Shown: positions 1 through 64,000 of the stretch, one piece after another
Layout: each line of letters begins with the position of its first letter
How positions within the stretch are numbered: position 1 is the stretch's first letter
DNA from: a phage
Length of the DNA stretch: 64,000 nucleotides
Assembly: GCA_037574385.1 (NCBI GenBank)
Contig: GCA_037574385.1_4529.1
Strand: one strand, 5' to 3'
Position numbers and translations under genes: made by a program
Notes under the pieces: model-generated
Databases searched by the model: none
What the model saw: the letters and a program-made list of their open reading frames with translations, nothing else
Told to the model about the DNA's origin: nothing

Positions 1-210
1 TGCATCCAACCCTTGTTTAGAACGTTGACGTCCTACAAAGAATCGTGCTGCTACTTGACGCCAATCAGATGAACCTTTAACAAAGAAGTAAAAACCTTCA
101 CGAGAACGAAACTCTTTAGAAACTTCAGAACCATATTCACCATTACGAACTACTGCAACAACTTCACCGCCAACTGCCAGAAGGTCTTTACGAGTTAAAT
201 ATTTGGTCAT
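1..210 (-). CDS. hypothetical protein, 5' partial (about 70 N-terminal codons; continues past window start)
   Basis: ATG at 208-210 (minus) preceded by GAGGAA SD; frame open to window edge; early promoter upstream at 255-283. Confidence 0.45.
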   Translation of the reverse strand, partial: MTKYLTRKDLLAVGGEVVAVVRNGEYGSEVSKEFRSREGFYFFVKGSSDWRQVAARFFVGRQRSKQGLDA

Positions 211-254
211 GCTAATTTCCTCAATTGATTAATGTTTTTGTAATCCATGAGAGC

Positions 255-283
255 ATTATACTCTGCTCTCAAGAGTTTGTACA
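255..283 (-). promoter_or_regulatory. sigma70-type early promoter (TGTACA-N17-TATAAT); -10 flanked by GAGAGC/GCTCTC inverted repeat
   Basis: Minus strand TGTACAAACTCTTGAGAGCAGAGTATAATGCTCTC; near-identical copy at 44650-44678. Confidence 0.5.
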
Positions 284-286
284 ATT

Positions 287-487
287 TTATTCGGTCATAT
301 CAGAACGTTCAAAAAGCTCTTCAACAGTTAAACATTCGGTGTCATCCTCAATAAAGAATCGGGTCCAACACGTTGGGGCGATGCAGTTATGAGTTTGTCC
401 AGCTATAGAAGCTACACGAATAAGCTGCTGACCATTATTCAGGACAAATTTTTCACCAATTTCAACATCTTTAAAAAGCTTAGCCAT
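287..487 (-). CDS. hypothetical small early protein (66 aa)
   Basis: Track ORF 287-547 trimmed to internal ATG (MAKLF...) with GAGGAA SD; upstream codons are a translated promoter. Confidence 0.5.
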   Translation of the reverse strand: MAKLFKDVEIGEKFVLNNGQQLIRVASIAGQTHNCIAPTCWTRFFIEDDTECLTVEELFERSDMTE

Positions 488-515
488 TTTGTATTCCTCA
501 TGTTTAAGTAGGACT

Positions 516-545
516 ACTATACCATAATCATACCGTGATGTAAAC
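516..545 (-). promoter_or_regulatory. early promoter (GTTTACA-N17-TGnTATAGT)
   Basis: Minus strand GTTTACATCACGGTATGATTATGGTATAGT, about 30 nt upstream of ATG at 487. Confidence 0.5.
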
Positions 546-737
546 AATTAAATTACATTAAAATATGTTAAAGCCAACCATGTTCCAGTGAACGAACATG
601 CAATGTAAAAAACCGTATCACAAATTGTTTTTAGTACAATAAGAAGTGCATTTTTCATAAGTACCTCAATGCAATTGAAAATATTATACAAATCATAGGG
701 ATACTAAGCAACCATATTCCGATCCACATTTTAGAGC

Positions 738-1001
738 TCATATCTCAACTTCCGCGAGTTCCATATATCCTTTGCTGATAACCTCTTTAAGGTCTTTAGA
801 AAGAATAACATCAAAATGGTCGTTCATATGTCCATTAACCAGACGAGTTATTTCGGCTTCAGATGACATATAAGGCACGTCTGAGTCCCAATGAGATAGA
901 CCTAAATGGGTATAAATCATCCCTTCGTCGTCTGCGGTGTTGTACATTGAAACAAACTCACCTGTCACTTTATGTTTTGCGTAGAAAAATTTAAATTTCA
1001 T
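738..1001 (-). CDS. hypothetical protein (87 aa)
   Basis: ORF with AGAGGA SD; early promoter at 1028-1057. Confidence 0.5.
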   Translation of the reverse strand: MKFKFFYAKHKVTGEFVSMYNTADDEGMIYTHLGLSHWDSDVPYMSSEAEITRLVNGHMNDHFDVILSKDLKEVISKGYMELAEVEI

Positions 1002-1027
1002 GATGTTATCCTCTTTTAGATAGGACT

Positions 1028-1057
1028 ACTGTATCATAGTCCTACTTAGTTGTAAAC
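1028..1057 (-). promoter_or_regulatory. early promoter (GTTTACA-N17-TACAGT); -10 inside TAGGACTA/TAGTCCTA palindrome
   Basis: Minus strand GTTTACAACTAAGTAGGACTATGATACAGTAGTCCTA. Confidence 0.5.
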
Positions 1058-1069
1058 ACTTTTATGAAA

Positions 1070-1546
1070 TTAAAGTTGAAGATACCACCCGTTGTAGTTG
1101 CTCTTGCGGACGATTTTCTTTAGGTCTTCATGGTCTCCCACGAACTTTATAGAATAAGAGAAGACGTCAGGTGAGGTTTCTTTGACATTCAATATAATAA
1201 TACAGTCTGCAACTCGATGATTCAGGAATGGCCCTATGTTGATTCCGTTGCCACCCGGATAATCACCACTGTATCCTGTGGTAACAGAAATCCATTTAGA
1301 ATCCATCTGATGTGTCTTGACTTCTACACGAATTCCACAATATTTAGGATGGGCTAACACGTCCCATGCATATGTGTACGGGTCTTCTACGTCTTCATTA
1401 CCTTTATTAACATATCCGTCTAGCCAATTTGCTACTACATACTCTGCAAAGACTGCAACCTTACAACGTCGAACTACATCTTCTTTGTTTTGGTCTGGAT
1501 TTTGGCTCAATGAATATCGAGCAGTGTCAGCAATCTTCACCTTCAT
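1070..1546 (-). CDS. hypothetical protein (158 aa; start uncertain, alternative ATG at 1627 gives 185 aa)
   Basis: Long minus ORF; 5' part of track ORF overlaps the upstream gene in another frame, so internal ATG chosen; occupies the position of T4 denB but no recognisable motif. Confidence 0.4.
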   Translation of the reverse strand: MKVKIADTARYSLSQNPDQNKEDVVRRCKVAVFAEYVVANWLDGYVNKGNEDVEDPYTYAWDVLAHPKYCGIRVEVKTHQMDSKWISVTTGYSGDYPGGNGINIGPFLNHRVADCIIILNVKETSPDVFSYSIKFVGDHEDLKKIVRKSNYNGWYLQL

Positions 1547-1562
1547 TTCACTAGTCAAAAAC

Positions 1563-1850
1563 TCATTCGACAGGATAAATGTCGGAAGATTCTTCAGTCT
1601 CAATAGTCCCAAGTTCGTCTTTACCATAGATACCTCTGATGTGTAGTTCGCCAAAATAAATGCGGTCTCCTTCTTCAAGATAGTTAGCATCTACCGGCGG
1701 GATTTCAATAACAACTTCGTCGCATTCTAACCAGCCGTAGTGTGCATCACCAGGATGTTTTACCAATTTAGCACAATAAACTGATTTACACTTATGATGA
1801 CCACGAAGATTAGCAATTTTGGATTCTGATACGTCAAATGGATGAATCAT
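1563..1850 (-). CDS. hypothetical protein (95 aa)
   Basis: Track ORF starts with TTG overlapping rIIB; first ATG at 1850 has AGGGG SD just after the rIIB terminator hairpin. Confidence 0.45.
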   Translation of the reverse strand: MIHPFDVSESKIANLRGHHKCKSVYCAKLVKHPGDAHYGWLECDEVVIEIPPVDANYLEEGDRIYFGELHIRGIYGKDELGTIETEESSDIYPVE

Positions 1851-1860
1851 AATTACCCCT

Positions 1861-1885
1861 AAAGAAAAAGGGGACCGAAGTCCCC
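1861..1885 (-). terminator. intrinsic terminator after rIIB
   Basis: Minus strand GGGGAC-TTCG-GTCCCC hairpin followed by TTTTTCTTT. Confidence 0.6.
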
Positions 1886-1890
1886 AATTA

Positions 1891-2826
1891 TTATTCTGCA
1901 AACAATTCAGTAACGTCTGAAATTACTTCATAACGACAAGTACGCATCTTAGCATCACCATAGTCAACTGGGATGGATACAACATCACGTGGATGAACTT
2001 TAACCTTAACAACTTTATCTGAGCTTGAACCAAAGTGGCGAATATAAGATTTAGCACAAACGTGGAGACCACGAGAACAGGTTTGAGTATCATCGTCGTT
2101 AACTCGAGTACGAGGCATTGAAACAACTTTACCTGGGGAGTTATCAAATGTACCACTATAGCAGTCTAAATAGTCCTTACGAACTACTTTCCACGCGTAG
2201 AAATGCCCATCTTCAGTGATTTCAATATCATTTGCAACCAAGAAGTCGAATAAACGTTGTACAGCTTTTTCGCTCGGGTTTTCTAACAGGTTTTCAAGGA
2301 ACGGCAGATAGAATTTAAAGTCTTCGCCTTTTTCCATGGAATCAATAATACGATTAACCAGACCTGAACGAATTTCTATACCTTGATAAAATAAACTACC
2401 ACCTTCAATAGTAACATTACCGTCAACAAACTTAGTAATAGCTTTCTTGACGTTAATAAGTTCAACAGCTTTACTAAGGTTTCCTGCGACCAGATTAGCT
2501 TTAATTTCTTCAAAATTTGCATGACTTGATGGGGTCGCATTGTATGCTACGCGTCCTTCAATGATTGAAATAAATTTAGATGACGCGTTCCATACGATTT
2601 CTGGACGATGTCCGCCGATAATAGGTTCATCATTTTCTGGGATCTGTTCTTCGTCTTCAAATTCAGCTGCTTTCTCTTCAGCTTTAAAATTCTTAACAAT
2701 CTTACGAAGAGTATCTGTTGAAATGTCGAAGTAATCGGCAATTTCTTTACGAGTCCATTTGCCCGATTCAACCAGGCCGTAAGCTTCTAACTGTTCTTCT
2801 TGGGACAAGCATTTAATATTGTACAT
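1891..2826 (-). CDS. rIIB: rIIB protein (membrane-associated lysis-inhibition/Rex-exclusion protein)
   Basis: 311 aa; near-collinear with recalled T4 rIIB (MYNIKCL..., WNAS.KFISI, C-terminal PRDVVSIPVDY..AKMRTCRYEV). Confidence 0.93.
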   Translation of the reverse strand: MYNIKCLSQEEQLEAYGLVESGKWTRKEIADYFDISTDTLRKIVKNFKAEEKAAEFEDEEQIPENDEPIIGGHRPEIVWNASSKFISIIEGRVAYNATPSSHANFEEIKANLVAGNLSKAVELINVKKAITKFVDGNVTIEGGSLFYQGIEIRSGLVNRIIDSMEKGEDFKFYLPFLENLLENPSEKAVQRLFDFLVANDIEITEDGHFYAWKVVRKDYLDCYSGTFDNSPGKVVSMPRTRVNDDDTQTCSRGLHVCAKSYIRHFGSSSDKVVKVKVHPRDVVSIPVDYGDAKMRTCRYEVISDVTELFAE

Positions 2827-2835
2827 AATGTTTCC

Positions 2836-5049
2836 TTATTTGGCCGCTTCCACGGCCTTCATGAATTTAACGATTTGAGCGACTTGTTCTTTAGAAAGAG
2901 TACCACGTCGTCCCATGTATTCTGACACAATATGATAATTGGTTTCGAATTCAATAACCATTTTATCATCATTATCGTAAGCATTATCTTTAAGCTTATC
3001 GAAAATTTTAGCACACAATTCTAACTTTTTATTCAGTTCTCTGTTAGTAGCACCTGAGAATCGATTCCATCCCCAACGATTATTTACCGTTGAGAGTTTT
3101 GCAAAATCTTTACTGATTTCTTTGTTTTTAGAGCTAAAATACTTACTAAGGAAGTTAAGCTCTTCGTTACGAGTAATATGATTCAAATAAGGCTGTGCTC
3201 TACGACTTGGTGATACATACTCATCATAATCCACTTTATCAATTAGCGTAATATAGTCATTAATTGATTTTTCGAACAAGCATTCTACTTCGCCAAGTTT
3301 ACGAACTTTCTTAGCAATCTGTGGACGAACTACAGTGAACTCTTTAATACCTGACAAATCAGCAATACGGGTCAAGAAATTGGAGTCATAGTTCAACCAA
3401 CCTTTATCTGCGTCAAGACATTCAGCATTAGAACGATTACGAACTATAGCATAACCTTGGATTTCATCTGCTTCACTTGCTGGAATAAAGAGGTCTTCTG
3501 ATACCCAAACATCGTTTTCATTCTTAAAGAATCGATGAGCACTTGGCGATTTAGGACGAGGCTCATTAGTCCGTTTCCTGACTTCAATCCATGGCTTAAC
3601 GATTTGTAAAAGCTCTGAAGTCTTGTACATGTTAATGTTGTCGCCGTCAAAGATAACTTTAAGGCGTTCCAGAAGTTTCATTGCATCTTCGTCTGTAGGG
3701 TCAACGAATAGTACGCTTTTACCAAAACCGCGTGGAACTTTACCGGTTAATTTAACCTCGTCTTTAGACATTTCAATTGAATTAAGAGCTCGCATTAATG
3801 GAACGCGTCCCTTAACGTCGTCAATAACAATTTCAACGTTTTTAATGTTAATGCCAATCAGGCTGTTAATTGAAATAGTTGATGATGAGCTACCACTTTC
3901 ACGAATACGACGAAGACGAGGGGATTCAACGATATCGTATACGACGCCAAGATTACACCACTCAGGCCCCATTTTAAAACGTTTATACAACTCAGAATAA
4001 GTTAGTTGTTCTTTAGAGTATTTCAGTGATTCAATATTAGACCCAGCCTTTTCCATGTATTTACGAGCGGTATAGCCAAGAGAATCAATTTCACGGAACA
4101 CATGACGTGGGTATTTACAATCAATCCATTTCTTAGAATCTTCAGCGAACAATTTAGCATCGATTTCTGCAACGCGTTTATGGATATTTGCTACTGTACG
4201 TTTATCAAACGACAATGCTTCACGAGACGGAGCTACATCTAGTTCACCCATAGGGAATTTAATATAAGCTGTAGTGCATCGTGTCATCATCCATGTTTGT
4301 TCTTTAATAACACTTCCGATTGGATAAACAATACCACCATAAACAGCCATGATATTACCACGTTCACCCCGTGGAGCTTCCTTGGCCAAATATACATCGT
4401 CAAATTCTGGGAAGTATTTAATATCTTTAACACCACGAACTTCTGCTATATCACCTAAAGGACGCATAACATATGCAATTTCAGATGCGAACTTTTCAAA
4501 ATCTTCTGGGTTAACCGGTACGACTACTTCTACACCCGTACGGTCATCAGGACCCATCTTATCTACAAAGGTTGGCTTAATTTGAGGACCCGTGTCATCT
4601 TGGTAGATTACGTAACCACGAACTTCACCGTTGTGATAAGACGTAAGGTTAAACGTATCGGTATATGCTAGCGGAGCTTTAGAGCCGAGCCCGAATCCAC
4701 CAATGAAATCGTTGCTCGATGTTTTAGTTGAAGCAAAATATGAGTTATAGATTCCTGGCTCTTCGTCATTACCTCGAATAGTGAAATCACTCATACCAGG
4801 ACCAAAGTCTCGAACTACAAAACGTGGGTCTAAACGACCTGGAGCCTGAACAATAAACTTATCAGTGCAACCGTTAAGAATTTGTCCATCAATACAGTTT
4901 GTGATTAATTCACGTACACAAGCCAATTCTTTGTTTGTATAAAGGTCATTAGACAAAATCTTATAAACTTTGCTATTGCCTTGAATAGTGAATGCTGTAC
5001 TCTTACCGCCTGAACCAATAATCGTTTCTTTAGCCGTTTCAATAATCAT
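2836..5049 (-). CDS. rIIA: rIIA protein (GHKL-type ATPase domain)
   Basis: 737 aa directly upstream of rIIB as in T4; N-terminal GHKL ATPase-like motifs (ELITNCID, DFGPGM, GGFGLGSK). Confidence 0.9.
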   Translation of the reverse strand: MIIETAKETIIGSGGKSTAFTIQGNSKVYKILSNDLYTNKELACVRELITNCIDGQILNGCTDKFIVQAPGRLDPRFVVRDFGPGMSDFTIRGNDEEPGIYNSYFASTKTSSNDFIGGFGLGSKAPLAYTDTFNLTSYHNGEVRGYVIYQDDTGPQIKPTFVDKMGPDDRTGVEVVVPVNPEDFEKFASEIAYVMRPLGDIAEVRGVKDIKYFPEFDDVYLAKEAPRGERGNIMAVYGGIVYPIGSVIKEQTWMMTRCTTAYIKFPMGELDVAPSREALSFDKRTVANIHKRVAEIDAKLFAEDSKKWIDCKYPRHVFREIDSLGYTARKYMEKAGSNIESLKYSKEQLTYSELYKRFKMGPEWCNLGVVYDIVESPRLRRIRESGSSSSTISINSLIGINIKNVEIVIDDVKGRVPLMRALNSIEMSKDEVKLTGKVPRGFGKSVLFVDPTDEDAMKLLERLKVIFDGDNINMYKTSELLQIVKPWIEVRKRTNEPRPKSPSAHRFFKNENDVWVSEDLFIPASEADEIQGYAIVRNRSNAECLDADKGWLNYDSNFLTRIADLSGIKEFTVVRPQIAKKVRKLGEVECLFEKSINDYITLIDKVDYDEYVSPSRRAQPYLNHITRNEELNFLSKYFSSKNKEISKDFAKLSTVNNRWGWNRFSGATNRELNKKLELCAKIFDKLKDNAYDNDDKMVIEFETNYHIVSEYMGRRGTLSKEQVAQIVKFMKAVEAAK

Positions 5050-5061
5050 ATTTTTCTCTCA

Positions 5062-5262
5062 TCACAAGTTACGTTTAAAAATTTCTGCTACTTCAAGAAG
5101 TTCTTCTTTAGTAGCTGTATCGGTTTGTATTTTATATCGAATTTCTTTAAAGCGTTCTTTAAAGGACTCTGCTGACTCGATATCAAAAAATCTTTGGATA
5201 AGCCGGAATTCCCGGAGCACTGCTTTATCAAAAAGTTCCAAGTCCACGTTATATGTTCTCAT
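5062..5262 (-). CDS. rIIA.1-like small protein
   Basis: 66-aa ORF immediately upstream of rIIA with AAGAGA SD; position and size as T4 rIIA.1. Confidence 0.5.
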   Translation of the reverse strand: MRTYNVDLELFDKAVLREFRLIQRFFDIESAESFKERFKEIRYKIQTDTATKEELLEVAEIFKRNL

Positions 5263-5285
5263 AATATTCTCTTCAGTAGATTCCT

Positions 5286-5345
5286 AGGGCACTATTACTA
5301 AAGACCATATAATCTATCATCTTATGTGTAATAGTGCCTCAGGCG
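5286..5345. repeat. 11-bp inverted repeat with about 29-nt spacer
   Basis: GGCACTATTAC ... GTAATAGTGCC between the glycosyltransferase gene and rIIA.1. Confidence 0.5.
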
Positions 5346-5354
5346 ATTCAGGAT

Positions 5355-6455
5355 TTACGCTGTGAAGATTTTATCCCACATTGCAACAACTGCATCTCGG
5401 TTATACTTCTTCCATACTGCTTCAGCACGTTTAACTCGAGCTTCGTATGTGTCAGTGAATTCTAATACAGCTTTTGTGTAAAGCGCAACTACTTCTTTCT
5501 TAGGAGTAGAGGAATCAATTTCTACACGCACAGTATCTGGGTCATATTCGAATGTCGCATGCGGATAATCCTTAAAAACTAACTGAATTACAGGGACACC
5601 TTTAGAAATGGCTTCAATAGAACTATTCTCTACCGTACCTGTGTCAGGACACGTATTAATAAGTGCTTTAGCTGTTTTAAGACGTTCCATAATTTCACTG
5701 TGTGGAGCATCAATAATAACAGGATACTTAGCCGGTGGTGCCCATTTACTAGGACAGTATCCTGCGCCATTTTCGCCTAGTGCTTTAATCGCTTCAAGAG
5801 CAACATCAGTACGACGCATTTTAGTGTCATAACGTTGTGCACTAATAATCAGATCAGTCGCCGGAAGAACTTCAGGTTTCTCATTCAAACAAATAACCGG
5901 ATAATCTTCGGCTTCAAACAACGGATTTGCTCGCCAATAATCATAATCAATTTTGTCAGTCAGACCTGAAGTCATATAACAATATTTGCGTTCAAATTCA
6001 CGGAAGGCTTTAGTAGGAGCATAACTCTTACCACCGTTCTTATGAATTTGAATAGTCTGGTCCCAAATTTGAACAATGCCACGAGATACCGGCTCAAACG
6101 GTGTTGCCATAAAATTCTTATGAACTTTAGAGAGACCTGCGTCTTTAATTGCCTGAACGGTTAGTTTAGTCGGTTCCATTGTAACAACGAAATCGTACTC
6201 ATTAATGCCGGCTAGTTCAACAATCTTACGAGCCATAGTATAACTCATACCTAGACTGAATTTAGTCAGATGACCAACAGGATGATGATTAACCTTCCAA
6301 TCACCAAACGTGTCATTATCAAAGCCGATATAATCAATATCAGCACCGATGGACACAAGATATTTCAACACATTTAAATGTACTGCTTCAAGACCACCTT
6401 GTACACGTTCTGGGTTAAACGGGACTGCGCGAGATGGGATAAACATAACTTTCAT
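5355..6455 (-). CDS. GT-B fold glycosyltransferase (GT4-like), candidate DNA sugar transferase
   Basis: 366 aa; C-terminal TGTVENSSIEAISKGVPVI resembles the GT4 E-x7-E/G-PVI donor-binding motif; sits between rIIA.1 and gene 39 where T4 has gene 60/mobA. Confidence 0.65.
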   Translation of the reverse strand: MKVMFIPSRAVPFNPERVQGGLEAVHLNVLKYLVSIGADIDYIGFDNDTFGDWKVNHHPVGHLTKFSLGMSYTMARKIVELAGINEYDFVVTMEPTKLTVQAIKDAGLSKVHKNFMATPFEPVSRGIVQIWDQTIQIHKNGGKSYAPTKAFREFERKYCYMTSGLTDKIDYDYWRANPLFEAEDYPVICLNEKPEVLPATDLIISAQRYDTKMRRTDVALEAIKALGENGAGYCPSKWAPPAKYPVIIDAPHSEIMERLKTAKALINTCPDTGTVENSSIEAISKGVPVIQLVFKDYPHATFEYDPDTVRVEIDSSTPKKEVVALYTKAVLEFTDTYEARVKRAEAVWKKYNRDAVVAMWDKIFTA

Positions 6456-6465
6456 AATTAAGCCT

Positions 6466-6499
6466 TATTAAAATTAAAATGAAGCTCCCGAAGGAGCTT
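6466..6499 (-). terminator. intrinsic terminator after gene 39
   Basis: Minus strand AAGCTCC-TTCG-GGAGCTT hairpin overlapping the gp39 stop, followed by CATTTTAATTTT. Confidence 0.5.
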
Positions 6500-8315
6500 A
6501 GGACATCCATTCTTTACGAAGTTCTGAATCATCACCCAACAACATTTCAAAGAGTTCTTTCCAATTTTCAGGAAGTTTAACTACGTCGTACACAGGGTTT
6601 TGAATCATTTCACGATATTCTGACTTTTCAAGGGAGCCCAATCCCTTGATGTATCGAATACTATGCTTAGGCAGTGTATCTTTAGCTTCTTCATACTCAG
6701 CTACAGTATAAAACCATTTTTGAGTTTTGCCGATTTGTGCAATAATTACAGGTGTTTTAACAAAGCGAATACGTCCTTGTTCAAACAATTCAGGCCAATT
6801 ACTAAAGAAAGCAAGCAAAGCCGGATAGATACTTCCAAGACCGTCATGATCGGCATCGGTCATAATTGCAATATTACGATAGTTCGTATTCTCTGCCTTT
6901 TCACCAAGAATAAGACCTGTGATAGCACAGATATCAAAGAGCTCTTTGTTCTTCATCATATCGGCATATGACATACCCCAGCTATTCATCACCTTACCAC
7001 GTAATGGGAATCCGCCGTGTAGTTCACGGTCACGAACATCAATGAGATATCCAATTGCCGAATCACCTTCTGTTAAAAACAATGTCGTATCTGCATCTTT
7101 ACCGCATTGGTTAGCTTTAATATGCTTATGAACCTTAGCTTTAGTTGCCTTTTTAGCTGCTTTAGTTTCTGCAGCCTTTTCTGCTGCCAATTTACGAGCT
7201 AATGCTGCTTCAACAATAGGCATAATCAAGGCTTCGTTTTTAAGAAGTGCCTGAGCAATTTTCTTAGCATCTAATTGGATATGATTACGAATATCACCAT
7301 ACGTTGACGTTAAACGTTCTTTAGTCTGAGAATCAAAACGCATGTTGCTCATGTCTCTAATAAACATCAACATTGTGAGACATTCTTTAACACGAGCTTT
7401 AGTGACTTCAATACCCTTATATTTCTTTTTAATACCCGGCAAAAGATGTTCGCAAATATCATCCATTACACATTCAACATGATGACCACCATTTTTAGTA
7501 TGGATGTTATTCACATAAGTTAAATGACGGAAGCCATCCGGTGATGTTGTGAATGCTATAGAGACTTTATCATTTTCTTGAATGATGTTATCTTCACCAA
7601 ATTGTTTAGCAAATCGTTTAAAATTGCCATCAACCTTTTTACCATTAAATGTGAACTTGATATCAGGATAAACGACTGCCAATGTTTGAAGTCGGTCTAA
7701 AGTAATATCTAAATAAATTTGAGATAAATTATGCTCTTCAAATGAAGTGAAATCAGGAGTGAAGATTACTTTAGTGCCTTTACCTTTAGATTTCTTAGAA
7801 GACCATGATTTGTTTTCCATTCCGTTTGAACAGTTAACAGTGATTTCATTTTCGCCATCTGACGTGATGCCTGTAAACAACGTAGAGAAGATATTAGTTA
7901 AACTACTCCCGACGCCGTTCATACCACCTGTCTTGCGTTCAGAGTCGTCACCAAAGTTACCACCGGCCTTTGGAATAGTCCAGGCTGCTACAGGCCCAGG
8001 AATTTGTTCACCCGTTTGGTCGGTAACTAAACCTTGAGGAATACCACGTCCGTTATCTTCCACTGAAACTTGATTATTTTTAATTTGCACATCAATTTTA
8101 TTTGCAAACTTAAATGATGTACGAATAGCTTCATCAACCGAGTTGTCAATAATCTCATCGATTAATTTAACCAGACCAGGAACATATTCAACTTGTTGAT
8201 ATTTACCAAACAAAAAACGCTCATGTGCTTCTTTAGCTGAAGAACCAATATACATACCACTACGTTTCTTAATATGTTCTACATCTGACAGTACCTTAAT
8301 TTCATTTTTAATCAT
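6498..8315 (-). CDS. 39: DNA topoisomerase II large subunit (ATPase), unsplit gp39/gp60 form
   Basis: 605 aa; N-terminus MIKNEIKVLSDVEHIKKRSGMYIGS and GyrB-like ATPase/TOPRIM motifs match recalled T4 gp39; GAGGAG SD. Confidence 0.93.
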   Translation of the reverse strand: MIKNEIKVLSDVEHIKKRSGMYIGSSAKEAHERFLFGKYQQVEYVPGLVKLIDEIIDNSVDEAIRTSFKFANKIDVQIKNNQVSVEDNGRGIPQGLVTDQTGEQIPGPVAAWTIPKAGGNFGDDSERKTGGMNGVGSSLTNIFSTLFTGITSDGENEITVNCSNGMENKSWSSKKSKGKGTKVIFTPDFTSFEEHNLSQIYLDITLDRLQTLAVVYPDIKFTFNGKKVDGNFKRFAKQFGEDNIIQENDKVSIAFTTSPDGFRHLTYVNNIHTKNGGHHVECVMDDICEHLLPGIKKKYKGIEVTKARVKECLTMLMFIRDMSNMRFDSQTKERLTSTYGDIRNHIQLDAKKIAQALLKNEALIMPIVEAALARKLAAEKAAETKAAKKATKAKVHKHIKANQCGKDADTTLFLTEGDSAIGYLIDVRDRELHGGFPLRGKVMNSWGMSYADMMKNKELFDICAITGLILGEKAENTNYRNIAIMTDADHDGLGSIYPALLAFFSNWPELFEQGRIRFVKTPVIIAQIGKTQKWFYTVAEYEEAKDTLPKHSIRYIKGLGSLEKSEYREMIQNPVYDVVKLPENWKELFEMLLGDDSELRKEWMS

Positions 8316-8337
8316 GTTGTCTCCTCGTTATGAAGGT

Positions 8338-8364
8338 ATTCTATCATCCGAAATCTAAAGCAAA
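8338..8364 (-). promoter_or_regulatory. middle-type promoter (MotA box TTTGCTTTA, 12-nt spacer, TAGAAT) for gene 39
   Basis: Minus strand TTTGCTTTAGATTTCGGATGATAGAAT; MotA box abuts the T-run of terminator 8355-8380. Confidence 0.45.
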
Positions 8365-8380
8365 AAGGGCCGAAGCCCTT
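8355..8380 (-). terminator. intrinsic terminator
   Basis: Minus strand AAGGGC-TTCG-GCCCTT followed by TTTTGCTTT. Confidence 0.5.
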
Positions 8381-8804
8381 ATTTAAATTTAATTTTCTGA
8401 AGTGCATCAATTGCAGCCAAACGCCCTTGTTCACTTTTAACTGTAATGACCACATCGCCTGATACGATCACCGAACCATCAACAAATTCTATAGAGTCTT
8501 TTTTGAAATCGACAGCTGTATCTGGTTCCGGAACTTCTTCAAAGAATTTAAATTCTGCACCATAAATCAGAATATCACCTTGCATACTATGAATAGTTCG
8601 GCCATAATCGCCTACGGCTTCTACAGCAATCATTGAAACACCGTAACCAATCATCTCTTCCACAATAAAATCTTTAGACAATAAAGTAGTATGCAGATTA
8701 GTATTAAGACGTTTACCAGTCGTATTAAGAATTCTCAAGAAATTATCTTCCTGTCCTTTGATAATACGGTATTTCTTGCCAATTTCAAAACCTTTAAAAG
8801 CCAT
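8379..8804 (-). CDS. hypothetical protein (141 aa; goF position)
   Basis: ORF with ATG at 8804; size and position as T4 goF, no motif support. Confidence 0.45.
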   Translation of the reverse strand: MAFKGFEIGKKYRIIKGQEDNFLRILNTTGKRLNTNLHTTLLSKDFIVEEMIGYGVSMIAVEAVGDYGRTIHSMQGDILIYGAEFKFFEEVPEPDTAVDFKKDSIEFVDGSVIVSGDVVITVKSEQGRLAAIDALQKIKFK

Positions 8805-8806
8805 AA

Positions 8807-8986
8807 TTATCCCTTCTTAAGTAAGTCGTAAAAACCACCGTTCACATGTTTAGGAGCAGAAACCCGACGAGTAGACAGACGATGACATTCAGGGCAAACA
8901 TCGTTTTCTCGTTCAGAAATCCTTTTAATTTTTTCATATTCATGACCACAATCTTCAGATTGACATTTATAGTCGTATAACGGCAT
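8807..8986 (-). CDS. small zinc-ribbon protein (59 aa)
   Basis: Not in ORF track (<60 aa); CxxxxC...CxxC (MPLYDYKCQSEDCGH...VCPECHRL); AAGGA SD; packed between neighbours with 2-nt gaps. Confidence 0.5.
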   Translation of the reverse strand: MPLYDYKCQSEDCGHEYEKIKRISERENDVCPECHRLSTRRVSAPKHVNGGFYDLLKKG

Positions 8987-8988
8987 TA

Positions 8989-9399
8989 TTATTCCTTAAA
9001 ATGTGTTTTCAACATTTGATACAAAGACCATGCCTGGTCGTTATTTTCGATAGTAATCGTCATCACCGGAAATTCGGTCAATTCATCAAGTTCTTCAGAG
9101 TCTTGCTCTTCAGACGCTTGATATGGATTTCCAACTTCATCAAAAAACTCTGCTTCACTAGTAGAGAGCCAGATAAAGTTTTCATCAAGAATATCACCAC
9201 CAGTTGCGTATCCAACCATGCCAGTAGATGTCACAATTTTAGTAGGTCGACCAAGATGGTCAACATCTAATACTTTAAATGGTTCCATGCCAAGACGTCG
9301 TGCATAAATCCCATTATCAGTGTGGTTTTTAATAAACTCTTCTTGGACACGTTTATCTTTAAATTGGTACCATGAGTTAACGCGGAATTTATTAGCCAT
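8989..9399 (-). CDS. hypothetical protein (136 aa)
   Basis: Track ORF trimmed to ATG at 9399 that overlaps the upstream stop (TAATG). Confidence 0.5.
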
Positions 9400-9626
9400 T
9401 AGTAAGTTTCCTTCCAATAAGTTGTACCATTTTCAGTGATTTCACGGAAGATACCATAGATAGGCATTTCATCACCGAGTTTTTCGTAAACGTAAACCAC
9501 TTCAGTGTAGCATAAAAATTCAGTCCAGTTTTTCTGTACAACAACTAAATCAGGATTAAACAGAACATCTTCAAACTCATCGATGTTTGAATCAGTAGTT
9601 ACGTTTTTAATGATTTGACGTTTCAT
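9399..9626 (-). CDS. hypothetical protein (75 aa)
   Basis: Internal ATG (MKRQ...) with AAGAGGAG SD downstream of early promoter 9655-9683. Confidence 0.5.
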
Positions 9627-9654
9627 AATATTCTCCTCTTGTTTTGATAGGTCT

Positions 9655-9683
9655 ATAGTATCATAGACCATAGTTGTTGTACA
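9655..9683 (-). promoter_or_regulatory. early promoter (TGTACA-N17-TACTAT); GGTCTAT/ATAGACC inverted repeat around -10
   Basis: Minus strand TGTACAACAACTATGGTCTATGATACTATAGACCTATC. Confidence 0.5.
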
Positions 9684-10208
9684 TCATTTTAGCAAAATAA
9701 AATCAACTTGTTCTGCCAATGAACGTCTGAACATTAATTGACAACTTCCGAGGATGAAATCAGGTGCTTCATAGACCGCGATGTAGTATCCTTTAGCTTT
9801 CAAGAGTTCAACATCTACCTGGTCATCAAACCATGCATAAACCGCGTCAACACTTTCAAATCCAAAATAGAACCCTTGAGCCCAATCTTCACTCAATTCA
9901 AATGTGTGCTCAATTCTATAGTATCTTAAGATATTTTGTTCAAGGAGTTTATCTTCATTTACTGTAGGACGATTAGGGACATTATAGTTGTCGCCGTGAT
10001 GGTAGAAATTACCTGAGAGTATTCCATGTTTATCAAGGAACTCCCATGTTTCTTCAGAGTTGTCGGTGCCCGACCAACCGTAAGGTGAGCGAGGTTCTTT
10101 ATTCCAAGAGGTTTCCCAAATTCTGACGGCTTTACCGTCTTCGATGGCAATTCCTGGTAATGATTCACGTTGAGTACAAAAACTACGTTCTACGCGGTAA
10201 ACTAACAT
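9684..10208 (-). CDS. hypothetical protein (174 aa)
   Basis: ORF with AGAGGAGAA SD; early promoter 10235-10263. Confidence 0.55.
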   Translation of the reverse strand: MLVYRVERSFCTQRESLPGIAIEDGKAVRIWETSWNKEPRSPYGWSGTDNSEETWEFLDKHGILSGNFYHHGDNYNVPNRPTVNEDKLLEQNILRYYRIEHTFELSEDWAQGFYFGFESVDAVYAWFDDQVDVELLKAKGYYIAVYEAPDFILGSCQLMFRRSLAEQVDFILLK

Positions 10209-10234
10209 ATTATTCTCCTCTGGTTGATACGGTT

Positions 10235-10263
10235 ATAATATCAAAACCAGAGGAGAAGTAAAC
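10235..10263 (-). promoter_or_regulatory. early promoter (GTTTAC-N17-TATTAT) with spacer complementary to downstream SD
   Basis: Minus strand GTTTACTTCTCCTCTGGTTTTGATATTAT; spacer TTCTCCTCTGGTT pairs with AACCAGAGGAGAA at the RBS. Confidence 0.5.
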
Positions 10264-10267
10264 AACT

Positions 10268-10687
10268 TTATGCGAAAGCAGCCGGGCTATATTTTTTAAT
10301 TTGGAATTCAGGAACTACCATGAACTGACCAGCGAAAACGATGTTATAAAGCTTAACACCATCTTCTACCCAACGGTCGCTAATAAATCCGGCGATTTGC
10401 TTAGTTTTCCATGGCGTTCCATCGGTTGCCGCAGCAATAGTGAATTCGTGGTCTTTTTCAACAGAAACTGATCTGCATAGTCCCCATTTGAACGCTTTTT
10501 CTTCTGGTTCAATGAATTGGCTTGAGACGTAGCCAATGTTGCCATCAGCATCACGAACTTTAACTTGATGTGGACTAAAGAGTCCACAACTTACAGAAAG
10601 AACTTCAACCAACTTCCCAGCAACTTTAGAGCGAGAAGCAACAGATACATATACGTAATCACCAATAGAGAGATTTGCAATATTCAT
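10268..10687 (-). CDS. hypothetical protein, paralog family member (139 aa)
   Basis: C-terminal FISDRWVEDGVKLYNIVFAGQF shared with the two upstream genes; AAGGAA SD. Confidence 0.55.
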   Translation of the reverse strand: MNIANLSIGDYVYVSVASRSKVAGKLVEVLSVSCGLFSPHQVKVRDADGNIGYVSSQFIEPEEKAFKWGLCRSVSVEKDHEFTIAAATDGTPWKTKQIAGFISDRWVEDGVKLYNIVFAGQFMVVPEFQIKKYSPAAFA

Positions 10688-10696
10688 AATAATTCC

Positions 10697-11182
10697 TTAA
10701 GCTTTACGAGGAGACACATAACGAGTGATTTCGGATTCTTTAACAACTCTGAAGTCACCTAAGAATACGATATTGTATAACTTTTCACCATCTTCAACCC
10801 ATTGGTCACTAATGAAGCCACACATAGTATCAGTTTTGCTTGGATAACCGTATTCATCGATGAAGTCAAATTCTTTATCAGTCTGGAATTCAACGCCTTT
10901 GCAAAGGGCCCATTTGAACTGTACATTATGCTCTGTGGATTCAACTTTTTCTCTTGAAGCAAAAGCACTACTCACAGGCGTTTCCAAGAACTTTGCACGA
11001 ACATAAGCAAATTTGGTTTCCTGTGTCCCAAAACTAGGAATAATACGAACCTTTACCTCAGAATCTTCATCTTTAACGCCTTCTTTAAGTTGAATACTTA
11101 CAACTTCGACCAATTTTCCTGCGGCTTTAGAACGAGATTTGTTAGATACGCGAACGATTTCACCAATAATACCAAGATTCAT
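10697..11182 (-). CDS. hypothetical protein, paralog family member (161 aa)
   Basis: Track ORF trimmed to ATG (MNLGIIGE...); shares SRSKAAGKLVEV and FISDQWVEDGEKLYNIVF with 10268-10687. Confidence 0.55.
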   Translation of the reverse strand: MNLGIIGEIVRVSNKSRSKAAGKLVEVVSIQLKEGVKDEDSEVKVRIIPSFGTQETKFAYVRAKFLETPVSSAFASREKVESTEHNVQFKWALCKGVEFQTDKEFDFIDEYGYPSKTDTMCGFISDQWVEDGEKLYNIVFLGDFRVVKESEITRYVSPRKA

Positions 11183-11212
11183 AATTTCTCTCTCTTTGTT
11201 TAAATTGAATTC

Positions 11213-11241
11213 ATTATACTCCATCCATCCTTGGATGTACA
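11213..11241 (-). promoter_or_regulatory. early promoter (TGTACA-N17-TATAAT), CCAAGGATGG-spacer family
   Basis: Minus strand TGTACATCCAAGGATGGATGGAGTATAAT. Confidence 0.5.
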
Positions 11242-11244
11242 ACA

Positions 11245-11739
11245 TTAATTAAGGATATTAACCACAGCACTACGTGGAACTACACTAAAATCACCTGCAT
11301 GAACAACGTTCAGAAGTTCAACACCGTCTTCAATCCACTGGTCAGTTACCCATCCATTTACTGGACCTGCGAAAGGACGTCGAATTGAAACATATTTACA
11401 CAGCAAATCAGTAGGCTCAATAGGCTTAATCAGAGTACCGTACATACAAGCGATATCCATATCAATACAGATGTCTTTAACGGGTTCTACTTCTTCAATC
11501 AACAGTTCAAAGTCTGTGCTTGGAAGGGCGGTAGTGGAAATTGTACCATATGAATTTTTAATTTCTAAGAATAACCAAGGGCCTTCAGCTTGTTTGATGA
11601 AGTTAACAATAGTGAAACTATTGCCTTGAGTGGCACCTAAAATTTCACAAAACTTTTCGTAAGCTCGCACTGAAGCACTGTACCAGTTGATTTGTTTTTC
11701 GTCTTTCAGGATGTAAGTAGCCGTAGTATTGATATTCAT
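11245..11739 (-). CDS. hypothetical protein, paralog family member (164 aa)
   Basis: C-terminal WVTDQWIEDGVELLNVVHAGDF related to the two downstream genes; early promoter 11771-11799. Confidence 0.55.
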   Translation of the reverse strand: MNINTTATYILKDEKQINWYSASVRAYEKFCEILGATQGNSFTIVNFIKQAEGPWLFLEIKNSYGTISTTALPSTDFELLIEEVEPVKDICIDMDIACMYGTLIKPIEPTDLLCKYVSIRRPFAGPVNGWVTDQWIEDGVELLNVVHAGDFSVVPRSAVVNILN

Positions 11740-11770
11740 AATGTTTTTCCTGTTTGGTTAAGATAGAAAG

Positions 11771-11799
11771 ATTATACTCCAACCATCCTTGGTTGTAAA
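11771..11799 (-). promoter_or_regulatory. early promoter (GTTTACA-N17-TATAAT), CCAAGGATGG-spacer family
   Basis: Minus strand GTTTACAACCAAGGATGGTTGGAGTATAAT; identical core at 52583-52611 and 53601-53629. Confidence 0.55.
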
Positions 11800-11805
11800 C
11801 TGATT

Positions 11806-12483
11806 TTATCGCTGTTTTACACTTAACGGGTCAGGATTCTCAGGGACATCTTCAAGGCCAAGCGCATAACGCTGAGCATATTTTAACATCAAAATATCTT
11901 TAGCACAATCATGAATACTATCATGGGCAATGAATCCTTTTAGCGTACCCATAGGTAATGGACACATACTTAATCCTCGCGTCAACGAGTAAGCTTCGAT
12001 TGCCGTACGAATATCGCGTTGAGCCCAGAATTTAACCGGTTCTAATTTATCAGTATCAATATCTGGTTCAAGAACACCTTCATCACGATAGAGGTCACGA
12101 ATCAAATCGACCAAGATCGGGAAGTCAAAGCTCATACCACGGCACCACATCTGTGATTTCCATTGGTCAACTTTATTAGCTCGACAATAATCTAAAAAGA
12201 TTTTAATGCCTTCAAGCGTAGTGACATCGTCTTCAGACGGAGCCAGGTTTTTACGTGCTTCTGCTGATTGTTCTTTCCACCATTTCATAGTGGATTTAGC
12301 GAAAACTCGCTTCCCTTTTTGAGAAGCTAAATTAAATTTAATTCGCTTACCTCGTTGAACAAGTTCTTCAAATGTTTCAACAACTTCAGGGTCCGAATTA
12401 TATGCAATAACCGCAAGGTCAATAACAGCCGCTTTTGATGTATTGCCGAATGTTTCAAAATCTATAATAACATCAGTGCTCAT
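11806..12483 (-). CDS. dexA: exonuclease A (DnaQ/DEDD-family 3'-5' exonuclease)
   Basis: 225 aa; DEDD motif IIDFETFG at N-terminus; position immediately downstream of dda as in T4. Confidence 0.8.
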   Translation of the reverse strand: MSTDVIIDFETFGNTSKAAVIDLAVIAYNSDPEVVETFEELVQRGKRIKFNLASQKGKRVFAKSTMKWWKEQSAEARKNLAPSEDDVTTLEGIKIFLDYCRANKVDQWKSQMWCRGMSFDFPILVDLIRDLYRDEGVLEPDIDTDKLEPVKFWAQRDIRTAIEAYSLTRGLSMCPLPMGTLKGFIAHDSIHDCAKDILMLKYAQRYALGLEDVPENPDPLSVKQR

Positions 12484-12492
12484 AATTTTCTC

Positions 12493-13806
12493 TCAAATAA
12501 AATGGACGTCAAAACGACCACGAGTCGTGCCGACATACAATAACTGTTTAGCTAATTCTGAATCGGCATAATGGATACAAGGTGTATAAACAAAGGCTGT
12601 GTCAACAGACATACCCTGAGCCTTATGGAAGGTTGATACTGGTAGTGCCTTCACCTTAGTGAACATACGTTTAGCATCCCAGAATTCGCTCCATGGAGCT
12701 TTACCACCTTTATTCCAGAATTTGTATGTTTCTGCAGTCTTAGCCAAAAACAAATTGAATTTATAAAGCTCTTCTTCAGAAGAAATAACCTTTATATCTT
12801 CGCGGATGTATTCTTCATCATCCCCATATGTTTCTACTGTAAGATTCCAGTATCGTATCATATACTCGCCAGAAACACCACGTGCTTTAACGAATGTAGA
12901 CGTTTCTACAGCATCTCGAATACGAACGAATTGCCCGTTATTGAAAAGCATTTCGGTCATATTTTTGCCATCTAGCTTATATGTCTTAGTAAATGGCTCT
13001 TGTAGAACAATGACCTCGTCTTTAATAAATGGCTTTTCTGTTTCAAGAAGTTTTCGGCGAATAATTGAATTCAACTTATCCACCGACTTATTTGTGAATG
13101 CCATCATTCGATTTTCGAAAAGGTCTTCAGGAGTTTTAACGACGTTAAAATAGTTCATCATATACGATTTAAGGTCTGTATATCCATGAACACCGTGCCC
13201 ATCAACTACTTTATCATAAATCCATTTGCCATTACGAATATCGGTCGCAACATCAATAATTGGTGCATTGCTACGTTTAACTTCTGTAAGGTTGCATTGC
13301 ACGAAGTCTTTGTGAGTGAAGAAAGGACTTAGATACGCAGTTGATTCGCCGGGGTCCACTGGACGAATCTGACATCGGTCACCAATTCCAATTACTGTAC
13401 ACCATTTAGGGATACTAGCTAACATTATTTTAAACAGAGAACGGTCACACATTGACGCTTCATCAAATAACAGTACACGACACAAGGCTAAGTCGGGAAC
13501 CTTTTTCTGTTCAAATAATACGTTTTCTTCGTATGTAGTTGGGTTGATTTTAAGAATGCTATGAATAGTCGATGCTTCTTGTCCAGCAAGTTTGCTTAGA
13601 ACCTTTTTAGCAGCGTGTGTTGGTGCTGCTAAAATAATACCTGATTCTCCAGAAGAAATAAGGGCTTCAACGATGAATCTAGTAAGGGTTGTTTTACCTG
13701 TACCCGCAGGTCCATTAATAGTTACGTGATGTTTCTTTTCTTTAATAGCTTTCATAACAACGTTGAAGGCGTTTTTCTGGCCTTCAGTCAAGTCATCAAA
13801 TGTCAT
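12493..13806 (-). CDS. dda: Dda DNA helicase (SF1B)
   Basis: 437 aa; MTFDDLTEGQKNAFN..., Walker A GPAGTGKTT; near-identical stretches to recalled T4 Dda. Confidence 0.92.
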   Translation of the reverse strand: MTFDDLTEGQKNAFNVVMKAIKEKKHHVTINGPAGTGKTTLTRFIVEALISSGESGIILAAPTHAAKKVLSKLAGQEASTIHSILKINPTTYEENVLFEQKKVPDLALCRVLLFDEASMCDRSLFKIMLASIPKWCTVIGIGDRCQIRPVDPGESTAYLSPFFTHKDFVQCNLTEVKRSNAPIIDVATDIRNGKWIYDKVVDGHGVHGYTDLKSYMMNYFNVVKTPEDLFENRMMAFTNKSVDKLNSIIRRKLLETEKPFIKDEVIVLQEPFTKTYKLDGKNMTEMLFNNGQFVRIRDAVETSTFVKARGVSGEYMIRYWNLTVETYGDDEEYIREDIKVISSEEELYKFNLFLAKTAETYKFWNKGGKAPWSEFWDAKRMFTKVKALPVSTFHKAQGMSVDTAFVYTPCIHYADSELAKQLLYVGTTRGRFDVHFI

Positions 13807-14114
13807 CGTAAAGTCCCTGCAATTGGAATACTAACAATACGGCCAGTATCTAGAATTCGTTGATACAATCTTTGCGTCTCTGCATCTAGTTTAACGTGTT
13901 TCATTTCAAGCTTATTAAACCAGAACTTACGCGGAGTTTCGACCATTCTTAGAACTCCCATTTTTAAATCTGTTTTATACTGTGTTTTCAAAGTATCGAA
14001 AACTTTATCTGCAATATCCTTTCTAAAAAATACTGCAGGACGATATTCATCAAGAGGAACCGGGACAGTAAATCCTTCCATATCTCGATAAACTATTGCA
14101 TATACATAAACCAT
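13803..14114 (-). CDS. hypothetical protein (dda.1 position)
   Basis: 103-aa ORF with ATGA overlap onto dda. Confidence 0.5.
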   Translation of the reverse strand: MVYVYAIVYRDMEGFTVPVPLDEYRPAVFFRKDIADKVFDTLKTQYKTDLKMGVLRMVETPRKFWFNKLEMKHVKLDAETQRLYQRILDTGRIVSIPIAGTLR

Positions 14115-14116
14115 AA

Positions 14117-14863
14117 TTAACCTTTAACCAATTGGAATAATGATGCGCTAAGTGGTAAGCCACGTTTCAATTTTAATTTACCAATGAAACCAATCTTTTC
14201 AAAACGTTGCAAACCTTGGATAACTTTATCATATGTATCGAAAAGCGATTCAGCGTCAGTTAATTTAGTTTTAGTTTTCCAGTCAGAGCCTTTAAGAAGA
14301 ACGTTGAGTTTAGTAAGTTCATGGCCTTCTGCTTGGTGTGAACCATTAATGCGTGCTTTCAAAGCAACAATTCTAAGTTTAGATTCGTTAGATAAAGGTT
14401 GATTTTTCATCATGTTCGCCATATGCTTAACACGATTTTCACGTTTTGCTCGGATTTTTAAAATAGTACCATAAACCTTTTTAATTTGGGCCCATTTCTT
14501 CTCGTCGAGATTAAGTTTCTCTACTTTACGGACAGAAGGATTAGCGATACGTCTTGCAATGGCATCACGTTTCTCAATAAGTTCTTCTAATGTTAAATCA
14601 GAACGAGCCGTGTTATATTTTTTCTTAACTGGGATAACATTACCTTTAATGTAGCCGATATCGTTATCAAAACGTTCTAAGGATAATTTCTCACCTTCAA
14701 CAGAGTTATTGAAAGATTCACCTGAGTAAGCGCAGACCTTTTGATCAAGAATGTTTTTAAGGTAATTAAAGTCTAAGTTAAAATCCTTAGAGCGTCTCTT
14801 CGCAGAAGCTCTGGTGTGGTCAAGACGACGATTGATTTTGTTAATTTTATTATTTGATAACAT
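14117..14863 (-). CDS. hypothetical basic protein (248 aa; Srd position)
   Basis: ORF with AGAGGAAA SD and early promoter 14913-14940; Lys/Arg-rich; assignment by synteny only. Confidence 0.5.
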   Translation of the reverse strand: MLSNNKINKINRRLDHTRASAKRRSKDFNLDFNYLKNILDQKVCAYSGESFNNSVEGEKLSLERFDNDIGYIKGNVIPVKKKYNTARSDLTLEELIEKRDAIARRIANPSVRKVEKLNLDEKKWAQIKKVYGTILKIRAKRENRVKHMANMMKNQPLSNESKLRIVALKARINGSHQAEGHELTKLNVLLKGSDWKTKTKLTDAESLFDTYDKVIQGLQRFEKIGFIGKLKLKRGLPLSASLFQLVKG

Positions 14864-14912
14864 AATATTTTCCTCTGTCTTACGGACGTTAGGTCATTTA
14901 GCTGATAAGCTT

Positions 14913-14940
14913 ATAATATCATGCCCTCAGGTAGTGTACA
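14913..14940 (-). promoter_or_regulatory. early promoter (TGTACA-N16-TATTAT)
   Basis: Minus strand TGTACACTACCTGAGGGCATGATATTAT. Confidence 0.45.
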
Positions 14941-15016
14941 CTCTTTTTTTCGTAAAATGCTTTAATTTTTTATGTGTTATAATGGTTCTGAGTTCCATCC
15001 GGTTATTCCAATCCAG

Positions 15017-15625
15017 TCAGTAACTGACAATAGTCAGATTCCAGATTGTATAATTTCCATCTTGAATAATAGAATCTACACGCAGTGTAGTCCCTATAGG
15101 GAGCATAAATTCACATTCGTCAGATATAAGTCTAGCATTAGACCGTCTTGTCGCTTCAGGGAAAGCTCCATTGAACTCACAAGACGGCGCAGCCAGAATC
15201 ATATTAAGCATATGTTCACGGAAGTTGAAAGCAAATGGTGCATCTTTGATGCAGAACATATTAAATGTTCCATAAAAATTATATGAAGCAAAGTTACGTG
15301 CTACACCGAACACCGGGCTGAAGCTCATTACTCTGTCAAATTTAATAATACTACCAACGCCTTTATCATCAAGTGTGGCCATAGTTTTCTTAGAGATTCC
15401 ACGATACATTGTCTCAGGAACAGAAGACGACCAATTTCTACGAACAATTGCACTTAAATCTTGTTGGATGCTATCAGGCTTGTTTTCCATACACTGCCAC
15501 AGTATACTTTGTTCAATGTCGCTGAATTGACTATCAATTTCGTACTGCAATACATCTTGATATTCGGGGTTTTGAGCACGACGAACCATTTCTTCAATTT
15601 CACACTCGTTATACGGCATAAACAT
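15017..15625 (-). CDS. ADP-ribosyltransferase (ModA/ModB-like)
   Basis: 202 aa; ART triad candidates YRG, SFS and ECE; size and location as T4 modA/modB. Confidence 0.55.
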   Translation of the reverse strand: MFMPYNECEIEEMVRRAQNPEYQDVLQYEIDSQFSDIEQSILWQCMENKPDSIQQDLSAIVRRNWSSSVPETMYRGISKKTMATLDDKGVGSIIKFDRVMSFSPVFGVARNFASYNFYGTFNMFCIKDAPFAFNFREHMLNMILAAPSCEFNGAFPEATRRSNARLISDECEFMLPIGTTLRVDSIIQDGNYTIWNLTIVSY

Positions 15626-15653
15626 TTAGGTTTCTCCTGTGGTTGATAAAGGT

Positions 15654-15682
15654 ATAGTATCATCGTCGGTAGAGTTTGTACA
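15654..15682 (-). promoter_or_regulatory. early promoter (TGTACA-N17-TACTAT)
   Basis: Minus strand TGTACAAACTCTACCGACGATGATACTAT upstream of the ART gene. Confidence 0.45.
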
Positions 15683-15817
15683 CTAAAAATTCAACATTTT
15701 CAAATGAATGATTTTGTATAATCGAGATAAAGGGTCATATTCTAAGTCTTCAATTTCCACAATCTCAAATCTAGAGATACTTGAGACCATGTACTCTTGT
15801 TCAGATTGACATGTCAT
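15683..15817 (-). CDS. hypothetical small protein (44 aa)
   Basis: Not in track; ATG with GGAGG SD 8 nt upstream, downstream of early promoter 15845-15873. Confidence 0.35.
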   Translation of the reverse strand: MTCQSEQEYMVSSISRFEIVEIEDLEYDPLSRLYKIIHLKMLNF

Positions 15818-15844
15818 GATAGACCTCCATTTAAAGATAAGCCT

Positions 15845-15873
15845 ATCATAACACGAGAGGAGGGAATGTAAAC
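15845..15873 (-). promoter_or_regulatory. early promoter (GTTTAC-N17-TATGAT)
   Basis: Minus strand GTTTACATTCCCTCCTCTCGTGTTATGAT. Confidence 0.4.
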
Positions 15874-16037
15874 TACTTTTTAAGCTTTCCGACTAAAGGT
15901 CCATCAGGGCCAGGTTGTTCTAACATGAATGGTGATGCTTTAAGAAGCAATGCCAACCCTTTCACCATTCGATACCATATCTCAAAGTCCTTTTTCTTGG
16001 TTTCCACTAAGAATTGCTCTTTCAAATGCTCTTTCAT
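15873..16037 (-). CDS. hypothetical small protein (54 aa)
   Basis: Not in track; ATG overlaps the stop of the upstream gene (ATGA). Confidence 0.35.
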   Translation of the reverse strand: MKEHLKEQFLVETKKKDFEIWYRMVKGLALLLKASPFMLEQPGPDGPLVGKLKK

Positions 16038-16225
16038 TTCCAAGGACTCCACGGTGGTGGGTCGTCATAATAAGAGGCAAGGTCTTTCAGGGCTTCAACA
16101 GGTAAACTAAAGCCATGTCGTTGTATAATACTATCTAGTTCATCAACAAGTTCACTACGATGCACTTTAGGAGCCTCAACTTCAGGCTCATCAAACATAC
16201 TCATCAAGTCCATATTATTCACCAA
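16034..16225 (-). CDS. hypothetical protein (63 aa)
   Basis: ORF in tight operon context. Confidence 0.45.
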   Translation of the reverse strand: MVNNMDLMSMFDEPEVEAPKVHRSELVDELDSIIQRHGFSLPVEALKDLASYYDDPPPWSPWK

Positions 16226-16679
16226 GATAAAAACTAGCCGGTTCAGAGAATGTTTCTAGTGCTACACCTTTTGTCTTAAAAAATTTCCAAATAGCTCGTT
16301 GCAAATGGGTTAAATCTGCTAATGATGTAATAAAGTATTTTTTGGCAAAATACTTATGGTCTCGCTTTTCAAACAGGTCTAAACGCTTTTCAGGATTCAC
16401 ATAAACGGCATTTTCTGTAGATTCATACCCTAAATCCTTTATGCCTTCTTCAAGACTAAACGGAGAATTTTTAGAATGAGTAATAGCTCCAACTCGCTCT
16501 ACACGAATTTTGTAACCTTTAGGAATCTGCAATTTGCAGAATTCTTCTACGATATATTGCGGATTATTTAGACTTTTGTTAATGAGAATAGCTATTTCTA
16601 GCGGAGTCTTATCTTCTACTGGTATATGTTTAAACGACTTGGCTTCAAGCAAATACATTTTAAATAGCATAGCATCCAT
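16215..16679 (-). CDS. hypothetical protein (154 aa)
   Basis: ORF; start overlaps the upstream stop. Confidence 0.5.
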   Translation of the reverse strand: MDAMLFKMYLLEAKSFKHIPVEDKTPLEIAILINKSLNNPQYIVEEFCKLQIPKGYKIRVERVGAITHSKNSPFSLEEGIKDLGYESTENAVYVNPEKRLDLFEKRDHKYFAKKYFITSLADLTHLQRAIWKFFKTKGVALETFSEPASFYLGE

Positions 16680-16858
16680 TATAATTTCCTCAATGGTTCA
16701 CCCATATAAAGTTTTACAATACGTTCGCCTTCATCTTCGACGAGCTTTTCTTCATGTTTCTGGAATTCTTTAGCCATATTCTCTTCAAGAACATCCAGCC
16801 AATCTTCTGGACCGACTCCATCATTCAAGCTTTTAAACCATTTTACTATTCTGTTCAT
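16679..16858 (-). CDS. hypothetical protein (59 aa)
   Basis: Track ORF trimmed to ATG forming ATGA overlap with the upstream stop. Confidence 0.45.
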   Translation of the reverse strand: MNRIVKWFKSLNDGVGPEDWLDVLEENMAKEFQKHEEKLVEDEGERIVKLYMGEPLRKL

Positions 16859-17055
16859 TCGCAGCTCCCTGAGCTTGAACCACAATCAGAATAACTTGAC
16901 CCAGAATCACCAGGCCAAGACGATACGTATGAATGATTATAACTTGAAGAGCTTGAAGCATTAACCTGTTTTGTTTTTGGACGAATAACTTCTTCCATCA
17001 TTCCGTCACCGATATATTCCCAACTTTTTTCGTGTGTATCAGGAATAGGCATCAT
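16855..17055 (-). CDS. hypothetical Ser-rich small protein (66 aa)
   Basis: Track ORF trimmed to ATGATG with GAAGGT SD; C-terminal SSSSSYNHSYVSS...SGSSYSDCGSSSGSCE. Confidence 0.4.
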   Translation of the reverse strand: MMPIPDTHEKSWEYIGDGMMEEVIRPKTKQVNASSSSSYNHSYVSSWPGDSGSSYSDCGSSSGSCE

Positions 17056-17068
17056 ACCTTCGCCTGGT

Positions 17069-17296
17069 TTAACAGCAAATAACTTCTTCAGTATCGTAAG
17101 CATTAATTGTTCCTCGAACAAAACGAACACCACCATCATCCCAACGGATTTCGGCATTAAATTTGACGTCTTCACCATCCATCATGAATGAGTGTACGAC
17201 TACATCATCGTAATATCCAAGACCGTATTTCAACGAAACTTCTTGAGCAATCAAAGCACCTAATGTGTTATTAGGTTTAATCCAACGATTTAACAT
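17069..17296 (-). CDS. hypothetical protein (75 aa)
   Basis: AAGAGGAGAA SD; early promoter 17325-17355. Confidence 0.5.
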   Translation of the reverse strand: MLNRWIKPNNTLGALIAQEVSLKYGLGYYDDVVVHSFMMDGEDVKFNAEIRWDDGGVRFVRGTINAYDTEEVICC

Positions 17297-17324
17297 ATTG
17301 TTCTCCTCTTGAGTAGGTAAGAAT

Positions 17325-17355
17325 ATCTTAACACAGTTTTTAGTGGTTGTAAACT
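17325..17355 (-). promoter_or_regulatory. early promoter (GTTTACA-N17-TAAGAT)
   Basis: Minus strand GTTTACAACCACTAAAAACTGTGTTAAGAT. Confidence 0.4.
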
Positions 17356-17364
17356 CTAGAAACG

Positions 17365-17393
17365 AAAAAAAAAAGGAATCCCGAAGGATTCCT
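17365..17393 (-). terminator. intrinsic terminator after soc
   Basis: Minus strand AGGAATCC-TTCG-GGATTCCT followed by nine T. Confidence 0.65.
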
Positions 17394-17401
17394 TAAATTA
17401 T

Positions 17402-17638
17402 TTAACCGCTTACTGGTGTAGGGGTAAACATTGCGGCGTTCTTAGTTTTCCAAGTTGCTGCATCAGAAACGACATCAGAATAAGCTGCCTTTTCTGATGG
17501 AAAGATTTGGTAATGAGAATCTGCAATCCGATGTTCGTTTGAATAAATCTCAAACGGAACAGAAACTTCCATACCTTTAACTTCTTTACCTTCACCAGCT
17601 GGATGCGTGAAGGTTTTGATATTAACGAAACCACCCAT
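17402..17638 (-). CDS. soc: small outer capsid protein Soc
   Basis: 78 aa; GFVNIKTF...HYQIFPSEKAAYS matches recalled T4 Soc; own TATAAATA late promoter and downstream terminator. Confidence 0.85.
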   Translation of the reverse strand: MGGFVNIKTFTHPAGEGKEVKGMEVSVPFEIYSNEHRIADSHYQIFPSEKAAYSDVVSDAATWKTKNAAMFTPTPVSG

Positions 17639-17669
17639 AATAAACTCCTTTGTTGTTTAATTACAGGTG

Positions 17670-17677
17670 TATTTATA
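17670..17677 (-). promoter_or_regulatory. late promoter (TATAAATA) for soc
   Basis: Exact T4 late consensus TATAAATA on minus strand about 32 nt upstream of the soc ATG. Confidence 0.6.
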
Positions 17678-17679
17678 AC

Positions 17680-17961
17680 TTACAATTTAGCAGCTTGGAC
17701 TGCTTTATTGGCTTCAGTCATTTTAGCTAGATTTTCAGCAGTAGGATTAGCAATGTATTCGGCTGTAGCTTGAGCAAAAACATTATGAGTTTCGATTACA
17801 TTTTTAGCATTTTCAGTATTCATATCAATTTCTTGTTTAGATAAATTTTTTAGTTGATTGGCTAAGAGTTCTACAAAGATTTCAACATTAGCGTTTTCAA
17901 TTATAGCATTAATATGCTTCTTACGAGCTTTCTTAAGCTGACGTTTATTTAAACGAGACAT
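17680..17961 (-). CDS. hypothetical protein (93 aa)
   Basis: ORF immediately downstream of gene 56 (stop/start adjacent). Confidence 0.5.
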   Translation of the reverse strand: MSRLNKRQLKKARKKHINAIIENANVEIFVELLANQLKNLSKQEIDMNTENAKNVIETHNVFAQATAEYIANPTAENLAKMTEANKAVQAAKL

Positions 17962-18482
17962 TAATAACCTCGGTCCTGACGAGCAAAGTTCTCGGCGTTT
18001 TTCAGGTAATACAGTTTAAAGATTTCTTCTGCAGTCAGTCCAAGGCCATGGAACATATTCAGAACAAAGTGGAGGATATCAATCATTTCGAATTTAATTT
18101 CGAGCTGGTCTTCAGGAGACAACTCATCAATACGACGATTACGGAATTCAGCATGTTGTACTTTCCAAGGCTTCCATACACTGCTGGCAGCTTTTTCACC
18201 ATTGCTCATACCACCAAGTGAAGTCAGCAGTTCACGGAATTCATCATCAATATAATCTTTCTGATTACGCAGCCAATCAACAACATCGCCAGCAGTGGCC
18301 AATTCATCAGGATGTTTGTTATGTTCAGGCTTGTCATTTGCCAGACGAACCTGTAAAGATTTCTGCATATCAAGCATAACTTGCAGTGGGTCTTTATCTT
18401 CGTGAATCAGAGCATTAAAATAAGCTTCTTCTGCTTTATCAACACCAGAAATAAGTTGTGAACATTCGTTAAAGTGTGCCAT
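17961..18482 (-). CDS. 56: dCTP pyrophosphatase (dCTPase/dUTPase, MazG-like)
   Basis: Track ORF trimmed to ATG (MAHFNEC...) giving 173 aa; DPLQVMLDMQ, ETAGDVV, EIFKLYYLKN..FARQDRGY match recalled T4 gp56. Confidence 0.9.
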   Translation of the reverse strand: MAHFNECSQLISGVDKAEEAYFNALIHEDKDPLQVMLDMQKSLQVRLANDKPEHNKHPDELATAGDVVDWLRNQKDYIDDEFRELLTSLGGMSNGEKAASSVWKPWKVQHAEFRNRRIDELSPEDQLEIKFEMIDILHFVLNMFHGLGLTAEEIFKLYYLKNAENFARQDRGY

Positions 18483-18571
18483 TATTTTTCCTTTCAATTC
18501 AGTAATAAGTGAGTTAATTCTAACATTAATTTTATAAAGCGTAATAAATAATAGGTAACTAAGGAGATATT

Positions 18572-18769
18572 ATGTTTAAACTTCCATCGTTAATCAACGC
18601 TATTAAAGGCAATAAAAAGAAAACTGCTATCGCTGCAATAGTTGTAGGCGGCATTATTTCATGGAACTTCGGGATTGCACCATTGTTAGTTGCCCATGGT
18701 GTTATAGTTCCTTCTGTTCCATTGGATACTGTAGTTGATTTGGCCTTTGCTATTATAGGGCTTGTTTAA
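18572..18769 (+). CDS. small hydrophobic membrane protein (65 aa), plus strand
   Basis: Only convincing plus-strand gene: AAGGAG SD 6 nt before ATG; two predicted TM segments; convergent with gene 61. Confidence 0.5.
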   Translation: MFKLPSLINAIKGNKKKTAIAAIVVGGIISWNFGIAPLLVAHGVIVPSVPLDTVVDLAFAIIGLV

Positions 18770-19788
18770 ATCTTCGAATAACGAGATAATCTCATTTTAG
18801 CATGCAACCCACTTGAAATATTCTGTTTCATATATTCTAAAATTTCTTGTGGTGTTGCATTTTCTTTCATTACCATATCATTCACATCCTTTGATCTCCA
18901 TGGAGCTCTATCCCAGAACATAACACGTTCGCCTGCATCTACTAATCGCTTCATACGAGCTATAGTATCCGGATGCCTAGGTTCATTATCCATTACCCAT
19001 ACCCGACGTTCTTTAAATGGTACCACATCTAAATCTATTGAGCCGCCTGTAATAGCGATTGCATTGGGTATGAATAAACTATCAATAGGGCCTTCCATTA
19101 CCCAGACGTCTCCTTCCTTAACACGTTCAACACCATAAATTTTTGTTGCAGACTCAAACGCTTTAATAGTGATATATTTCTGAGGAGCATCTTTACGAAG
19201 TGCACGTCCTTGGAATGACTCGGCCTTCCCGTCTTTATTAAAAATAGGAATCACTAAACGTGGTTCAGGAATCTCTTTCTTATACGTACCAGGTTGAATT
19301 TTGTTAACCAATTTAGGCCATTCTAATGTGAACCATAATCTGTTCCACGATTCTTTAGGAATACACCGAGACTTAACATATTTCACAATAGGATGCTCTT
19401 CAGGCAGCTTGTCCAGACGAGAACAAGACGGCAAAGAATTTATAGTCTTTTTCTCCGGTTCTGGTTTATGTTCAGGAACCTTTTCAATCTTTGGTTCCAT
19501 TCTAGCTTTTTCTTTACGAACTTCCATTAGATATTCACGATAAAGATCTTCGTCATACTCTTTTAAGTATCCGGAAATTGTATTATGATATTGACAGTTA
19601 TAGCAATGCACATTACCTGGAGTACCGCCATAATACCATCCGCGAGCTTTCATTGCATCTGTCTGAGAGTCGCCACAAACTGGACAACGAAACGTTAATT
19701 TAAATGTGCTTGAATTATTGATTTGTCTAAAACGAGGTAGGTGAGAAAACGCACGATAAGCAAATTCATTATCTATCCATTCAGCCAT
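18766..19788 (-). CDS. 61: DNA primase gp61 (zinc-binding domain + TOPRIM)
   Basis: 340 aa; N-terminal CPVCGD...HCYNCQYH zinc ribbon; size and position as T4 gene 61. Confidence 0.85.
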   Translation of the reverse strand: MAEWIDNEFAYRAFSHLPRFRQINNSSTFKLTFRCPVCGDSQTDAMKARGWYYGGTPGNVHCYNCQYHNTISGYLKEYDEDLYREYLMEVRKEKARMEPKIEKVPEHKPEPEKKTINSLPSCSRLDKLPEEHPIVKYVKSRCIPKESWNRLWFTLEWPKLVNKIQPGTYKKEIPEPRLVIPIFNKDGKAESFQGRALRKDAPQKYITIKAFESATKIYGVERVKEGDVWVMEGPIDSLFIPNAIAITGGSIDLDVVPFKERRVWVMDNEPRHPDTIARMKRLVDAGERVMFWDRAPWRSKDVNDMVMKENATPQEILEYMKQNISSGLHAKMRLSRYSKI

Positions 19789-19827
19789 AGTATTCTCCAG
19801 AGGCCTTAAATTAATAAGGCCATCATA

Positions 19828-20295
19828 TCACAACTTATTGATATTTACTTTAATTCGCTTTCTTTTCTTGGAAGGAATTTGTTCTGGACCTTTATTTACG
19901 ACTGCACCTGTAGTTGTTCCTGATGCAATAGCTTGAGGACTGCCACCTGAATCACCAGCCACCATATCCTCAAATAAAGGGAGTTCTTTAAATATTTCTT
20001 TCTGCTGTTCTTCTGTAATGTTATAGCGGGATGCTACAGCACTCCAGGCAGACATCATTGAGGCCATTCCATTAAGACCCGGAACAGTGCTCATCATTCG
20101 CTTCATTGAACGAACTGAAGCATGAAAAGGTGTATAAGCCGCTTTCTCTTCAGGAGTGGAAGGACGTTTAAGAACACTTCCACGTTCGTCGATGATTTTG
20201 GCTTCATACGCTTTCCATTCGGTAAAAGGTTTTTGCATTAGACGAATAAACTTATATGCATAAACTGAATCTATTGCAGTGTTAATAATACCCAT
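19828..20295 (-). CDS. hypothetical protein (155 aa)
   Basis: Track ORF (TTG) trimmed to ATG with AGGAGG SD. Confidence 0.5.
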   Translation of the reverse strand: MGIINTAIDSVYAYKFIRLMQKPFTEWKAYEAKIIDERGSVLKRPSTPEEKAAYTPFHASVRSMKRMMSTVPGLNGMASMMSAWSAVASRYNITEEQQKEIFKELPLFEDMVAGDSGGSPQAIASGTTTGAVVNKGPEQIPSKKRKRIKVNINKL

Positions 20296-20314
20296 AGGTA
20301 CCTCCTGAGTATAT

Positions 20315-20512
20315 TTAATCAATCACAAAGATCGCTTTATCACCGTTCGCATCTGTGACTTCATATGTAGTGTCTTCATAGTGTGGAATATTCCAAATTA
20401 CACCGTCATTAGCTTTTACGCTAATATGACATTGGTGTTTTGAAACAACTTCATAATCTTCAAAACTTGTAAAAACACTAATTTTAGAACCAGTGCAAAT
20501 TGCAGTAGTCAT
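20315..20512 (-). CDS. hypothetical protein (65 aa)
   Basis: ORF with GAGG SD. Confidence 0.45.
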   Translation of the reverse strand: MTTAICTGSKISVFTSFEDYEVVSKHQCHISVKANDGVIWNIPHYEDTTYEVTDANGDKAIFVID

Positions 20513-20513
20513 T

Positions 20514-21164
20514 TTAACCTCGATTCATAAATGCATTAAATATTTGGTCATCAACAGAAATTTCTAATTCGACTTCAATTGCTTCAGCCTTTTCTTCAGG
20601 TGGTAATTCGTATCCACACACTACAATTTTTTCATCGATATCAAAATATACAGAAGCAATATGATTAATGTTATTTTCAGTTAAGTCTAAATCAACATCA
20701 ACATCTTTTTGACCTACACTTAAAGGATAACTAATACGGGTTATTTTATTATCTTTAACAAAGAGTCCACCAACATACTCTGTACTACGTTTGAAGTTTA
20801 CACGTTTCCGAATTGAAAGATATGATGCATCTTTACCGTGAGCTCGGCTCATAGGACATAATGAATAACTAGAATAAGAGATATCAAATCCTACGCCTTC
20901 AACATGTGCCAGAGTATCATGAGTAAACCAATTATAGTCGTATGCCAAATCCATTAAATTATAATATGTGAACGGAACTGGATTAACGTCATACGTTGTA
21001 CCTTTAAAATCTGCCCAGGCAACGATTTCGTTATCTTTAACAATTACAAAAATTACACCAATATGGTATCCGTTATTATTTTCATTCGGCGTTATATTAT
21101 AACATTGTGCATTAGGAAATTTACCATATTTAAATGGCGCGTTTTTGTGCATATAATAAATCAT
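20514..21164 (-). CDS. hypothetical protein (216 aa)
   Basis: Track ORF (GTG) trimmed to ATG with AGGTGA SD directly after the upstream stop. Confidence 0.5.
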   Translation of the reverse strand: MIYYMHKNAPFKYGKFPNAQCYNITPNENNNGYHIGVIFVIVKDNEIVAWADFKGTTYDVNPVPFTYYNLMDLAYDYNWFTHDTLAHVEGVGFDISYSSYSLCPMSRAHGKDASYLSIRKRVNFKRSTEYVGGLFVKDNKITRISYPLSVGQKDVDVDLDLTENNINHIASVYFDIDEKIVVCGYELPPEEKAEAIEVELEISVDDQIFNAFMNRG

Positions 21165-21165
21165 A

Positions 21166-21459
21166 TTATTCACCTGTGATTTCGGTTACGATATCTTTGT
21201 TATCGAAATTAGGGTCACAATACAAAACATAGTTGTACTGCATGATACCGCCAGACTTAAGTTGTTCAACAACTTTATTAACCATATTAGGACGGTCTCG
21301 TTTAGTGATGTTCATGATATCAGAGAAGATTTGTTGTTCAACATCTTCTTGATTTGCAGTCATTGACCACTCACAGAGGTCTTTATCATAACCTGCTGTA
21401 ACTGGAGCTGGTGCACATGATACTGCAAGTAAGATTGCTGCCAATGATAACTTTTTCAT
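21166..21459 (-). CDS. sp: Spackle-like periplasmic protein (lysozyme inhibitor / superinfection exclusion)
   Basis: 97 aa with signal peptide; mature GYDKDLCEWSMTA...GGIMQYNYVLYCD matches recalled T4 Sp (61.3); early promoter 21489-21517. Confidence 0.6.
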   Translation of the reverse strand: MKKLSLAAILLAVSCAPAPVTAGYDKDLCEWSMTANQEDVEQQIFSDIMNITKRDRPNMVNKVVEQLKSGGIMQYNYVLYCDPNFDNKDIVTEITGE

Positions 21460-21488
21460 TTTAACTCCTTAGTTGATTTGATAGGACT

Positions 21489-21517
21489 ACTATACTATAG
21501 TCCATCTATAATGTAAA
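21489..21517 (-). promoter_or_regulatory. early promoter (GTTTACA-N17-TATAGT) for sp
   Basis: Minus strand GTTTACATTATAGATGGACTATAGTATAGTAGTCC. Confidence 0.5.
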
Positions 21518-21522
21518 CAAGT

Positions 21523-21771
21523 TTATTCTTTTTCGCGAATAATAATTACTTGTTGAGGCTGCTGAGCAGATTTCTTTTCGGCAACGATAGACCAAATTAA
21601 AGTTCCAATCCAACCAACCATCGTCCAGTTAAAGAGCAAAGATACAAAGAAGATTGCTGTTGTGCTTTTTGTGCCACGAATAAGTGCGATTACCCAAGGC
21701 AACATGTAAATGATGATTGAACCAATACCTGCGATTAAAACTGCTACTGAACTAGCTACGAATAATTCCAT
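21523..21771 (-). CDS. Imm-superinfection-family small membrane protein
   Basis: 82 aa, two TM helices; YMLPWVIALIRG...WTMVGWIGTLIWSI resembles the Imm_superinfect motif; AAGAGGAAA SD. Confidence 0.45.
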   Translation of the reverse strand: MELFVASSVAVLIAGIGSIIIYMLPWVIALIRGTKSTTAIFFVSLLFNWTMVGWIGTLIWSIVAEKKSAQQPQQVIIIREKE

Positions 21772-21832
21772 GTTAATTTCCTCTTGATTTGTTATGTTTA
21801 TAGTATCTTGTTTTAACTTTGGCGTAAACCAA

Positions 21833-22201
21833 TTAATTAAATTTGTTTAAACGTTCAATACACTGGACGTAGTTATTCGCGATTTGTTTCTGGGTAGGCT
21901 CTTTACCAGTTGTTTCAATATAGCGAATGAATGCGATTTCAGTAGCCTGTAAGCAATGTTCTTTAACGCGTTGTTCTTTTGTCAATGCTACAGTATCAGA
22001 ATCACGATAACGTTGAGCATGGGCATCAGCTTGAATCATTCGATTACCTACAGTAACCGGGTCTTCCACTTCAACTTTAGGTTGGTTGTACTGTTTAACA
22101 TTCGGGTTATAAATCAATTGGCCAACATTATTAGGGATAAAGCCGTGAGCACCACATCCAGTTAATCCGAATACCATTGCTAAAGCGATTAATTTTTTCA
22201 T
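21833..22201 (-). CDS. putative lipoprotein (122 aa)
   Basis: Signal peptide with lipobox LTGC; early promoter 22230-22258. Confidence 0.5.
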   Translation of the reverse strand: MKKLIALAMVFGLTGCGAHGFIPNNVGQLIYNPNVKQYNQPKVEVEDPVTVGNRMIQADAHAQRYRDSDTVALTKEQRVKEHCLQATEIAFIRYIETTGKEPTQKQIANNYVQCIERLNKFN

Positions 22202-22229
22202 TTCAATTTCCTCTGTAGTTGATAAAAAG

Positions 22230-22258
22230 ATAGTAACACAGTATGTGGTGCTTGTAAA
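22230..22258 (-). promoter_or_regulatory. early promoter (GTTTACA-N17-TACTAT)
   Basis: Minus strand GTTTACAAGCACCACATACTGTGTTACTAT. Confidence 0.45.
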
Positions 22259-22272
22259 CAGTTATTTTAAAA

Positions 22273-22461
22273 TTATCGAAAATCAGCTTCAAAAACTTTC
22301 TCGTCATTAATAAATGCTTTAACAAGTGCACTGTTCACTTCGGCGAGTTGTACCGCAACCCACTCGATTTCTTCACGATCACCTGATAACATGATATCTT
22401 TAGTGAACATCTCACCACTTTTAAACCAGCCAATAAAAGTAATTTTAGTTAATTTGCTCAT
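22273..22461 (-). CDS. hypothetical protein (62 aa)
   Basis: Track ORF trimmed to ATG with GAGGAAAT SD. Confidence 0.4.
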   Translation of the reverse strand: MSKLTKITFIGWFKSGEMFTKDIMLSGDREEIEWVAVQLAEVNSALVKAFINDEKVFEADFR

Positions 22462-22775
22462 ATTTCCTCGCAAAATGCCCATTCAGCGTGATAAACTGTA
22501 GCACCTTTAGTATCGTTCATTTGAACTACGTCTACCGGAGAAATTACTCGATAGAGACGTGGTTCACCTCCATAAGAGCGTGCTGCTCGTCCTGCATAAA
22601 TCTTTGCTAAACCGATATCTTCAGTAAAGAATACACGATTCAAGTTTTTCTTACGTCCAGTTTCAGACAGAACTCCTGTTTCTTCAGGAGGACAAAGCAT
22701 GTTTTCGATGTTAGCTGAACTACTTGAACCGTGATAAAAAATCTTAAATTCTGCTTTACAATCGATGGTTTTCAT
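22458..22775 (-). CDS. hypothetical protein (105 aa)
   Basis: GGAGAA SD; early promoter 22802-22830. Confidence 0.5.
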   Translation of the reverse strand: MKTIDCKAEFKIFYHGSSSSANIENMLCPPEETGVLSETGRKKNLNRVFFTEDIGLAKIYAGRAARSYGGEPRLYRVISPVDVVQMNDTKGATVYHAEWAFCEEI

Positions 22776-22801
22776 TTTGTTCTCCAGTAGTTGATAGGTC
22801 T

Positions 22802-22830
22802 ATAATAACACAACTACTGGAGAAGTAAAC
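22802..22830 (-). promoter_or_regulatory. early promoter (GTTTAC-N17-TATTAT) with spacer complementary to downstream SD
   Basis: Minus strand GTTTACTTCTCCAGTAGTTGTGTTATTAT; spacer pairs with CAACTACTGGAGAA at the RBS. Confidence 0.5.
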
Positions 22831-23205
22831 TTAAAAACGTAATTTAGATATATCTGCGTTGATTTCGTTTTGGTTTGCGTCGTATGCAATTAAACGAACC
22901 GCTTTAGATGGGTCATTCAATGCATAGAAATGATGGAACATTGCTCGAACGATATCACCATTTACGAGTTCTACCTGGATAGGAGAACCTTTTTCTAGTT
23001 GGAAATGTTCATAAGCTTTGATGGTTCGCAGATAATCAAGTTTTTGATTTCCGGCTCCAACAATTTGTACGATACGTTTGCCCATGTTTTCCATACGAGA
23101 TACAATAGTTTTAGGAGCAAGAATAACGTAGGTTGCCAACGGAGAAACTACTTCAACAGTTGTGTTTTCGGTGATTGCAGTAAAAATTGCTTGAGACATA
23201 TTCAT
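22831..23205 (-). CDS. hypothetical protein (124 aa)
   Basis: AAGAGGAAAA SD; early promoter 23235-23263. Confidence 0.5.
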   Translation of the reverse strand: MNMSQAIFTAITENTTVEVVSPLATYVILAPKTIVSRMENMGKRIVQIVGAGNQKLDYLRTIKAYEHFQLEKGSPIQVELVNGDIVRAMFHHFYALNDPSKAVRLIAYDANQNEINADISKLRF

Positions 23206-23234
23206 AATGTTTTCCTCTTGGTTGGTGTAAGTAC

Positions 23235-23263
23235 ATCATATCATGCCTAGAGGAAGATGTAAA
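23235..23263 (-). promoter_or_regulatory. early promoter (GTTTACA-N17-TATGAT)
   Basis: Minus strand GTTTACATCTTCCTCTAGGCATGATATGAT, just after the gp41 terminator hairpin. Confidence 0.45.
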
Positions 23264-23288
23264 CCCCGAAAGGAGACCGAAGTCTCCT
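23260..23288 (-). terminator. terminator-like hairpin after gene 41
   Basis: AGGAGAC-TTCG-GTCTCCT stem-loop; U-rich on both strands (plus-side TTTTATTAAAATTTT), possibly bidirectional. Confidence 0.4.
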
Positions 23289-23293
23289 TTTTA

Positions 23294-24736
23294 TTAAAAT
23301 TTTAACTCATTGGCTAAGCTATCTAGGTCAGCACGTGTTGCTTTGGCTTTACCTACGCGTTCCGTACGATTCACCTCTGCCTGACGCATCTGAGCACCTG
23401 CGTTTTCATTTACTGTGTTAGGTGTGTTCATGCCTTCTTGCTCAATCTCAACCCATTTCTGATTGCCTTTACGTACACCCATCAAGAACTTGTTCCACTT
23501 ATTCTTATCACCATATCGTGATTTGATTTGTTTGATAAGTTGTTGTTCAGCTTGTGCAAGTTCTTCAGTTTCAATTACGGCCAACATGAAATCTGCCGTT
23601 GCTGGTAAACCTGCTGATTCTGCAATATCACTCATGTTCATGTCTGAAGCATCCCATGCTGCACGTCCTACTTGAGCTGCAGTCCATAGAACTGTTTCAG
23701 ATTCTACTGCTAATGCACGAAGTTCTTCTGCAATAGCTTTAACTAATGTGTAACTATTTTCAGTGTAAACTCTGATACGACAAGACCCACAAATACCTAA
23801 GTAATCGACTATAATTACAGACGGCACAAAGTTCTTCTTAAGTTTCAATTCATTAAGCAATGCACGGAATGTATTAGCATTAGCTCCACCAGTAGGATAC
23901 TGTTTGACTACTAAACGTCCTAATGTTGATTTTGAACGCCATTTTTCCATCTTGGCTTTATATTCAGCATAAGATACGTTACCATCATCGATATCATCGA
24001 GTGATACGTCAAGCATGTTTGCATCTATACGCTTAGCACAAACTTCTTCAGCCATTTCCATGGAAATATAAAGAACATTATGTCCTGTTTGAAGATAATC
24101 TGCAGCAAGTGAACAAAGGCCTAAAGATTTACCAACGTTAACACCAGCCATTAAAACGTTCAGTGTACCTGTTTCTGCGCCACCTTTGGTGATTTTATTA
24201 AGAATGTTTAATTTGAACGGGACCTTACGTGCTTTATTTAGATAAGAAAGCCAGCGTGCTTCATAGTCTTCCATCCAGTCATGTCCAACATAACTATCGA
24301 ACGAAATTGAAAGTGCTTGACGCATAATATCAGGAATAGCTCCTACGTCAGGCATTTTCTTGTTACGTTGTTCTGGAGGTAGTTCAGCATTAGACTGAAT
24401 CTCAATGATTTTGGATGTAGCATTATACATCGCTTTTTGCTGGACATATTTCTCAGTTTCTTTAACCAACCATTCGTGGTCTTCAGGAGTATCAGCCAAT
24501 TTTTCAATTAGGTCTGAAGTTCCTTTATATTCGGCTTCAGTTAAAGAACTGTTATCTAAAGCCACCTTTAATGCATTGATGGATGGCATTGCATTATATT
24601 CGTTAACGTGGCTCTTTATAATTTTAAAGACATTTTTTGCCGGTCCACGCTCAAAATACTCAGAATCCATATAAGGCCAGACCTTAGAAAAATAAGCCTG
24701 GTCGTATACGAGATGAGACAAAATAATTTCTACCAC
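23294..24736 (-). CDS. 41: replicative DNA helicase gp41 (DnaB family)
   Basis: 480 aa; RecA-like core with Walker A GVNVGKS; N-terminus matches recalled T4 gp41; order 41-40-uvsX as T4. Confidence 0.9.
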   Translation of the reverse strand: MVEIILSHLVYDQAYFSKVWPYMDSEYFERGPAKNVFKIIKSHVNEYNAMPSINALKVALDNSSLTEAEYKGTSDLIEKLADTPEDHEWLVKETEKYVQQKAMYNATSKIIEIQSNAELPPEQRNKKMPDVGAIPDIMRQALSISFDSYVGHDWMEDYEARWLSYLNKARKVPFKLNILNKITKGGAETGTLNVLMAGVNVGKSLGLCSLAADYLQTGHNVLYISMEMAEEVCAKRIDANMLDVSLDDIDDGNVSYAEYKAKMEKWRSKSTLGRLVVKQYPTGGANANTFRALLNELKLKKNFVPSVIIVDYLGICGSCRIRVYTENSYTLVKAIAEELRALAVESETVLWTAAQVGRAAWDASDMNMSDIAESAGLPATADFMLAVIETEELAQAEQQLIKQIKSRYGDKNKWNKFLMGVRKGNQKWVEIEQEGMNTPNTVNENAGAQMRQAEVNRTERVGKAKATRADLDSLANELKF

Positions 24737-24745
24737 GATAACTCC

Positions 24746-25087
24746 TTAAAAGAATTTAAATTTTTTCTTGGTTCGTTCATTAAAAGCTTGTTGTACCTGC
24801 ATTGTAACACATTTTTCAACATGCGGCGCAAGTTCTGCTTTTCTGTCCTGGTCAAGAACTGCAAAGTCCATTACGATTTTACCATCAACCCAATCTAGTT
24901 TTGTAATATAGACTATATGATGGGAGCCGTCTTCAAGTGTAATCAGAATCTCTTGAATGACATTTTCCATTGCTGAACGGATAATTTTAAGAGATTCATT
25001 AAACACTCGTTCTTTGCGAATGTCTTCCCCTTCCGAAGAAGGGGATTCATCAACGATTTCTAGATTCAAATCATCGAGATTATTCAT
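24746..25087 (-). CDS. gp40-like protein (by position)
   Basis: Track ORF trimmed to ATG with GGAAGA SD; between 41 and uvsX. Confidence 0.45.
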   Translation of the reverse strand: MNNLDDLNLEIVDESPSSEGEDIRKERVFNESLKIIRSAMENVIQEILITLEDGSHHIVYITKLDWVDGKIVMDFAVLDQDRKAELAPHVEKCVTMQVQQAFNERTKKKFKFF

Positions 25088-26252
25088 CGAAATCTTCCAT
25101 TTCGTCAAGGTCGTTTTCTATATCTGCTGCAGATGGAGCATCAGAAGCTTTAACCGGAACTTTAGTTGTTGCTTTGCAATTAATAAGGTCGTTAACAGCG
25201 TCATCAACTTCTTTAATAGAAGAGATAGCACCTAGTTTATATTTAGTTTCAATTGCATCTCGGAAAGGTTTGTGTTTAAACAACGGTCCCCAGAATTCTA
25301 CACAATCAGTAGCTTTAGCACGCCATGATTTCTCTTCACGAATCATTTCGCCTGTTTCTTCGTCAAGGAATTCGCGAGCATACCACCCAGCTTTAGGCTT
25401 AACTACAAAACCAATTTCGGTTGCCATTTCTAGCAAGCCACTGAATGGGTCGATACCGCCATCAAAATTAACCGTGATCGGGAAAGTAGATTTCTCTTTA
25501 ACTGTACGAGATTTTTCTGCTTTCAACGTGAAGTCATAACCGGTCAATTCTGTACCTTCTTTAACCTGACGTTTAGAGATAAAGAATACAGTGTTAGCAG
25601 AGTAAAGAATACCTGTACCACCGCCCATAATCTCTTTAGGATATAGTCCGCCGATTTCCATTGCGGTATGGTTGATTGCAACACACGGAATATCTTTAAT
25701 AGTCAGATAAGGAGTCACAATGCGGAAAAGAGATTTAAGTGCCTTAGCACGAGACATATCACCTACGACTTTCTCGTTCAATGCATCTTCGGTTTCTTTC
25801 TTAGATGCAGTATTACCGATTGAATCGATAAAGATAATAACTTTATCACCGCGTTCAATTGCATCAAGCTGATTAGTCATATCAACTTTAAGTTGTTCGA
25901 CAGACTGAATTGGTGTATGAACTACACGGTCTAAATCAACACCCATTGAACGAAAATAAGATTCTGAAGCACCAAATTCCGAGTCATAAAACAAACAGAT
26001 TGCATCTTTATATTTCTTCATATACGCTGCAACCATAGTCAGCCCAAACAATGTTTTAAAATGTTTAGAAGGTGCAGCAAAAATAGTCAAGCCTGATTGC
26101 AATCCTGCATTCAGAGCACCACCTAGTGCAATATTCAACATCGGAATACGAGTAGGGACTTCATCACGATTATTAAACAGCTTAGACTTAGTCAAGTCTG
26201 CAGTCATTTTAGAAGTAGAAGCTTTAATCAGACGAGATTTTAAATCAGACAT
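25080..26252 (-). CDS. uvsX: UvsX recombinase (RecA/Rad51 family)
   Basis: 390 aa; MSDLKSRLIKASTSK..., Walker A GPSKHFKT; long identical stretches to recalled T4 UvsX. Confidence 0.93.
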   Translation of the reverse strand: MSDLKSRLIKASTSKMTADLTKSKLFNNRDEVPTRIPMLNIALGGALNAGLQSGLTIFAAPSKHFKTLFGLTMVAAYMKKYKDAICLFYDSEFGASESYFRSMGVDLDRVVHTPIQSVEQLKVDMTNQLDAIERGDKVIIFIDSIGNTASKKETEDALNEKVVGDMSRAKALKSLFRIVTPYLTIKDIPCVAINHTAMEIGGLYPKEIMGGGTGILYSANTVFFISKRQVKEGTELTGYDFTLKAEKSRTVKEKSTFPITVNFDGGIDPFSGLLEMATEIGFVVKPKAGWYAREFLDEETGEMIREEKSWRAKATDCVEFWGPLFKHKPFRDAIETKYKLGAISSIKEVDDAVNDLINCKATTKVPVKASDAPSAADIENDLDEMEDFDE

Positions 26253-26351
26253 TGTATTTTTCCATAGGCATCATTATATTTTACTCATGTTTAAAAGATA
26301 AGATGATTATATACTAAGAGTTATACAGCATTTAAAACTTTAAACAGGCTC

Positions 26352-26900
26352 TTAACGAGCCCATTTGATAATTTCTGTAATCAAATTATTACGTTCGCTT
26401 GCATTAAATCCTATAACTTTGTTAGCACCATCATGATTAAGTAATTGATACGTTTGGATTTTGTTATGAATTGCAAACTCTTCAAAATGTGAAATGACTG
26501 TATTAAAACCGAATGAAGACAAAGTAATAAGGTCGTCTTCAAAACTTTCAGTCATTTCGTTACGTGTTAAAATAATTGTGAACACATCATGGTTTTGGCA
26601 AAGACGAATATAATCCTGTTCATAAACGTCAAGAACCGAGTCCGCATCTTGTCGAATACGTCCATAAACCCAGTTACTAATATATCCACGGTCTAATAGA
26701 TAAATCTTAGTAGGGTCTAAATAATTCAACATCGTTTCGAAACAGCCAACTTCATTTCGAGACTTAACATCGAAACGCCCATCAACTGTTCGTTTAGGGA
26801 AATCAATCTTTACATATCTTTCACTAATTTCCATTATGTCATTAATGAAAGTTGTTTTACCAGCATTATCCGGTCCGTCTACTAAAATAATTTTAGCCAT
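26352..26900 (-). CDS. P-loop nucleotide kinase (thymidylate/dNMP kinase-like)
   Basis: 182 aa; Walker A VDGPDNAGKTT and DRGYIS lid-like motif; at the T4 beta-gt locus between uvsX and 42. Confidence 0.6.
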   Translation of the reverse strand: MAKIILVDGPDNAGKTTFINDIMEISERYVKIDFPKRTVDGRFDVKSRNEVGCFETMLNYLDPTKIYLLDRGYISNWVYGRIRQDADSVLDVYEQDYIRLCQNHDVFTIILTRNEMTESFEDDLITLSSFGFNTVISHFEEFAIHNKIQTYQLLNHDGANKVIGFNASERNNLITEIIKWAR

Positions 26901-26901
26901 T

Positions 26902-27801
26902 TTATTCCTCGATTACGACATCTTCGTATTTAGGTATATTATACGGTGAAGAAATTAAAGCATTAAAGTAGATGAACTCACCAAGACCTGGATGGAATAC
27001 TTCTTCAGGATTTTCGAAATATTGAATCTTCGGACGTCCTTTAAGAATTTGATAGTACTCAGTTTTAGTTGGTTTAAAAATTCGAATCAGCGCTTCTTCA
27101 GGGTACTTATTTCTGTCGAAGCTAATATTTGGATCTGTTATATAAAGCGGTTGGCCTAATTGAATTGCACATTCAACCACTTGTTCAAAACGATAGCACG
27201 GGTCACTAATTCGAAATGGATGAAAAATACCATCTAGATGAATAGGAGCCAAATCACCTACAAGACGCTGCATGATGGAAGGACGTATAACTTTCTGCGT
27301 TACGATAATCTTATTACCATCTGCACCTGCGTTAACCAGCACTTCCTTTTGACGTTCATTCAACACAGTAGTTTGAAGTGAACGATTAACCGACAACATA
27401 TCGGTTTTTAAGAATTCATCAATATAAAAGCGTGGTTTATTAGGGTCTGTAGTGATATTGAAATTGAATTCCACATCAAAAGCGCCATCATATCCAGTGA
27501 TATCTGTGATTAGAAAATCACAATCATAATAAGCAATTAATGAATCAACCACAAATTCATTTTCAGACCAGAAATATTTACGAGTGTTATACGCGTTATC
27601 TTTATACCATAATGGAACAAACTTAAATTCCGGGAAAAGACGTTCACATTCTTTAATATCAGATGCATTACGTGGATATGTAATCACATCACCCGGATTA
27701 GCACGGTGCAAATGAAGTTGGAAGTTGCCATCCTTAAGGATAGCATACTGTCCAGTTTCATAAGACCGCATACTCAAGATTGGTACGCGGAAAATAGCCA
27801 T
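26902..27801 (-). CDS. hypothetical protein (299 aa) at beta-glucosyltransferase locus; candidate DNA-modification enzyme
   Basis: Translationally coupled to gene 42; no similarity to recalled T4 beta-gt; function by synteny only. Confidence 0.55.
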   Translation of the reverse strand: MAIFRVPILSMRSYETGQYAILKDGNFQLHLHRANPGDVITYPRNASDIKECERLFPEFKFVPLWYKDNAYNTRKYFWSENEFVVDSLIAYYDCDFLITDITGYDGAFDVEFNFNITTDPNKPRFYIDEFLKTDMLSVNRSLQTTVLNERQKEVLVNAGADGNKIIVTQKVIRPSIMQRLVGDLAPIHLDGIFHPFRISDPCYRFEQVVECAIQLGQPLYITDPNISFDRNKYPEEALIRIFKPTKTEYYQILKGRPKIQYFENPEEVFHPGLGEFIYFNALISSPYNIPKYEDVVIEE

Positions 27802-28517
27802 TAGTCAAGGAATCCTTTAACATAATCAAAATCACGTTCAAACACATGGGCACTTACCATGGTATGAGTATAATCACCAACTTCTACACCGCATTCGTTA
27901 GCGATATAATGAAGTAATTTTCCTTGGAGATAAAAATCCAACTGCATAACAACAGCACAGTTCTGAGAACGCATATGGCAGTGCGTATAAAGCTTACCAT
28001 CACGAATATAATAAGTAACTGAGTCAGTACATGGATATTCAAGCGTTTCGTCTGAATCAAGCAAAGCCTGATCAGAACTTTCTAGAATTTGGAACACAAC
28101 TCTTCGGGAGTTAGGCTTCTCTTTAAGTTCTTTTAGAAGAGCTGGTAATTGGGCCGCAATGCGAGGACCATAGAAAGTGTTGAAGTTCGCCGGCAAAACA
28201 TCTGATTTTGGTTTAGAAATAAATTTAGCGACATTAGGATATGCCTTAAACGCTTCTTCTGCGTTGGTACCACCAGAAATCATAAACTTCCAGAAGTCTT
28301 CGGCATATTCATAAGAGATGCGGTTAATACGTGGGTCGGTCATTTTGAATGATGATGGAGTGTCAACAACTACTGTCATAGACCCAATTTCATTACAACG
28401 TCCAATACGAGAATCAGTTACGAATTCCGGGTTTTCTAAAATTTCACGATTGACTGCTTTAAATGCGGTTTGAAAATCTGCGGCTTTGATATATTTCATT
28501 GTGTTATGTTTTCCCAT
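27801..28517 (-). CDS. 42: deoxycytidylate 5-hydroxymethyltransferase (thymidylate synthase fold)
   Basis: 238 aa; RRVVFQI...YPCTDSVTYYIRDGKLYTHCHMRSQN parallels T4 gp42 catalytic region; position between uvsX and 43. Confidence 0.8.
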   Translation of the reverse strand: MGKHNTMKYIKAADFQTAFKAVNREILENPEFVTDSRIGRCNEIGSMTVVVDTPSSFKMTDPRINRISYEYAEDFWKFMISGGTNAEEAFKAYPNVAKFISKPKSDVLPANFNTFYGPRIAAQLPALLKELKEKPNSRRVVFQILESSDQALLDSDETLEYPCTDSVTYYIRDGKLYTHCHMRSQNCAVVMQLDFYLQGKLLHYIANECGVEVGDYTHTMVSAHVFERDFDYVKGFLD

Positions 28518-28536
28518 GTTTACCTCAATACAATTT

Positions 28537-28559
28537 ATTATATACTCAATTCGTAAAGC
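28537..28559 (-). promoter_or_regulatory. possible middle-type promoter for gene 42 (imperfect MotA box GCTTTA, 11-nt spacer, TATAAT)
   Basis: Minus strand AAGCTTTACGAATTGAGTATATAAT. Confidence 0.3.
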
Positions 28560-28799
28560 TTATTTGAATTTCTTGACAATGTTGATATAACGTAAAGCTT
28601 CAGCATCGATACTTCCAAGGACACTATGAAGAAATGCATCAGCGTAGTATTCCAATTGAATAGGTTCTTTAATCACTTTAGCCGCTTTGGTTTCAAACAG
28701 GCCCATCAGGGCCTTTTTAAGAATTTGTTCGTTGCTGTTAATTTTCGTAGTCAAAATCTCTTCATTAAGTTGGTGGTTAAAAGTTTTTCTAGAAATCAT
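28560..28799 (-). CDS. hypothetical protein (79 aa)
   Basis: ATGA-coupled to upstream gene. Confidence 0.45.
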   Translation of the reverse strand: MISRKTFNHQLNEEILTTKINSNEQILKKALMGLFETKAAKVIKEPIQLEYYADAFLHSVLGSIDAEALRYINIVKKFK

Positions 28800-29956
28800 T
28801 CCGGGTACCTCAAAGCGTCATCAGAGTTAGTTATATCAATAATAGATATAGAGTTTTCTGCTAACCCATTTTTAGATAATTGACGTTTATAATATCTTTC
28901 ACAATATGTACACGTTGACCCACAGATTTCATTAGCACAATCAAAATCAGGATGTCTGAACCACCTTTTTTCTAAAAAGCCATCTAACAAAGAGGTTTCA
29001 ATATTTACTGTATGTGAAAACTCAGTCTCATTTTCAAGAGTGAAAATAGTCTCTAAAGGCTTCCACAGTTCTAACAAATTACCTTCAAACTTTTCAGAAG
29101 CGTATGCTTCAAGAACTTTCAAAATGTAGTCTGTGCTACCTGTACGTCCTGAAACTTTGAATTGAGTGATACCAATATCATTATAAAGTTTCAAATCTTG
29201 AGGACGAACAAAACGAGTTCTCAACCAGTTAAATGGGTCTGTATCACGAGCTTTAATACAGTGCTGCATTGGATATCCATTTAAGGATTTAGCATCATCA
29301 GCTGTAACATCAGTACTATGGAAAATATAGCAAGAGTCACGATAGCTACAATGTGTTGTATACCCTTTACCAGCATTAGAACAGAACTCATTTACAAGAA
29401 CTTCAAATATTATATTGTTCTTATTGCAAAACTCTGCTGCACGCTTCAGGAAAGAAACTGAACGGTTCTTATGAATTCCACAGCAGACCTTTTTGATATT
29501 ATATTGGTCATGCAAGTATTTGATTTGAGTTACGGCATCGACATGTAGAATTGTTGAAACTTCAATCTCAATATCTTTATTGACTTCACGAACAATTTCC
29601 ATAACAACAGGGTTAGCGATAGTAATACGCCATACGCCTATTGACCAAAGATACTGAACATAATCCTGAATAGCTTTCTTCTTCCACTCAACTAGTTCTC
29701 TTTTTGAACCAGGATTTATCGTGTTGAGTGTATAGTTAAAGCAAATACCTAATTCGTTACAACGTTTAACGTAGTCTTCTAACATCTTTTTGTCAACGTC
29801 AGGAAGCCTAAAATCAGGTCTGGCTGCTACAAAAGCCATTTCTCTTGTAGAGCCATATACTTCGTTTATCAAGCTATTAGGATAGGTTTTATTGAGCTCT
29901 ACGATTTTATCAAGAAGAGCTAAATCAAAATTCGTTCCGATTTTAAAAGTATTCAT
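28796..29956 (-). CDS. Cys-rich putative Fe-S protein (386 aa), unknown function
   Basis: Track ORF (GTG) trimmed to first ATG; Cys cluster VCCG...EFC...EFCSNAGKGYTTHCSYRDSC and C-terminal CGSTCTYC (CX3CX2C). Confidence 0.55.
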   Translation of the reverse strand: MNTFKIGTNFDLALLDKIVELNKTYPNSLINEVYGSTREMAFVAARPDFRLPDVDKKMLEDYVKRCNELGICFNYTLNTINPGSKRELVEWKKKAIQDYVQYLWSIGVWRITIANPVVMEIVREVNKDIEIEVSTILHVDAVTQIKYLHDQYNIKKVCCGIHKNRSVSFLKRAAEFCNKNNIIFEVLVNEFCSNAGKGYTTHCSYRDSCYIFHSTDVTADDAKSLNGYPMQHCIKARDTDPFNWLRTRFVRPQDLKLYNDIGITQFKVSGRTGSTDYILKVLEAYASEKFEGNLLELWKPLETIFTLENETEFSHTVNIETSLLDGFLEKRWFRHPDFDCANEICGSTCTYCERYYKRQLSKNGLAENSISIIDITNSDDALRYPE

Positions 29957-30012
29957 TTTTTTGCATCTCACGTTAATTGATGCGATGGTTTTTGCAGGTC
30001 TTACTTAAATTA

Positions 30013-30399
30013 TTATAGATTCGGTTTATATGATTTAAATGTTTCGAATTCGCCTTTATTCATAAGAGCTTTGAATTCGTCAGGACGCATAGCTTTGTCG
30101 TCGATAATCCAATCATATACTGGTTTATGTGTTAGCAAATTATGGTACTTCAAGCCAATGTTTGCCAAGTTCTGAATCAGACTTGGGAGAATGTCAATTG
30201 CTATACGTCCAGGACCTACTGACTTCATACCACGAGCAGTGTAAAGCGTTATGGTATGCCCTGCATCATACAGGGCATTAATGGCAGACACCATTTCGAC
30301 GTCTGGTTTGAAGTTCACGTAATCGCGATTGTTATTCCATTCTGTGATGCAATCATCGACATCAAAACAAAGATTAAGCATGTTTTCTACACGGTGCAT
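30013..30399 (-). CDS. HAD-superfamily phosphatase (small; start uncertain)
   Basis: N-terminal LCFDVDDCIT (HAD motif I-like), LYTARG, YDWIIDDKA; chosen ATG overlaps upstream stop (TAATG); alternative ATGs at 30414 and 30381. Confidence 0.55.
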   Translation of the reverse strand: MHRVENMLNLCFDVDDCITEWNNNRDYVNFKPDVEMVSAINALYDAGHTITLYTARGMKSVGPGRIAIDILPSLIQNLANIGLKYHNLLTHKPVYDWIIDDKAMRPDEFKALMNKGEFETFKSYKPNL

Positions 30400-32084
30400 T
30401 AGATTTGTTCCCATTGATGAGTGATATCGCCACCGATTGGACGATAAGAAACACCAGTTTCTTTATCAGTTAGTACCCATTTACCAGGATTTTTTGTAAT
30501 CAGAGTAGCCGTTACAGGTTCTGCTACGTCATAACTAATAGAGCCGTCTTGAAGTACACGGCCCATGTTACGTAATTGCTTAGTTAGAAGTTCCATACCT
30601 TTATAATATGCGGCTACCGCTTTAAGTGGATTATTCTTGAAATAACCACCTAATGCAATCCAGATAATTGCCACTGCCAAATGATGATACTCGTTAAACG
30701 AACTCATCTTTCCATATTTGTAAACTAATGGATTGATGTTAATAGTCACATTACAAGTTGTTTCATCAATAATAAACTGGCCCCAGGTCGGATTAGCGTT
30801 GAATTCATCATAACCTGAAACAGCATAAAGCACTTTAGCTTCATCATACAATTTTGGCCCGTAAATCTTGGTTTCACCAAAATATCCACGAGGGTCGATA
30901 AACTTGACTTCGCCGTTATCAGTAATCATAGTATTACTGAAGTTCGGGTCACCGTGAATAACAGAGTACTGTCCCTGAGAACGGTTATGATAACGAATAA
31001 GGTGTTCTAAAGCTTGTTTCAGCATTGGCTTCAGACGTCCAATCTTAGTGTAGTTCACGTGTGTGATTTTACCAAATGAATCAATCAATGGCTGAATGCT
31101 TTCACAACGATCAATAACTTTCGTATAGAACTCTTTAGTGAAATCACGACGAACAGTTTCAGGACTTACAAAATAAATGTCTGTGTTAAATTTCAGTGCA
31201 TCTAAAATTGCATCAATAATTTGTGGACGAGCAAGACTTGATTTGGATTTAATATATTCAAATGCTGGCTTACCTTTAATGCGTTCCATTTCAAAGTTAT
31301 TTTCATTAACAGAAACTAACTGAGGAACTGAATCTGATTTCACTTTCAAATACCATGAAATCTCATCTTTTTGAAGAGCTCGACCTTGTTCAGTTAATGC
31401 GAATTTAGTTACAGTTTCTTCACCAATTTCAACCGCATTAAAACTACGATTAAGTTCACGAACTTCATGAGCTTTTTCAAGTTTAGGCATATCACCAAGG
31501 TCGATGATATTCATAAGCTCTGATTTATTGAATGCGCCGCTGTAAAGGAATTCTACAAAATCACGTCCTTTGCAGTATTCGTGAATTTCCTCATCAGTAG
31601 AACCCATGTAGAATTCCCAGTCTTTGAACTGATAAATTCCTACAACATTACCGCCTGTTGCACCTACATTAGTGATATTTTCACCATCGAAATTATATCG
31701 ACATTCATCACCTTTAACATAGATTGCGTTAACATTCCAAGACCATGAACCAAAATCAGGAATAATATCACACCAGTTAACAACTACGTTATGGCCGTCT
31801 AAATCTTTGTGTAATTTAGCAAGAGCATAAGCAGAACCATACGCTTCATCAACTGTACGAATAGTCACATTGAACCCTTCTTGCTCACAATAAGCTCGAA
31901 CAGTTTCAGCAAATTTTGAATGAACTACTACAATAATTTCATCTGCGCCAAGGTCAGAATAAATTGTATACAAATTGCTCAGAATAGTGTCTTGTTTATA
32001 GTTCACAAGAACTTTTGGAATATGGTGAGTAATTGGATATAAACGAGTTGCCAATCCAGCACCAAGAATAACAGCTTTTTTCAT
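30399..32084 (-). CDS. bifunctional sugar-1-phosphate nucleotidyltransferase / APH-type sugar kinase
   Basis: 561 aa; N-terminus ILGAGLATRLYPIT (RmlA/GlmU-type G-x-G-T-R-L-x-P-x-T); C-terminal VIHGDPNFSNTMI and IDPRGYFG (APH/choline-kinase catalytic loop). Confidence 0.7.
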   Translation of the reverse strand: MKKAVILGAGLATRLYPITHHIPKVLVNYKQDTILSNLYTIYSDLGADEIIVVVHSKFAETVRAYCEQEGFNVTIRTVDEAYGSAYALAKLHKDLDGHNVVVNWCDIIPDFGSWSWNVNAIYVKGDECRYNFDGENITNVGATGGNVVGIYQFKDWEFYMGSTDEEIHEYCKGRDFVEFLYSGAFNKSELMNIIDLGDMPKLEKAHEVRELNRSFNAVEIGEETVTKFALTEQGRALQKDEISWYLKVKSDSVPQLVSVNENNFEMERIKGKPAFEYIKSKSSLARPQIIDAILDALKFNTDIYFVSPETVRRDFTKEFYTKVIDRCESIQPLIDSFGKITHVNYTKIGRLKPMLKQALEHLIRYHNRSQGQYSVIHGDPNFSNTMITDNGEVKFIDPRGYFGETKIYGPKLYDEAKVLYAVSGYDEFNANPTWGQFIIDETTCNVTININPLVYKYGKMSSFNEYHHLAVAIIWIALGGYFKNNPLKAVAAYYKGMELLTKQLRNMGRVLQDGSISYDVAEPVTATLITKNPGKWVLTDKETGVSYRPIGGDITHQWEQI

Positions 32085-32112
32085 GTTGAAGTCCTCATTG
32101 GTAAGTAGGTGT

Positions 32113-32139
32113 ATTGTACACTATTCTAGTTAAAGCATT
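32113..32139 (-). promoter_or_regulatory. middle-type promoter (MotA box ATGCTTTA, 12-nt spacer, TACAAT) upstream of the nucleotidyltransferase/kinase gene
   Basis: Minus strand ATGCTTTAACTAGAATAGTGTACAAT, 25-30 nt upstream of ATG at 32084. Confidence 0.4.
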
Positions 32140-32269
32140 CATACTTTGCCTGTAGACCAATCATAATCCATCCAATTACAAGTGTTGGAATCATTACTGG
32201 AGCCGTTAAGCTCCAGTAGATAGTCATGACAAGCATCAATAGTAAAAGTCCTATTGTTATTGCTTTCAT
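32126..32269 (-). CDS. small hydrophobic peptide (47 aa)
   Basis: Not in track; ATG overlaps the stop of the SIS gene (ATGA); predicted membrane helices. Confidence 0.35.
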   Translation of the reverse strand: MKAITIGLLLLMLVMTIYWSLTAPVMIPTLVIGWIMIGLQAKYECFN

Positions 32270-32901
32270 TGTTCGCCTCGTAACATGGCACCTAGTGCAC
32301 CGCCAGGGTGGAACTTAAGGAAATCATTAGAGGTAAATCCGCGTTCAGACGAAAGGTTGATAGCGAACGTATCGATAAGCGCTAACAACAATGTAGTGGA
32401 CATAGTCGGAGCTAAAGAGTTCTCGTCAACTTCTACCGCGATACCGGTACAGAATGTATAATCAAAAAGAGCTTCGTATTCTTGTGGAATGTCAGGGTTA
32501 CAATGTAACAGAATCTGTTTAACCTGAGGACGAATCATACGAAGATGTTTAGCAACACCTATCATTTCTTCAGTCTTACCAGAACGACTGATGTGAACTA
32601 ATACATCATTAGGTGCAATGAATCCTGCATCACCGTGAGAATAATGCCCAGTGTTCAAATACATGCTAGGAATACCTAGTGAAGCAAAAGTCTCGGAAGC
32701 TTTAGTTGCGATATTAGCGTTCTTACCAACACCTGTAATAATTACACGACTTTCATAATTACTCAGTCCTGGGCGTCGAAGAGTTTCTAGAATAGCATTA
32801 TAACGAGCAGGGTTTTGACTAATTACTTTGGCCATAGCGGCCAAAGAAGAAGCTTGTTTTATGATTGCGTCAATAGCGATAGTGATTGGTGTAGTTTTCA
32901 T
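32266..32901 (-). CDS. SIS-domain sugar-phosphate isomerase (KdsD/GutQ-like arabinose-5-phosphate isomerase, no CBS domains)
   Basis: 211 aa; ITGVGKNANIATKASETFASLGIPS, ISRSGKTEE, LAPTMSTT, FHPGGALG match KdsD SIS-domain motifs. Confidence 0.7.
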   Translation of the reverse strand: MKTTPITIAIDAIIKQASSLAAMAKVISQNPARYNAILETLRRPGLSNYESRVIITGVGKNANIATKASETFASLGIPSMYLNTGHYSHGDAGFIAPNDVLVHISRSGKTEEMIGVAKHLRMIRPQVKQILLHCNPDIPQEYEALFDYTFCTGIAVEVDENSLAPTMSTTLLLALIDTFAINLSSERGFTSNDFLKFHPGGALGAMLRGEQ

Positions 32902-32941
32902 ATTTCTCTCATTTAATTAGTTTACCGTCCTTGGCATTATA

Positions 32942-35653
32942 TCAAAAATCGAACATATCGAACAGAGATGCTTTCTTCTCGTAATCGAGTTTCGCTGCTG
33001 ATGTGAATCCTTCAAGTGGTTTAATAAATGTCTTCTCAAGGAGAACCGTGTAGTCCATCCAATGAAGTACGTCGTCTTTAATTAAATCTGTGATTTCAGT
33101 ACCAGAAGGCCATGCGATACATTTATCACCGAATGGGTTTCCTTCACGTAAAGGCAGAACATATACTTTTTCACCTTCTACAACTTGTGGTGCATCAATA
33201 TTACCTTTGATAGCCCGGTTATACGTTAGAATTCCACGAATATGGAACGGGCATTTGGGACCCGGGAATCCACCTACATCATATTTAGCAATGTTATTCG
33301 CAGAAGATACCGACGCGATGCTAATATAATTCAATTGACGGAATTCTTTTTCAAACTCTTTAAAATACTCTTGTAATGATTCTTCACCTTCCTGAAGCAT
33401 ACGACGAATACATTCCTTAAGAGCTTTCTGTACCGCTTTAGGAGTTGAAGATTTCTGTGTTTCGAGACCCATGATTTTGAGTTTAGGCTTAGCGTAACGA
33501 GTACCTTCCATATCCCACACGTTTAATGCATAACGTTTCTTACCAGTCCAAAATCCGCCAATACCTTTAGAACCGAGCGGAGGACCAGCGATAGCTTCTC
33601 GGTCCATGAACATCAAATGTTGCTTATTATTCATGTATTCGCACATTTCACGGAAACCTCTATCAATAGCAGGTTCCATACGTTCACGAGCGAACTTATC
33701 TAAGAAGTCTACCCAATGGTTGGTATCACGGAATTTAGATTCACCAACCTTATCAATAATTTTATCTGCAGATACATAAATGGAGTCTGTATCACCGTAT
33801 AGAACGAAAGCTTCACCTTCTGTACCACAAACTTCGTTCAGATATTCATTAACTTTACGTTCAATCCACTGTAAAGCCATTTGCCCGAATGTTGTGATTG
33901 CAGTAGCATTACGCAAATCATAATAACGGAACCAAACGTTGCCAAGTGCACCATAAAGTGAGTTGATAAGCAATTTACGGTTAATCTGTGCAGTCATACC
34001 TGCAACTTCAGTACGTTGAGCTCTAAACAACATTTCATTAAGAGATTTAGCAGACAACTTTTTAATCTTTTCTTTAATCTCGTCAGTGAAGTCGAAACGA
34101 TAATCAACATCTAATGGTTCGTCAACAGAAAGATTAGGATTATGCAATGCCTCTTTAATTATTTCACCATTACGTTGAGCTGCAAGCATGTAACCTTTAT
34201 GTTCTTTACGCTGATTAAAGACCTTAGTGATTTCAGTTGGAACTACACCATCACGGTCTTTATAATACATCATGCCATTAGGAGAGCAACTGTACACATC
34301 TGAAGGACGTTCAGCAACAGCGTTAATATAATCATGTAATGGAGCTACTTTAAACGTTCCTGCTATTGTTTCTGGGCTAATATTCACTTGGCGAATAATA
34401 CTTGGATACAGAGATGTAAGGTCGAAACTCATTACATATTTGTATCGATTTGGAATAGGTTCCTTAACAAAAGCGCCTGGGTAAGGTTGAACCGGGTGAG
34501 AACGACCTTGTGGAATCACCTTGTTCTGCTCTTTAAGGCTATTAAAAATAATAGCATCCCATGTTTTAATTGGGCTAAACACAGATTGAATCTGTATCTT
34601 AGCATAATAACCCATGTCCAAACTCAAGTTGATGAACTGACGCTTAGCATCAATTTGCAATACACGATACACGTCGATAATGTTATAAGAAATATATCGT
34701 TGGTGATTGCTTTCACGAAGCTTAGAAATAGGGCCGTCATATTTCAGTTTACCAACGTTCAATTCAAATTCTGAAATGTAATCCAGAGAATACGACGGTT
34801 GATTGGTAAAAGAGAATTTTTTGTAAAGGTCAATGTAATCAAGAACAGAGATACCGAACAATGTAATGATTTCACGAGAACCATACATGTTTTCGATAAC
34901 TTTAACATGAGTTTTACGATGTGGTGATAAACGTTTCGCAGTAGATTCGCCAAAAATATTCTTGATTCGGTTATACACATATGGAATATCAAATGACTCA
35001 ACGTTCCATCCGGTTAAAATGACAGGAGTTTTCTGTTGCCAGAAGTTGAGATATTCCATCAACAATTCTTTTTCGTTATCGAACGGCATATAAATGATTT
35101 TATCAATAATTTCGGATGGAACTTCATCACCACCTTGTTCTTGAAGCTTAGCAGCGATTTCAATAGACCATTCTTCTACATTACCATATGGAGAATTCAA
35201 TAGATCAAATACGTAAAACCTGTCGTCAATTGAGTCATAATGAGTGATAGCATCAATCGGATGTTTTGCTTGTGACGGCTCAGGGAACCCATCCGGAGAT
35301 GTTACTTCGATGTCGAAGTTAGCCACACGAATTTTTGTATGGTCGTATTTGATTTCATAGTTATAAGTGTCAGACAAATACGCCAATTTGAAATCGTCCA
35401 TGCCAAGTGCTTCAAGTCCGATATCTTCCATGCGTTTAATCCATTGGGAGGCATCACGCATATTAGCGAACAACTTACGAGTACACGACTTACCGTAGAT
35501 ATCGAAATATTTCGTAGCCTGACTTTCTGGACAATGAGCAAACAGTGATGGTTTATATTCTACTTCACGAGTACGTTCACGGCCATTAGAATCGATGTAA
35601 CGTTCAAAAATTGAATCACCGATCTGTTCAACCGTTAAGTAAAATTCTTTCAT
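32942..35653 (-). CDS. 43: DNA polymerase (family B, gp43)
   Basis: 903 aa; exonuclease FDIEVTS and polymerase YGDTDS motifs; length and N-terminus match recalled RB69 gp43. Confidence 0.95.
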   Translation of the reverse strand: MKEFYLTVEQIGDSIFERYIDSNGRERTREVEYKPSLFAHCPESQATKYFDIYGKSCTRKLFANMRDASQWIKRMEDIGLEALGMDDFKLAYLSDTYNYEIKYDHTKIRVANFDIEVTSPDGFPEPSQAKHPIDAITHYDSIDDRFYVFDLLNSPYGNVEEWSIEIAAKLQEQGGDEVPSEIIDKIIYMPFDNEKELLMEYLNFWQQKTPVILTGWNVESFDIPYVYNRIKNIFGESTAKRLSPHRKTHVKVIENMYGSREIITLFGISVLDYIDLYKKFSFTNQPSYSLDYISEFELNVGKLKYDGPISKLRESNHQRYISYNIIDVYRVLQIDAKRQFINLSLDMGYYAKIQIQSVFSPIKTWDAIIFNSLKEQNKVIPQGRSHPVQPYPGAFVKEPIPNRYKYVMSFDLTSLYPSIIRQVNISPETIAGTFKVAPLHDYINAVAERPSDVYSCSPNGMMYYKDRDGVVPTEITKVFNQRKEHKGYMLAAQRNGEIIKEALHNPNLSVDEPLDVDYRFDFTDEIKEKIKKLSAKSLNEMLFRAQRTEVAGMTAQINRKLLINSLYGALGNVWFRYYDLRNATAITTFGQMALQWIERKVNEYLNEVCGTEGEAFVLYGDTDSIYVSADKIIDKVGESKFRDTNHWVDFLDKFARERMEPAIDRGFREMCEYMNNKQHLMFMDREAIAGPPLGSKGIGGFWTGKKRYALNVWDMEGTRYAKPKLKIMGLETQKSSTPKAVQKALKECIRRMLQEGEESLQEYFKEFEKEFRQLNYISIASVSSANNIAKYDVGGFPGPKCPFHIRGILTYNRAIKGNIDAPQVVEGEKVYVLPLREGNPFGDKCIAWPSGTEITDLIKDDVLHWMDYTVLLEKTFIKPLEGFTSAAKLDYEKKASLFDMFDF

Positions 35654-35712
35654 TTAATTTCCTTTAGACGAGTTATTGTCTTTTGTTTGTTGATGAACTT
35701 ATTATACTCCAA

Positions 35713-35730
35713 ATGGGACCGAAGTCCCAT
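35713..35730 (-). other. stem-loop in regA-43 intergenic region (candidate RNA operator/attenuator)
   Basis: ATGGGAC-TTCG-GTCCCAT perfect 7-bp stem just after regA stop and just upstream of a TATAAT element; no U-run. Confidence 0.4.
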
Positions 35731-35734
35731 TGCT

Positions 35735-36103
35735 TTAATTACCAATTGTATATTTTGCTTTCAAAGTCCAGTCATCTTTCTGTTTAAAAGAGATAACTCG
35801 GAAGTTATTAGTCAGGCTAAATAGATCTTCACGAGCAGAGTCTTCAATAACAATCAATCCCCAGTCTTCAAGCAACTGAGCAATCGAATCACGTCGCTGA
35901 TAGTCTTCGCCGTCAATATCAACCTGGCGTCCATCCATACGCAACATTTCTTTAAAGTGGACAATATAGTACTTACCTTGCTTTTGGAGGATATGACAAG
36001 ACTGGTAAAGGACTTTATCTTTGTTATTAGCGATGCCCATACGGGTCAAAGTCTCTTTGACTTTCAGAAAATCTTCAGGGTTCTTCAATTTAATTTCAAT
36101 CAT
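35735..36103 (-). CDS. regA: RegA translational repressor
   Basis: Track ORF trimmed to ATG (MIEIKLK...) giving 122 aa; near-identical to recalled T4 RegA. Confidence 0.9.
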   Translation of the reverse strand: MIEIKLKNPEDFLKVKETLTRMGIANNKDKVLYQSCHILQKQGKYYIVHFKEMLRMDGRQVDIDGEDYQRRDSIAQLLEDWGLIVIEDSAREDLFSLTNNFRVISFKQKDDWTLKAKYTIGN

Positions 36104-36105
36104 TT

Positions 36106-36669
36106 TTACCATTCCAATGCTAATTTTTTAAATTGTTTTTGTTCTTTCACGTTTTTGGTAACTTCTTTGAGAAATTCATCAGTGACCATGGCCTTCAGTT
36201 CTTTAAGGACTATTGGCAACTTGTTATTTTTTTCAAGGAGCCGCTTATACTCGGTAGCATCATTCATGTTGATTGTGTAATGTTTCATCAACAGTTTGAT
36301 AACTAGTAACTCTGAAGTGTCTTCGACTAGTTTAGCCCATTTAGAGAATCGACGACCACGCGGAATTGCCGCCATCATATAGTTGAAGTGCGCTTCATCA
36401 CTTAATTCAGAACCGACTAAGTTCATCATGTAAACGGCTGGCATACATTCTGGGAACTGGGATAATGAGTTCTCAACCATAAATTTTGAGTAGTCGACCT
36501 GAGCAATTGACATAGATTTCTTTTCGTTAATAGCATTAATGATTTTAAAGAATTCATTCTCAGGTTTTTCTTTAAACATATCAGCACATTTTTGAATCGC
36601 ATCAGCGTCATTAGACTTCCATGCAATTTGGTGCTCGTTAAGCTGGACGTCATCATCGAATAAGTTCAT
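36106..36669 (-). CDS. 62: clamp loader small subunit gp62
   Basis: 187 aa; N-terminal and C-terminal stretches ([14 protein letters not shown]) match recalled T4 gp62. Confidence 0.9.
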
Positions 36670-36670
36670 A

Positions 36671-37633
36671 TTATTTCCAAGTCAGTTCGCAGGTCAGCTG
36701 AAGAAGCATATACATAACATGTAATTCAATATTACTTGCTAGTCCATGAAACTTATTATTTTCGCCTGCAATTTCGTAAAGCGAAATAATACTTTTACCA
36801 GGTGCAACTTGGTCATAACATTCTGAAACTAATTTATCGATGAACCACGAATAATCTGCAGCATATTTTGGAGCTAATGCACGAAGCTGTTTGATATCTT
36901 TGTTCTTCATTGCTTCGATAACATCAGAGACTGTGCCACGGTCATTAGTTACGATAGACAGAATACCTGCATCAAGAACACCTTTAGACGAGTACTGGTC
37001 TAATTGGCCGATTGTGCGACGAAAGTCTGGGAAGTTCTTTTTAACCAGAGCTGCAACAACTTTCATATCAGCGATTTCGATATTTTCGTTCTTACAGATT
37101 TCAACCATACGATGAATCATTTTCTTCATCATCGAGATTTTATCTTCTTCGGTTGGACGACCGAATTCGATAACTCGACAACGGCTACGTAATGGTTCAA
37201 TAATTCCGTCAATATTGTTAGCAGTGATAATAATAGAGCAGTTACTAGAGAATTCTTCCATAAACGTACGAAGGTGACGTTGTGATTCGGCGAGGCCACT
37301 ACGGTCAAATTCATCAATAACAATAACTTTAGGCTTGCCTTCCATTGAGACTGAACGAGCGAATGCAGTTAACGGACCACGAACAAAATCAATCTTACAA
37401 TCAGAACCGTTGACGAACATCATTTCGGCATTGATATCGTTACATAATGCTTTTGCTACAGTTGTTTTACCTGTACCAGGAGAAGGAGAGTGCAAAATAA
37501 TATGAGGAAGTTTTCCTTTAGATACTAAAGACTTGAATGTTTCATGGTCATACGCAGGCAGAATACATTCGTCAATGGAAGAAGGACGATATTTCTGTTC
37601 TAGAATGTGTTCTTTAGAATTGATAGTAATCAT
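36671..37633 (-). CDS. 44: clamp loader large subunit gp44 (AAA+ ATPase)
   Basis: 320 aa; Walker [11 protein letters not shown], Walker B VIVIDEFD; matches recalled T4 gp44. Confidence 0.9.
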
Positions 37634-37708
37634 GTAATTTTCCTCATTATCATTAAACTGGAGGATTTCTCCTCCATAATCGTATCACATTAAACTTAAA
37701 GCTTTGAC

Positions 37709-38395
37709 TTAGAAGTCGTGAGTAGAATCGGCTTCCATTGCAATAACATAACTTACTTGAGAGCTTTCAAACTTGGCTGCAACTTTATCACCAGCTCCCC
37801 ACAACATTACTTTATAGTTACCTGGCTGGATTTTCATATTAGCCATATTGATTACGAAGTTAAAGTTATTAGAACCATCATAATCGGTAAGAGTCAAAGA
37901 ATACTTAGGACGAGTTAGTCCAGAATCTTCAACTTTATTATAACCGTTGATAACAATTTTACCATCTTTATTTGTAATAGCAATTGTATCAATCTGAAGA
38001 CCACGTGAAACTCGAAGCAATTGTTGAAGGTCCTCAGCTTTAATTTCAGTAATCACCGAAGCCACCGGGAATTGAATTGGCTTATTAGGAAAAACAATGG
38101 TGCTCTTGTCGGCAGCAGGCCAATAAACTGTGGAACGTGTATCTGCAATTTTAATATTGCCATCGGTGTGCATTGAAATTTCAGCATCATCAGACACTAG
38201 ACTCAAAATGCTTAAGAAGCTATTCAAATCATAAAGTGCTACGTCAAAATCAATTTCATCAGAGATATTTGCTTCCGCATAAGTGGTGCCATTAACTGCA
38301 CGAGTCATAATAAATTTACCTTGACTCAGCAGAATGCCTGAGTTAATAGAGGCAAAGTTTTTCAGAATAGCGATAGTATCTTTAGACAGTTTCAT
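37709..38395 (-). CDS. 45: sliding clamp gp45
   Basis: Track ORF (TTG) trimmed to ATG giving 228 aa; MKLSKDTIAILKNFASINSG... matches recalled T4 gp45. Confidence 0.9.
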   Translation of the reverse strand: MKLSKDTIAILKNFASINSGILLSQGKFIMTRAVNGTTYAEANISDEIDFDVALYDLNSFLSILSLVSDDAEISMHTDGNIKIADTRSTVYWPAADKSTIVFPNKPIQFPVASVITEIKAEDLQQLLRVSRGLQIDTIAITNKDGKIVINGYNKVEDSGLTRPKYSLTLTDYDGSNNFNFVINMANMKIQPGNYKVMLWGAGDKVAAKFESSQVSYVIAMEADSTHDF

Positions 38396-38435
38396 TTTAT
38401 TTCCTTTCAAGACAATTCAAAGTTTAACAAATTTA

Positions 38436-38852
38436 TTATGCAGCAACCATTTGCTTTTTAATAGCTTCAGGCAGTGATTCAATATATTCTGGAATTTTAG
38501 AAGCAACAATTTCGCCGGCTGCAATTAGTTGTTCGTCGGCATCAACACAATAGAAATCTTCCAGGCGCTCAGAACCATCTTTATCAAGAACGATTTTTCC
38601 ACCAGCTTCAATAGAATCTTTATAGTGCTTACGCATCAGATGAATCCACATATCAGATACATCGTTATCAATAAAACCATAAATCATAAAACGAGTTTCT
38701 TGTGGCAAAGATTGAAGCTTTTTAGCACTTGCGTCATCACAATGCAGGACCCATGCTTTACGAACACGATTATGGTTATGCGGGTTAGCGTCAGTACGGA
38801 TAGAAGTAACTTTCAGATCAGCAGCAGTGAAACCTTTAGCAGTAGTAAACAT
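38436..38852 (-). CDS. RpbA-like protein (by position)
   Basis: 138-aa ORF directly downstream of gene 45 as T4 rpbA; no motif support. Confidence 0.45.
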   Translation of the reverse strand: MFTTAKGFTAADLKVTSIRTDANPHNHNRVRKAWVLHCDDASAKKLQSLPQETRFMIYGFIDNDVSDMWIHLMRKHYKDSIEAGGKIVLDKDGSERLEDFYCVDADEQLIAAGEIVASKIPEYIESLPEAIKKQMVAA

Positions 38853-38864
38853 ATTATTTCTCTC

Positions 38865-39065
38865 TTATTCGTAGAAGTCGGTAACTGTCCATGCGGAATT
38901 GCGATTAGACATTATTTTATTATACTCATCTTTAAAAGCAGATTTGAGCATTTGTTCAGTAACAATATGTTCTTCACCTGAAAACGTATTGGTCAAAACA
39001 TATTTTTTAATTTCAGGGACAACGAGAAGATGATGTCCGGTTGAATACTCCATGTTGTTCTCCAT
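38865..39065 (-). CDS. hypothetical protein (66 aa)
   Basis: ORF between rpbA-like gene and gene 46. Confidence 0.45.
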   Translation of the reverse strand: MENNMEYSTGHHLLVVPEIKKYVLTNTFSGEEHIVTEQMLKSAFKDEYNKIMSNRNSAWTVTDFYE

Positions 39066-39107
39066 TTAATTTGATGTGGTCATTATAACCACATCGTGTT
39101 AAAGCGT

Positions 39108-40796
39108 TTATGAAACAGTCATTACAGTAAATCGTCCAACTTTGCTCATCTGAAGATGTTGTCCATAAGCTTGTGGGTCATGGTCTCTGTGACTAATTAT
39201 AAACACGTTTGCATCGGTTAGAGAGTTAAGAATCGTTGAAATAGCTTTAATACCTTCAGAATCAGTCGCGGAATCCATGACTTCGTCCATAATTAATGTA
39301 TTGATTCTAACACCAGAGACCTTTTCAGCAATATCTCGCCATGTAAACAACAACGCGATATCAATGCGTGCTTTTTCACCTTGACTAAATGAAGCATAAC
39401 TAAAATCTTCACGGCCGCGTGATTTTATAGATTCATTGAATTCTTCGTCAATAGAAAACACATAATCAGCTTCCATGATTTTAAGATAATGGTTAATCTG
39501 CTTGTTGAACAGAGGCACATATTTTTTAATGATAGCACCTTTAATACCAGAATCTTTTAACATATCTGTGATAATACCACGATGGTATTTTTCAAGAACG
39601 ATATCCGATTTTGTTTTAATGATTTTATCAAGTTCTTTTTGAAGCAAAGCTATCTCATCGGCATGGTCGATAAATTCCGCCGAGGCTTGTTCTATTGCAG
39701 CTTTAACTTTCTTAGCTTTATCAATAGTAGCAATCATTGCTTGTTTCTTTGTACGAATATCGGATGCAAGGTCCTGTTTAGTCTTAACATTAGCTCTATA
39801 TTCGTCCACTAGGACACTCAGATTATCTCTGTGACAGGTAAGTTGCTCGAATGAGTGATTACATTCATGAAGCTTATCGGTAATCTTAGAGACAATAGGA
39901 TCGCCCTGGTGCAACTGTGATGCACAAGTAGGACATGTACCGCCATCGTGATACATCTTAATAACTTTGTTATATGAGTCAATTTTAGATTTAATCAAGA
40001 ATGCTTCTTGTCCTATCTTGTTGAATGCCTCAGTAGGGTCTTCATCAAGAACGATATTAAGTAGTCGCTCATTAGCTTCTTCGATTTCTGCTTTTAATGA
40101 ACGAGCTTCTTTGGCTAGGTCGTCATACATATTCTGTAGACGTGCTACATTATCGCCAGATAATTTCTTTTGGCGTTCGATATTCTCGTTATAAATCTTA
40201 ATTTGTTGGATAATACCATCTTTCTTGGCATCGAGAACTTGTCCCTGGGAATTAAGTTCTCGAACTTGAGACTTATTGATTTTATCCATTTCAGCGAGTG
40301 TGCCGACTTCTAAAAGGTCTTCGACAAGTTTTCTACGAGCAGGGGTGCTAAGAGCCATGAAAGGGGTATACCCTGCCGTCCCAAGCACAACGATCTGTTT
40401 AAAAGACGCGTATGACATTCCGATGCTACGTTCAAATTCTTCTTGGAAGTCGCGACTGCTGGCAGATTCATCAAGACGAACACCGTTAACGGAGATTTCG
40501 AAAATATTGGGCTTTTGGCCACGTTTAATGAAGTATTTTTTATCATCGAATTCCATCCAAAGCTCAACTAAGAGCTCTTTCTTGTTCGTGCTATTAATGA
40601 TTTGTCCTTTCTTAACATCACGAAATGGTTTACCGAAAAGTCCGAAAGTAATGGCTTCTAACATCGTAGATTTACCACCGCCATTTTTACCAGTGATTAA
40701 TGTCTTTTGGACTTTATCTAATTGGATATCAATAGGATTCCCACCTACCGACATGATGTTTTGATAACGAACACGATTTAATTTAAATGATTTCAT
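39108..40796 (-). CDS. 46: recombination endonuclease subunit gp46 (SbcC/Rad50-like ATPase)
   Basis: 562 aa; Walker A GKNGGGKST, central coiled coil with CPTC zinc hook, C-terminal ABC signature region. Confidence 0.88.
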   Translation of the reverse strand: MKSFKLNRVRYQNIMSVGGNPIDIQLDKVQKTLITGKNGGGKSTMLEAITFGLFGKPFRDVKKGQIINSTNKKELLVELWMEFDDKKYFIKRGQKPNIFEISVNGVRLDESASSRDFQEEFERSIGMSYASFKQIVVLGTAGYTPFMALSTPARRKLVEDLLEVGTLAEMDKINKSQVRELNSQGQVLDAKKDGIIQQIKIYNENIERQKKLSGDNVARLQNMYDDLAKEARSLKAEIEEANERLLNIVLDEDPTEAFNKIGQEAFLIKSKIDSYNKVIKMYHDGGTCPTCASQLHQGDPIVSKITDKLHECNHSFEQLTCHRDNLSVLVDEYRANVKTKQDLASDIRTKKQAMIATIDKAKKVKAAIEQASAEFIDHADEIALLQKELDKIIKTKSDIVLEKYHRGIITDMLKDSGIKGAIIKKYVPLFNKQINHYLKIMEADYVFSIDEEFNESIKSRGREDFSYASFSQGEKARIDIALLFTWRDIAEKVSGVRINTLIMDEVMDSATDSEGIKAISTILNSLTDANVFIISHRDHDPQAYGQHLQMSKVGRFTVMTVS

Positions 40797-41041
40797 ATGT
40801 ATTCTCTTCGAATGAAGTCCTCTACATATTTTAACATGTCATCCCTATCAGCAAAATATTCATCTAGTTCTGCATACATAACAACACCCGGTGCGTACTC
40901 ACAGGTAACATACATTGTTCCAAAGAAACGAGGAGTTGATTCCTCGCAATTCTCAGTCCATTCAACGATACCAATATAACCGTCACCAATACTAAATTCA
41001 TGACGATGGATTTCATAATCAGTCTTCGTCATTATACGCAT
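40793..41041 (-). CDS. hypothetical protein (82 aa)
   Basis: ATGA-coupled to gene 46. Confidence 0.45.
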   Translation of the reverse strand: MRIMTKTDYEIHRHEFSIGDGYIGIVEWTENCEESTPRFFGTMYVTCEYAPGVVMYAELDEYFADRDDMLKYVEDFIRREYI

Positions 41042-41276
41042 CCTCGATACATGCTTCAGCCATTTTAAGAATAGAGCCAGGAGTATCGTTGTCCATTATA
41101 TTAAAGCTAAATTCAATAGCCCAGTCGGTGCAGACATGAACTGCTTTAACTTCATTGCCTTCAACGCGTAATGGCTCAATCCAATACTTGATGGTGTTCT
41201 CGAATCCATCATCATCTTTAACGTCTATTTCAACTTCAAGCCCGAGCCCAGCATTGTTAAATTCATCTAAAGTCAT
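41019..41276 (-). CDS. hypothetical protein (85 aa)
   Basis: ATGA-coupled to gene 47. Confidence 0.45.
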   Translation of the reverse strand: MTLDEFNNAGLGLEVEIDVKDDDGFENTIKYWIEPLRVEGNEVKAVHVCTDWAIEFSFNIMDNDTPGSILKMAEACIEDAYNDED

Positions 41277-42292
41277 TGTGTTGCCTCAATATAAAGTTCG
41301 TTGGAATATTTGACCAGCGCTTCTCTGTCTTCGTCTGAGATATCTGGAATCGCGTCAATATATTCTTTAATGATATCTTGAAGTGATTTAATCTCGATTT
41401 CCTGGTCGTCATCAGATTCAACACTGTTATCAACTTTAGAAACCATACGAAGAGAGTGAACTACTTTTTCAAGTTCAGATTCAAACTTAGTCAACTCTGA
41501 ATCAATTTCTGATACTATAACACGTACGGCTAGATTAGTATAATCAGAATAATTGATTTTGCCTTTAAACGGATAAGTGATTCGTCGATGCCATGTCGTT
41601 TCATTGGGAATAAATTCCATACGTTCAACGTCGGTGTCAAATACCCAGAATCCGCGAGGATCATTCTCGTCACCTGCAGTAAGGGTCCATGGTGTCCCAA
41701 TATATTTGACGTTAGCAGCTTCAGAGATTGTGTGGAAGTGGCCGGACCAGACTTGTTTATAGGTCTTTAAGAAATCAGGTTCAAGCCCATGAGACTTCAT
41801 TCCTTTATAGAAATAAAAGCCGTTCAGTTCCCAGTGCCCAACACAATACGCAGCAGAAGAAGTCTTGATATGCTCTAAGATTTCACCTGTATTTTCTTCA
41901 CACATCCATGGAACGATATCAATCAGACATCCGTCAAAATCTACAGTAGTTGGATGTTCATAAATAGTAAAGTTTTCAAATTGAGTTAACAATTCAGAAA
42001 CAGTGTTAGGTGTTATTGTATTCTTAAACGCCATGTCATGGTTTCCTATCGTGACATGAACGTGAATGCCTGCCTTAGAAATCATATCAACTATTTCACG
42101 ATTGAATTCCATCGTACGATGTGTAATTGCTTTACGGACGTCGAACCAATCACCGTACTGAATCCAAGTTTTAATCCCGTGTTTCTTAGAGTATTCAATT
42201 GCTTGACGAATACCATCACGTTGAATATCTTGGACCCATGGGTCGTCCTGTTTAACGCCGATATGGAAGTCACCTAAATGTAAAATTTTCAT
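41273..42292 (-). CDS. 47: recombination endonuclease subunit gp47 (Mre11/SbcD-like phosphoesterase)
   Basis: Track ORF (TTG) trimmed to ATG giving 339 aa; MKILHLGDFH, GNHD, GHWE phosphoesterase motifs; matches recalled T4 gp47. Confidence 0.9.
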   Translation of the reverse strand: MKILHLGDFHIGVKQDDPWVQDIQRDGIRQAIEYSKKHGIKTWIQYGDWFDVRKAITHRTMEFNREIVDMISKAGIHVHVTIGNHDMAFKNTITPNTVSELLTQFENFTIYEHPTTVDFDGCLIDIVPWMCEENTGEILEHIKTSSAAYCVGHWELNGFYFYKGMKSHGLEPDFLKTYKQVWSGHFHTISEAANVKYIGTPWTLTAGDENDPRGFWVFDTDVERMEFIPNETTWHRRITYPFKGKINYSDYTNLAVRVIVSEIDSELTKFESELEKVVHSLRMVSKVDNSVESDDDQEIEIKSLQDIIKEYIDAIPDISDEDREALVKYSNELYIEATQ

Positions 42293-42480
42293 AAGTCTAA
42301 CGCCGTTATCGCAATGCAAAATAAAACCACAGAAATTAATCCATCTGGGGTACTAAAGAAACCTATCCAACACGCCCTAGTGAATAGATAGAAGGCTAAT
42401 ATCAATATAGTCACACCTAAAAATATAATCATATGTTTTCCTCATTAGTTGGTTCATTTTATCATCCAGAATATAAAGCA

Positions 42481-42508
42481 AAAAAAAAGGAAGCACTAGG
42501 CTTCCTTT
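42481..42508 (-). terminator. intrinsic terminator upstream of gene 47
   Basis: Minus strand AGGAAGC-loop-GCTTCCT followed by nine T. Confidence 0.55.
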
Positions 42509-42669
42509 CCAATTAACACACCGTACAGAGGTTCGCGATTAGACGTGAACTTGATAGGCTTATACGTAATAGTACCTTCATTTTCTGCTTTAATACGAGC
42601 GGCTTCAAATTGAAGTATCATCTCATTTTTGTCAGATTTAATCTTATCAAAATCCATCGAATTCGTCAT
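42496..42669 (-). CDS. hypothetical small protein (57 aa)
   Basis: Not in track; AAGAGG SD; stop lies within terminator hairpin 42481-42508. Confidence 0.35.
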   Translation of the reverse strand: MTNSMDFDKIKSDKNEMILQFEAARIKAENEGTITYKPIKFTSNREPLYGVLIGKEA

Positions 42670-42818
42670 TCATAAAACCTCTTAAACTTTTTCGTATTCG
42701 TAATTCATAAGCTTAAAAATCTGGGTGTTCGTCTTTCATTAGCCACCTGTCCACGTTATCATCGTTTCCACCATTTCTTAACTTGAAATGAATCAACCCT
42801 GCGTTCAGCTTCAGACGT

Positions 42819-43142
42819 TTAAACTTTGTTTGAACTAGCGCCATTAATGATGTCCTCAATAGCCTGACGAGTAGTAACCCACTGGATTTTAATTAACTTG
42901 TCATTATACGGTTGTCGTAGAATATCCCGAGATTTCTTAATAGCATATTCATAAGCTTCGAAGTTGTTTTGAATTGCTGCTTCTTGAGCATGAGCATAAA
43001 GTCGATTTAGTTCGAAACGATTCTTTTTAAGAATCTTTTCGGATTTTTTACGTGCTTCAGCTTCATTTTTCTTTTGTATTTCTTGTAGCATTTTAGCTAC
43101 TGCATCTTCTGCTTCTTTATTTTCAATAATCTCGGTAGTCAT
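42819..43142 (-). CDS. hypothetical protein (107 aa), at the T4 alpha-gt locus
   Basis: ORF between 47 and 55 where T4 has alpha-glucosyltransferase. Confidence 0.45.
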   Translation of the reverse strand: MTTEIIENKEAEDAVAKMLQEIQKKNEAEARKKSEKILKKNRFELNRLYAHAQEAAIQNNFEAYEYAIKKSRDILRQPYNDKLIKIQWVTTRQAIEDIINGASSNKV

Positions 43143-43143
43143 A

Positions 43144-43353
43144 TTATCTCATTAAATTAAAATAAAAACGTCCGTCCTCTTCAATACAGAACTCGTACTC
43201 AACTGGAGTCCCATTTATTGAAAATGACACGTCATGTGGGTTCAAAGGGTCGATGTCAAAATTAATTTTAAATTCTCGACCCAACAGTTTTACCAAATAA
43301 GGGATTGCTTCGTCAAAAGGTTCTTCTAAGTAGTTAGAGATGTCAATTGTCAT
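43144..43353 (-). CDS. hypothetical protein (69 aa)
   Basis: Track ORF trimmed to ATG just past the gene 55 stop; weak SD. Confidence 0.35.
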
Positions 43354-43900
43354 CCTCATATAAAAAATCCAAACTAGGCGAATCGCTAACAACTTCCTTC
43401 TTTTCAGCCCCAGGAGCTTTATAAGCGGATTCTTCATAATGCGTCATTTTATCGTAGATGTCTTGAATAAACGTTTCATCTACCAACGCTACCATATCAT
43501 CGTCATGACTGTCGTAGACATTATGAACGAAGTAACTATATTTCTTTGCAACTTCCTTACGTTCTTTTTTGATACGTTGGACAAAAGCATTAAAACAAGC
43601 TCGAGTTATGTATGCATGTGGGTTATTGTACTTAGTTTCGTCGAAATTATGAAGTCCCTTAATAGAGGCTTCAATCCCATCTGCAATCATCTCCTGCTTC
43701 CAAGACTGGGTATACCCTGAAAAGTTGAAACGTTTGGACAGGCCTTCGGCGATAAGCATAATTGCTAAACCGATGGTATCATTCTGACGAATAATTTTGT
43801 TTGGGTCTTTATTATTTAAGAGCTCCTTTTTCCACTCGATTATAGCAGCGAGAAGCTCTTTATTATTCACATAGTTATTTTTAGGTTTTTGTTCAGTCAT
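43343..43900 (-). CDS. 55: late-transcription sigma factor gp55
   Basis: Track ORF (TTG) trimmed to ATG giving 185 aa; NYVNNKELL...[47 protein letters not shown] near-identical to recalled T4 gp55. Confidence 0.92.
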
Positions 43901-44055
43901 AAGTACCTCTTGGCTCAATTCATAGGTCTATTATATCATAATATTTAGAGACCTATCTTAAAGCACGAGATACTATCAAAGATACGTAACTTTCATAAAG
44001 TTGACGACTTAAAATTCACCAAACTTTTCTTCGGTTATAGCAATTCTAGATAGTT

Positions 44056-44283
44056 TCATTCTAATTCCTTCGCTGCAAATAAGGCAGCATCCAACGAATC
44101 AAATTGGTCAACGAAATCAATATTCAACGCATCGTCAACCGTAGCATATAACCACCATTGTTTGAATTCGTATTCTAGAATAAATCCAGGACCTTCAATC
44201 TGAGGAAGACCTAGGCTATTTGTACCAACTTCGTAACCAGCTAGACGCAGGTCATTAATCAAAGTTTCTGTTAATACGCTCAT
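44056..44283 (-). CDS. hypothetical protein (75 aa)
   Basis: ATGA-coupled ORF. Confidence 0.45.
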   Translation of the reverse strand: MSVLTETLINDLRLAGYEVGTNSLGLPQIEGPGFILEYEFKQWWLYATVDDALNIDFVDQFDSLDAALFAAKELE

Positions 44284-44612
44284 TTTGCCGCCTTAACAAT
44301 TTTCAGGTCAATGAATTTTTTCTTACGTTGATTTTTCATACGACGGATAGTCTTTTCAGAGATTTCATGTTTCTGATAAGCTTTAGATTCAACACCAAAT
44401 GCAGCAACGTCAAATTCAGAAAGAATATATTGTACTAGAATTTCACGAATAGAATTACGTCCAATTTTCTGGTCGTGTTTTTGCATGATTTCATAAAGAC
44501 GGAATTCCCACGCGTCAAGAACTTGAGGAGTAACAATATTGCCGGATTCCAGAAGAGCAACAACTTTATCGAAAGCGAAAGAATTAACTACGTTTTTGAT
44601 TTTAGTAGACAT
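44280..44612 (-). CDS. hypothetical protein (110 aa)
   Basis: Track ORF trimmed to ATG with GAGGAAAA SD; early promoter 44650-44678. Confidence 0.5.
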   Translation of the reverse strand: MSTKIKNVVNSFAFDKVVALLESGNIVTPQVLDAWEFRLYEIMQKHDQKIGRNSIREILVQYILSEFDVAAFGVESKAYQKHEISEKTIRRMKNQRKKKFIDLKIVKAAK

Positions 44613-44649
44613 ATTATTTTCCTCGGTTATTTTATTATCCAACGAGAGC

Positions 44650-44678
44650 ATTATACTCTGCTCTCAAGAGTCTGTACA
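44650..44678 (-). promoter_or_regulatory. early promoter (TGTACA-N17-TATAAT), copy of the 255-283 element
   Basis: Minus strand TGTACAGACTCTTGAGAGCAGAGTATAATGCTCTC. Confidence 0.5.
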
Positions 44679-44918
44679 CTATTTTTTAAGCATGAAAAGC
44701 AAGTAATTTGTATCACGTGGAGTAATATCAACACCCATATCAAAGATGCCTTTATAGATTGGGTATTTGTTTTCGGTTGTATCGAAGCTGAAACTATTTC
44801 CATCACATCTAACAGTAATGGCATCTGTTAAAATGTCATACTCAATCCTAACAATTGAATCCCCAATTTTAACGTCGAGGTGTTTTTTGAATTTGATAAA
44901 ATCTAATTCTTCGGCCAT
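44679..44918 (-). CDS. hypothetical protein (79 aa)
   Basis: GAGGAAAA SD. Confidence 0.5.
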   Translation of the reverse strand: MAEELDFIKFKKHLDVKIGDSIVRIEYDILTDAITVRCDGNSFSFDTTENKYPIYKGIFDMGVDITPRDTNYLLFMLKK

Positions 44919-44978
44919 GATATTTTCCTCATTTTAAGACGATAGGAAGAAGTGTTATCTTCCTACTATCGTAAACTA

Positions 44979-45179
44979 TTAACCGAACTTTTTAGCACCT
45001 TTCCAGCCTTCGTACATAACTGCACAAGTCAATAGTACAGCATGTTGGCATTCTTTGTATTTGTAAACCCAGAACCAGCGTAAGAAGTCTTCATCCTCAA
45101 CGCCGTTGAGTTTCATGTTGGCAAAGAATTCTGCACGTTCTTCACGAAGTTGCCATGACACAATATTTTCAGGATTCAT
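44979..45179 (-). CDS. hypothetical protein (66 aa)
   Basis: Trimmed to ATG forming ATGA overlap. Confidence 0.45.
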   Translation of the reverse strand: MNPENIVSWQLREERAEFFANMKLNGVEDEDFLRWFWVYKYKECQHAVLLTCAVMYEGWKGAKKFG

Positions 45180-45310
45180 TTTATATTCCATGCCCCATTT
45201 TCATCGATGAACTTAATCCAGTCATTTACAGACCATTTAGTTGTATCACCCTTTGGATTAACATTTAAAGTATATAATCCCTGCTTAAAAAGCATTCGTT
45301 TGATATTCAT
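45176..45310 (-). CDS. hypothetical small protein (44 aa)
   Basis: Trimmed to ATG with GAGGAAATT SD. Confidence 0.35.
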   Translation of the reverse strand: MNIKRMLFKQGLYTLNVNPKGDTTKWSVNDWIKFIDENGAWNIK

Positions 45311-45317
45311 AATTTCC

Positions 45318-45611
45318 TCAACTGTAACGATAACATTCGTTAGCTTTACGTTTGGCTTCAGTATGAGAAGTATTATAATCATAATCTTCTTTACTGTAAA
45401 CATCCTTTTTCAACTTACGAACTTCTTTGCGGAGTTGTCGATTCATTTCGTTCTTGACTTCAGAATCAACACCTTTCGTACGTTTCCATTTATCTGAGCG
45501 GAAGATGTTTTCAACCATGTCTTTGTGGCTAACACCATCAGGAGCTTTACGCTTACCAAAATAGTCGTAATCGCGAACTTTCAAATCTTTACGACGATAT
45601 GTTTTACCCAT
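45318..45611 (-). CDS. hypothetical basic protein (97 aa)
   Basis: Trimmed to ATG with GAGGTA SD; Lys/Arg-rich. Confidence 0.45.
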   Translation of the reverse strand: MGKTYRRKDLKVRDYDYFGKRKAPDGVSHKDMVENIFRSDKWKRTKGVDSEVKNEMNRQLRKEVRKLKKDVYSKEDYDYNTSHTEAKRKANECYRYS

Positions 45612-45618
45612 AAGTACC

Positions 45619-45867
45619 TCAGAGGTTGATTGATACAATGCGTTTGATAAAATTCACTTCACTTACTGAAAGGTCTTTAAGGCCAATTGCTTCTAAACGC
45701 TGAGTAAGCGTCAACATCGGGATATAATCCCATTGAGTTTTATTTGCTTGATAAGTACGAACGCCATTAGCAATTTCAACATGCAAATCTGAAATGGTAA
45801 CGAATACCGGTCGCTCATCATTAACTTTAAGGGTTAGAACAACTTTCTTTGAATCTAAACTAATCAT
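45619..45867 (-). CDS. hypothetical protein (82 aa)
   Basis: GAAGGAAA SD. Confidence 0.45.
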   Translation of the reverse strand: MISLDSKKVVLTLKVNDERPVFVTISDLHVEIANGVRTYQANKTQWDYIPMLTLTQRLEAIGLKDLSVSEVNFIKRIVSINL

Positions 45868-46046
45868 AGTTTAATTTCCTTCGCGATTGAACAGAAGATA
45901 CCACGGTCACAAAGCATTTCACCGATTTCTGGATATTTGATTGAACGATACCAAACATCCAGGCTTGAAATTCTGGTTATCCGTACTGCATTACCATTGA
46001 CAGAATAGTACTGGTCAACCTTAATTTCTTTATCTTCAATTGTCAT
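45864..46046 (-). CDS. hypothetical protein (60 aa)
   Basis: Trimmed to ATG with AGAGGAAAA SD; early promoter 46075-46104. Confidence 0.45.
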   Translation of the reverse strand: MTIEDKEIKVDQYYSVNGNAVRITRISSLDVWYRSIKYPEIGEMLCDRGIFCSIAKEIKL

Positions 46047-46074
46047 TTTGTTTTCCTCTGTGGTAGATGGTGTT

Positions 46075-46104
46075 AATCTTAACATATCTATCGAGGATGT
46101 AAAC
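46075..46104 (-). promoter_or_regulatory. early promoter (GTTTAC-N17/18-TAAGAT)
   Basis: Minus strand GTTTACATCCTCGATAGATATGTTAAGAT. Confidence 0.4.
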
Positions 46105-46212
46105 TGGTTTATGAAAATATTTTCGATTTGAGAGGGGCACAAGGAGATAGCGAAGTGAAGATTCCAATGGATTATATTAGAAATGAGATAAAGAAGACCA
46201 GGCGGCACCTGG

Positions 46213-46536
46213 TCAATCTTCTATGATATCAGAGTCGTATCCTAATGAAATCAAGGACTTTTTAAACTCTGCAATATTCTTTTGTTTCTTATCATTTAAA
46301 AATATGACAGGATAACGAATATTAAGTGAAGTGAATCCTGCACGTTTAGCAAGAGATACGATTAAAGGACGGTCATATTCAATCTTACCATTATTAGTGA
46401 GGACTTTATAAAATGTATAAGGAGCATTGAGCTCCTTTAAAAGTTTTGTAACGGTATAACATCCTGGACAACGTCCTACTTCTTCAGGGATGCCATAGAT
46501 TTCAATCTTATTCTTTAAGTTCGAGTTTTGTTCCAC
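46213..46536 (-). CDS. glutaredoxin/NrdH-like redoxin (about 107 aa; start uncertain, possibly GTG)
   Basis: Thioredoxin-fold signature IEIYGIPEEVGRCPGCY (CxxC); no in-frame ATG after the upstream stop, so GTG with AAGGAA SD proposed; T4 nrdH position. Confidence 0.45.
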   Translation of the reverse strand: MEQNSNLKNKIEIYGIPEEVGRCPGCYTVTKLLKELNAPYTFYKVLTNNGKIEYDRPLIVSLAKRAGFTSLNIRYPVIFLNDKKQKNIAEFKKSLISLGYDSDIIED

Positions 46537-46819
46537 GAGAAATAATTCCTTGATACGCCCAGTATGGCGGGTTAACAGAATCCTCACCAGAGTTTTCTTC
46601 AGGAAAATAAACCTGGATAACGAAGCCGGATTCATCAAAGGTGAAATAAGTAGTAGGCAGTTCACCTAACAAATCGGCACGAGCGTTGATTTCTTCGAGG
46701 TCTTGTTCACGTCCAGCCCAGAAGCTTGGGTTCAGACTACATTCATAGAAATAATAGTCATTACCGAACATATCAAACCCCTTCCAACTCTCTACCACGT
46801 ACCGCTCAAAACTAATCAT
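46508..46819 (-). CDS. hypothetical protein (103 aa)
   Basis: ORF with AAAGG SD. Confidence 0.45.
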   Translation of the reverse strand: MISFERYVVESWKGFDMFGNDYYFYECSLNPSFWAGREQDLEEINARADLLGELPTTYFTFDESGFVIQVYFPEENSGEDSVNPPYWAYQGIISRGTKLELKE

Positions 46820-46821
46820 AA

Positions 46822-47037
46822 TTAAGCCTTTTTATCAAGAACAGAATTCAGTTTATTAGTAATTTTGTCCAAACGTTCATTGAATTCGCTGGAGGATAAA
46901 CCCTTTTCCGGAGAAATTAAACTAATCACGAAAAATACACCAGTAAAAGGAATAAGAAAAATAGCTCCAACTGCCATAAACAGAAAGAATGTTACAGTTG
47001 TAAGAAAATCAGCTAAACCTTTACGAAATTTATACAT
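46822..47037 (-). CDS. small membrane protein (71 aa)
   Basis: AAGGG SD; hydrophobic TM segments. Confidence 0.5.
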   Translation of the reverse strand: MYKFRKGLADFLTTVTFFLFMAVGAIFLIPFTGVFFVISLISPEKGLSSSEFNERLDKITNKLNSVLDKKA

Positions 47038-47151
47038 ATTTACCCTTAATTAATTAACCAAGCATTGATAAGCACTAAACTATATTGCGAATAAAATTCT
47101 GGACCAAAATGAAAAATCATATCATTTATAGTATCCATAATATAATTCAAT

Positions 47152-47622
47152 TTAATCATGTTTCCACACCCCATCGGTATTTGACCAAAGTCGCTGATTA
47201 TCTGATCCTCGCCACAGCTTTTTAGTCGGAAGATTTTTCTCATACTTCCCATCAATAATAACATCAACATATTTAAGCATTTCTAGCTGTTTAATATCTT
47301 CAAACTTATATCCTGTCCACAACCAAATGCTTTTATTGGGATAAAGATTTTTAATAGTTTGAACCACAGAGTGAATAACATCTCGGTTATCAGGATAGAG
47401 AGGGTCGCCTCCAGTTATAGTCAATCCTTCTATATAATCATTATTCAAACATTGAATTAATTGTTCTAGTGTTTCACCAGTGAATGGAGCACCATTTCTA
47501 GCATTCCATGTTGATTTATTATAACACCCTTCGCATTTATGCAAACAACCTGTAACGAAAAGAACGACCCTACAACCAGGGCCATTAACAAAATCGCAAG
47601 GATAAAATCTATCATAATTCAT
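47152..47622 (-). CDS. nrdG: anaerobic ribonucleotide reductase activating protein (radical SAM)
   Basis: 156 aa; CLHKCEGC (CX3CX2C) radical-SAM motif; ATGA-coupled to nrdD. Confidence 0.88.
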   Translation of the reverse strand: MNYDRFYPCDFVNGPGCRVVLFVTGCLHKCEGCYNKSTWNARNGAPFTGETLEQLIQCLNNDYIEGLTITGGDPLYPDNRDVIHSVVQTIKNLYPNKSIWLWTGYKFEDIKQLEMLKYVDVIIDGKYEKNLPTKKLWRGSDNQRLWSNTDGVWKHD

Positions 47623-49436
47623 TGGTGTTTAACCCTATGCATGATTTCTTTATTTTTACCGAGATTAAATCCGCGTTCGTTCGGATTTCCCAAATAACCG
47701 CACGTTCTTCTTATTGTGTTCATCTTTTTAGGATCAGTTTCTCCGCAAACTGAACAAACAAATCCGTTTTCAGTAGGAGTCATTTCATGGGTACTTCCGC
47801 ATGTAAAACATTTATCCACTGGCATATTAACACCAAAATAATCTAAATGTTGTGCAGCATAATCCCAGACGGCCTCAAGTCCTTTTAAGTTATTTTTCAT
47901 ATCAGGAAGTTCAACATAAGAAATGTGACCACCTGTCGCAATGAAATGATATGGCGCTTCACGAGAAATCTTTTCAAACGGAGTAATATTTTCTTCTACT
48001 GAAACGTGGAAACTATTAGTGTACCAGCCTTTATCGGTAACATCTTTTACACTTCCGTATTTTTCTGTATCAAGTTTACAGAAGCGATAACAAAGGTTTT
48101 CAGCAGGAGTCGAATATAAACTAAAAGCAAATCCAGTTCTTTCAGTCCACTGTTTAAGATGAGCATTCATTTTAGTTAAAATTTCTTGCCCAATATCACG
48201 ACCGACAAGAATATTCAATTCGTGAATACCAATGTATCCCAAAGACACTGAACTTCTACCGTTTTTAAATAACTCAATTATGTCGTCATCAGGTTTAAGA
48301 CGAACACCGAATGCACCTTCTTGGTAAAGAATAGGAGCAACAGTCGCTTTAACTCCTTTTAAGGAACTAATTCTACACATCAAGGCTTCAAAACACAGAT
48401 CCATTCGTTCATTGAATAATTCAACAAATTTCTGTTCATTGAACTGTGTTCCAATATAAGAATCTAATGCGATACGAGGAAGATTCAGCGTTACAACACC
48501 TAGATTATTACGCCCATCAAGAATTTCATTACCGGTTGAATCTTTCCACACACTCAAGAAACTACGGCAACCCATTGGAGAAACTGGAACTGAAGAACCG
48601 GTAATAACTTTGTTATTCTTAACCGAAATGATGTCAGGATACATTCTTTTGCTTGCACATTCTAAAGCAAGCTGCTTAATATCATAGTTCGGGTCGTCTT
48701 TATAAAGATTAACACCTTCTTCAATGAACATAACAAGTTTAGGGAAAATAGGAGTTATCCCATCACGTCCAAGACCTTTAATCCGATTTTTCAGAATTGC
48801 TTTCTGAATCATTCGTTCAGTCCAATCGGTTCCCATGCCAAATGTAATTGTTACAAAAGGCGTTTGTCCATTTGAACTAAAGAGAGTATTTACTTCATAT
48901 TCATAAGCTTGGAATGCATCGTATACGTCTTTTTCTGTTTTAGATTGAGCATAATTCAACGCATCAGCGATTTGCCATTTTTCTGCATCTTCAACATGTT
49001 TAGCGTATGTGCGTTTAACATAAGGAGAAAGAACTTTATCGACATTCGCAAATGTAGTTCCGCCATACTGATGTGAAGCAACTTGTGCGGTAATTTGTGC
49101 CATAATTGCAGTAGCAACACCAATTGATTTAGGCGTTTCAATTTGAGCATTGCCTAATTTAAATCCATTCTCAAGCATCCCCTTTAAATCGACTAAACAG
49201 CAATTAGTAAATGGAAGAGCAGGAGAATAATCAATATCATGCATGTGGATAATTCCACTTTCATGCGCATTCATAATAAAAGACGGGACCATATTTTTGG
49301 CAATGTGCTTAGACACAATACCAGCCATAAGGTCCCGTTGAGTTGGAAAAACACGAGAATCTTTATTAGCATTCTCGTTCAAAAGATCTTTATTAGTTTT
49401 ATGAATTAATCCTTCAATTTCTTTTTCAATTTTCAT
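47619..49436 (-). CDS. nrdD: anaerobic ribonucleoside-triphosphate reductase (glycyl radical enzyme), uninterrupted
   Basis: 605 aa; C-terminal zinc ribbon CFTCGS...CSVCG and glycyl-radical motif RRTCGYLG. Confidence 0.9.
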   Translation of the reverse strand: MKIEKEIEGLIHKTNKDLLNENANKDSRVFPTQRDLMAGIVSKHIAKNMVPSFIMNAHESGIIHMHDIDYSPALPFTNCCLVDLKGMLENGFKLGNAQIETPKSIGVATAIMAQITAQVASHQYGGTTFANVDKVLSPYVKRTYAKHVEDAEKWQIADALNYAQSKTEKDVYDAFQAYEYEVNTLFSSNGQTPFVTITFGMGTDWTERMIQKAILKNRIKGLGRDGITPIFPKLVMFIEEGVNLYKDDPNYDIKQLALECASKRMYPDIISVKNNKVITGSSVPVSPMGCRSFLSVWKDSTGNEILDGRNNLGVVTLNLPRIALDSYIGTQFNEQKFVELFNERMDLCFEALMCRISSLKGVKATVAPILYQEGAFGVRLKPDDDIIELFKNGRSSVSLGYIGIHELNILVGRDIGQEILTKMNAHLKQWTERTGFAFSLYSTPAENLCYRFCKLDTEKYGSVKDVTDKGWYTNSFHVSVEENITPFEKISREAPYHFIATGGHISYVELPDMKNNLKGLEAVWDYAAQHLDYFGVNMPVDKCFTCGSTHEMTPTENGFVCSVCGETDPKKMNTIRRTCGYLGNPNERGFNLGKNKEIMHRVKHQ

Positions 49437-49906
49437 TTTAAACTCTTTCTAAGCTGCTTTTTGAATGAAGATATTAATTGTGTTTTAGTATCAGATTCAT
49501 TATATTCAAATCCTCTTTGAAGCATCTCAGCCATCATTTCCTCTTTACCTAGTCTTGAGAACTCTTTAGTTTTGTCTGGAACAAAATTAGGATGGATATT
49601 ATTATCAGAATAATCTTGTTTCAAATAAGCAAGAAGAGCTTCAAGCCATTCGAGGTAATCAACGTTTTGACCTTTCAAACCGGAACGGTTGAACTTATGC
49701 TTCATTTGACCTTCTGCTGCGTTGCACAGATTACAGAGTAATCCACGAACTCTACCGGCTTTTGGCCCGTTTAATTCATGGTCGTGGTCAAGATGGTTAC
49801 CTTGAACATCAGAGTCTAATTCACGGCGGCAAATAGGACACTTACCGTTCTGTGCATCATAAAATTTTTGTTTTTCTTCTTTATATTTTGCGCCTGATAA
49901 TAACAT
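49433..49906 (-). CDS. 49: endonuclease VII (Holliday junction resolvase)
   Basis: 157 aa; MLLSGAKYKEEKQKFYDAQNGKCPIC...HLDHDHELNGPKAGRVRGLLCNLCNAAEG near-identical to recalled T4 gp49. Confidence 0.92.
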   Translation of the reverse strand: MLLSGAKYKEEKQKFYDAQNGKCPICRRELDSDVQGNHLDHDHELNGPKAGRVRGLLCNLCNAAEGQMKHKFNRSGLKGQNVDYLEWLEALLAYLKQDYSDNNIHPNFVPDKTKEFSRLGKEEMMAEMLQRGFEYNESDTKTQLISSFKKQLRKSLK

Positions 49907-49945
49907 GATAAACCCTTACCTTAAATAGATAAGGGTATTTATAAT

Positions 49946-50116
49946 TTAGTAAACTTTATAAAAGTTACGATGAGAACGTTTAGCTTTGCGAAGCTGACGT
50001 TTAGTAGGACGAACTGTAAATGGTTGTCCAGAGAAAAAATTCGGATCGGTTTTAATAAGCAAATACCAATCATGCTTGCCATTTTTTAATAAACGGTACA
50101 ATAATTTAACTTGCAT
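49946..50116 (-). CDS. hypothetical protein (56 aa)
   Basis: Trimmed to ATG with GGGAAGAG SD. Confidence 0.4.
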   Translation of the reverse strand: MQVKLLYRLLKNGKHDWYLLIKTDPNFFSGQPFTVRPTKRQLRKAKRSHRNFYKVY

Positions 50117-50244
50117 AATAATCTCTTCCCATTTCCATATCAATTAATTCATTTATTGAAGGTTCATCATAACATGGTTCTTCGTCGTTGTAAACTGTTT
50201 CGACGTCTGGCTCGACTGTCTCCCATCGAGCAGAATACCACGGT

Positions 50245-50415
50245 TTAACCCCGGAGTTTATTGAGCTCTTCATAATCAATCCAGGATTCTAGCCCAGATG
50301 GCAAATCAGATTCAATTTCCCAAAGAAGCTCTTCAATTTTCTGAAGACGATCTAATTCTTCAACAGGAATAGTAACCATTGATGGAGCTCTTGCTGCACT
50401 AATATCGTATATCAT
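50245..50415 (-). CDS. hypothetical protein (56 aa; start uncertain)
   Basis: Trimmed to ATG with GGGGTAAAT SD just past the upstream stop. Confidence 0.35.
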   Translation of the reverse strand: MIYDISAARAPSMVTIPVEELDRLQKIEELLWEIESDLPSGLESWIDYEELNKLRG

Positions 50416-50417
50416 AT

Positions 50418-50633
50418 TTACCCCAGTTTGACCATACAATCGCCGTATTTCCACTTAGAAATAGACTTTTCGCCATTAGAATAATAAACTTCTAGTTTAG
50501 CACGATTATTTTTAATTTGAATAATCTTTGCTGTCATCAAAGTTCCATACCCATAATAAACTGCAACTTCGTCACCTACATATACTGCGTTTCCACGGTA
50601 GTCATGGATATAATCAGTTCCTTCAAGCATCAT
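50418..50633 (-). CDS. hypothetical protein (71 aa)
   Basis: ATGA-coupled to nrdC. Confidence 0.45.
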   Translation of the reverse strand: MMLEGTDYIHDYRGNAVYVGDEVAVYYGYGTLMTAKIIQIKNNRAKLEVYYSNGEKSISKWKYGDCMVKLG

Positions 50634-50893
50634 TTAAAATATTCTCGCAGTTGGTCAAATCCACCAATGTGACTTCCGTCAGGAGCAAATACTTGAGGCA
50701 TAGTCAATCCAACTTGTGATTCACGTCCAAGCTTAACCAAAAGCTCAGTAATTTTCTCATCGTCGAACACACCTTTTTCCGGCATAACATTAATGAATTC
50801 GAACGGCTGTTTCTTAACAGTCAACAATCGTTTCGCATTATCACAATAAATGCATTTATGAATAGTAGAGTCATACCCGTACACTTTAAACAT
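50630..50893 (-). CDS. nrdC: thioredoxin/glutaredoxin NrdC
   Basis: Trimmed to ATG giving 87 aa; MFKVYGYDS.IHKCIYCDNAKRLL... near-identical to recalled T4 NrdC. Confidence 0.9.
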   Translation of the reverse strand: MFKVYGYDSTIHKCIYCDNAKRLLTVKKQPFEFINVMPEKGVFDDEKITELLVKLGRESQVGLTMPQVFAPDGSHIGGFDQLREYFK

Positions 50894-51299
50894 TATTTTT
50901 CCTTTCGTCAATTAAGCAATTAACACCCAATACAATACATGTAATAAAACCTGTGATACAGATAGAAACTAACAACACTGTACCAAAGAACCAAATCAGG
51001 TTATCTTTACTATTTTGTTGAATATCCATCTCGCGAATTTCTATAGCTATCGTATCACCTTTATTCAGAAGCGTATAAAACGATGGTGATACATGCCTGT
51101 CAAAAACTCGTCCTTGCTCATCTTTATAGACTGCAATAAATTCTAATTTAGAATATTTTCCTGTAGATTGGCCTGAGATTAATTCCACTACCTCCACAGG
51201 AATTACTTTAGTTTCCATATAAGTATTCTGGCTGTTCCAAATGAATGGAATAATGGCAAAAACTAAAGCTGCAATAAAACAACGAAGACTATATCTCAT
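50886..51299 (-). CDS. membrane protein (137 aa)
   Basis: N-terminal and C-terminal TM segments. Confidence 0.5.
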   Translation of the reverse strand: MRYSLRCFIAALVFAIIPFIWNSQNTYMETKVIPVEVVELISGQSTGKYSKLEFIAVYKDEQGRVFDRHVSPSFYTLLNKGDTIAIEIREMDIQQNSKDNLIWFFGTVLLVSICITGFITCIVLGVNCLIDERKNNV

Positions 51300-51604
51300 T
51301 ATAATGTTCTCTCAAATTTGTGGAAGCATTTACGGCATTTCAATTTCAGGTTATCAGTGGTCCAGTTAACCAATTGAACCTGAATAGTTCCACATTCCGG
51401 ACACGGATGTTTTGCTGCCGATTTGGCAGCATTTTCACGTCGTTCAACCATTTTCATTATTTCGTTCCATGCCGGAGGAACGAACTCTTCTTTACCATGA
51501 ATTTTATCTCGCTGAACAAATTCAATCTTTGAACTATCGTCAATAAACTTAACTAAGCTGTGATTAGTGTTCATATCAATATCCTCTAAAAGACGTAGTT
51601 TCAT
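51299..51604 (-). CDS. zinc-finger protein (101 aa)
   Basis: CPECG...CRKC zinc-ribbon pattern. Confidence 0.5.
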   Translation of the reverse strand: MKLRLLEDIDMNTNHSLVKFIDDSSKIEFVQRDKIHGKEEFVPPAWNEIMKMVERRENAAKSAAKHPCPECGTIQVQLVNWTTDNLKLKCRKCFHKFERTL

Positions 51605-52554
51605 TATAACACCTCAATGGCATTTCGTAAACCATCCGCTTTCGCATTCAGAGCTTTTAACGATTTAGTTTGTTCTTTAATCTGGGCTTCGACTTCTTTC
51701 AGACGAGATTTGAGATATTCACGTTCTTCTCTTAAGTTATCAACTTTTTCTGCTTTAGGCTCTTTAATAGGCTTAGGCTTATACTCGTTAGGGTTCTTCA
51801 GTTTAATTTTAATTCGAGAACTGAATAACATTGAACCGTTATCTTCGGTTTCGTCGAACATTTCAACAACATCCATAGTCTGTAACATCATGCGAAGTTT
51901 ATAAGACAGAGAACGAACGGTTTTATTGTGCTTCTTAATTTCTTCAGCTTTCATGGTACCGAGATTACGTGAGTAGTAATAAGGAACCTGGATATCAATT
52001 GATAACGACGCGGTGCCATTACCAGTTGGTTTGAATACTGCAGTAACCCAATCTTTAACATGAACTTTATTTGTACGATCATCGCCGCCTGTGAATAATT
52101 TACATGAATGTTTAAAAAGCATATTCACTTGGTTATTGAATTCACAAGCAAATTTATCAGCAAATTTAGTTTCAGGAATGGTAGATAACCAATCAGCCAA
52201 ATGAGTCTTTTTAACATCATTAACAATAGTGAATTCAACCAAATCGGTTTTAGATGTCACAGATTTAATAAAGCTCGGCTTCATAAAGTTTTTAATGTTA
52301 TCGCGAGCTACAGTAGAAGATAATAAACGAGAACGTTTGAACCATTGAAGCAGTGTCCCTAATGAATGAGAATACGCATTCTGAGTATCTTTACAGATAT
52401 GATTTTCTTGGCCTGTGTATGTACCAAAATCGCGAAGAATACCACTTACTACATCTCGGTGTGGAACATCAAATCCTAGTGCACCAGTAGCGCGCTGAGC
52501 ATGAACGTTAGCGATAAGACCGGCAAAGTATTCAATGTAATGTGAACGTGTCAT
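51604..52554 (-). CDS. hypothetical protein with C-terminal coiled coil (316 aa)
   Basis: Early promoter 52583-52611; C-terminal heptad-rich segment. Confidence 0.55.
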   Translation of the reverse strand: MTRSHYIEYFAGLIANVHAQRATGALGFDVPHRDVVSGILRDFGTYTGQENHICKDTQNAYSHSLGTLLQWFKRSRLLSSTVARDNIKNFMKPSFIKSVTSKTDLVEFTIVNDVKKTHLADWLSTIPETKFADKFACEFNNQVNMLFKHSCKLFTGGDDRTNKVHVKDWVTAVFKPTGNGTASLSIDIQVPYYYSRNLGTMKAEEIKKHNKTVRSLSYKLRMMLQTMDVVEMFDETEDNGSMLFSSRIKIKLKNPNEYKPKPIKEPKAEKVDNLREEREYLKSRLKEVEAQIKEQTKSLKALNAKADGLRNAIEVL

Positions 52555-52582
52555 AATATTTTCCTCTCGTTAAGATAGATTC

Positions 52583-52611
52583 ATTATACTCCAACCATCC
52601 TTGGTTGTAAA
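52583..52611 (-). promoter_or_regulatory. early promoter (GTTTACA-N17-TATAAT), CCAAGGATGG-spacer family
   Basis: Minus strand GTTTACAACCAAGGATGGTTGGAGTATAAT. Confidence 0.55.
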
Positions 52612-52616
52612 CTGAT

Positions 52617-53573
52617 TTATGATTTTAATGCATTCATTGCGTTAAAAAGTTTAGAGTACTGCAACTGGAGATTGGTCACCACCTGTTGAGCATCACGAAG
52701 CTTAGCTTGTGCCTTATCAAGTTCAACAGACAGTTGGTCTACAGTAGCCTTGATTTGATTGTAATGATAATCTTCAGCCGGAAGAAGGTCATTAGAAACA
52801 TTTAGTTTTGCTGCCGACAGTTTGCACACATTTGGCAAACCTTTAAACATACCAGATTGTGCTGGAGAATATGCGCCTAGAACCTCTGCATTACCGACTG
52901 GTGTTGATGTAATATTGCCTTCGAACGTTGCATTTTCCTTTTTAAGATTTTTATAATATTCAGAGTCTTTGTGCCACCATGGTGCAGGAACCTTTTTACC
53001 AATAGATACACGAGCCTGGATAGCGATATGGCCCTTATTCTTGATAGGGTCGATAATATTAAGCTCACGAGAATAAATTGCTTTAATCTGGTGGATATTA
53101 TCACCTAAAACTTCCAACGCTTGGTGGAATACACGAGCAACGTTATCATTCTTAGGTTTATACGTAAGAGTGAACTCGTTCTCACTGATAACCATGGTTT
53201 CTAACTTATCGTAAGTATATTTCAAATGCTTCATGTTAATTGCTTGAGGACGAATACGAGAAGCAATGGCCATCAGATTGTTAAGGTTATTTCTGAACTG
53301 TTTAGCAAAATATTGTCCATAACCGCCAATACAAAAATTACGAAGTTTCTGTTTGGCCAGTAAACGACTGAACTCACCGTTTTTAATGAACTCTTTAACG
53401 GGTGTGTTAGTAACACATTCAAATTGAGTAAACTTACGAGAAGTAATCCCATAATATGAACAGATTTCCTCAATCTCTTCAGGAGTCTTTACAGGCATAC
53501 GGATAGGATTAGGTCCTGGAGTATATGCGTTCGAGGTAAATTCTTTGATAAGTTCTCTACGTGTAATAGCCAT
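52617..53573 (-). CDS. hypothetical protein with C-terminal coiled coil (318 aa)
   Basis: Track ORF trimmed to ATG (MAITRREL...) with GAGGAA SD; early promoter 53601-53629. Confidence 0.55.
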   Translation of the reverse strand: MAITRRELIKEFTSNAYTPGPNPIRMPVKTPEEIEEICSYYGITSRKFTQFECVTNTPVKEFIKNGEFSRLLAKQKLRNFCIGGYGQYFAKQFRNNLNNLMAIASRIRPQAINMKHLKYTYDKLETMVISENEFTLTYKPKNDNVARVFHQALEVLGDNIHQIKAIYSRELNIIDPIKNKGHIAIQARVSIGKKVPAPWWHKDSEYYKNLKKENATFEGNITSTPVGNAEVLGAYSPAQSGMFKGLPNVCKLSAAKLNVSNDLLPAEDYHYNQIKATVDQLSVELDKAQAKLRDAQQVVTNLQLQYSKLFNAMNALKS

Positions 53574-53600
53574 TTTATATTCCTCATGTTGAAAAAAATT

Positions 53601-53629
53601 ATTATACTCCAACCATCCTTGGTTGTACA
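53601..53629 (-). promoter_or_regulatory. early promoter (TGTACA-N17-TATAAT), CCAAGGATGG-spacer family
   Basis: Minus strand TGTACAACCAAGGATGGTTGGAGTATAAT. Confidence 0.55.
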
Positions 53630-54625
53630 TCATTCCTTAAGAAGTTTTACTACCTGAATAAGATTAGCTCGTTCTGTTTTATTTTTACCGTTCAGTCCGG
53701 CCAATCGCGAGATTTCATCGTCAGTTTGTTGAATAGTTACATTAAGTTCATTAATCAAAGCTTCAAAGTATTTGATTTGCTCAGCATGTTTTGATTCAAA
53801 TTTCTGAACCGGAATAACGTCTTGGTTCAGTTCATCAATAAGGTCTTTAAGAGCATCTTCTTGGTTGATATCATATTCAACTTCTTTTATTTCTTCAACG
53901 AGCTCGTCTTTATATCTAACGTCTTTTAGTCCTGGTGCTGGTCCTGAAATCTCTTCTTTAAGAGTACAAACATATCCAATACGGTATCCAGTTCCGTCTC
54001 GCTTGATATCAACTTCGTCGATAAATCCACAATGTTTAAGTCCAGAGCCGATTATGTCAAAATATCCTTGACGTCGTCCTTCAAACGTTACACGAACTAC
54101 TAAGACAGTTTTGCCACCAACCTTTTGAAGCTCACATTTATAAAAGTCTGTTGAACCTGAATAACGTGGATGAGTTTTAAAGTTCATCTGACGATCTAAG
54201 CCCATTTGTAAACGTGCTGTTACGGCCATAAAACGTGTTTGGTTCTCGTTAAGATGAGCAACGATCCATTTCAAAGGCATTTTACACTGTTCACGTCCGA
54301 ACAAATCAGTACGTCCTAGATTACGCAGGATGTTGTTAGAGTTAATCATCGACAGAACGTTAAGTTTATTCAGCGCGCTGAAGATTCCATCAGCCATTGA
54401 TTTTCCATAACCTTTACACGCTTTAATAAGTGCTCGCGGCAGATTAGCATAGATTTCGGACGGCATATGAAAATCAAATTTACTAGTCAGTAATTGATGA
54501 ACTTGGATAGCAATTTGCTCATAATTAAGTGCTCTGCGATCGTTATGGTCTTTAAACCACACTTTAATCTGTGAAGCACATAAACCGTTAATTTCATGTT
54601 TTACCGCATCAGATGTAATGCTCAT
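53630..54625 (-). CDS. hypothetical protein with C-terminal coiled coil (331 aa)
   Basis: GAGGAAATAG SD; promoter-like element 54661-54689. Confidence 0.55.
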   Translation of the reverse strand: MSITSDAVKHEINGLCASQIKVWFKDHNDRRALNYEQIAIQVHQLLTSKFDFHMPSEIYANLPRALIKACKGYGKSMADGIFSALNKLNVLSMINSNNILRNLGRTDLFGREQCKMPLKWIVAHLNENQTRFMAVTARLQMGLDRQMNFKTHPRYSGSTDFYKCELQKVGGKTVLVVRVTFEGRRQGYFDIIGSGLKHCGFIDEVDIKRDGTGYRIGYVCTLKEEISGPAPGLKDVRYKDELVEEIKEVEYDINQEDALKDLIDELNQDVIPVQKFESKHAEQIKYFEALINELNVTIQQTDDEISRLAGLNGKNKTERANLIQVVKLLKE

Positions 54626-54687
54626 AACTATTTCCTCAGATTGAATTGGAACTCAAAACCATTATAACCCGTCCTTGGGTAAAGCGT

Positions 54688-55215
54688 TTATGCGTGAACC
54701 GTCTTTAAACGTTCTTCAAATTTCCGAAGAGTACTAATACGTTCTGATTTCTGTTTTGTGTAGTTTGCAATACGTTCTGAAGTGAGAGCGTATCGTTCGT
54801 TTACTGTTTCTTTCATGAAGTCAGGGATTTCACGAGAAGCTTTAATTTCATCAAACTTATCGATTACTGCCTGGTCTTCAGCGATTAAATTTTCGTACAT
54901 CTCGATATCTTTCTTGATAAACTCGATATCTTCCTGGGTTACTTTGGATAAACGAGATGCTTTATCCTTTTTGTACTGCTCGTTAGTTTCACGAGACCAG
55001 AATAATGTACGTTTTTTATTAGTGTTTTTGTAGACTTCCACAATTCCAACCGAATCGATGATAACAATCCAATTCCAGCGAGATTTGAAAATCTGACCTC
55101 CGTCCACGGTAATCTCGTTACCATAAGCAACGTCATTAAAGAACTTGCTTTGTGCTTCAGATTTAAATTTACCGTCGTTATAATTTACCAGGTTGAAAAT
55201 ATCTTTAGCGTTCAT
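54688..55215 (-). CDS. hypothetical protein (175 aa)
   Basis: GGAGG SD; early promoter 55243-55270. Confidence 0.5.
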   Translation of the reverse strand: MNAKDIFNLVNYNDGKFKSEAQSKFFNDVAYGNEITVDGGQIFKSRWNWIVIIDSVGIVEVYKNTNKKRTLFWSRETNEQYKKDKASRLSKVTQEDIEFIKKDIEMYENLIAEDQAVIDKFDEIKASREIPDFMKETVNERYALTSERIANYTKQKSERISTLRKFEERLKTVHA

Positions 55216-55242
55216 GTTTTACCTCCAGTAGTTGATAGGTCT

Positions 55243-55270
55243 ATAATAACATAACCATAGACCTTGTAAA
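55243..55270 (-). promoter_or_regulatory. early promoter (GTTTACA-N16-TATTAT); AGGTCTAT/ATAGACCT inverted repeat around -10
   Basis: Minus strand GTTTACAAGGTCTATGGTTATGTTATTATAGACCT. Confidence 0.45.
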
Positions 55271-55273
55271 CAA

Positions 55274-55561
55274 CTAAAAGAAACTTTTTTCGGTATTTTT
55301 TCCACTGAACCAAACAGACTTCGGGATTTTTTGTAATTTTTCAGATTTAAGTTTCTCTTCCTGTTCTTTCTTATATACACCCTTGTCGTACTGGAGCATC
55401 TCTATGGCATTCTTTTGCAAACGATCTAAGGTAATTAAGGCTTTAGTTTTTCCTTTCAAGGAAGAGTCCTGGCGAACCTCCTCGCTATATTGCATCGTAG
55501 AACTAACCATACGATGAGCATAGAGTTCGACTGCGGCTTTAATTTTTTGCATAAAATCCAT
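55274..55561 (-). CDS. hypothetical protein (95 aa)
   Basis: AAAGAGGA SD; preferred over the overlapping alternative frame 55456-55662. Confidence 0.45.
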   Translation of the reverse strand: MDFMQKIKAAVELYAHRMVSSTMQYSEEVRQDSSLKGKTKALITLDRLQKNAIEMLQYDKGVYKKEQEEKLKSEKLQKIPKSVWFSGKNTEKSFF

Positions 55562-55699
55562 AACATATCCTCTTTGATTTGTACATCATTATTTTTAAAT
55601 ATTTCTATGCCCTCAGTAGGTTCCTGGTGTCCTTCTTTGAGGTAAGCCATATGATTATCCATCTTTATGGCTTTTGTTACCTCAGGACTTCCTATAAGC

Positions 55700-56692
55700 T
55701 TATTTCAGTAAAGTAACTTCCGAGATTTCTTCCCAACCATCTTTATCAGTTGAAATAAAATCTGCTACATAAAGAGCCGTACGTAATGATACATTGCGAA
55801 GACGAGATACGTTAGCCTTCATCCAGGACAATGCTTTATACGTTTCAGCATCAGTCAGACCACGTTTCTGCATCATGTCAGTAGATAATATTACATCTTC
55901 AACTCGAACCATAATCTCTTCATTAGAGTGTACTCCAAGGTCGAGATACACTGAACGAGATACTAAAGCTTGAAGGTGTGGAGCAAGTTTCGAACCCCGT
56001 TCTAACTCTTTATCGATATCAACGTTTGTAATGAAAACGATAGTACCTTCAAACTCAAATTCTTTATCAATACCCTTATCCTCGAGATAAGATGACGCAG
56101 TGCTCCAACAAACTTTGCGTTTATCGCCGGTATCTAATGCTGCTTTAAGAAGGTTCAAGATGTCCATATCTGAGAATACGTCAACGTCGTCGATTAAGAG
56201 AACGCTGTCTGCATCACGGTTGAGCCAAAGTTGTTCGTAAAGGCCAATACCAGAGATTTTACCATTAATGCTTTTGTATTTGATGAAACCATTATCATTA
56301 GCATTATTAAGTGCTTTATCCAGAGAATACGTCTTACCAATACCAGCTGCACCTGAAATAATGAGTGAACGAATTTTGCCATCGATAATACCATTCGTCA
56401 TCATGTTCATTACTTTAAAGCGTTTGTTGATACGAGTTTTCATATCTTCAGTGCTTTCAACAACTGCAACCGGTGACGTCTCAACTCCTTCCATTACGAT
56501 GTCTGATTTGAAGACCCATACTCCACGTTCAGAACCATCAATCATAACGAAAATTTTACCATCACCTAAGTGAGAACATTCAGGATTAAGCTTTGCTGGG
56601 AACCATGTCTTTGTGGCAACATAAGAACCAGAGATTTCGTTATTACGATAGATACCTTTTTTGATTTGAACGTTGAACATTTTATTCTCCAA
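55700..56692 (-). CDS. P-loop NTPase (AAA-like ATPase), unknown function
   Basis: 330 aa; Walker A ISGAAGIGKT and Walker B LLIDDVD; early promoter 56720-56748. Confidence 0.6.
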   Translation of the reverse strand: MENKMFNVQIKKGIYRNNEISGSYVATKTWFPAKLNPECSHLGDGKIFVMIDGSERGVWVFKSDIVMEGVETSPVAVVESTEDMKTRINKRFKVMNMMTNGIIDGKIRSLIISGAAGIGKTYSLDKALNNANDNGFIKYKSINGKISGIGLYEQLWLNRDADSVLLIDDVDVFSDMDILNLLKAALDTGDKRKVCWSTASSYLEDKGIDKEFEFEGTIVFITNVDIDKELERGSKLAPHLQALVSRSVYLDLGVHSNEEIMVRVEDVILSTDMMQKRGLTDAETYKALSWMKANVSRLRNVSLRTALYVADFISTDKDGWEEISEVTLLK

Positions 56693-56719
56693 ATTTACTC
56701 ATTTCGTTTCGATAGGTCT

Positions 56720-56748
56720 ATAATAACATGTTTAAAGCAAAAGTAAAC
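56720..56748 (-). promoter_or_regulatory. early promoter (GTTTACT-N16-TATTAT)
   Basis: Minus strand GTTTACTTTTGCTTTAAACATGTTATTATAGACCTATC. Confidence 0.45.
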
Positions 56749-56750
56749 AA

Positions 56751-56969
56751 TTATTTGCGACGAGATTTTTTGGTAAGAGGTTGAAAGAACACTGCTTTAC
56801 CAGCAGGAGTCAAAGTGACTCGTAATGCATTACCGATTCCTAAGGATGCTTTAACAAGACCTTTAGATTTCAGTTCACCGAATGCTTGGCGTTGGTCTGC
56901 ATCACGAGTGTTAACCATAAGACCTTTATCACCAGCTTCACGAATCATTTCTAACATTTTGGTTTTCAT
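56751..56969 (-). CDS. hypothetical basic protein (72 aa)
   Basis: AAGAGGAGAAA SD; early promoter 56999-57026. Confidence 0.5.
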   Translation of the reverse strand: MKTKMLEMIREAGDKGLMVNTRDADQRQAFGELKSKGLVKASLGIGNALRVTLTPAGKAVFFQPLTKKSRRK

Positions 56970-56998
56970 TTTGTTTTCTCCTCTTGTTTTGATAGGTC

Positions 56999-57026
56999 TA
57001 TAATAACATATCCTAAAAGCATGTAC
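56999..57026 (-). promoter_or_regulatory. early promoter (TGTACA-N16-TATTAT)
   Basis: Minus strand TGTACATGCTTTTAGGATATGTTATTATAGACCTATC. Confidence 0.45.
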
Positions 57027-57075
57027 ACTACTTTTTAAAAATATTTTGACCCCCTAAAGGGCCCGAAGGCCCTTA

Positions 57076-58065
57076 TCATTTATAGTACGAATTGTGGTTT
57101 TCTAAGTAGACTTGTTCAAGGAAGTCATCCCAGAAACTCATATCTACTTTTTGTTGCATACCGTTCTTAGCAGCTTGTTCTGCTGCATGTTCAACTTGGT
57201 CGACGATATCTTCTAGGAATTCTTGTACAGTTTTAAACGTATGTTTACCAAGCTTAACATCGAGAATAAATGGAGCATCCTGAAGTGGGTAAACCAGGTC
57301 GCCGGTTTTGTAAATTTCTAAGAGCTGAAGCCCACCACGGCATGCATGACTCAATGCTTTCCAGTCAATACCTTCGTTGGCTTCCGCCTTACGAGCACGT
57401 TCGCCATAGTTCTCTTCCAGTTTAACCAGGATGGCATTGAACTCTTTATTGGTTAACGTATCTTGGAATTTACGGTCTAACAGATTATAGAATGTTTGCT
57501 TACCTGTTTTCTCGTTTTCGGTTTCAACCCACGAAGCAAATTCACCTACAGGCAGAACATTCTTCATATGTGATAAACGAATTACTGCACCATTATCAAA
57601 GTATTGTCCCCATTCATTAGAACGTTTAAGGGCTTGACGAAGAACAGCCAGTCGAGAACCCTTGACGCCATATTTAGAAGCTTGCTTACGGACATACCCT
57701 AAATAAGATTTCATGTTAGTGGTATAGAAACGAGACCTGTTATCTTGAATATACTTCCATACATCAGGCAAATCAGATTTAACTACTAGACTTTGTGGAG
57801 TGTGAAGCATATCTAATGCGACGGTTTCACCATCCGCAGCTAGTTTAAAGAAATATTTGAGACTATACAACTCATGGTCCACGTCGTCTTTTGTGTTCTT
57901 AGAAGATGTGTTATTTGTGTTCTTGCTCATGTGTTCTTTAACGTTACCGGTCAAGATATCACGAGCATGAGGGACATAAATTTCTTTAAAATCGACGTCA
58001 GATTCAGGAGTAGACGTTCCATAAAGGTGGCTACCAAAGTAGCCTTTCATAATTGTTTTCATCAT
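57076..58065 (-). CDS. Pol-beta superfamily nucleotidyltransferase
   Basis: 329 aa; N-terminal GSHLYGTSTPESDVDF (G[SG]-x(9-13)-D-x-[DE] NTase signature); ATGA-coupled to upstream membrane-protein gene. Confidence 0.55.
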   Translation of the reverse strand: MMKTIMKGYFGSHLYGTSTPESDVDFKEIYVPHARDILTGNVKEHMSKNTNNTSSKNTKDDVDHELYSLKYFFKLAADGETVALDMLHTPQSLVVKSDLPDVWKYIQDNRSRFYTTNMKSYLGYVRKQASKYGVKGSRLAVLRQALKRSNEWGQYFDNGAVIRLSHMKNVLPVGEFASWVETENEKTGKQTFYNLLDRKFQDTLTNKEFNAILVKLEENYGERARKAEANEGIDWKALSHACRGGLQLLEIYKTGDLVYPLQDAPFILDVKLGKHTFKTVQEFLEDIVDQVEHAAEQAAKNGMQQKVDMSFWDDFLEQVYLENHNSYYK

Positions 58066-58535
58066 TTAGCCTTATATTCAAGAGTAGGACAGACTTTTTC
58101 TTTACGAGCTTTAAGGTATTCACCTATTAATGATTTCTTACGTTCAATAGGCTCAAGTCCATTTTTAATTCGTTCTTGGTTTTGTGCAATGAGCTCAATT
58201 TCTTTATAATATTTTCTGTCATTATATTTGTCTAACAACCAAGACGGACCAATTATCAATCCGGCAGAAATAAAAGCCATGACTGATACCATTAAAATGC
58301 CTACACCAATTGAGGCCGGAACTAATGTCCATAGACTGCTAAAAACAAAGAATTTAGTTAAAATTTCCTGGCCAATGATTGTGACTGCTGCTAAAATCGC
58401 AAATCCAATAATTGAAACAGCCAATACAGGGATTAACGTTTTCCAAAAATAAGCACACAACGTTTTCGGACGATTCCATGTACTATTGAACGCGGCATAA
58501 ATTTTAAAGTGCCAAGAGTTTTCATTGATAATCAT
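58062..58535 (-). CDS. integral membrane protein (157 aa)
   Basis: Several predicted TM helices; AGGAAT SD. Confidence 0.5.
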   Translation of the reverse strand: MIINENSWHFKIYAAFNSTWNRPKTLCAYFWKTLIPVLAVSIIGFAILAAVTIIGQEILTKFFVFSSLWTLVPASIGVGILMVSVMAFISAGLIIGPSWLLDKYNDRKYYKEIELIAQNQERIKNGLEPIERKKSLIGEYLKARKEKVCPTLEYKAK

Positions 58536-58544
58536 AATAATTCC

Positions 58545-59075
58545 TTATTTCAAAGTTGGGATAATGGAATCGAGATAAGCTTTAAGAGCTACAGCTTCGT
58601 CTTTGGTAAATGTAGTAACATGTGAACGTAAATCATCATTTTGGCGAATAGTTACGACATCACCATCTTCATAAGAATTCATGACAGCCAAAGTCGTGGT
58701 ATAGTTTGGAGCTATTGGATTAATAATGTAAGCACCACGACTGATACCCCATTTAAGTTTAGCCTTTTCAGGTGGTTCGGATTCCAAGAATTCTTTCACC
58801 TTAGCAACGAATGTTTTCCAGTTATCGATAGAAAGGCATTTGTCTTCAGTTTCGATATTAGCACCGTTATAAAGCCCATGATAAAAACGAGCCTGAAGGT
58901 CTCCACCAATATTAATTGCCGATGCATGACCAGGCGGATTGAGTTTCAAAATCTCGTCTAGTTCCATAGGACAAATAGTAATACCATCATCTTCCTGAGT
59001 CAGAACGTATACATTACCACTTTTTTCGATAGTCAAATCACCGAACAGTTCGGTTGTTTCAATTACAGTTTTCAT
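58545..59075 (-). CDS. hypothetical protein (176 aa)
   Basis: Track ORF (TTG) trimmed to ATG. Confidence 0.5.
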   Translation of the reverse strand: MKTVIETTELFGDLTIEKSGNVYVLTQEDDGITICPMELDEILKLNPPGHASAINIGGDLQARFYHGLYNGANIETEDKCLSIDNWKTFVAKVKEFLESEPPEKAKLKWGISRGAYIINPIAPNYTTTLAVMNSYEDGDVVTIRQNDDLRSHVTTFTKDEAVALKAYLDSIIPTLK

Positions 59076-59076
59076 A

Positions 59077-59256
59077 TTATTCACCAATTAAAGTTTCAAC
59101 AAAATTCACCAAATCATTCTGACGAGCATCAACTTGTTTTTCATAAAAGTCTCCACAGTCATTTACTGCATGATAAGCTACATCATTTAAATCTGAATCA
59201 GCTTCACGTAAGTCATGGATAAGGTCCATCAATTTATTAGCTTGTTCGCGTGTCAT
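59077..59256 (-). CDS. hypothetical small acidic protein (about 59 aa)
   Basis: Not in track; ATGA-coupled to a second small ORF upstream. Confidence 0.3.
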   Translation of the reverse strand: MTREQANKLMDLIHDLREADSDLNDVAYHAVNDCGDFYEKQVDARQNDLVNFVETLIGE

Positions 59257-59363
59257 TTTACCATACTCGCTTCAATAAGATTCACTATGCCGTTTACCAT
59301 GTTATAAGTAAACATCGGATAATTGTATTGTACTACAACATAAGCGATAAGCAAAAGTTTCAT
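59253..59363 (-). CDS. hypothetical hydrophobic peptide (about 36 aa)
   Basis: Not in track; ATG with GGAGAACAAA SD directly downstream of early promoter 59392-59420. Confidence 0.3.
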   Translation of the reverse strand: MKLLLIAYVVVQYNYPMFTYNMVNGIVNLIEASMVK

Positions 59364-59391
59364 TTTGTTCTCCGTTCGTTTTGGTAGGACT

Positions 59392-59420
59392 ACTATAACA
59401 TAATCCTACCAAGATGTAAA
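59392..59420 (-). promoter_or_regulatory. early promoter (GTTTACA-N17-TATAGT); TTGGTAGGA/TCCTACCAA inverted repeat around -10
   Basis: Minus strand GTTTACATCTTGGTAGGATTATGTTATAGTAGTCCTACCAA. Confidence 0.45.
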
Positions 59421-59630
59421 CTACCGATTGTGTTTTAAATGTTGATAAAGTTCTTCAACTTGTTTAGGGTCCAAAACAATTAGGTCATTTTCTTGACGAA
59501 GATAAATCCATCCCTTATCCCCAGGGCCATTTTTACAAAACATCACCGTCGTCATATCATCATCTTCAGCGCTTTCAGGTAAAAGTTCAAGTACGCCGTC
59601 TTCAGATTTTCCAGTATAATCGTAAAGCAT
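59421..59630 (-). CDS. hypothetical protein (69 aa)
   Basis: Trimmed to ATG with GAGGATATT SD. Confidence 0.4.
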   Translation of the reverse strand: MLYDYTGKSEDGVLELLPESAEDDDMTTVMFCKNGPGDKGWIYLRQENDLIVLDPKQVEELYQHLKHNR

Positions 59631-59637
59631 AATATCC

Positions 59638-59817
59638 TCACATAATCTCGTTAACATACATTTGCAATTCGGTGTGGGAGTCGGCCATCTTTTTCATTGC
59701 CTTATTGATATCGATATCACCGTCTTCACACCCATGGGCATTTTCCCAATCAGATACAGCATTAGCATACTCTTCAATCAAAAACATTAACTTAGAAATC
59801 TTTTCTTTACGTGACAT
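59638..59817 (-). CDS. hypothetical protein (59 aa)
   Basis: Trimmed to ATG with AGAGGAGAA SD; early promoter 59845-59873. Confidence 0.45.
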   Translation of the reverse strand: MSRKEKISKLMFLIEEYANAVSDWENAHGCEDGDIDINKAMKKMADSHTELQMYVNEIM

Positions 59818-59844
59818 AACGTTCTCCTCTAGTAAGTAAGGTCT

Positions 59845-59873
59845 ACTATAACACAACCTGAGGAGAAGTAAAC
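59845..59873 (-). promoter_or_regulatory. early promoter (GTTTAC-N17-TATAGT) with spacer partly complementary to SD
   Basis: Minus strand GTTTACTTCTCCTCAGGTTGTGTTATAGT. Confidence 0.45.
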
Positions 59874-59885
59874 TGATAGATACAA

Positions 59886-59916
59886 AAAAGCCCCAACCTT
59901 TCGGAAGGGGCTAGTG
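59886..59916 (-). terminator. intrinsic terminator
   Basis: Minus strand AGCCCC..CC-GAAA-GG..GGGGCT hairpin followed by TTTTTTG. Confidence 0.55.
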
Positions 59917-59918
59917 AA

Positions 59919-60221
59919 TTAGATAGATGTAGGCTCTAATTTTATTTTCATGAACTCGGCAAATTGTCTGGCAGTTTTTATGCCTTGTTCCTGGCATTCA
60001 AATGCATCATCACAGGGGCTATTTTTGTAATGCTTTGCCATATACTTATAAAATTTTTCAGAATTCTCAACATTTTGAATTTCGAACAAAGTATATACGT
60101 TTTTAATCCCTGATTCCATAAAGTTATCAAAGTACGGGTCAACATATGCAGTACCAACAATAGGAGTCGTTGCTGCAAAAAACCCCAGCATCGCCACAAT
60201 GGCTATCGCTCTTAAGGCCAT
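59919..60221 (-). CDS. secreted/periplasmic protein (100 aa)
   Basis: N-terminal signal peptide MALRAIAIVAMLGFFAATTPIVGTA; followed by terminator 59886-59916. Confidence 0.5.
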   Translation of the reverse strand: MALRAIAIVAMLGFFAATTPIVGTAYVDPYFDNFMESGIKNVYTLFEIQNVENSEKFYKYMAKHYKNSPCDDAFECQEQGIKTARQFAEFMKIKLEPTSI

Positions 60222-60233
60222 ATAGGCCTCCTG

Positions 60234-60446
60234 TTAATTTTGGCCAGTATTTATTTTTCGCCTTTGAACGGCCTTAACATCTGCGAGGTATTTTTCCAGC
60301 TTGCGCTTGCGTGTATAATCAGCTTTAGAACCAGTTTGACGGATATCCTCGTTTAAATGAGAAATAGAATGTCCTAATTCTCTTCGGATTTCATCCAATT
60401 GGGTTACAGTAAGATTACGAAGTTGTCTTTCGTTTAATTGCTGCAT
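60234..60446 (-). CDS. hypothetical protein (70 aa), probably late-expressed
   Basis: AAGAGGT SD; TATAAATA late-promoter consensus at 60473-60480. Confidence 0.5.
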
Positions 60447-60472
60447 ATATACCTCTTGGTTAGATATTAGTA

Positions 60473-60480
60473 TTTATAAC
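60473..60480 (-). promoter_or_regulatory. late promoter (TATAAATA)
   Basis: Exact TATAAATA on minus strand about 27 nt upstream of ATG at 60446, overlapping the tk 3' end. Confidence 0.5.
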
Positions 60481-61055
60481 AACCCTGTCAAATCATTCCA
60501 ATGCTTCCGGCATAATGACACATATCTATCGGTATCACCAATTTCAATTTGTCCACCGTCTGTAATTGGAAGTCCATCTTCCGTGACTCTAGCTACCATA
60601 GTGGCCTTTTTACCACAATGACAGACACCTTTAAGTTCAACAAGCTTGTCGGCAATAGCCATTAATGCTTGAGAACCTTCAAATAGATTACCTTTAAAAT
60701 CTGTTCGTAGTCCATATGCCATTACTGGCACATTGTATACGTCAACAATACGACTAAGTTGATACACCTTTTCAGTAGTTAAGAACTGAGCTTCGTCAAC
60801 AAATACACAGTGAATATCCTTTTGTGCTGCAGCCCATTTATAGAATTCAAAGATATCCATGTCTTTTGTAATTATATTGGCATCCTGACGAATACCAATA
60901 CGAGAGACTATTTCACCTTTTGAATCACGAGTATCAATAGCCGGTTTAAGAACTAATACACTCATGCCACGTTCTTTATAGTTATGTGCGGCAGTAAGTA
61001 ATGAAGCAGACTTACCAGCATTCATGGCGGCATAGGTAAAAATTAAACTAGCCAT
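60474..61055 (-). CDS. tk: thymidine kinase
   Basis: 193 aa; P-loop YAAMNAGKS, VDEAQF and C-terminal CHCGKKA zinc motif; matches recalled T4 Tk. Confidence 0.9.
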   Translation of the reverse strand: MASLIFTYAAMNAGKSASLLTAAHNYKERGMSVLVLKPAIDTRDSKGEIVSRIGIRQDANIITKDMDIFEFYKWAAAQKDIHCVFVDEAQFLTTEKVYQLSRIVDVYNVPVMAYGLRTDFKGNLFEGSQALMAIADKLVELKGVCHCGKKATMVARVTEDGLPITDGGQIEIGDTDRYVSLCRKHWNDLTGLL

Positions 61056-61063
61056 AAGAGTCC

Positions 61064-61249
61064 TTATTCGGTAATTCGTTCTAGATAATCATCTAATGCC
61101 CTTTGGGCATCTTCCAGTTCTTGTGTTGCGAGCTGTTTTGCCAGTTTAGACGAGAAATACGATGAATGTTCCCATTCATAAGCTTGTTCAGCCAAACGTA
61201 TTTCATTAGACAAATAAATTATCTCTTCTTTCTGTTGACGAGTAATCAT
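61064..61249 (-). CDS. hypothetical protein (61 aa)
   Basis: ATGA-coupled. Confidence 0.45.
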   Translation of the reverse strand: MITRQQKEEIIYLSNEIRLAEQAYEWEHSSYFSSKLAKQLATQELEDAQRALDDYLERITE

Positions 61250-61428
61250 AATGAGTTCACATAATTAATGAGTTCTTGTTCTTTCCTGTCAAATGATTCC
61301 AACAATGCTTGATATTCTTCATCTGTTAAAGGAGCATATTCATCGTACGCATTGGTGGCTGCTTGCTCATCCAATAGGTCATGGATAAGTTCGAACAGTT
61401 TAGCTTTCTCTTCTTTAGTCAATTTCAT
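61246..61428 (-). CDS. hypothetical acidic protein (60 aa)
   Basis: ATGA-coupled. Confidence 0.45.
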   Translation of the reverse strand: MKLTKEEKAKLFELIHDLLDEQAATNAYDEYAPLTDEEYQALLESFDRKEQELINYVNSL

Positions 61429-61919
61429 TTAGGTTCCCAATCAACAATCACAATTTCTAGTTTAGTGGAATACGTATCTAAAATCTCTTCGATGACATCC
61501 CAGTTTCCACCACCTATACCTGCACCAATTCTTGGCATATAAATTACAGGCTTTGTTATCTTATTCTTTCCGAATTCATTTAATTCTATTATACAATTCA
61601 TTAAAGCAGAGTACTCAAAATTAGGTCCCGGCTCAAACTGTGTATAAAGATTAAAGCAATAAGCTTTATGGGTCTTAAAATATTTTTCATAAACTGAATA
61701 AGTCCCGAGTTTAGACTCGTCTCCGAATTCGGTTTGAAGTTTATCAGCTTCCAGAATTTTTGGATAAGCCTTTGCTAATTGTCCTGCTACACCAGCGCCC
61801 ATTGTATGAAAACAATTGCACCCATGAGCAATATTATTACCTTTAGAAAACAGGGCGACAATATCGCCCTTGATATAGTTTTTAATCACTTGCTGCAAGT
61901 CCTCTAGTATAAGAGTCAA
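61425..61919 (-). CDS. macro-domain protein (putative ADP-ribose binding/hydrolase)
   Basis: 164 aa; macro-domain glycine-rich motifs HTMGAGVAG and RIGAGIGGGNW. Confidence 0.6.
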   Translation of the reverse strand: MTLILEDLQQVIKNYIKGDIVALFSKGNNIAHGCNCFHTMGAGVAGQLAKAYPKILEADKLQTEFGDESKLGTYSVYEKYFKTHKAYCFNLYTQFEPGPNFEYSALMNCIIELNEFGKNKITKPVIYMPRIGAGIGGGNWDVIEEILDTYSTKLEIVIVDWEPK

Positions 61920-62229
61920 CTAGACGGTCCACCATAGAATTGCATGCTGCCTTATCTTTAGGTTCCGCCACCGAGCATTCTAATATTTGCCATTTTTTAT
62001 GATATCGTTTAATTAAGGTAGACGCCTTGAACCTACTAGACGCCCCATCTTTTTCTCCGTCTTTATATGCGTATAACAATTTTTGTGAAAAATCTACTTT
62101 ACACTCTTGACTTTTACCACAATAATCAGACGCCGTTCTGTTTGTATACTCCGTTACATCAGTATATGTAGTATTAGCAAGAGCGTTAAATGAAACCAAG
62201 CCAACTATTAAAGCCAACATTTTGGTCAT
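61882..62229 (-). CDS. secreted protein (115 aa)
   Basis: Signal peptide MTKMLALIVGLVSFNALA; ATGA-coupled to upstream gene. Confidence 0.45.
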   Translation of the reverse strand: MTKMLALIVGLVSFNALANTTYTDVTEYTNRTASDYCGKSQECKVDFSQKLLYAYKDGEKDGASSRFKASTLIKRYHKKWQILECSVAEPKDKAACNSMVDRLVDSYTRGLAASD

Positions 62230-62768
62230 TCTTTTACTTCCAGTAGTTTATTTGATTTAAGGTAATTAGCCTTTTCTAGGACTTCAGAAGCATATTTACT
62301 TCCAGCACTTGTCTTCCATCCCGCATTATATGAGGATATAGCTTTTCTTATATCCCCGTTATGTATATTTAACCAATAAGAAAATTCGATATAAGCCCAT
62401 CTGGCTGAATTAGACCGCTTAGATAGCATTTTCTTAATTTGGGCATCAGTCATATTATAACCAAGCTGGTTAATTCTTGCCCTCATTGTTGGTAGATAGT
62501 TTTGGAACATTCCATACGCATGGTGACCTTTCTTATCTTTAAGATTAACACCGGCAGATGATTCCTGCCATAGTATTGCGGCCATTATGTATCCAAGTCC
62601 TTTCTTATGCATATTTTCATGCGTTTTAAATTTTCCGTCCTTAGAAAACTGTTCCCCAAACTGATAAGCATAATTCAAGTTATCGAGTTGGACATTACTA
62701 AAAGTATGCTCGGAGCTATGTGCTGATAACGAAAGAGCAAATAGACCAGCGAGTAGTGCTTTTCTCAT
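62226..62768 (-). CDS. secreted lytic transglycosylase-like protein (SLT domain)
   Basis: 180 aa; signal peptide; SLT motifs LWQESS, AYGMFQ, YNAG. Confidence 0.55.
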   Translation of the reverse strand: MRKALLAGLFALSLSAHSSEHTFSNVQLDNLNYAYQFGEQFSKDGKFKTHENMHKKGLGYIMAAILWQESSAGVNLKDKKGHHAYGMFQNYLPTMRARINQLGYNMTDAQIKKMLSKRSNSARWAYIEFSYWLNIHNGDIRKAISSYNAGWKTSAGSKYASEVLEKANYLKSNKLLEVKE

Positions 62769-62776
62769 GTTTACCT

Positions 62777-63235
62777 CTAGATTTTAATCACTGCTTTAGA
62801 AGCTTTTCCTGGTAGTCGTTTACTGTTAATAATAGCCATTCTACATTGAAGAGTCTTCATTTTGAATGCCGGATTTTCGCGACAAACTGTAAGGCCTAAC
62901 CAAAGATTTCCATCAGTTATTTCTAAACGGCCTGGGCGGTATTCGACACCTTCGACAAAATCTTCATCAACATCTGGACGTGCCGGCATTGATAAAAATT
63001 CTGCAACTTCTTTAACGTGATTTTTTACTTTACGAAATAATTCAAAAACATAATTCTCATCTATTTCTCTCTGGATGGCACGATCTAAGAGATGTTGAGA
63101 ATACTTGATATGAAAGCCCGGTAGTCCAAGAGACTTTGCAGCATCTTTTATACCGGCATTTATTTTGCGGAACTCCGTTTCAAAGATTCGACGGAGTTTA
63201 TTACGGCGGATAAAAACTTCCGAATTGATAGTCAT
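62777..63235 (-). CDS. regB: RegB endoribonuclease
   Basis: 152 aa; MTINSEVFIRRNKLRR..., FHIKYSQHLLDRAIQREIDE..., RLPGKASKAVIK match recalled T4 RegB; early promoter 63264-63292. Confidence 0.9.
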   Translation of the reverse strand: MTINSEVFIRRNKLRRIFETEFRKINAGIKDAAKSLGLPGFHIKYSQHLLDRAIQREIDENYVFELFRKVKNHVKEVAEFLSMPARPDVDEDFVEGVEYRPGRLEITDGNLWLGLTVCRENPAFKMKTLQCRMAIINSKRLPGKASKAVIKI

Positions 63236-63263
63236 TTTGATTTCTCCTCTAGTTTACAGGTCT

Positions 63264-63292
63264 ATAGTAACACAACTAGAGGAGAAGTAAAC
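63264..63292 (-). promoter_or_regulatory. early promoter for regB (GTTTAC-N17-TACTAT) with spacer complementary to SD
   Basis: Minus strand GTTTACTTCTCCTCTAGTTGTGTTACTAT; 13-bp perfect complement AACTAGAGGAGAA at the regB RBS. Confidence 0.55.
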
Positions 63293-63296
63293 TACT

Positions 63297-63512
63297 TTAT
63301 TGATAAAATGGAGTTAAAGCCCAAGATTCTTTAGATACCATATCGGCGAAATGCCTCATCTCTTCGATTTGGCGACGACGCTGGTCAGCATAGTCTTCTT
63401 CGCCTTCTTCTTTACAATCTTCAAGGTCTTCTTCAAGATACTTTAAGTATTCACTACAAATTTTGTTGACCTTTTCCTGGAAGTCCAATAACCCAGTAAT
63501 AGTAGAAGCCAT
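63297..63512 (-). CDS. hypothetical acidic protein (71 aa)
   Basis: ORF abutting the upstream stop. Confidence 0.45.
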   Translation of the reverse strand: MASTITGLLDFQEKVNKICSEYLKYLEEDLEDCKEEGEEDYADQRRRQIEEMRHFADMVSKESWALTPFYQ

Positions 63513-63778
63513 TAGTATTTTTCCTCAGGTCGAAATACTGCGCGGCATGCCCACATGCTGGCTTCTTTTAGATGTTGCTTAGCATACTTAAGAGCCTGCA
63601 CTGCATCCATATCTTCTTTGGTTTGTTGCTCTGTTTCATTTTCTTTCAAGATATATGCTTCTTCAATCAGAGCATCAAACAACAATCCAAGACGGACTTC
63701 AGCATCTTTAATAGCGTTCACTTTACCAATTTTATCATCGGTATGCGGCTTGTAGCCTTTGATGTCTTCAATCGACAT
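63512..63778 (-). CDS. hypothetical protein (88 aa)
   Basis: Track ORF trimmed to ATG with GAGGAAATT SD. Confidence 0.45.
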   Translation of the reverse strand: MSIEDIKGYKPHTDDKIGKVNAIKDAEVRLGLLFDALIEEAYILKENETEQQTKEDMDAVQALKYAKQHLKEASMWACRAVFRPEEKY

Positions 63779-63992
63779 AAGGAATTTCCTCATCGGTGGC
63801 AAGGTCATATTCGACCAATTGGATAGGCTCATTAATACCGTATCCACGTACAGTGATATCAGTTGTCGGATAGTTTCCAGTAATATCACCCATTCTAAAT
63901 GCTTCAATGAATGATTGCTCGCCTGAGCAACTAAACCAGGCGGCAAAACATTTTAAAACATCTTCAGACCCTTCTATAATCAATTTAGCCAT
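63768..63992 (-). CDS. hypothetical protein (74 aa)
   Basis: ORF ending 10 nt inside the downstream gene; start at window edge region. Confidence 0.4.
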   Translation of the reverse strand: MAKLIIEGSEDVLKCFAAWFSCSGEQSFIEAFRMGDITGNYPTTDITVRGYGINEPIQLVEYDLATDEEIPYVD

Positions 63993-64000
63993 TATAGACT

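Follow-up and report, generated by a model that had tools for sequence, protein, structure and literature searches.

What does a cysteine-rich protein do inside a phage cassette that makes glycosylated DNA? The 64,000-nucleotide stretch analysed here (the window; contig GCA_037574385.1_4529.1) comes from a Mosigvirus and carries, on its minus strand, a set of genes of the RB69/HY126/LC53 type whose product is arabinosyl-5-hydroxycytosine DNA, among them one for a U32-family protein with 13 cysteines (Table 1). The original prediction had read this protein as an Fe–S enzyme, either a U32-like oxygen-independent hydroxylase or a radical-SAM-like enzyme, that supplies an extra chemical step on the sugar or base beyond glycosyl transfer. 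The evidence assembled below, most of it from sequence comparison, favours the U32-like oxygen-independent hydroxylase.

Table 1. Features of the window discussed in the text
Feature	Coordinates	Strand	Basis
kin182, thymidylate-kinase-like nucleotide kinase, RB69p045 orthologue	26352..26900	-	phrog_761 'thymidylate kinase'; PMC13326640 Table 1
GT299, DNA arabinosyltransferase 1, RB69 gp46:47 orthologue	26902..27801	-	phrog_3891; PMC13326640 Table 1
Thymidylate-synthase homologue, O2/flavin-dependent 5-hydroxy-dCMP synthase, RB69 gp48 orthologue	27801..28517	-	PF00303 E 2.3e-15
orf79, small conserved ORF, phrog_8601	28560..28799	-	ATG overlaps U32 stop codon (ATGA)
U32-family Cys-rich protein, RB69 ORF050c orthologue	28796..29956	-	ORF, 386 aa, 13 Cys
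Metal-ligand set 2 (predicted), C-terminus: C340-X4-C345-X3-C349-X2-C352	28901..28939	-	translation and conservation
Metal-ligand set 1 (predicted), U32 core: C192-X10-C203-X5-C209-X23-C233	29258..29383	-	translation and alignment
HAD-type phosphatase (AfhF-like), UDP-arabinose branch, RB69 gp51 orthologue	30013..30414	-	TIGR01689 E 4.3e-13; PMC13326640
Bifunctional nucleotidyltransferase/kinase (AfhE-like), RB69 gp52:53 orthologue	30399..32084	-	PF00483 E 8.1e-10 and weak kinase-family matches; PMC13326640
SIS-domain arabinose-5-phosphate isomerase, RB69 gp55 orthologue	32266..32901	-	PF01380 E 9.6e-10; relatives' annotations; PMC13326640
NrdG, NrdD activase	47152-47622	-	Fer4_12 and Radical_SAM
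NrdD, anaerobic ribonucleotide reductase	47619-49436	-	PF13597 E 3.2e-171 and Gly_radical

The U32 gene is an accessory member of the cassette

The cassette already contains a base hydroxylase. Its thymidylate-synthase (TS) homologue is 99.2% identical to RB69ORF048c, and 5-hydroxy-dCMP synthase function has been demonstrated experimentally for RB69 gp48, which requires flavin and, as 18O2 labelling revealed, O2; in RB69 DNA, cytosine is completely replaced (PMC13326640). RB69 gp48 alone is enough for 5hodC aerobically, which counts against a need for the U32 gene. On the other side, the known hydroxylase needs O2, yet the phage carries NrdD and NrdG, which show that it is equipped for anaerobic DNA synthesis; we count this in favour of hydroxylation by the U32 protein. 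Nor is the cassette a hydroxymethylcytosine/glucosyl system, its product being 5-hydroxycytosine.

The predicted location within a DNA-modification cassette held up, with the U32 gene lying between the HAD and TS genes in 17 of 17 T4-like loci. The proposed extra step beyond glycosyl transfer did not, as the base chemistry (arabosylated 5-hydroxycytosine) does not differ between RB69, a phage with the U32 gene, and Acinetobacter phage DLP3, one without (PMC13326640). This equality indicates that the U32 protein adds no distinct chemical group and more likely offers an alternative, O2-independent hydroxylation of the base before glycosylation. The gene is an accessory, not a core, member of the cassette; Acinetobacter phage Mokit and Pseudomonas phage PspYZU05 have the same cassette with the TS gene directly after the HAD gene and no U32 gene. 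In the full-text literature covered, outside which some recent work on the pathway falls, no paper ties the U32 gene to the pathway, nor is the gene discussed in the Thanatos and 2018 RB69 papers.

These comparisons also bear on whether the protein is instead a sugar- or heterocycle-modifying redox enzyme, acting in the UDP-arabinose branch or tailoring the attached sugar. Lee et al. provisionally labelled the gene 'sugar or heterocycle reductase' from fold matches (PMC13326640, their Table 1), it sits between sugar-activation and base-modification genes, and at one locus (L006) the next genes encode a DAHP_synth_1-family protein and an epimerase, readable as sugar (Kdo-type) metabolism. However, arabinosyl-5hoC is made in DLP3 and other Acinetobacter phages that have the same SIS/AfhE/HAD set but lack the U32 gene; the gene is thus dispensable for the sugar branch, and many lineages have the U32 gene with glycosyltransferase and kinase genes in the absence of SIS and AfhE. 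Sugar-reductase activity is known for no U32 enzyme, and the specific link to chorismate mutase described below has no role in sugar chemistry. We regard a sugar-directed role as quite improbable.

A compact, single-domain U32 protein

Two in-frame starts on the minus strand would give 28796..29971 (GTG) or 28796..29956 (ATG). We take the ATG form (386 aa) as the real one because homologues keep M1 and the MNTFK N-terminus. The protein is 99.2% identical to RB69 ORF050c, and purifying selection on the gene is strong (dN/dS of 0.03–0.08 against six orthologues). Its PHROG assignment is phrog_5757 'peptidase', and database annotations call the protein 'peptidase' or 'collagenase'.

A profile search bore out the U32 candidate class: PF01136 (Peptidase_U32) matches residues 94–286 at 42.2 bits against a cutoff of 22.4 (E 7.3e-11), and precomputed PF01136 annotation is also found on homologues. 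The AF2 model (pLDDT 91.9, pTM 0.90) has a U32-type TIM-barrel fold, to which the protein adds a C-terminal Cys knot. The model's best PDB fold match is the U32 protein 5d88 (Mk0906 of Methanopyrus kandleri; Foldseek E 3.4e-7, TM 0.65 on target), also the fold match given for RB69p050 by Lee et al. (PMC13326640), and the remaining matches are generic TIM barrels. Mk0906 is only 11% identical to the phage protein, and 5d88 comprises the barrel (247 aa) without the C-terminal Cys knot. A phmmer search of PDB sequences with the U32 protein gave no match at E ≤ 1.

Among the E. coli paralogues, RlhA aligns best with the phage family profile (hhalign 84%, E 7.5e-6), the other three scoring 12.6%, 6.2% and 0.4%. 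Sequence comparison nevertheless indicates that the phage protein is not an RlhA orthologue. RlhA has 653 aa, includes DUF3656 and acts at one pre-50S rRNA position, whereas the phage protein is compact and single-domain, with C-terminal extensions and DUF3656 absent from its alignment with RlhA, TrhP and UbiU; the two are ~19% identical in a global alignment and differ in cysteine spacing, and only the phage protein sits within a DNA-modification/nucleotide module. No NCBIfam equivalog cutoff was reached: the sole match, UbiU, scores 18.5 bits where 440 is required. Of 1.84 billion representatives, the family profile picks out only 1,693, which argues that the phage family is a separate subfamily.

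The same data weigh on a reading in which the protein hydroxylates RNA, as a phage version of RlhA or TrhP that tunes translation during infection through host or phage tRNA or rRNA and lies in the cassette by chance. Its closest characterised relatives do hydroxylate RNA, and T4-like phages carry their own tRNA genes. An RNA-binding or DUF3656-type extension is absent, though, no equivalog cutoff is reached, and DNA glycosyltransferase, kinase and nucleotide-pool genes co-localise with the U32 gene across over 30 independent phage lineages whose replication modules differ. An RNA substrate with an accidental cassette position therefore seems very improbable.

Two conserved sets of four cysteines

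Cysteines account for 13 of the 386 residues (3.4%), whereas the window's 68 minus-strand ORFs of 100 aa or more average 1.28% (binomial P = 0.0017); the cysteine content of the U32 protein is close to that of the known Fe–S protein NrdG in the same window. The dense cluster and C-terminal CX3CX2C that had drawn attention to the gene are real: VCCG (C158/C159), EFC (C177 and C192) and CSNAGKGYTTHCSYRDSC (C192/C203/C209) are all found in the translation, and re-translation of the C-terminal segment places CGSTCTYC at C345/C349/C352, with C340 upstream of the motif. The pattern is not due to chance, given its conservation across homologues. C158, C192, C203, C209, C233, C340, C345, C349 and C352 are invariant in 62 homologues (46–88% identity), and C192, C203, C233, C340, C345, C349 and C352 are kept in 89–90 of 90 distant family members (23–49% identity), of which 60 have Cys and 29 have His at position 209. 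Eight positions, forming two four-ligand sets, are thus conserved down to ~25% identity, while the VCCG pair and C177 are not kept across the wider family.

C203 and C209 align with C169 and C176 of UbiU and with the equivalent cysteines of RlhA and TrhP, and MAFFT pairs C349 and C352 with the C-terminal CxxC of RlhA. The aligned cysteines of UbiU are proven cluster ligands (PMC6747719), and the C-terminal ones of RlhA are essential (PMC5727448). Like the phage protein, RlhA (YdcP, the E. coli 23S rRNA 5-hydroxycytidine-2501 synthase) has a U32 domain with cysteines in both the U32 core and the C-terminal region; it needs prephenate and Fe–S biogenesis, and has essential cysteines in the U32 motif and the C-terminal region (PMC5727448). 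By alignment, the conserved sets are of the kind that binds [4Fe-4S] in UbiU/UbiV, and the two four-ligand sites probably correspond to two [4Fe-4S] clusters, for which the deep conservation of both sets and the exchange of Cys for His at position 209 are indirect evidence. The UbiU–UbiV heterodimer has two Fe–S sites per functional unit, whereas the phage protein would hold its two predicted metal sites in one polypeptide. The recurrent four-Cys motif of the U32 core is CX6CX15CX3/4C (PMC6747719), as against CX10CX5CX23C in the phage protein, so that two ligands only align, a point we count against the hydroxylase. The CX3/4C pair is absent, and the near-invariant C192 and C233 apparently stand in its place.

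The CX3CX2C string, together with the 'peptidase' and 'collagenase' labels, could also suggest a radical-SAM enzyme working through that motif or a collagenase-type U32 peptidase. Radical-SAM enzymes have three cysteines, in a CX3CX2C site close to the N-terminus of a partial TIM barrel, and leave one iron free for SAM. Here the motif lies at the extreme C-terminus (residues 345–352 of 386) and is accompanied by the conserved C340, which argues for a four-Cys rather than a three-Cys, SAM-binding site; moreover, the protein has no PF04055 (radical SAM) match at E ≤ 0.1, whereas NrdG in the same window does match. As for the peptidase label, it is historical, all U32 members of defined role being linked to hydroxylation (PMC10990095), and the fold is of the U32 type. 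On the profile, cysteine and fold evidence we reject both readings, including the radical-SAM-like candidate of the original prediction, as extremely improbable.

A proposed prephenate-dependent cytosine hydroxylase

RlhA, TrhP and UbiU/V are implicated in prephenate-dependent, O2-independent hydroxylations (PMC5727448, PMC6599085, PMC10990095), and the product of RlhA is 5-hydroxycytidine (PMC5727448), the ring chemistry that the cassette needs and that we propose for the phage enzyme. We consider it reasonably probable that the U32 gene encodes an O2-independent, prephenate-dependent cytosine C5-hydroxylase, the counterpart of the neighbouring O2- and flavin-dependent 5-hydroxy-dCMP synthase. 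In this scheme, the U32 enzyme would hydroxylate C5 of cytosine, most likely as dCMP. Prephenate would donate the oxygen atom from its 4-hydroxyl, in line with proposals for RlhA, TrhP and UbiU/V, with the Fe–S clusters taking away two electrons. The 5-hydroxy-dCMP would then be phosphorylated and incorporated by the phage polymerase, with arabinosylation following on the DNA by GT299 and further transferases. Direct in vitro hydroxylation is so far unreported for any U32 enzyme (PMC10990095), which counts against the proposal. If the proposal holds, a compact protein acting on a soluble nucleotide might give a tractable assay for U32 chemistry, not yet reconstituted in vitro for any member.

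The proposed phage pair would follow the same dual logic as TrhP/TrhO (tRNA ho5U34) and UbiU–UbiV versus UbiI/H/F (ubiquinone), in which one product is reached both by an O2-dependent enzyme and by a U32 enzyme that depends on prephenate, so that a facultative anaerobe is served over the whole O2 range (PMC6599085, PMC6747719, PMC10990095). It would differ from them in being phage-encoded, in its proposed deoxynucleotide or DNA substrate and in feeding DNA hypermodification. The O2-dependent partner differs as well, being a flavin-using TS homologue in the phage and a rhodanese or classical flavin mono-oxygenase in the known pairs. The 5-hydroxy-dCMP synthases RB69 gp48, DLP3 gp80 and HY126 share the product and pathway proposed for the U32 enzyme, but fold and cofactor are unrelated, with flavin and O2 on one side and predicted Fe–S clusters and prephenate on the other.

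Known U32 substrates comprise rRNA, tRNA and polyprenyl-phenols, and neither free nucleotides nor DNA, a further point against the proposal. We lean slightly towards the view that the phage protein would be the first of the U32 enzymes with a deoxynucleotide (or DNA) as substrate, and would provide the first route to a hypermodified DNA base that is independent of O2, with prephenate as oxygen donor. If so, prephenate-dependent hydroxylation would extend from RNA and quinones to DNA precursors. A gap in the pathway would also be filled, as the sole known 5-hydroxy-dCMP synthase depends on O2, but the hosts of these phages are gut bacteria and the phages encode an anaerobic ribonucleotide reductase. 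In phages of facultative anaerobes, such as this Mosigvirus, the two hydroxylases would span the whole oxygen range; phages of strict anaerobes would rely on the U32 enzyme alone for hydroxylation. RB69-like phages and many strict-anaerobe phages would then build a sugar-coated DNA base without oxygen.

Distribution across phages and oxygen ecology

Outside the T4-like phages, the U32 gene recurs with cassette genes but seldom with the TS type. Near it in 32 non-T4 lineages are genes of the GT299-like (22 lineages), kin182-like (24), AfhE-like (12) and SIS (9) types. A scan of ~8–10 kb around the U32 gene revealed a TS homologue in 1 of the 32 (L026), ThyA-like; hidden TS genes in the non-T4 loci were sought with three profiles (a phage TS HMM, E. 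coli ThyA and a combined profile). As an independent check, PF00303 is absent from six loci in precomputed Pfam annotation, and the 248- and 254-aa ORFs directly after the U32 gene in two lineages (L007 and L003) have no Pfam match. All six genome matches fall in obligately anaerobic lineages (Erysipelotrichales, Bacillota, Oscillospiraceae, Romboutsia twice and Phocaeicola). The gene order is U32-CM-GT299-AfhE-kinase in Romboutsia (CM, chorismate mutase) and GT299-SIS-AfhE-U32 in Oscillospiraceae, with no TS gene within ~8–10 kb around U32 in either.

The neighbours also inform the level at which the enzyme would act. dCMP deaminase, dUTPase_2/MazG-like and dUTPase genes recur beside the U32 gene in 6–9 lineages and, together with the Tmk-like kinase, favour a nucleotide-level substrate. 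Alternatively, the U32 enzyme might hydroxylate cytosine post-replication, directly in DNA, topping up or replacing nucleotide-level synthesis. In favour of this, the nucleic-acid U32 enzymes known to date all have polymeric substrates (PMC5727448, PMC6599085), RlhA is the nearest of the E. coli paralogues, and a kin182-like kinase is missing within the flanks in 8 of the 32 non-T4 lineages. Set against this are the presence of a Tmk-like kinase in the other 24, the dCMP deaminase or dUTPase/MazG-type genes, the absence of the extra domains of RlhA and TrhP (386 aa as against 653 and 453) and the complete replacement of cytosine in RB69 DNA (PMC13326640), which is easier via the nucleotide pool. 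Hydroxylation directly in DNA thus appears unlikely, and dCMP remains our preferred substrate.

Among phage records, the two hydroxylase types are differently distributed. Those with the TS type include 57 for Acinetobacter and 20 for Rhizobium; neither genus is found among 222 U32 phage records (all at least 80% identity). E. coli Dhakaviruses (VR5) have the TS-type hydroxylase without U32, so the U32 gene is not obligatory for enteric phages. The contrast between phages of aerobes and of anaerobes, which has few independent lineages behind it, suggests that the TS type belongs to Acinetobacter and Rhizobium phages, and the U32 type to phages whose hosts are facultative or strict anaerobes. 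Where gut-anaerobe phages live, the known O2-dependent enzyme cannot work. Should the U32 enzyme take its place there, glycosylated 5-hydroxypyrimidine DNA would be a frequent feature of strict-anaerobe phages (Clostridia, Erysipelotrichia, Bacteroidales), and a widespread family (~500–1,700 clusters at 50% identity) would mark such glyco-DNA in gut-anaerobe phages, with bearing on gut-phage biology, restriction evasion, sequencing and phage therapy.

Chorismate mutase adjoins the U32 gene in relatives

Chorismate mutase is the enzyme that synthesizes prephenate. In relatives of the window phage, a Pfam-verified CM_2 chorismate mutase lies directly 3' of the U32 gene or one small ORF beyond, at 15 of the 17 T4-like loci sampled, and in two annotated relatives its start overlaps the U32 stop codon by 4 nt. 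This chorismate mutase family is restricted to 51 of 50,697 phage records, all of them T4-like and, as far as annotation shows, at the U32 locus. Outside the T4-like phages, a chorismate mutase or DAHP synthase, DAHP-synthase/CM fusions included, adjoins the U32 gene in 9 of the 32 lineages. If the hydroxylase uses prephenate, many phages would secure it by their own chorismate mutase or DAHP-synthase/CM fusion, rewiring host aromatic metabolism, and this would give a rationale for phage chorismate mutase and DAHP synthase as auxiliary metabolic genes.

The link is partial. Counted by record, 51 of 222 U32-positive phages have a chorismate mutase; a CM HMM found none in the 64-kb window at E ≤ 10, and its absence from all Mosigviruses sampled and from Marfavirus counts against the hydroxylase. 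As the window phage has no chorismate mutase of its own, host PheA/TyrA would be its prephenate source. Neither ferredoxin nor flavodoxin, as an electron acceptor, is among the recurrent U32 neighbours.

In the window, the position 3' of the U32 gene is occupied by orf79, and relatives carry orf79 and/or chorismate mutase in this slot. We ruled out that orf79 is a degenerate chorismate mutase, as it has no CM_2 match at E ≤ 10 and an hhalign probability of 0.2%. Its orthologues lie between the U32 and chorismate mutase genes in four lineages (L012, L018, L021 and L025), and the two are separate, adjacent ORFs in four genera.

The U32 protein and its conserved cysteines

The Cys-rich ORF is real and contains every Cys string quoted in the original prediction; its N terminus (MNTFK...) is conserved among homologues, identifying the ATG at 29956 as its start codon. 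Cys accounts for 13 of 386 residues (3.4%), more than the 1.28% mean of the window (P = 0.0017), nine being invariant across 62 homologues, and dN/dS against six orthologues was 0.03–0.08. Eight Cys positions are kept in 90 divergent family members (23–49% identity) and form two sets, C192, C203, C209 and C233, and C340, C345, C349 and C352; this grouping is read from sequence, and the spacing is non-canonical for U32. At residue 209, 60 of the 90 have Cys and 29 have His, an exchange of a type known from metal ligands. The VCCG string and C177 are kept in close relatives only.

The protein had been predicted to be either U32-like or radical-SAM-like. Peptidase_U32 (PF01136), above its gathering score, was the sole Pfam match at E ≤ 0.1, and we rejected the radical-SAM reading, for which this search gave no match. 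NCBIfam returned a single match, UbiU, far under its cutoff, and the PHROGs label is 'peptidase'. A confident AlphaFold2 model built from the 62-sequence alignment (pLDDT 91.9, pTM 0.90) matched the U32 protein 5d88 best in the PDB, followed by generic TIM barrels.

When the phage protein is aligned with the four E. coli U32 proteins, its C203 and C209 match UbiU C169 and C176, which are the first two of that protein's cluster ligands, and the corresponding Cys in RlhA and TrhP. The C-terminal CxxC of RlhA, the best match to the phage family profile among the E. coli paralogues, aligns with C349 and C352. UbiU and likewise UbiV bind a [4Fe-4S] cluster via four Cys (PMC6747719), and RlhA requires Cys of both the U32 motif and the C-terminal region (PMC5727448). 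Searching 1.84 billion representative proteins with the family profile gave 1,693 matches at E ≤ 1e-3 and 474 at E ≤ 1e-30, almost all of 330–420 aa; judged by these matches, the phage U32 is a compact subfamily separate from the large cellular U32 groups.

U32 as a probable alternative route to the hydroxylated base

The window holds a T4-like replication module entirely on the minus strand (gp41 helicase, gp40, UvsX, the inserted cassette, gp43 DNA polymerase, RegA, gp62 and gp44). Its cassette region is 98% identical to that of Escherichia phage phiC120 and matches about 155 records at at least 95% identity; together with 99.2% identity between the U32 protein and RB69 ORF050c, the phiC120-like cassette marks the window, at sequence level, as an RB69-like Mosigvirus. 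The HAD phosphatase and U32 genes, which in the window are 56 nt apart with no ORF between them, are split in Serratia phage LC53 by an inserted gene for a putative (homing) endonuclease.

The RB69 DNA base is arabinosylated 5-hydroxycytosine, not hydroxymethylcytosine (Lee et al. 2026, PMC13326640). The thymidylate-synthase (TS) homologue gp48 converts dCMP to 5-hydroxy-dCMP with flavin and O2, with 18O2 incorporation demonstrated and in vitro confirmation credited by Lee et al. to He et al. 2026; SIS, AfhE-like and HAD proteins make UDP-arabinose, and gp46:47 (GT299 in the window) is the first DNA arabinosyltransferase (PMC13326640). The U32 orthologue RB69p050 appears there in Table 1 only, tagged 'Sugar or heterocycle reductase' from fold matches and without discussion, and the Discussion cites tRNA hydroxylation pathways without a tie to this gene (PMC13326640). 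Full-text literature searches, with He et al. 2026 and Mahler et al. 2025 outside their coverage, found no paper linking the U32 gene to this pathway. Acinetobacter phage DLP3 has the same base chemistry as RB69 without a U32 gene (PMC13326640). Rather than the extra chemical step originally proposed, U32 thus probably provides an alternative route to the same hydroxylated base.

Beyond T4-like phages, we compared 41 loci from metagenomes and IMG/VR, which cluster at 90% U32 identity into 32 lineages, among them small siphophage-like contigs and jumbo phages with DnaE-type polymerases. The genes that go with U32 are GT299 homologues (22 lineages), a Tmk-like kinase (24), AfhE-like genes (12) and SIS (9); dCMP deaminase, dUTPase_2/MazG-like and dUTPase genes also recur. 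Within the fetched flanks, a TS-family gene, ThyA-like, was found in 1/32. Where these loci lack the known hydroxylase, the glycosyltransferase, which requires a 5-hydroxyl acceptor, therefore travels with U32. Because the kinase and nucleotide-pool enzymes accompany U32, we favour a nucleotide-level substrate, with action on DNA itself a live alternative.

Several loci vary this arrangement. The lone TS-family gene (L026, a 230-kb IMG/VR contig) resembles E. coli ThyA (E = 8.6e-41) much more closely than the 5-hydroxy-dCMP synthases do; its neighbours include GT299-, kinase- and AfhE-like genes. At four loci (L057, L041, L048 and L033), one ORF of about 600 aa, without a Pfam match, matches both the kin182 kinase and the GT299 HMM and appears to be a kinase–glycosyltransferase fusion. 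At L008, a TAGT-like glycosyltransferase (PF20691) and a dUTPase/DCD directly follow U32, with GLF (UDP-galactopyranose mutase) and a Gly_transf_sug protein nearby, a combination that may point to a hydroxylated base glycosylated with a hexofuranose, comparable to Rhizobium phage RL38J1. Two DnaE-type jumbo phage contigs (L003 and L007), with no GT299 homologue in their flanks, have dCMP deaminase, U32 and a 248–254-aa protein without a Pfam match, in that order; their U32 substrate might be dUMP (giving 5-hydroxy-U), not dCMP. L004, L005 and L067 (Bacillota MAG) carry two U32 paralogues with an NT5C 5'-nucleotidase and a deoxynucleoside kinase, near nucleoside 2-deoxyribosyltransferase-like, NMN-transporter-like and radical-SAM/SPASM proteins. 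Dockerin and GH43 genes on these contigs probably place them in an anaerobic Firmicute, and the arrangement may be a nucleoside-level pathway variant or a cellular or prophage system.

Prephenate supply and proposed reaction

Prephenate is the product of chorismate mutase (CM). Serratia phage LC53 and Enterobacter phage Entb_45 each encode a CM that scores above the Pfam cutoff (CM_2; E = 1.7e-11 and 2.4e-10, respectively), in an ORF with its start overlapping the stop codon of U32. With iterated HMMs, CM lay directly after U32, or after U32 and orf79, in 15 of 17 sampled T4-like loci. The LC53-type CM family occurs in 51 of 50,697 phage records, all T4-like, nearly always with an annotated TS homologue and/or peptidase beneath or beside the match. 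The sampled Mosigviruses, including the window, and Marfavirus have no CM and would therefore depend on host PheA/TyrA; because Mosigviruses dominate the database, just 51 of 222 U32-positive records have one.

In 9 of the 32 non-T4 lineages, a DAHP-synthase/CM fusion (that of L035 Pfam-verified) or a stand-alone DAHP-synthase-family protein adjoins U32. These genes resemble phage-borne auxiliary metabolic genes of the shikimate pathway. L006 and L024 have the stand-alone DAHP_synth_1-family protein, and L056 has CM and DAHP synthase as separate adjacent ORFs.

The small orf79 (phrog_8601) begins with an ATG overlapping the U32 stop codon (ATGA), has the conserved core Y..DAF.HS..G.I..E..R.IN, and has orthologues between U32 and CM in Pectobacterium PM2-, Yersinia TG1- and other T4-like phages. 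The 114-aa LC53 CM carries an N-terminal extension similar to the N terminus of orf79, which suggests a remnant or a fusion. A possible role for orf79 is that of an accessory factor to the U32 enzyme.

U32 hydroxylases need prephenate, the proposed oxygen donor (PMC10990095; PMC5727448; PMC6599085); for UbiU/V, isotope labelling showed this donation, and in vitro reconstitution has so far been reported for no U32 hydroxylase (PMC10990095). The phage enzyme would add a hydroxyl to cytosine C5, most likely on dCMP, with prephenate supplying the oxygen and yielding phenylpyruvate and CO2. Two metal centres would pass two electrons to an acceptor, following the scheme proposed for UbiU/V, and later steps would be common with the O2-dependent route. 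The Peptidase_U32 match, fold, conserved Cys sets and gene associations support the predicted oxygen-independent Fe–S hydroxylase, for which we infer cluster binding, prephenate use, the substrate and O2 independence; on balance we lean towards a prephenate-dependent hydroxylase recruited to DNA hypermodification.

Coordinates of features in the window and in compared U32 loci
Feature	Position	Strand
U32 gene	28796-29956	-
orf79	28560-28799	-
TS homologue (gp48 counterpart)	27801-28517	-
Endonuclease VII (gp49) homologue	49433-49906	-
NrdD anaerobic ribonucleotide reductase and activase NrdG (window)		
LC53 (L001) putative (homing) endonuclease	4352-4990	
L026 locus with TS-family gene	5491-11167	
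L004 locus with two U32 paralogues	10001-17428	
L008 locus with TAGT-like gene	8001-14179	
L057 kinase/GT299-matching ORF	5237-7054	
L003 locus	10001-11086	
L007 locus	8001-9083	
DAHP-synthase/CM fusion (PF00793 + PF01817) adjoining U32, L035	8399-9430	
Same, L038	7290-8354	
Same, L039	8323-9384	
Same, L049	11076-12194	
Same, L037	3-968	

Oxygen and host range

In a survey of one genome for each of 185,579 species, the U32 subfamily occurred in six contigs, all from gut lineages that are obligate anaerobes (Erysipelotrichales, Bacillota, Oscillospiraceae, two Romboutsia and Phocaeicola). The Romboutsia (U32-CM-GT299-AfhE-kinase) and Oscillospiraceae (GT299-SIS-AfhE-U32) loci have no TS in their flanks. 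Among phage records, 374 have the TS-type hydroxylase (57 of them from Acinetobacter and 20 from Rhizobium phages) and 222 have U32, the U32 matches all reaching at least 80% identity and coming from Enterobacterales and Shewanella phages; this contrast in host physiology rests on few independent clades. The cassettes of Acinetobacter phage Mokit and Pseudomonas phage PspYZU05 match that of the window in gene order but have TS directly after HAD, without U32. E. coli Dhakaviruses also have no U32; one of them, Escherichia phage VR5, has a rearranged, smaller cassette, without SIS isomerase in the fetched flanks and with the kinase upstream of the TS homologue, not downstream of the glycosyltransferase.

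The window encodes NrdD and NrdG and is thus equipped for replication without O2, for which an O2-dependent hydroxylase alone would be insufficient. The nrdG gene directly precedes nrdD, whose stop is overlapped by 4 nt by the start of the endonuclease VII (gp49) homologue directly after it, an ordinary T4 gene order.

What the first reader, a model, noticed from the sequence alone, without database searches (positions are those of the whole stretch)
30399..32084. Unusual fusion of a sugar-1-phosphate nucleotidyltransferase with an APH-fold anomeric kinase
The N-terminal roughly 230 residues carry the RmlA/GlmU-type motif; the C-terminal roughly 300 carry HGDxxxxN and IDxxG catalytic-loop motifs of aminoglycoside/choline-kinase-like sugar 1-kinases (as in AmgK/NahK). 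A single polypeptide would channel free sugar to sugar-1-P to NDP-sugar, the salvage-type logic of AmgK-MurU but fused and phage-encoded.
Basis: partly seen in the sequence, partly recalled or inferred. Interest (0 to 1): 0.75.

Follow-up and report, generated by a model that had tools for sequence, protein, structure and literature searches.

The report
Phage UDP-arabinose kinase–nucleotidyltransferase fusion (AfhE)
This gene of an RB69-like phage encodes a two-domain enzyme that helps make the activated arabinose used to decorate the phage's DNA; the fusion is real, but a 96%-identical enzyme (AfhE of phage HY126) has already been described and tested, and it works on arabinose 5-phosphate, not on free sugar.

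Summary

The window is an RB69-like Mosigvirus. The protein equals RB69 gp53 plus gp52, which are split in the RefSeq record. It is 96% identical to the syntenic 562-aa protein of phage HY126. The adjacent HAD phosphatase is 100% identical to its HY126 counterpart.

Lee et al. (NAR 2026) report, citing He et al. [quoted passage not shown] AfhF, the HAD phosphatase, removes the 5-phosphate between the two steps.

The "free-sugar salvage, direct channelling" logic is not. The route is de novo: Ru5P → Ara5P → Ara-1,5-P2 → Ara-1-P → UDP-Araf. This is the logic of HldE/GmhB, not of AmgK-MurU.

Novelty: already known. Interest: low.

Two by-products deserve more attention than the finding:
- Giant-virus proteins that fuse HAD, SIS, nucleotidyltransferase and kinase in one chain.
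- A U32 homologue, next to a chorismate mutase in relatives, that may be an anaerobic cytosine hydroxylase.

The parts
30399..32084 (-). 561-aa bifunctional enzyme, orthologue of HY126 AfhE (equals RB69 gp53 + gp52): arabinose-5-P 1-kinase plus UDP-arabinofuranose pyrophosphorylase
   Evidence: ORF. 96% identical to the syntenic HY126 XAN60479.1. 97% and 98% identical to RB69 gp53 and gp52. Function taken from PMC13326640 section 27.
31470..32084 (-). N-terminal sugar-1-phosphate nucleotidyltransferase domain (aa 1 to about 205; GAGLATRL aa 8-15 = nt 32040-32063)
30564..31442 (-). C-terminal APH/choline-kinase-fold kinase domain (aa about 215-507; HGDPNFSN = nt 30933-30956; IDPRG = nt 30885-30899)
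30402..30563 (-). Conserved C-terminal tail of about 55 aa (TKNPGKW..D.ETG..Y.P...W), function unknown. It is present in the T4-like-phage members of the 35-sequence alignment and absent from the more distant 520-550-aa homologues, most of them unnamed metagenomic proteins.
   Evidence: Alignment A1, columns 660-742. Model pLDDT 76-85 with short strands.
30013..30414 (-). Small HAD-type phosphatase (RB69 gp51; orthologue of HY126 AfhF), which removes the 5-phosphate of arabinose-1,5-bisphosphate. Its start codon (30414, or more likely 30399) overlaps the stop of the kinase-transferase gene.
   Evidence: 100% identical over 128 aa to HY126 XAN60478.1. NCBIfam TIGR01689 capsule biosynthesis phosphatase E 4e-13, below cut-off. 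TAATG overlap. Function from PMC13326640.
32266..32901 (-). SIS-domain D-arabinose-5-phosphate isomerase (RB69 gp55): Ru5P to Ara5P
   Evidence: Pfam SIS E 1e-9. NCBIfam KpsF/GutQ 9e-32 and KdsD 4e-30. RB69 annotation.
32126..32269 (-). 47-aa hydrophobic ORF between the isomerase and the kinase-transferase gene (position of RB69 gp54). ATGA overlap with the isomerase stop. Function unknown.
   Evidence: A 144-nt CDS is annotated at the same position in HY126 and Virsaitis27.
27801..28517 (-). Thymidylate-synthase homologue, 5-hydroxy-dCMP synthase (RB69 gp48). It makes the acceptor base.
   Evidence: E 8e-161 and about 98% identical to PDB 9iqc. The 9iqc sequence is 100% identical to the HY126 protein. 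Function from the PMC13326640 abstract.
26902..27801 (-). Putative DNA arabinosyltransferase 1 (RB69 gp46:47), the consumer of UDP-Araf
   Evidence: Position and length match RB69 p046+p047. Assignment from PMC13326640 Table 1. No Pfam hit.
26352..26900 (-). Thymidylate-kinase-like nucleotide kinase (RB69 gp45)
   Evidence: PMC13326640 Table 1.
28796..29971 (-). Peptidase_U32-family protein (RB69 gp50). It lies in the same operon and its role is not established; see Noticed in passing.
   Evidence: Pfam PF01136 E 7e-11. 222 phage records, all at 80% identity or more.

Best explanation
The ORF encodes the AfhE-type bifunctional enzyme of the pathway that makes arabinosyl-5-hydroxycytosine DNA in RB69-like phages.

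Proposed sequence of steps:
1. The adjacent SIS isomerase converts host ribulose-5-P to D-arabinose-5-P.
2. The C-terminal APH-fold kinase domain uses ATP to phosphorylate the anomeric O1, giving arabinofuranose-1,5-bisphosphate.
3. The small HAD phosphatase, whose start codon overlaps this gene's stop codon (suggesting translational coupling), removes the 5-phosphate to give Araf-1-P.
4. The N-terminal RmlA/HddC-like nucleotidyltransferase domain condenses Araf-1-P with UTP to give UDP-arabinofuranose.
5. The phage glycosyltransferases use UDP-arabinofuranose to arabinosylate 5-hydroxycytosine in DNA.

Starting from the 5-phosphate keeps the pentose in the furanose ring, because O5 is blocked. 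This gives UDP-Araf without a mutase.

Shown here: the ORF, both folds, the catalytic motifs, the synteny, and 96% and 100% identity to the HY126 proteins at the corresponding positions.

Taken from the literature: the substrates, the order of steps and the use of UTP.

Inferred: that HY126 XAN60479.1 and XAN60478.1 are the proteins named AfhE and AfhF, and the furanose-locking rationale.

For: Orthology: 96% identity to the syntenic 562-aa HY126 protein and 100% for the HAD phosphatase. PDB 9iqc is 100% identical to the HY126 ThyA homologue and 98% identical to this window's. Identity to RB69 gp53 and gp52 is 97% and 98%.

Genetic evidence: the 54%-identical Thanatos TH1_060 is required for phage propagation (PMC12838424).

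Evidence that the four activities belong together: fusions in the order HAD-SIS-nucleotidyltransferase-kinase occur in single polypeptides of 890-955 aa, one of them in a giant-virus context.

A phosphatase accompanies the nucleotidyltransferase-kinase in three forms: a small HAD (this window), a fused HAD_2 domain (giant virus) and an annotated histidine phosphatase directly downstream in Tenacibaculum phage PTm5.

The best profile match of the N-domain is HddC, the nucleotidyltransferase of the analogous heptose-1,7-bisphosphate pathway. Among the structural neighbours of the kinase domain is MTR kinase, a 1-kinase of a 5-substituted pentofuranose.
Against: I could not read the primary biochemical paper (He et al. 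2026) or Mahler et al. 2025. The substrate and the order of steps are second-hand, from Lee et al.

Table 1 of Lee et al. itself still lists the alternative order (phosphatase makes free Ara, kinase makes Ara-1-P).

Genomic context cannot distinguish the two orders.

Pfam's APH model is below its cut-off for this protein (14.2 against 23.2 bits).

Purified Thanatos TH1_060 made no NDP-xylose from xylose-1-P with any NTP. This is uninformative for arabinofuranose-1-P but is not positive support.

Nucleotide specificity was not assessed here.
Confidence: 0.85

Rival explanations
1. Free-sugar route (the first reader's salvage logic, and the order still shown in Table 1 of Lee et al.). The HAD phosphatase first makes free D-arabinose from Ara-5-P. 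The kinase domain then phosphorylates free arabinose at C1, and the nucleotidyltransferase domain acts directly on that product, so the two domains catalyse consecutive steps.
For: Several structural neighbours of the kinase domain act on unphosphorylated sugars: glucosamine kinase 6hwj, maltokinase 5jy7 and fructosamine kinases. Table 1 of PMC13326640 lists 'dephosphorylates Araf5p to Ara' and 'phosphorylates Ara to Araf1p'. The gene set is equally compatible with this order.
Against: The text of the same paper, citing biochemistry on HY126 AfhE and AfhF, gives Ara-5-P as the kinase substrate and Ara-1,5-P2 as the phosphatase substrate. Free arabinose in solution is mostly in the pyranose form (established carbohydrate chemistry), whereas the DNA sugar is a furanose. 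The N-domain's closest profile match (HddC), together with the GmhB-like hit for the phosphatase reported by Lee et al., points to bisphosphate logic.
Confidence: 0.1
2. A LicC/LicA-type (LicCA-like) enzyme that activates a small alcohol such as choline or ethanolamine as a CDP-derivative, unrelated to DNA arabinosylation.
Against: The gene sits in one overlapping-gene block (ATGA and TAATG stop/start overlaps) with an Ara-5-P isomerase, a 5-hydroxy-dCMP synthase and a DNA glycosyltransferase. RB69-type DNA carries arabinose, not phosphocholine. The relatives are fused to SIS sugar-phosphate isomerase domains. The 96%-identical orthologue was assayed as an arabinose enzyme.
Confidence: 0.02
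3. Same pathway, but a different nucleotide carrier (CTP, GTP or dTTP instead of UTP).
For: The N-domain's closest relatives use GTP (HddC), CTP (LicC), dTTP (RmlA) or UTP (MurU) without clear discrimination. Lee et al. write 'NDP-arabinofuranose' in places.
Against: Lee et al., citing He et al., report UDP-D-arabinose pyrophosphorylase activity. The glycosyltransferases' structural neighbours mostly use UDP-sugars.
Confidence: 0.03

Closest known systems
AfhE of Escherichia phage HY126 (He et al., Nat Chem Biol 2026, as reported in Lee et al., NAR 2026, PMC13326640); equals RB69 gp52:53 and DLP3 gp82
   Same: Same architecture, length (561 against 562 aa) and gene order. 96% identity. The partner phosphatase is identical. 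Same host genus and same phage genus level.
   Different: 25 substitutions and one 1-aa indel, clustered at aa 241-264 in the kinase N-lobe. No catalytic-motif residue is affected.
HldE + GmhB (ADP-heptose) and HddA + GmhB + HddC (GDP-heptose) pathways (own knowledge of these pathways)
   Same: The same three-step logic. A sugar phosphate is phosphorylated at C1 to give a bisphosphate. A HAD phosphatase then removes the distal phosphate. A nucleotidyltransferase acts last. In HldE, as here, the kinase and the transferase are the two domains of one protein and catalyse steps 1 and 3. The N-domain's best profile hit is HddC.
   Different: The kinase is not homologous: ribokinase fold in HldE and GHMP fold in HddA, against the APH/choline-kinase fold here. 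The HldE transferase domain has a cytidylyltransferase-like fold, not RmlA-like. The sugar is a heptose, not a pentofuranose.
AmgK-MurU and NahK-type anomeric-kinase salvage
   Different: Those enzymes take a free recycled sugar, need no intervening phosphatase, and are separate proteins in the characterised systems. Here the substrate is a de novo sugar 5-phosphate and a phosphatase step intervenes.
LicC/LicA, and the LicCA fusion of Treponema denticola (Kent et al. 2004; own knowledge, paper not held)
   Same: The same two folds in the same N-to-C order in one polypeptide. LicC and LicA are among the best structural matches.
   Different: The substrate there is choline and the product CDP-choline, made in consecutive steps without a phosphatase.
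5-Methylthioribose kinase MtnK (PDB 2olc)
   Different: A stand-alone enzyme of methionine salvage. The 5-substituent is methylthio, not phosphate.

Membership tests
AfhE-type bifunctional Ara-5-P 1-kinase / UDP-Araf pyrophosphorylase (phage arabinosyl-5-hydroxycytosine pathway) | N-terminal nucleotidyltransferase and C-terminal APH-like kinase in one polypeptide | tested here: met
AfhE-type bifunctional Ara-5-P 1-kinase / UDP-Araf pyrophosphorylase (phage arabinosyl-5-hydroxycytosine pathway) | Close sequence similarity to the characterised HY126 protein | tested here: met
   96% identity over the full length to HY126 XAN60479.1. That this CDS is the one named AfhE is inferred: it is the only nucleotidyltransferase-kinase gene in the cluster.
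AfhE-type bifunctional Ara-5-P 1-kinase / UDP-Araf pyrophosphorylase (phage arabinosyl-5-hydroxycytosine pathway) | Synteny with the Ara-5-P isomerase, HAD phosphatase, ThyA-like 5-hydroxy-dCMP synthase and DNA glycosyltransferase | tested here: met
   The same order is seen in Virsaitis27 and PWKp16.
AfhE-type bifunctional Ara-5-P 1-kinase / UDP-Araf pyrophosphorylase (phage arabinosyl-5-hydroxycytosine pathway) | Ara-5-P 1-kinase and UDP-Ara pyrophosphorylase activities | not testable with these tools
   Known only from the literature on the orthologue.
Sugar-1-phosphate nucleotidyltransferases (Pfam PF00483; RmlA/GlmU/MurU/HddC/LicC fold) | G-x-G-x-R-L ... K signature, and a Pfam score above the gathering cut-off | tested here: met
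   GAGLATRL aa 8-15 and K24, invariant. 39.1 bits against a cut-off of 21.2.
Sugar-1-phosphate nucleotidyltransferases (Pfam PF00483; RmlA/GlmU/MurU/HddC/LicC fold) | Rossmann-like nucleotidyltransferase fold | tested here: met
APH / choline-kinase-like kinases (Pfam PF01636, protein-kinase-like clan) | Catalytic-loop HxDxxxxN and the metal-binding Asp of the (I/V)DxxG motif | tested here: met
   H377-G-D379...N384 and I396-D397-P-R-G400, invariant in 35 sequences.
APH / choline-kinase-like kinases (Pfam PF01636, protein-kinase-like clan) | Bilobal kinase fold | tested here: met
APH / choline-kinase-like kinases (Pfam PF01636, protein-kinase-like clan) | Pfam APH model above the gathering score | tested here: not met
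   14.2 bits against a cut-off of 23.2. Some homologues do carry a precomputed PF01636 hit. The domain is a divergent member recognised by fold and motifs, not by the Pfam model.
AmgK-MurU / NahK-type free-sugar salvage | The kinase acts on a free (unphosphorylated) sugar, and its product goes directly to the transferase | not testable with these tools
   The literature on the orthologue says otherwise. A conserved, coupled or fused phosphatase argues against it.
HldE (bifunctional heptose kinase / adenylyltransferase) | Ribokinase-fold kinase domain plus cytidylyltransferase-fold transferase domain | tested here: not met

The most novel reading that the evidence does not exclude
The nucleotidyltransferase-kinase pair may be the core of a portable four-activity cassette (isomerase, 1-kinase, distal phosphatase, nucleotidyltransferase) for making NDP-pentofuranose, with a reach well beyond T4-like phages.

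Two observations fit this. In giant-virus-type contigs and one eukaryote transcriptome, all four activities are fused in one 890-955-aa chain in the order HAD-SIS-nucleotidyltransferase-kinase. The phosphatase accompanying the pair takes three forms: a small HAD, a fused HAD_2 domain, and an annotated histidine phosphatase.

Within the T4-like-phage clade, the conserved 55-aa C-terminal tail might dock the separate phosphatase, so that the bisphosphate is handed from kinase to phosphatase to transferase.

None of this is stated in the papers I could read.
Probability: 0.35. Interest if true: 0.45.

Novelty: already known. Interest (0 to 1): 0.2.

Why it matters
UDP-arabinofuranose is not a normal enterobacterial metabolite. 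The phage must therefore bring its own route to it in order to coat every cytosine with arabinose and escape restriction and CRISPR nucleases. This enzyme carries two of the three steps after the isomerase, and its Thanatos homologue is essential for phage growth.

For the scan, the value is in calibration. Its pathway logic was wrong in the way that context predicts, given the adjacent isomerase and phosphatase. The enzyme has since been characterised by others.

Tried and rejected
- Single-sequence AlphaFold2 gave an unusable model (pLDDT 33.5). It was replaced by the alignment-based model.
- Sequence and profile searches of the PDB do not detect the kinase domain; only RIO2 appears, at E 0.07.
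- The afdb50 fold library was not available. I therefore could not measure how common this fusion is in cellular proteomes.
- The primary papers were not held: He et al. 2026 and Mahler et al. 2025, and Vences-Guzman 2017 on LicCA.
- No supplementary files were held for Lee et al..
- The literature search for 'AfhE/HY126' found only Lee et al..
- The Vibrio phage 6E35-1b homologue (28% identity) sits among QueC-like, radical-SAM and nicotinamide phosphoribosyltransferase genes. It has no annotated isomerase, phosphatase or ThyA homologue, so it does not inform this pathway.
- I considered a programmed frameshift as the reason for the RB69 gp52/gp53 split and rejected it. The gene is intact here and in 364 other records, and Lee et al. 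attribute the split to a sequencing error.
- The U32 protein has no PDB sequence match.
Full report
**1. What is there**

Window 30399..32084 on the minus strand is one uninterrupted 561-aa ORF. It has an ATG start and a GAGGA ribosome-binding site 7 nt upstream.

The window is a T4-like phage of the RB69 type (Mosigvirus). The 4.3-kb block around the ORF is 97-98% identical to more than 150 Escherichia and Shigella phage genomes. The next gene upstream is the gp43 DNA polymerase.

The ORF lies in a run of co-oriented genes, two of whose junctions have overlapping stop and start codons. In order:
- SIS-domain arabinose-5-P isomerase (32266..32901)
- a 47-aa hydrophobic ORF
- this ORF
- a small HAD phosphatase (30013..30399/30414; TAATG stop/start overlap)
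- a U32-family protein
- a 79-aa ORF
- a thymidylate-synthase homologue
- a glycosyltransferase
- a thymidylate-kinase-like protein

**2.

They are invariant in an alignment of 35 homologues reaching down to 28% identity, as are W104, D106, K227 and E241.

Pfam places the N-terminal 100 residues in NTP_transferase above its cut-off. The C-terminal half gets only sub-threshold kinase hits. PDB sequence and profile searches see only the transferase domain, with best hits HddC 1.7e-13 and LicC.

A single-sequence structure prediction failed (pLDDT 33). With the alignment the model is confident (pLDDT 92.9, pTM 0.89).

A conserved tail of about 55 aa (508-561) follows the kinase domain. It is present in the T4-like-phage members of the alignment and absent from the more distant 520-550-aa homologues, most of which are unnamed metagenomic proteins.

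**3. It is a known enzyme**

In the RB69 reference genome the gene is split into RB69p053 (aa 1-218, 97% identical) and RB69p052 (aa 219-561, 98% identical). Lee et al. (NAR 2026, PMC13326640) attribute the split to a sequencing error. They model gp52:53 as one protein with a nucleotidyltransferase N-domain and a kinase C-domain.

They further report, citing He et al. [quoted passage not shown] They also report that AfhF, a Mg2+-dependent HAD phosphatase, converts arabinofuranose-1,5-bisphosphate to arabinofuranose-1-phosphate.

I located HY126 (PP658200.1) through the PDB. Entry 9iqc, deposited as a "thymidylate synthase", is 100% identical to the HY126 ThyA homologue and about 98% identical to the one in this window.

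In HY126 the gene order is the same as here. The syntenic 562-aa protein is 96% identical to this ORF. The 128-aa phosphatase is 100% identical.

That these two CDSs are AfhE and AfhF is an inference, from their being the only proteins of that architecture in the cluster. I could not obtain He et al. or Mahler et al. 2025.

**4. How it most likely works**

Proposed route:
1. Ribulose-5-P to arabinose-5-P (SIS isomerase).
2. Arabinose-5-P to arabinofuranose-1,5-bisphosphate (C-terminal kinase domain, ATP).
3. Bisphosphate to arabinofuranose-1-P (HAD phosphatase).
4. Arabinofuranose-1-P to UDP-arabinofuranose (N-terminal transferase domain, UTP).
5. Transfer to 5-hydroxycytosine in DNA by the phage glycosyltransferases.

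The two domains thus catalyse the first and third of three steps. This is the arrangement of HldE with GmhB in ADP-heptose synthesis, built from unrelated kinase and transferase folds.

My inference is that starting from the 5-phosphate fixes the furanose ring, because O5 is blocked. This yields a furanosyl nucleotide sugar without a mutase. The structural neighbour MtnK, which phosphorylates O1 of a 5-substituted ribofuranose, is a useful analogue.

Independent support that the four activities form one pathway comes from distant homologues (30-35% identity). These fuse HAD, SIS, transferase and kinase, in that order, in one chain of 890-955 aa, with all motifs I inspected intact.

A phosphatase of one kind or another accompanies the pair elsewhere too: a fused HAD_2 domain in those proteins, and an annotated histidine phosphatase immediately downstream in Tenacibaculum phage PTm5, which is followed there by a ThyA homologue.

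Genetic evidence exists for the 54%-identical Thanatos TH1_060, which is required for phage propagation.

**5.

The "free sugar to sugar-1-P to NDP-sugar" salvage picture, modelled on AmgK-MurU, does not match the reported substrate (a de novo sugar 5-phosphate). Nor does it account for the intervening phosphatase.

The free-sugar order cannot be excluded from sequence alone, and it is still printed in Table 1 of Lee et al.. I keep it as a rival at about 0.1.

The fusion is also not unusual in this setting. tblastn finds it full-length in 364 phage records across Escherichia, Acinetobacter, Klebsiella, Vibrio, Serratia, Shewanella and others. The same fold order is known from LicCA (own knowledge).

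**6. Verdict**

The finding is a real feature, correctly delimited, with both folds and the sugar correctly guessed. It is already described and, for a 96%-identical orthologue, biochemically characterised. Novelty: already known. Interest: 0.2.

**7. By-products**

These are outside the finding and only partly followed up.

(a) Giant-virus four-domain fusions. The four-domain protein P0084 sits on a 103-kb contig next to MutS7-HNH, RNA polymerase Rpb2 and RNA_pol_N genes. This is a giant-virus context. I found no mention of it in the papers I could read.

(b) The U32-family protein (28796..29971).
- It is listed by Lee et al. only as "sugar or heterocycle reductase".
- It has homologues in 222 phage records, all at 80% identity or more, in phages of Enterobacterales and Shewanella, which are facultative anaerobes (own knowledge).
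- No Acinetobacter phage appears among the organism genera listed (ten named, seven more not shown), although 57-64 Acinetobacter phages carry the AfhE-like and ThyA-like genes.
- In Erwinia phage Virsaitis27 and Klebsiella phage PWKp16, the gene between U32 and the ThyA homologue is a bona fide AroQ chorismate mutase (Pfam CM_2, above cut-off).
- U32 proteins (UbiU/V, TrhP, RlhA) are linked to O2-independent, prephenate-dependent hydroxylation (PMC10990095; PMC6599085). For RlhA the product is 5-hydroxycytidine in rRNA (own knowledge).
- The ThyA-like 5-hydroxy-dCMP synthase needs O2 and flavin.
- A prephenate-dependent anaerobic back-up route to 5-hydroxycytosine is therefore a testable hypothesis.
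- In this window the syntenic 79-aa ORF is only 23-26% identical to those chorismate mutases and has no Pfam hit.

Noticed in passing
window 28796..29971 (-) and 28560..28799 (-); L008 4492-6002; L009 4504-5906: The U32-family protein in the arabinosylation operon is 80% or more identical in all 222 phage records that have it. The genera listed are all Enterobacterales or Shewanella (facultative anaerobes, own knowledge). No Acinetobacter phage is among the genera listed, although 57-64 Acinetobacter phages carry the rest of the pathway. In Virsaitis27 and PWKp16 the next gene is a true AroQ chorismate mutase (CM_2). Known U32 proteins are linked to prephenate-dependent, O2-independent hydroxylation (RlhA makes 5-hydroxycytidine, own knowledge). 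This suggests an anaerobic route to 5-hydroxycytosine alongside the O2/flavin-dependent ThyA homologue. The protein has Cys197/208/214/238 plus a C-terminal CX4CX3CX2C motif (345-357). The window's 79-aa ORF at the chorismate-mutase position has no Pfam hit.
   Followed up: partly
P0084 (L002 8001-10781), P0088, P0089, P0091, P0094, P0096, P0108: Proteins of 890-955 aa fuse HAD phosphatase, SIS isomerase, nucleotidyltransferase and APH-like kinase in one chain. Identity over the last two domains is 30-35%. P0084 lies on a 103-kb contig with MutS7-HNH, Rpb2 and RNA_pol_N, a giant-virus context. P0091 comes from a eukaryote transcriptome. This implies that a complete route from Ru5P to NDP-pentose can sit on one polypeptide.
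   Followed up: partly
P0104, P0110 (about 786 aa): Another variant has nucleotidyltransferase-kinase followed by a C-terminal cupin domain resembling mannose-6-phosphate isomerase (sub-threshold Pfam hit). This suggests the same kinase-transferase core is coupled to a different sugar-phosphate isomerase.
   Followed up: no
window 30402..30563 (-), aa 508-561 of the ORF: A conserved C-terminal tail (TKNPGKW..D.ETG..Y.P...W) is present in the T4-like-phage members of the alignment and missing in the more distant 520-550-aa homologues and in the four-domain fusions. Model confidence is moderate and its function is unknown.
   Followed up: no
L006 7001-9939 (Tenacibaculum phage PTm5): A 27%-identical nucleotidyltransferase-kinase is followed directly by an annotated histidine phosphatase and a ThyA/pyrimidine hydroxymethylase homologue. 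The module therefore recurs in a Bacteroidota phage with a phosphatase from a different superfamily.
   Followed up: partly
L001 6095-7781 (RB69 RefSeq NC_004928): The RB69 reference splits this gene into p053 and p052 at aa 218/219, almost exactly at the domain boundary. RefSeq labels the HAD phosphatase p051 'phosphoheptose isomerase'. Many relatives label the fusion 'bifunctional protein GlmU'. These annotations are misleading.
   Followed up: yes
window 32126..32269 (-): A 47-aa strongly hydrophobic ORF lies between the isomerase and the kinase-transferase gene, with an ATGA overlap to the isomerase stop. A 144-nt CDS is annotated at the same position in HY126 and Virsaitis27. Its function is unknown.
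   Followed up: no
PMC12838424 (Shewanella phage Thanatos): That paper reports UDP-xylose pyrophosphorylase activity for TH1_063, which it identified as a glycosyltransferase-fold protein, and none for the nucleotidyltransferase-kinase TH1_060. This is odd given the domain content and may reflect the use of xylose-1-P rather than arabinofuranose-1-P as the test substrate.
   Followed up: no

Follow-up and report, generated by a model that had tools for sequence, protein, structure and literature searches.

Layout of the regA-43 junction

On the minus strand of the window (i.e., the whole 64,000-nt stretch of phage DNA analyzed here), regA is followed by the DNA polymerase gene 43, and the two are separated by a spacer of 81 nt. 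The segment on which the original prediction was centered (35653-35735) is this spacer plus one base on each side. Its features are listed in Table 1. The 121 bases at 35640-35760 are 100% identical to positions 33337-33457 of phage RB69 (NC_004928.1), and 151 phage records are at least 99% identical to them. The T4 sequence has the same layout (i.e., stop codon, C(UUCG)G hairpin, GGAGTATAAT, and operator). On the basis of sequence identity, the junction is the RB69 copy of the control region mapped in T4, and as such is already known and ordinary. Very probably, the spacer of this RB69-type phage consists of three stacked control elements, all of which are known from T4 and RB69. It carries little weight as a discovery, since the T4 junction (promoter P43, a hairpin of the CUUCGG class, and the operator of gp43) is one of the best studied in phage regulation. 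The use is mainly in annotation, in which the -10 hexamer and the predicted start at ~35695 delimit the leader of gene 43.

Table 1. Positions of genes and sequence elements at the regA-43 junction
Feature	Position	Strand	Basis or remark
regA	35735..36112	minus	ORF; Pfam Translat_reg, E 5e-60
regA stop codon TAA	35737-35735	minus	ORF end
8-bp hairpin AAUGGGAC-UUCG-GUCCCAUU, C(UUCG)G tetraloop (loop, 35723-35720)	35731-35712	minus	Sequence, folding, covariation
Expected position of a MotA box (-35 to -26), reads TGGGACTTCG	35720..35729	minus	Counted from TATAAT
GGAG directly upstream of the -10; candidate RegB cleavage motif in read-through RNA	35710-35707	minus	Alignment A1
-10 hexamer TATAAT of the gene 43 middle promoter (P43 homologue)	35706-35701	minus	Conservation, T4 start alignment
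Gene 43 mRNA start, predicted	35694..35696	minus	Position relative to the T4 start as listed
gp43 operator hairpin AGAC-AAUAACUC-GUCU, 16 nt	35681-35666	minus	RB69 identity, covariation
gp43 Shine-Dalgarno AAGGA	35664-35660	minus	Sequence
gp43 start codon ATG	35653-35651	minus	ORF 32942..35653
Family-B DNA polymerase (gp43), 903 aa	32942..35653	minus	ORF
Middle-promoter pattern match ATTGCTTTA, 11 nt, TATATT	35729-35754	plus	By-product, probably not a promoter

Middle promoter and translational operator of gene 43

The hairpin had been described as fused to a -10-like element about 50 nt before the polymerase ATG. GGAG and TATAAT do directly follow it, and TATAAT ends 47 nt upstream of the ATG. 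The hexamer is an excellent sigma-70 -10 element (four of its six bases are invariant and two are at least 90% conserved among 21 relatives), and its counterpart in the alignment with T4 is the -10 of P43, a mapped middle promoter. According to the T4 promoter listing in PMC2988021 (after Guild 1988 and Hsu & Karam 1990), P43 starts at T4 coordinate 29933, which is position 734 of the T4 locus in our comparison (L003), 5 nt downstream of the aligned T4 hexamer. As judged from this alignment with the listed start, the -10-like element of the window is the -10 of a P43 homologue. T4 P43, which depends on MotA and AsiA, occupies the same place between regA and gene 43, has the same GGAGTATAAT, and has no -35 element; there, too, a C(UUCG)G hairpin overlaps the -30 region and the operator hairpin comes shortly after the start of the leader. 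The spacer between the -10 and the operator is 12 nt longer in the window than in T4.

Relative to the start listed for T4, transcription in this phage would begin ~5 to 7 nt after TATAAT, ~14 nt upstream of the operator. Since such a start lies downstream of the UUCG hairpin, the mRNA that gene 43 makes from its own promoter would not contain this hairpin. The suggestion that the hairpin is present only in RNA reading through from regA would follow from the same T4-based start. A sigma-70 -35 element is not present (TGGGAC matches at 2 of 6 positions), and the site was not listed in a sigma-70 scan of the gene strand; a sigma-70 early promoter at TATAAT was rejected for lack of a -35. In the T4 promoter description given in PMC2988021, the -35 is replaced by a MotA box, (a/t)(a/t)(a/t)TGCTTtA, centered at -30 and 12 +/- 1 bp from the -10. 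The core of the sequence found at this place in the window (A-31 C-30 T-29 T-28 of TGGGACTTCG) comes from the closing pair and the loop of the hairpin. The resulting ACTT(C) core is at the canonical MotA position with a 13-bp spacing, while only ~4 to 5 of the 10 positions match the consensus as described there; the same source gives an ACTT variant as the MotA box of T4 P46. The P43 homologue would overlap the hairpin, the top of which would fill the place of the MotA box while its loop provides the ACTT(C) core.

The overlap differs in detail among the phages. The CTT core of the window is at the canonical -30 to -28, within ACTT, whereas T4 has a GCTT core located 2 bp further upstream, which is too far for a MotA box. 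CTT is missing at -30 from some relatives (GAAA or UACG loops), and relatives whose hairpin is 14 to 21 nt away from the -10 have a separate and clearer box (TGCTAT or ACTTTA) at 11 to 12 bp from this hexamer. The strict pattern (i.e., MotA box plus -10) is enriched on the gene strand of the window (seven occurrences versus 0.5 expected), so middle promoters are in use in this phage. In T4 infected cells with a motA-amber mutant, RNA-seq revealed that the region containing genes 45, 44/62, and 43 was strongly MotA dependent (PMC6024815). For the present phage, we infer the MotA dependence of the promoter, the exact start, and the termination or stabilization by the hairpin.

The original prediction also implied a link between the UUCG hairpin and translational control by gp43 or RegA. 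This link is not supported, as the operator is a separate, covarying hairpin that the prediction did not mention. The review PMC3014915 describes the RB69 gp43 operator as a hairpin of 16 bases that has a -UAAC- loop and adjoins the ribosome binding site, and the autogenous operators of T4 and RB69 were the subject of earlier studies (Pavlov & Karam 1994; Petrov & Karam 2002; reviewed in PMC3014915). The second hairpin of the spacer has 100% identity with the known RB69 operator over 16 nt, with an 8-nt, UAAC-containing loop (AAUAACUC) that is contiguous with the gene 43 ribosome binding site and adjoins the Shine-Dalgarno sequence. It is predicted in the minimum free energy (MFE) structure, and among 15 homologues its loop (AAUnACU) is invariant while four of the five stem pairs change on both sides. 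By these sequence features, the hairpin at 35681-35666 is the RB69 gp43 operator itself, and the operator annotation belongs there. Free polymerase would bind it together with the adjacent ribosome binding site and so repress its own translation. The flagged UUCG hairpin is not the operator: it has another loop and a variable sequence, and it lies 58 nt before the ATG, with 30 nt, GGAG and the -10 among them, between it and the operator. It also lies upstream of both the -10 and the T4-based predicted start, which would place it outside the mRNA from the gene's own promoter.

The UUCG hairpin downstream of regA

The perfect 7-bp hairpin reported after the regA stop codon (ATGGGAC-TTCG-GTCCCAT) is present. 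It extends to 8 bp (DNA arms, AATGGGAC and GTCCCATT) with five G-C pairs and begins 3 nt past the stop codon. The hairpin appears in both the MFE and the centroid structures (ViennaRNA) and has a folding energy of -11.1 kcal/mol by itself. A MAFFT alignment of the whole spacer (A1) set some hairpins out of register, so loop-centered segments of equal length were used instead. Counted in these alignments, which are anchored on the structure and therefore biased toward pairing, 99.3% of the cells are paired across 21 distinct homologues (slid controls, 20 to 71%), and six of the seven pairs show changes on both sides (0 of 500 shuffles). The T4 stem differs from that of the window by a compensatory A-U to G-C change. 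Despite the structure-anchored alignment, the predicted hairpin is still supported by the slid controls and by the number of pairs with two-sided changes.

The loops of the relatives (i.e., UUCG, UACG, UCCG, GAAA, and UUAC) are mostly extra-stable RNA tetraloops, and UUCG is retained even where the hairpin is not at -30. In all relatives, the hairpin is directly 3' of a stop codon; it may lie 14 to 21 nt from the -10, and its distance to the operator varies. Because the pairing is kept by two-sided changes and most of the loops are stable RNA tetraloops, the hairpin very probably acts in RNA. The relatives provide a clean example of compensatory change preserving a hairpin while an overlaid promoter sits at a variable distance. 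A scan of 35300-36200 against Rfam (E up to 10) returned only chance matches; as all of them are far below the gathering scores, neither the UUCG nor the operator hairpin has an Rfam family.

An action in RNA could mean that the hairpin is a regulatory target in regA read-through transcripts (i.e., a part or accessory of the gp43 operator or a RegA site), which we consider extremely improbable. Read-through RNA would carry the hairpin upstream of the operator, and the hairpin is conserved and covarying. However, the operator is a different hairpin that has an invariant AAUnACU loop and is next to the Shine-Dalgarno sequence, whereas the stem sequence and even the loop of the UUCG hairpin vary freely among the relatives, unlike a sequence-specific protein site. 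Further points against a regulatory target are the variable distance between the hairpin and the operator (the hairpin can be 14 to 21 nt further from the -10), the nature of RegA sites, which are unstructured, A+U-rich, and located at the AUG (review PMC3014915), and the occurrence of five similar hairpins 3' of other genes in the window.

These hairpins form a class. GC-rich perfect hairpins of at least 7 bp make up 27 entries in the window versus 3.8 +/- 2.0 in dinucleotide shuffles. Six of the hairpins in the window have a UUCG loop, all on the gene (mRNA-sense) strand, and five of the six C(UUCG)G hairpins are at most 7 nt from a stop codon. Tuerk and colleagues reportedly described such C(UUCG)G hairpins in the intercistronic regions of T4 in 1988. 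The GGAC(UUCG)GUCC core is the classic model hairpin of structural studies of the UUCG tetraloop. With its GC-rich Watson-Crick stem (GGGAC-UUCG-GUCCC), C-G closing pair, sense-strand orientation, and position directly after a stop codon, the regA-43 hairpin has the loop and the setting of the T4 intercistronic class, from which it shows no difference of substance; it is an ordinary member.

The UUCG hairpin is most likely a weak terminator or a 3'-end cap or stabilizer of regA transcripts. It would form at the end of transcripts entering from the upstream genes (45-44-62-regA), ending some of them as a weak intrinsic terminator or attenuator and shielding their 3' end from exonucleases, and would partly insulate gene 43 from upstream transcription. 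A GC-rich stem-loop just 3' of a stop codon is what intrinsic terminators have in common with this site, and in relatives 4 to 5 U directly follow the stem. The U tract of intrinsic terminators is, however, not matched in this phage: the run of U after the stem is three long (AUUUGGAG), and the tail, taken as AUUUGGAG or UGGAGUAU, lacks the minimum of 5 T in 8 set by the rule for such tracts. Its score (-2.8/-2.4) is near background, in which 27% of the positions reach -2.5. We propose a weak terminator because the U run is short. A simple terminator scan of the gene strand did not call the hairpin, and Nolan et al. 2006 list a TransTerm terminator 3' of regA in RB43 alone and none in RB69. 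Given the weak U tail and the absence of a call by these two predictors, termination may be inefficient or absent; the terminator is probably leaky in this phage. Most relatives have a run of 3 to 5 U after the stem, and in several of them the tail is U rich, with scores of -4.0 to -4.65. In the GenBank record of SA79RD, the same bases carry two annotations: a rho-independent terminator, on the basis of WebGeSTer/TransTermHP predictions, and a T4-middle-like promoter that has one mismatch. Termination sites within this gene cluster of T4 are named in the title of Hsu & Karam 1990, and a literature search for genome-wide maps of T4 transcript ends yielded no usable T4 data set.

The same inverted repeat might instead matter mainly in DNA, either as the architecture of a MotA-box-bearing promoter or as the boundary of a PeSL-type recombination cassette. 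In the PeSL cassettes of RB49 and phi1 (PMC2839356), a stop codon, a GGG...CCC stem-loop, and a promoter are likewise combined in one short intergenic cassette, and here, too, the cassette adjoins a slot where small ORFs come and go. Among the relatives, the slot immediately 5' of the hairpin holds at least three unrelated families of small ORFs and one HNH-like ORF, and scar-like spacers and a deleted copy are also seen. Arbiol et al. 2010 (PMC2839356) reported PeSL-like sequences from JS98, RB43, and Aeh1, in the plastic region around gene 43. For the promoter variant, the hairpin top is exactly at -35 to -26 and ACTT at the canonical core position of the T4 MotA box as described in PMC2988021. 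A role mainly in DNA is nevertheless improbable, since the compensatory changes keep the pairing and not the sequence, the loops are stable tetraloops of the RNA type, UUCG persists where a separate MotA box exists, and hairpins with GAAA or UACG loops occur without CTT at -30. A PeSL requires a strong sigma-70 early promoter with a -35, whereas the regA-43 site has no -35 and the homologous T4 promoter is of the middle class. A cassette boundary of the PeSL type would let small ORFs be gained or lost between regA and gene 43. A role at the DNA level is compatible with an RNA role of the hairpin.

Motifs overlaid on the hairpin

A MotA-box-like TTGCTTTA with no obvious gene had been noted on the plus strand. 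The motif is present (35730-35737, followed by an 11-nt spacer and TATATT at 35749-35754), and no conserved plus-strand ORF lies downstream; its reading as a MotA box, however, is not supported, since it is a by-product of the stop codon and the stem and its -10 is not conserved. TTGCTTTA is the reverse complement of the regA stop codon, GC, and the A-U base of the stem. Its -10 likewise comes from the opposite strand of regA codons (Lys-Tyr-Thr, reverse complement), and a -10 at a usable spacing exists only where these codons supply it. It is hardly conceivable that ATTGCTTTA, 11 nt, and TATATT constitute a functional MotA-dependent promoter of RNA antisense to regA. The box agrees perfectly with the MotA consensus, has an allowed spacing and a TAnnnT -10, and is itself kept in the T4, RB69, JS98, and VR7 groups. 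The spacing in T4, however, is 10, many relatives and all loci that carry an inserted ORF have a degenerate -10 (GTGTAT or GTGTAC) or none, and the T4 middle-promoter table published in PMC2988021, as far as available, contains no such promoter. The plus strand has two strict matches to the pattern versus ~0.6 expected. The bare heptamer is 3- to 4-fold over-represented on both strands, so that about two strict matches per strand are to be expected, and the motif is compatible with chance. An antisense promoter was rejected because the -10 and the spacing are not conserved among the relatives. An antisense gene was also rejected, as a long open stretch on the plus strand is confined to the RB69 group and the stretch matches no PHROG. 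The plus-strand motif is probably not a promoter and should not be marked as one.

The GGAG between the hairpin and the -10 raises the question of RegB. A cut at this site in read-through RNA would produce a hairpin-capped regA mRNA and a freed gene 43 mRNA, which would account for the stimulation of gp43 synthesis by RegB processing (review PMC3014915). Most relatives have GGAG or GGAU at this spot, and GGAGUAUAAUA matches five of the seven trailing positions of the strong-site consensus (GG*AGRAYARAA; PMC3014915). Against a RegB site, several relatives have GUAG, AGAG, GGGG, or UGGG in place of GGAG, most GGAG-bearing middle transcripts escape cleavage (PMC3014915), and the literature searched contains no statement of a RegB cut upstream of gene 43; the bases may also be conserved for promoter reasons. 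RegB cleavage at this site is unlikely.

A coupled dual reading of the same bases (i.e., a CUUCGG loop in RNA that is also the MotA-box core in DNA, with GGAG as a RegB site) is improbable. If true, termination, RegB processing, and MotA activation would be coupled in one 30-nt cassette, which would set how much polymerase mRNA carries the upstream hairpin. The variable loops of the relatives speak against a strict dual code.

The regA-43 junction and its T4 counterpart

The genes around the regA-43 spacer lie on the minus strand, with the clamp-loader genes 62 and 44 upstream of regA (see the table). On the gene strand, the 81-nt spacer reads 5'-TAA-AGC-AATGGGAC-TTCG-GTCCCATT-TGGAG-TATAAT-AAGTTCATCAACAAACAAA-AGAC-AATAACTC-GTCT-AA-AGGA-AATTAA-ATG. 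Window positions 35640-35760 are 100% identical to positions 33337-33457 of RB69 (NC_004928.1), and 151 phage records match this stretch at ≥99%, the closest belonging to the genus Mosigvirus. The T4 spacer has the same layout (i.e., TAA-GC-AAGGGGC-TTCG-GCCCCTT-ATTTGGAG-TATAAT-ATATCAAG-AGCCT-AATAACTC-GGGCT-...-ATG). SA79RD, a close relative, has the same bases annotated in GenBank both as a rho-independent terminator and as a T4-middle-like promoter. The structure in the spacer is real, conserved, and nonrandom, and the original prediction read the sequence correctly. It is not novel: the UUCG hairpin, TATAAT, and operator are the RB69 version of a T4 junction mapped before, the three known parts of which are a regA-distal CUUCGG hairpin, the MotA-dependent middle promoter of gene 43 (P43), and the operator hairpin through which the DNA polymerase gp43 represses its own translation.

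Mechanical calling places the RegA start at window positions 36104-36112 (minus strand; 125 amino acids [aa], MVKMIEIK...), so that the ORF overlaps gene 62 at its end; the RB69 RefSeq entry does the same. The start lies three codons later (MIEI..., 122 aa) in the SA79RD record and in T4.

Features of the regA-43 junction and related motifs in the window
Feature	Position	Strand	Remark
RegA	35735..36112	minus	Pfam Translat_reg, E 5e-60
Family-B DNA polymerase, 903 aa	32942..35653	minus	ORF
UUCG hairpin, 8 bp, perfect	35731-35712	minus	starts 3 nt past the regA stop; GGAG and TATAAT next
-10 hexamer TATAAT	35706-35701	minus	directly after GGAG
gp43 operator hairpin AGAC-AAUAACUC-GUCU	35681-35666	minus	matches RB69 operator description; identical to RB69
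Strict middle-promoter matches, seven	42482-42456, 39648-39622, 32688-32663, 32139-32113, 26964-26938, 16962-16936, 8364-8338	minus	strict pattern (see text)
Strict middle-promoter match	14956-14983	plus	strict pattern (see text)
Other perfect C(UUCG)G hairpins, five	6499-6482, 17394-17373, 23290-23269, 25045-25026, 57074-57057	minus
Middle-promoter-like match ATTGCTTTA, 11 nt, TATATT	35729-35754	plus	formal pattern match
Stop-free stretch antisense to regA and gene 62	35825-36280	plus	listed ORF 35957..36280, 107 aa, GTG start

A conserved RNA hairpin behind regA

The perfect hairpin predicted right after the regA stop codon and before the -10 is present, and its stem reaches 8 bp; both it and the operator hairpin appear in the minimum-energy and centroid folds. 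From 80 loci collected through RegA, with the regA-to-43 interval taken where both genes could be located, a loop-centred alignment of 21 distinct hairpins was built. This structure-anchored alignment is biased towards structure, but the compensatory change is nonetheless large, with stem pairing kept in 99.3% of the cells and changes on both sides at six of seven stem pairs (variants include GGGAC/GTCCC, GGGGC/GCCCC, GGGAG/CTCCC, GGAGCC/GGCTCC, and AAGGCC/GGCCTT). None of 500 shuffles equaled the observed covariation score, and sliding the partner strand reduced pairing to 20 to 71%. The loops among the relatives are UUCG, UACG, UCCG, GAAA, and UUAC. UUCG is retained also in hairpins away from -30, and GAAA and UACG loops occur in hairpins at -30, so selection acts on a stable RNA hairpin and not on a MotA-box sequence. 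In all cases, the hairpin lies directly 3' of a stop codon, either that of regA or the one ending a small inserted ORF.

GC-rich perfect hairpins are enriched about sevenfold in the window (27 versus 3.8 ± 2.0). UUCG is the loop of six of them, which all lie on the gene strand; five of these six (four of the five outside the regA-43 spacer) begin no more than 7 nt from a stop codon. C(UUCG)G hairpins between T4 genes were reportedly described as a class by Tuerk et al. in 1988, and the UUCG hairpins of the window belong to it. With its T8 tail, the hairpin at 17394-17373 makes a strong terminator candidate, and that at 25045-25026 apparently lies within a possible 113-aa ORF.

Several relatives have four to five U residues after the regA-43 stem and score -4.0 to -4.65 for the tail, at or below the 1st percentile of the background (-4.10). 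The window stem is followed by AUUU only and scores -2.8, and a score of -2.5 is reached by 27% of window positions. The hairpin was not called by a simple terminator scan of the gene strand, and the RB69 hairpin is absent from the TransTerm listing of 2006 (Nolan et al. 2006). Given the short tail, the near-background score, and its absence from both the scan and the listing, the hairpin would be a leaky terminator at best in the window phage; it likely also caps the 3' end of regA-containing RNA.

Promoter, candidate RegB motif, and operator downstream of the hairpin

The "-10-like element" of the original prediction proved to be real. The P43 start has been mapped at T4 coordinate 29933, according to a review of T4 prereplicative transcription (PMC2988021, citing Guild et al. 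1988; Hsu & Karam 1990). In the T4 locus, the aligned TATAAT sits 5 nt upstream of this base, which identifies the hexamer as the -10 of the gene 43 promoter already known. Since the start is downstream of the hairpin, the hairpin should occur only in read-through RNA, as had been proposed. RNA sequencing of a motA-amber T4 infection revealed a strong MotA dependence of the region with genes 45, 44/62, and 43 (PMC6024815).

The window site lacks a usable -35: TGGGAC is the hexamer found 17 bp before the -10, and the site is omitted by a sigma-70 scan of the gene strand. Counted from TATAAT, positions -35 to -26 (i.e., the place of a MotA box at 13-bp spacing) read TGGGACTTCG and match the full MotA-box consensus poorly; the hairpin's loop and closing pair provide the core A-31 C-30 T-29 T-28, which is similar to the ACTT box of T4 P46 given in the same review (PMC2988021). 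Relatives with the hairpin 14 to 21 nt from the -10 carry a separate TGCTAT(T/C) or TTTACTTTA box, 11 to 12 bp from the -10. TATAAT and the operator loop are the best-conserved spacer parts in the alignment of relatives. Use of middle promoters by the window phage is clear: seven matches to the strict pattern (wwTGCTT[TC]A, 11 to 13 nt, TAnnnT) lie on the gene strand versus ~0.5 expected from shuffles, which makes these matches candidate MotA-dependent promoters.

GGAG or GGAU directly precedes the -10 in most relatives, and several relatives lack the motif. RegB cuts GG*AG, preferably with RAYARAA after it, and stimulates gp43 synthesis (PMC3014915). The window sequence GGAG-UAUAAUA matches RAYARAA at five of seven positions. 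RegB may possibly cut read-through RNA there; a literature search found no report of a cut at this place.

The RB69 operator is a 16-base hairpin with -UAAC- in its loop, and the operator reaches over the ribosome binding site (PMC3014915); the second hairpin of the window spacer fits this description exactly. The loop AAUnACU does not vary among 15 distinct homologues, and both sides change at four of five stem pairs. The UUCG hairpin, upstream of the promoter start and variable in sequence, is unrelated to this separate operator, and the implied tie to gp43 or RegA binding is not supported.

Plus-strand motif and small ORFs

The proposed plus-strand "MotA box" and its -10 formally match a middle promoter, but we judge them a by-product. 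In reverse complement, the box reads TAA, AGC, and AA, which come from the stop codon, a two-base linker, and the A-U base of the stem, and its -10 is the reverse complement of the Lys-Tyr-Thr codons of regA. The box-to--10 spacing is 10 in T4, several relatives have GTGTAT or GTGTAC as the -10, and no -10 comes after the box in any inserted-ORF locus examined. A plus-strand middle promoter was rejected because neither the -10 nor its spacing is kept in relatives. The bare heptamer is over-represented 3 to 4 times relative to shuffles on both strands, and the shuffle expectation of 0.6 is therefore too low as a background. No conserved plus-strand ORF lies downstream of the motif among the loci compared. 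Antisense to regA and gene 62, the stretch free of stop codons reaches 151 to 181 codons only in the RB69 group (151 in the window and 181 in RB69) and elsewhere mostly 51 to 89 (T4, JS98, and most other groups), with 105 to 127 in L021-L023; no PHROG family matches it, and its length is probably due to chance.

In many T4-like relatives, a small ORF (38 to 79 aa) lies between regA and the hairpin/P43 cassette, with its start overlapping the regA stop (TAATATG); it is absent from the window (35712-35737), RB69, and T4. Such ORFs are listed for loci L007-L009, L011-L017, L021, L022, L025, L033, L037, L039-L044, and L069, and they represent three or more unrelated PHROG families without known function (phrog_3826, 19562, and 24729). 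The copy in L012 is internally deleted, the short spacers of L010, L026, and L030 resemble scars, and L027 carries in this slot a 238-aa ORF with an HNH-like motif.
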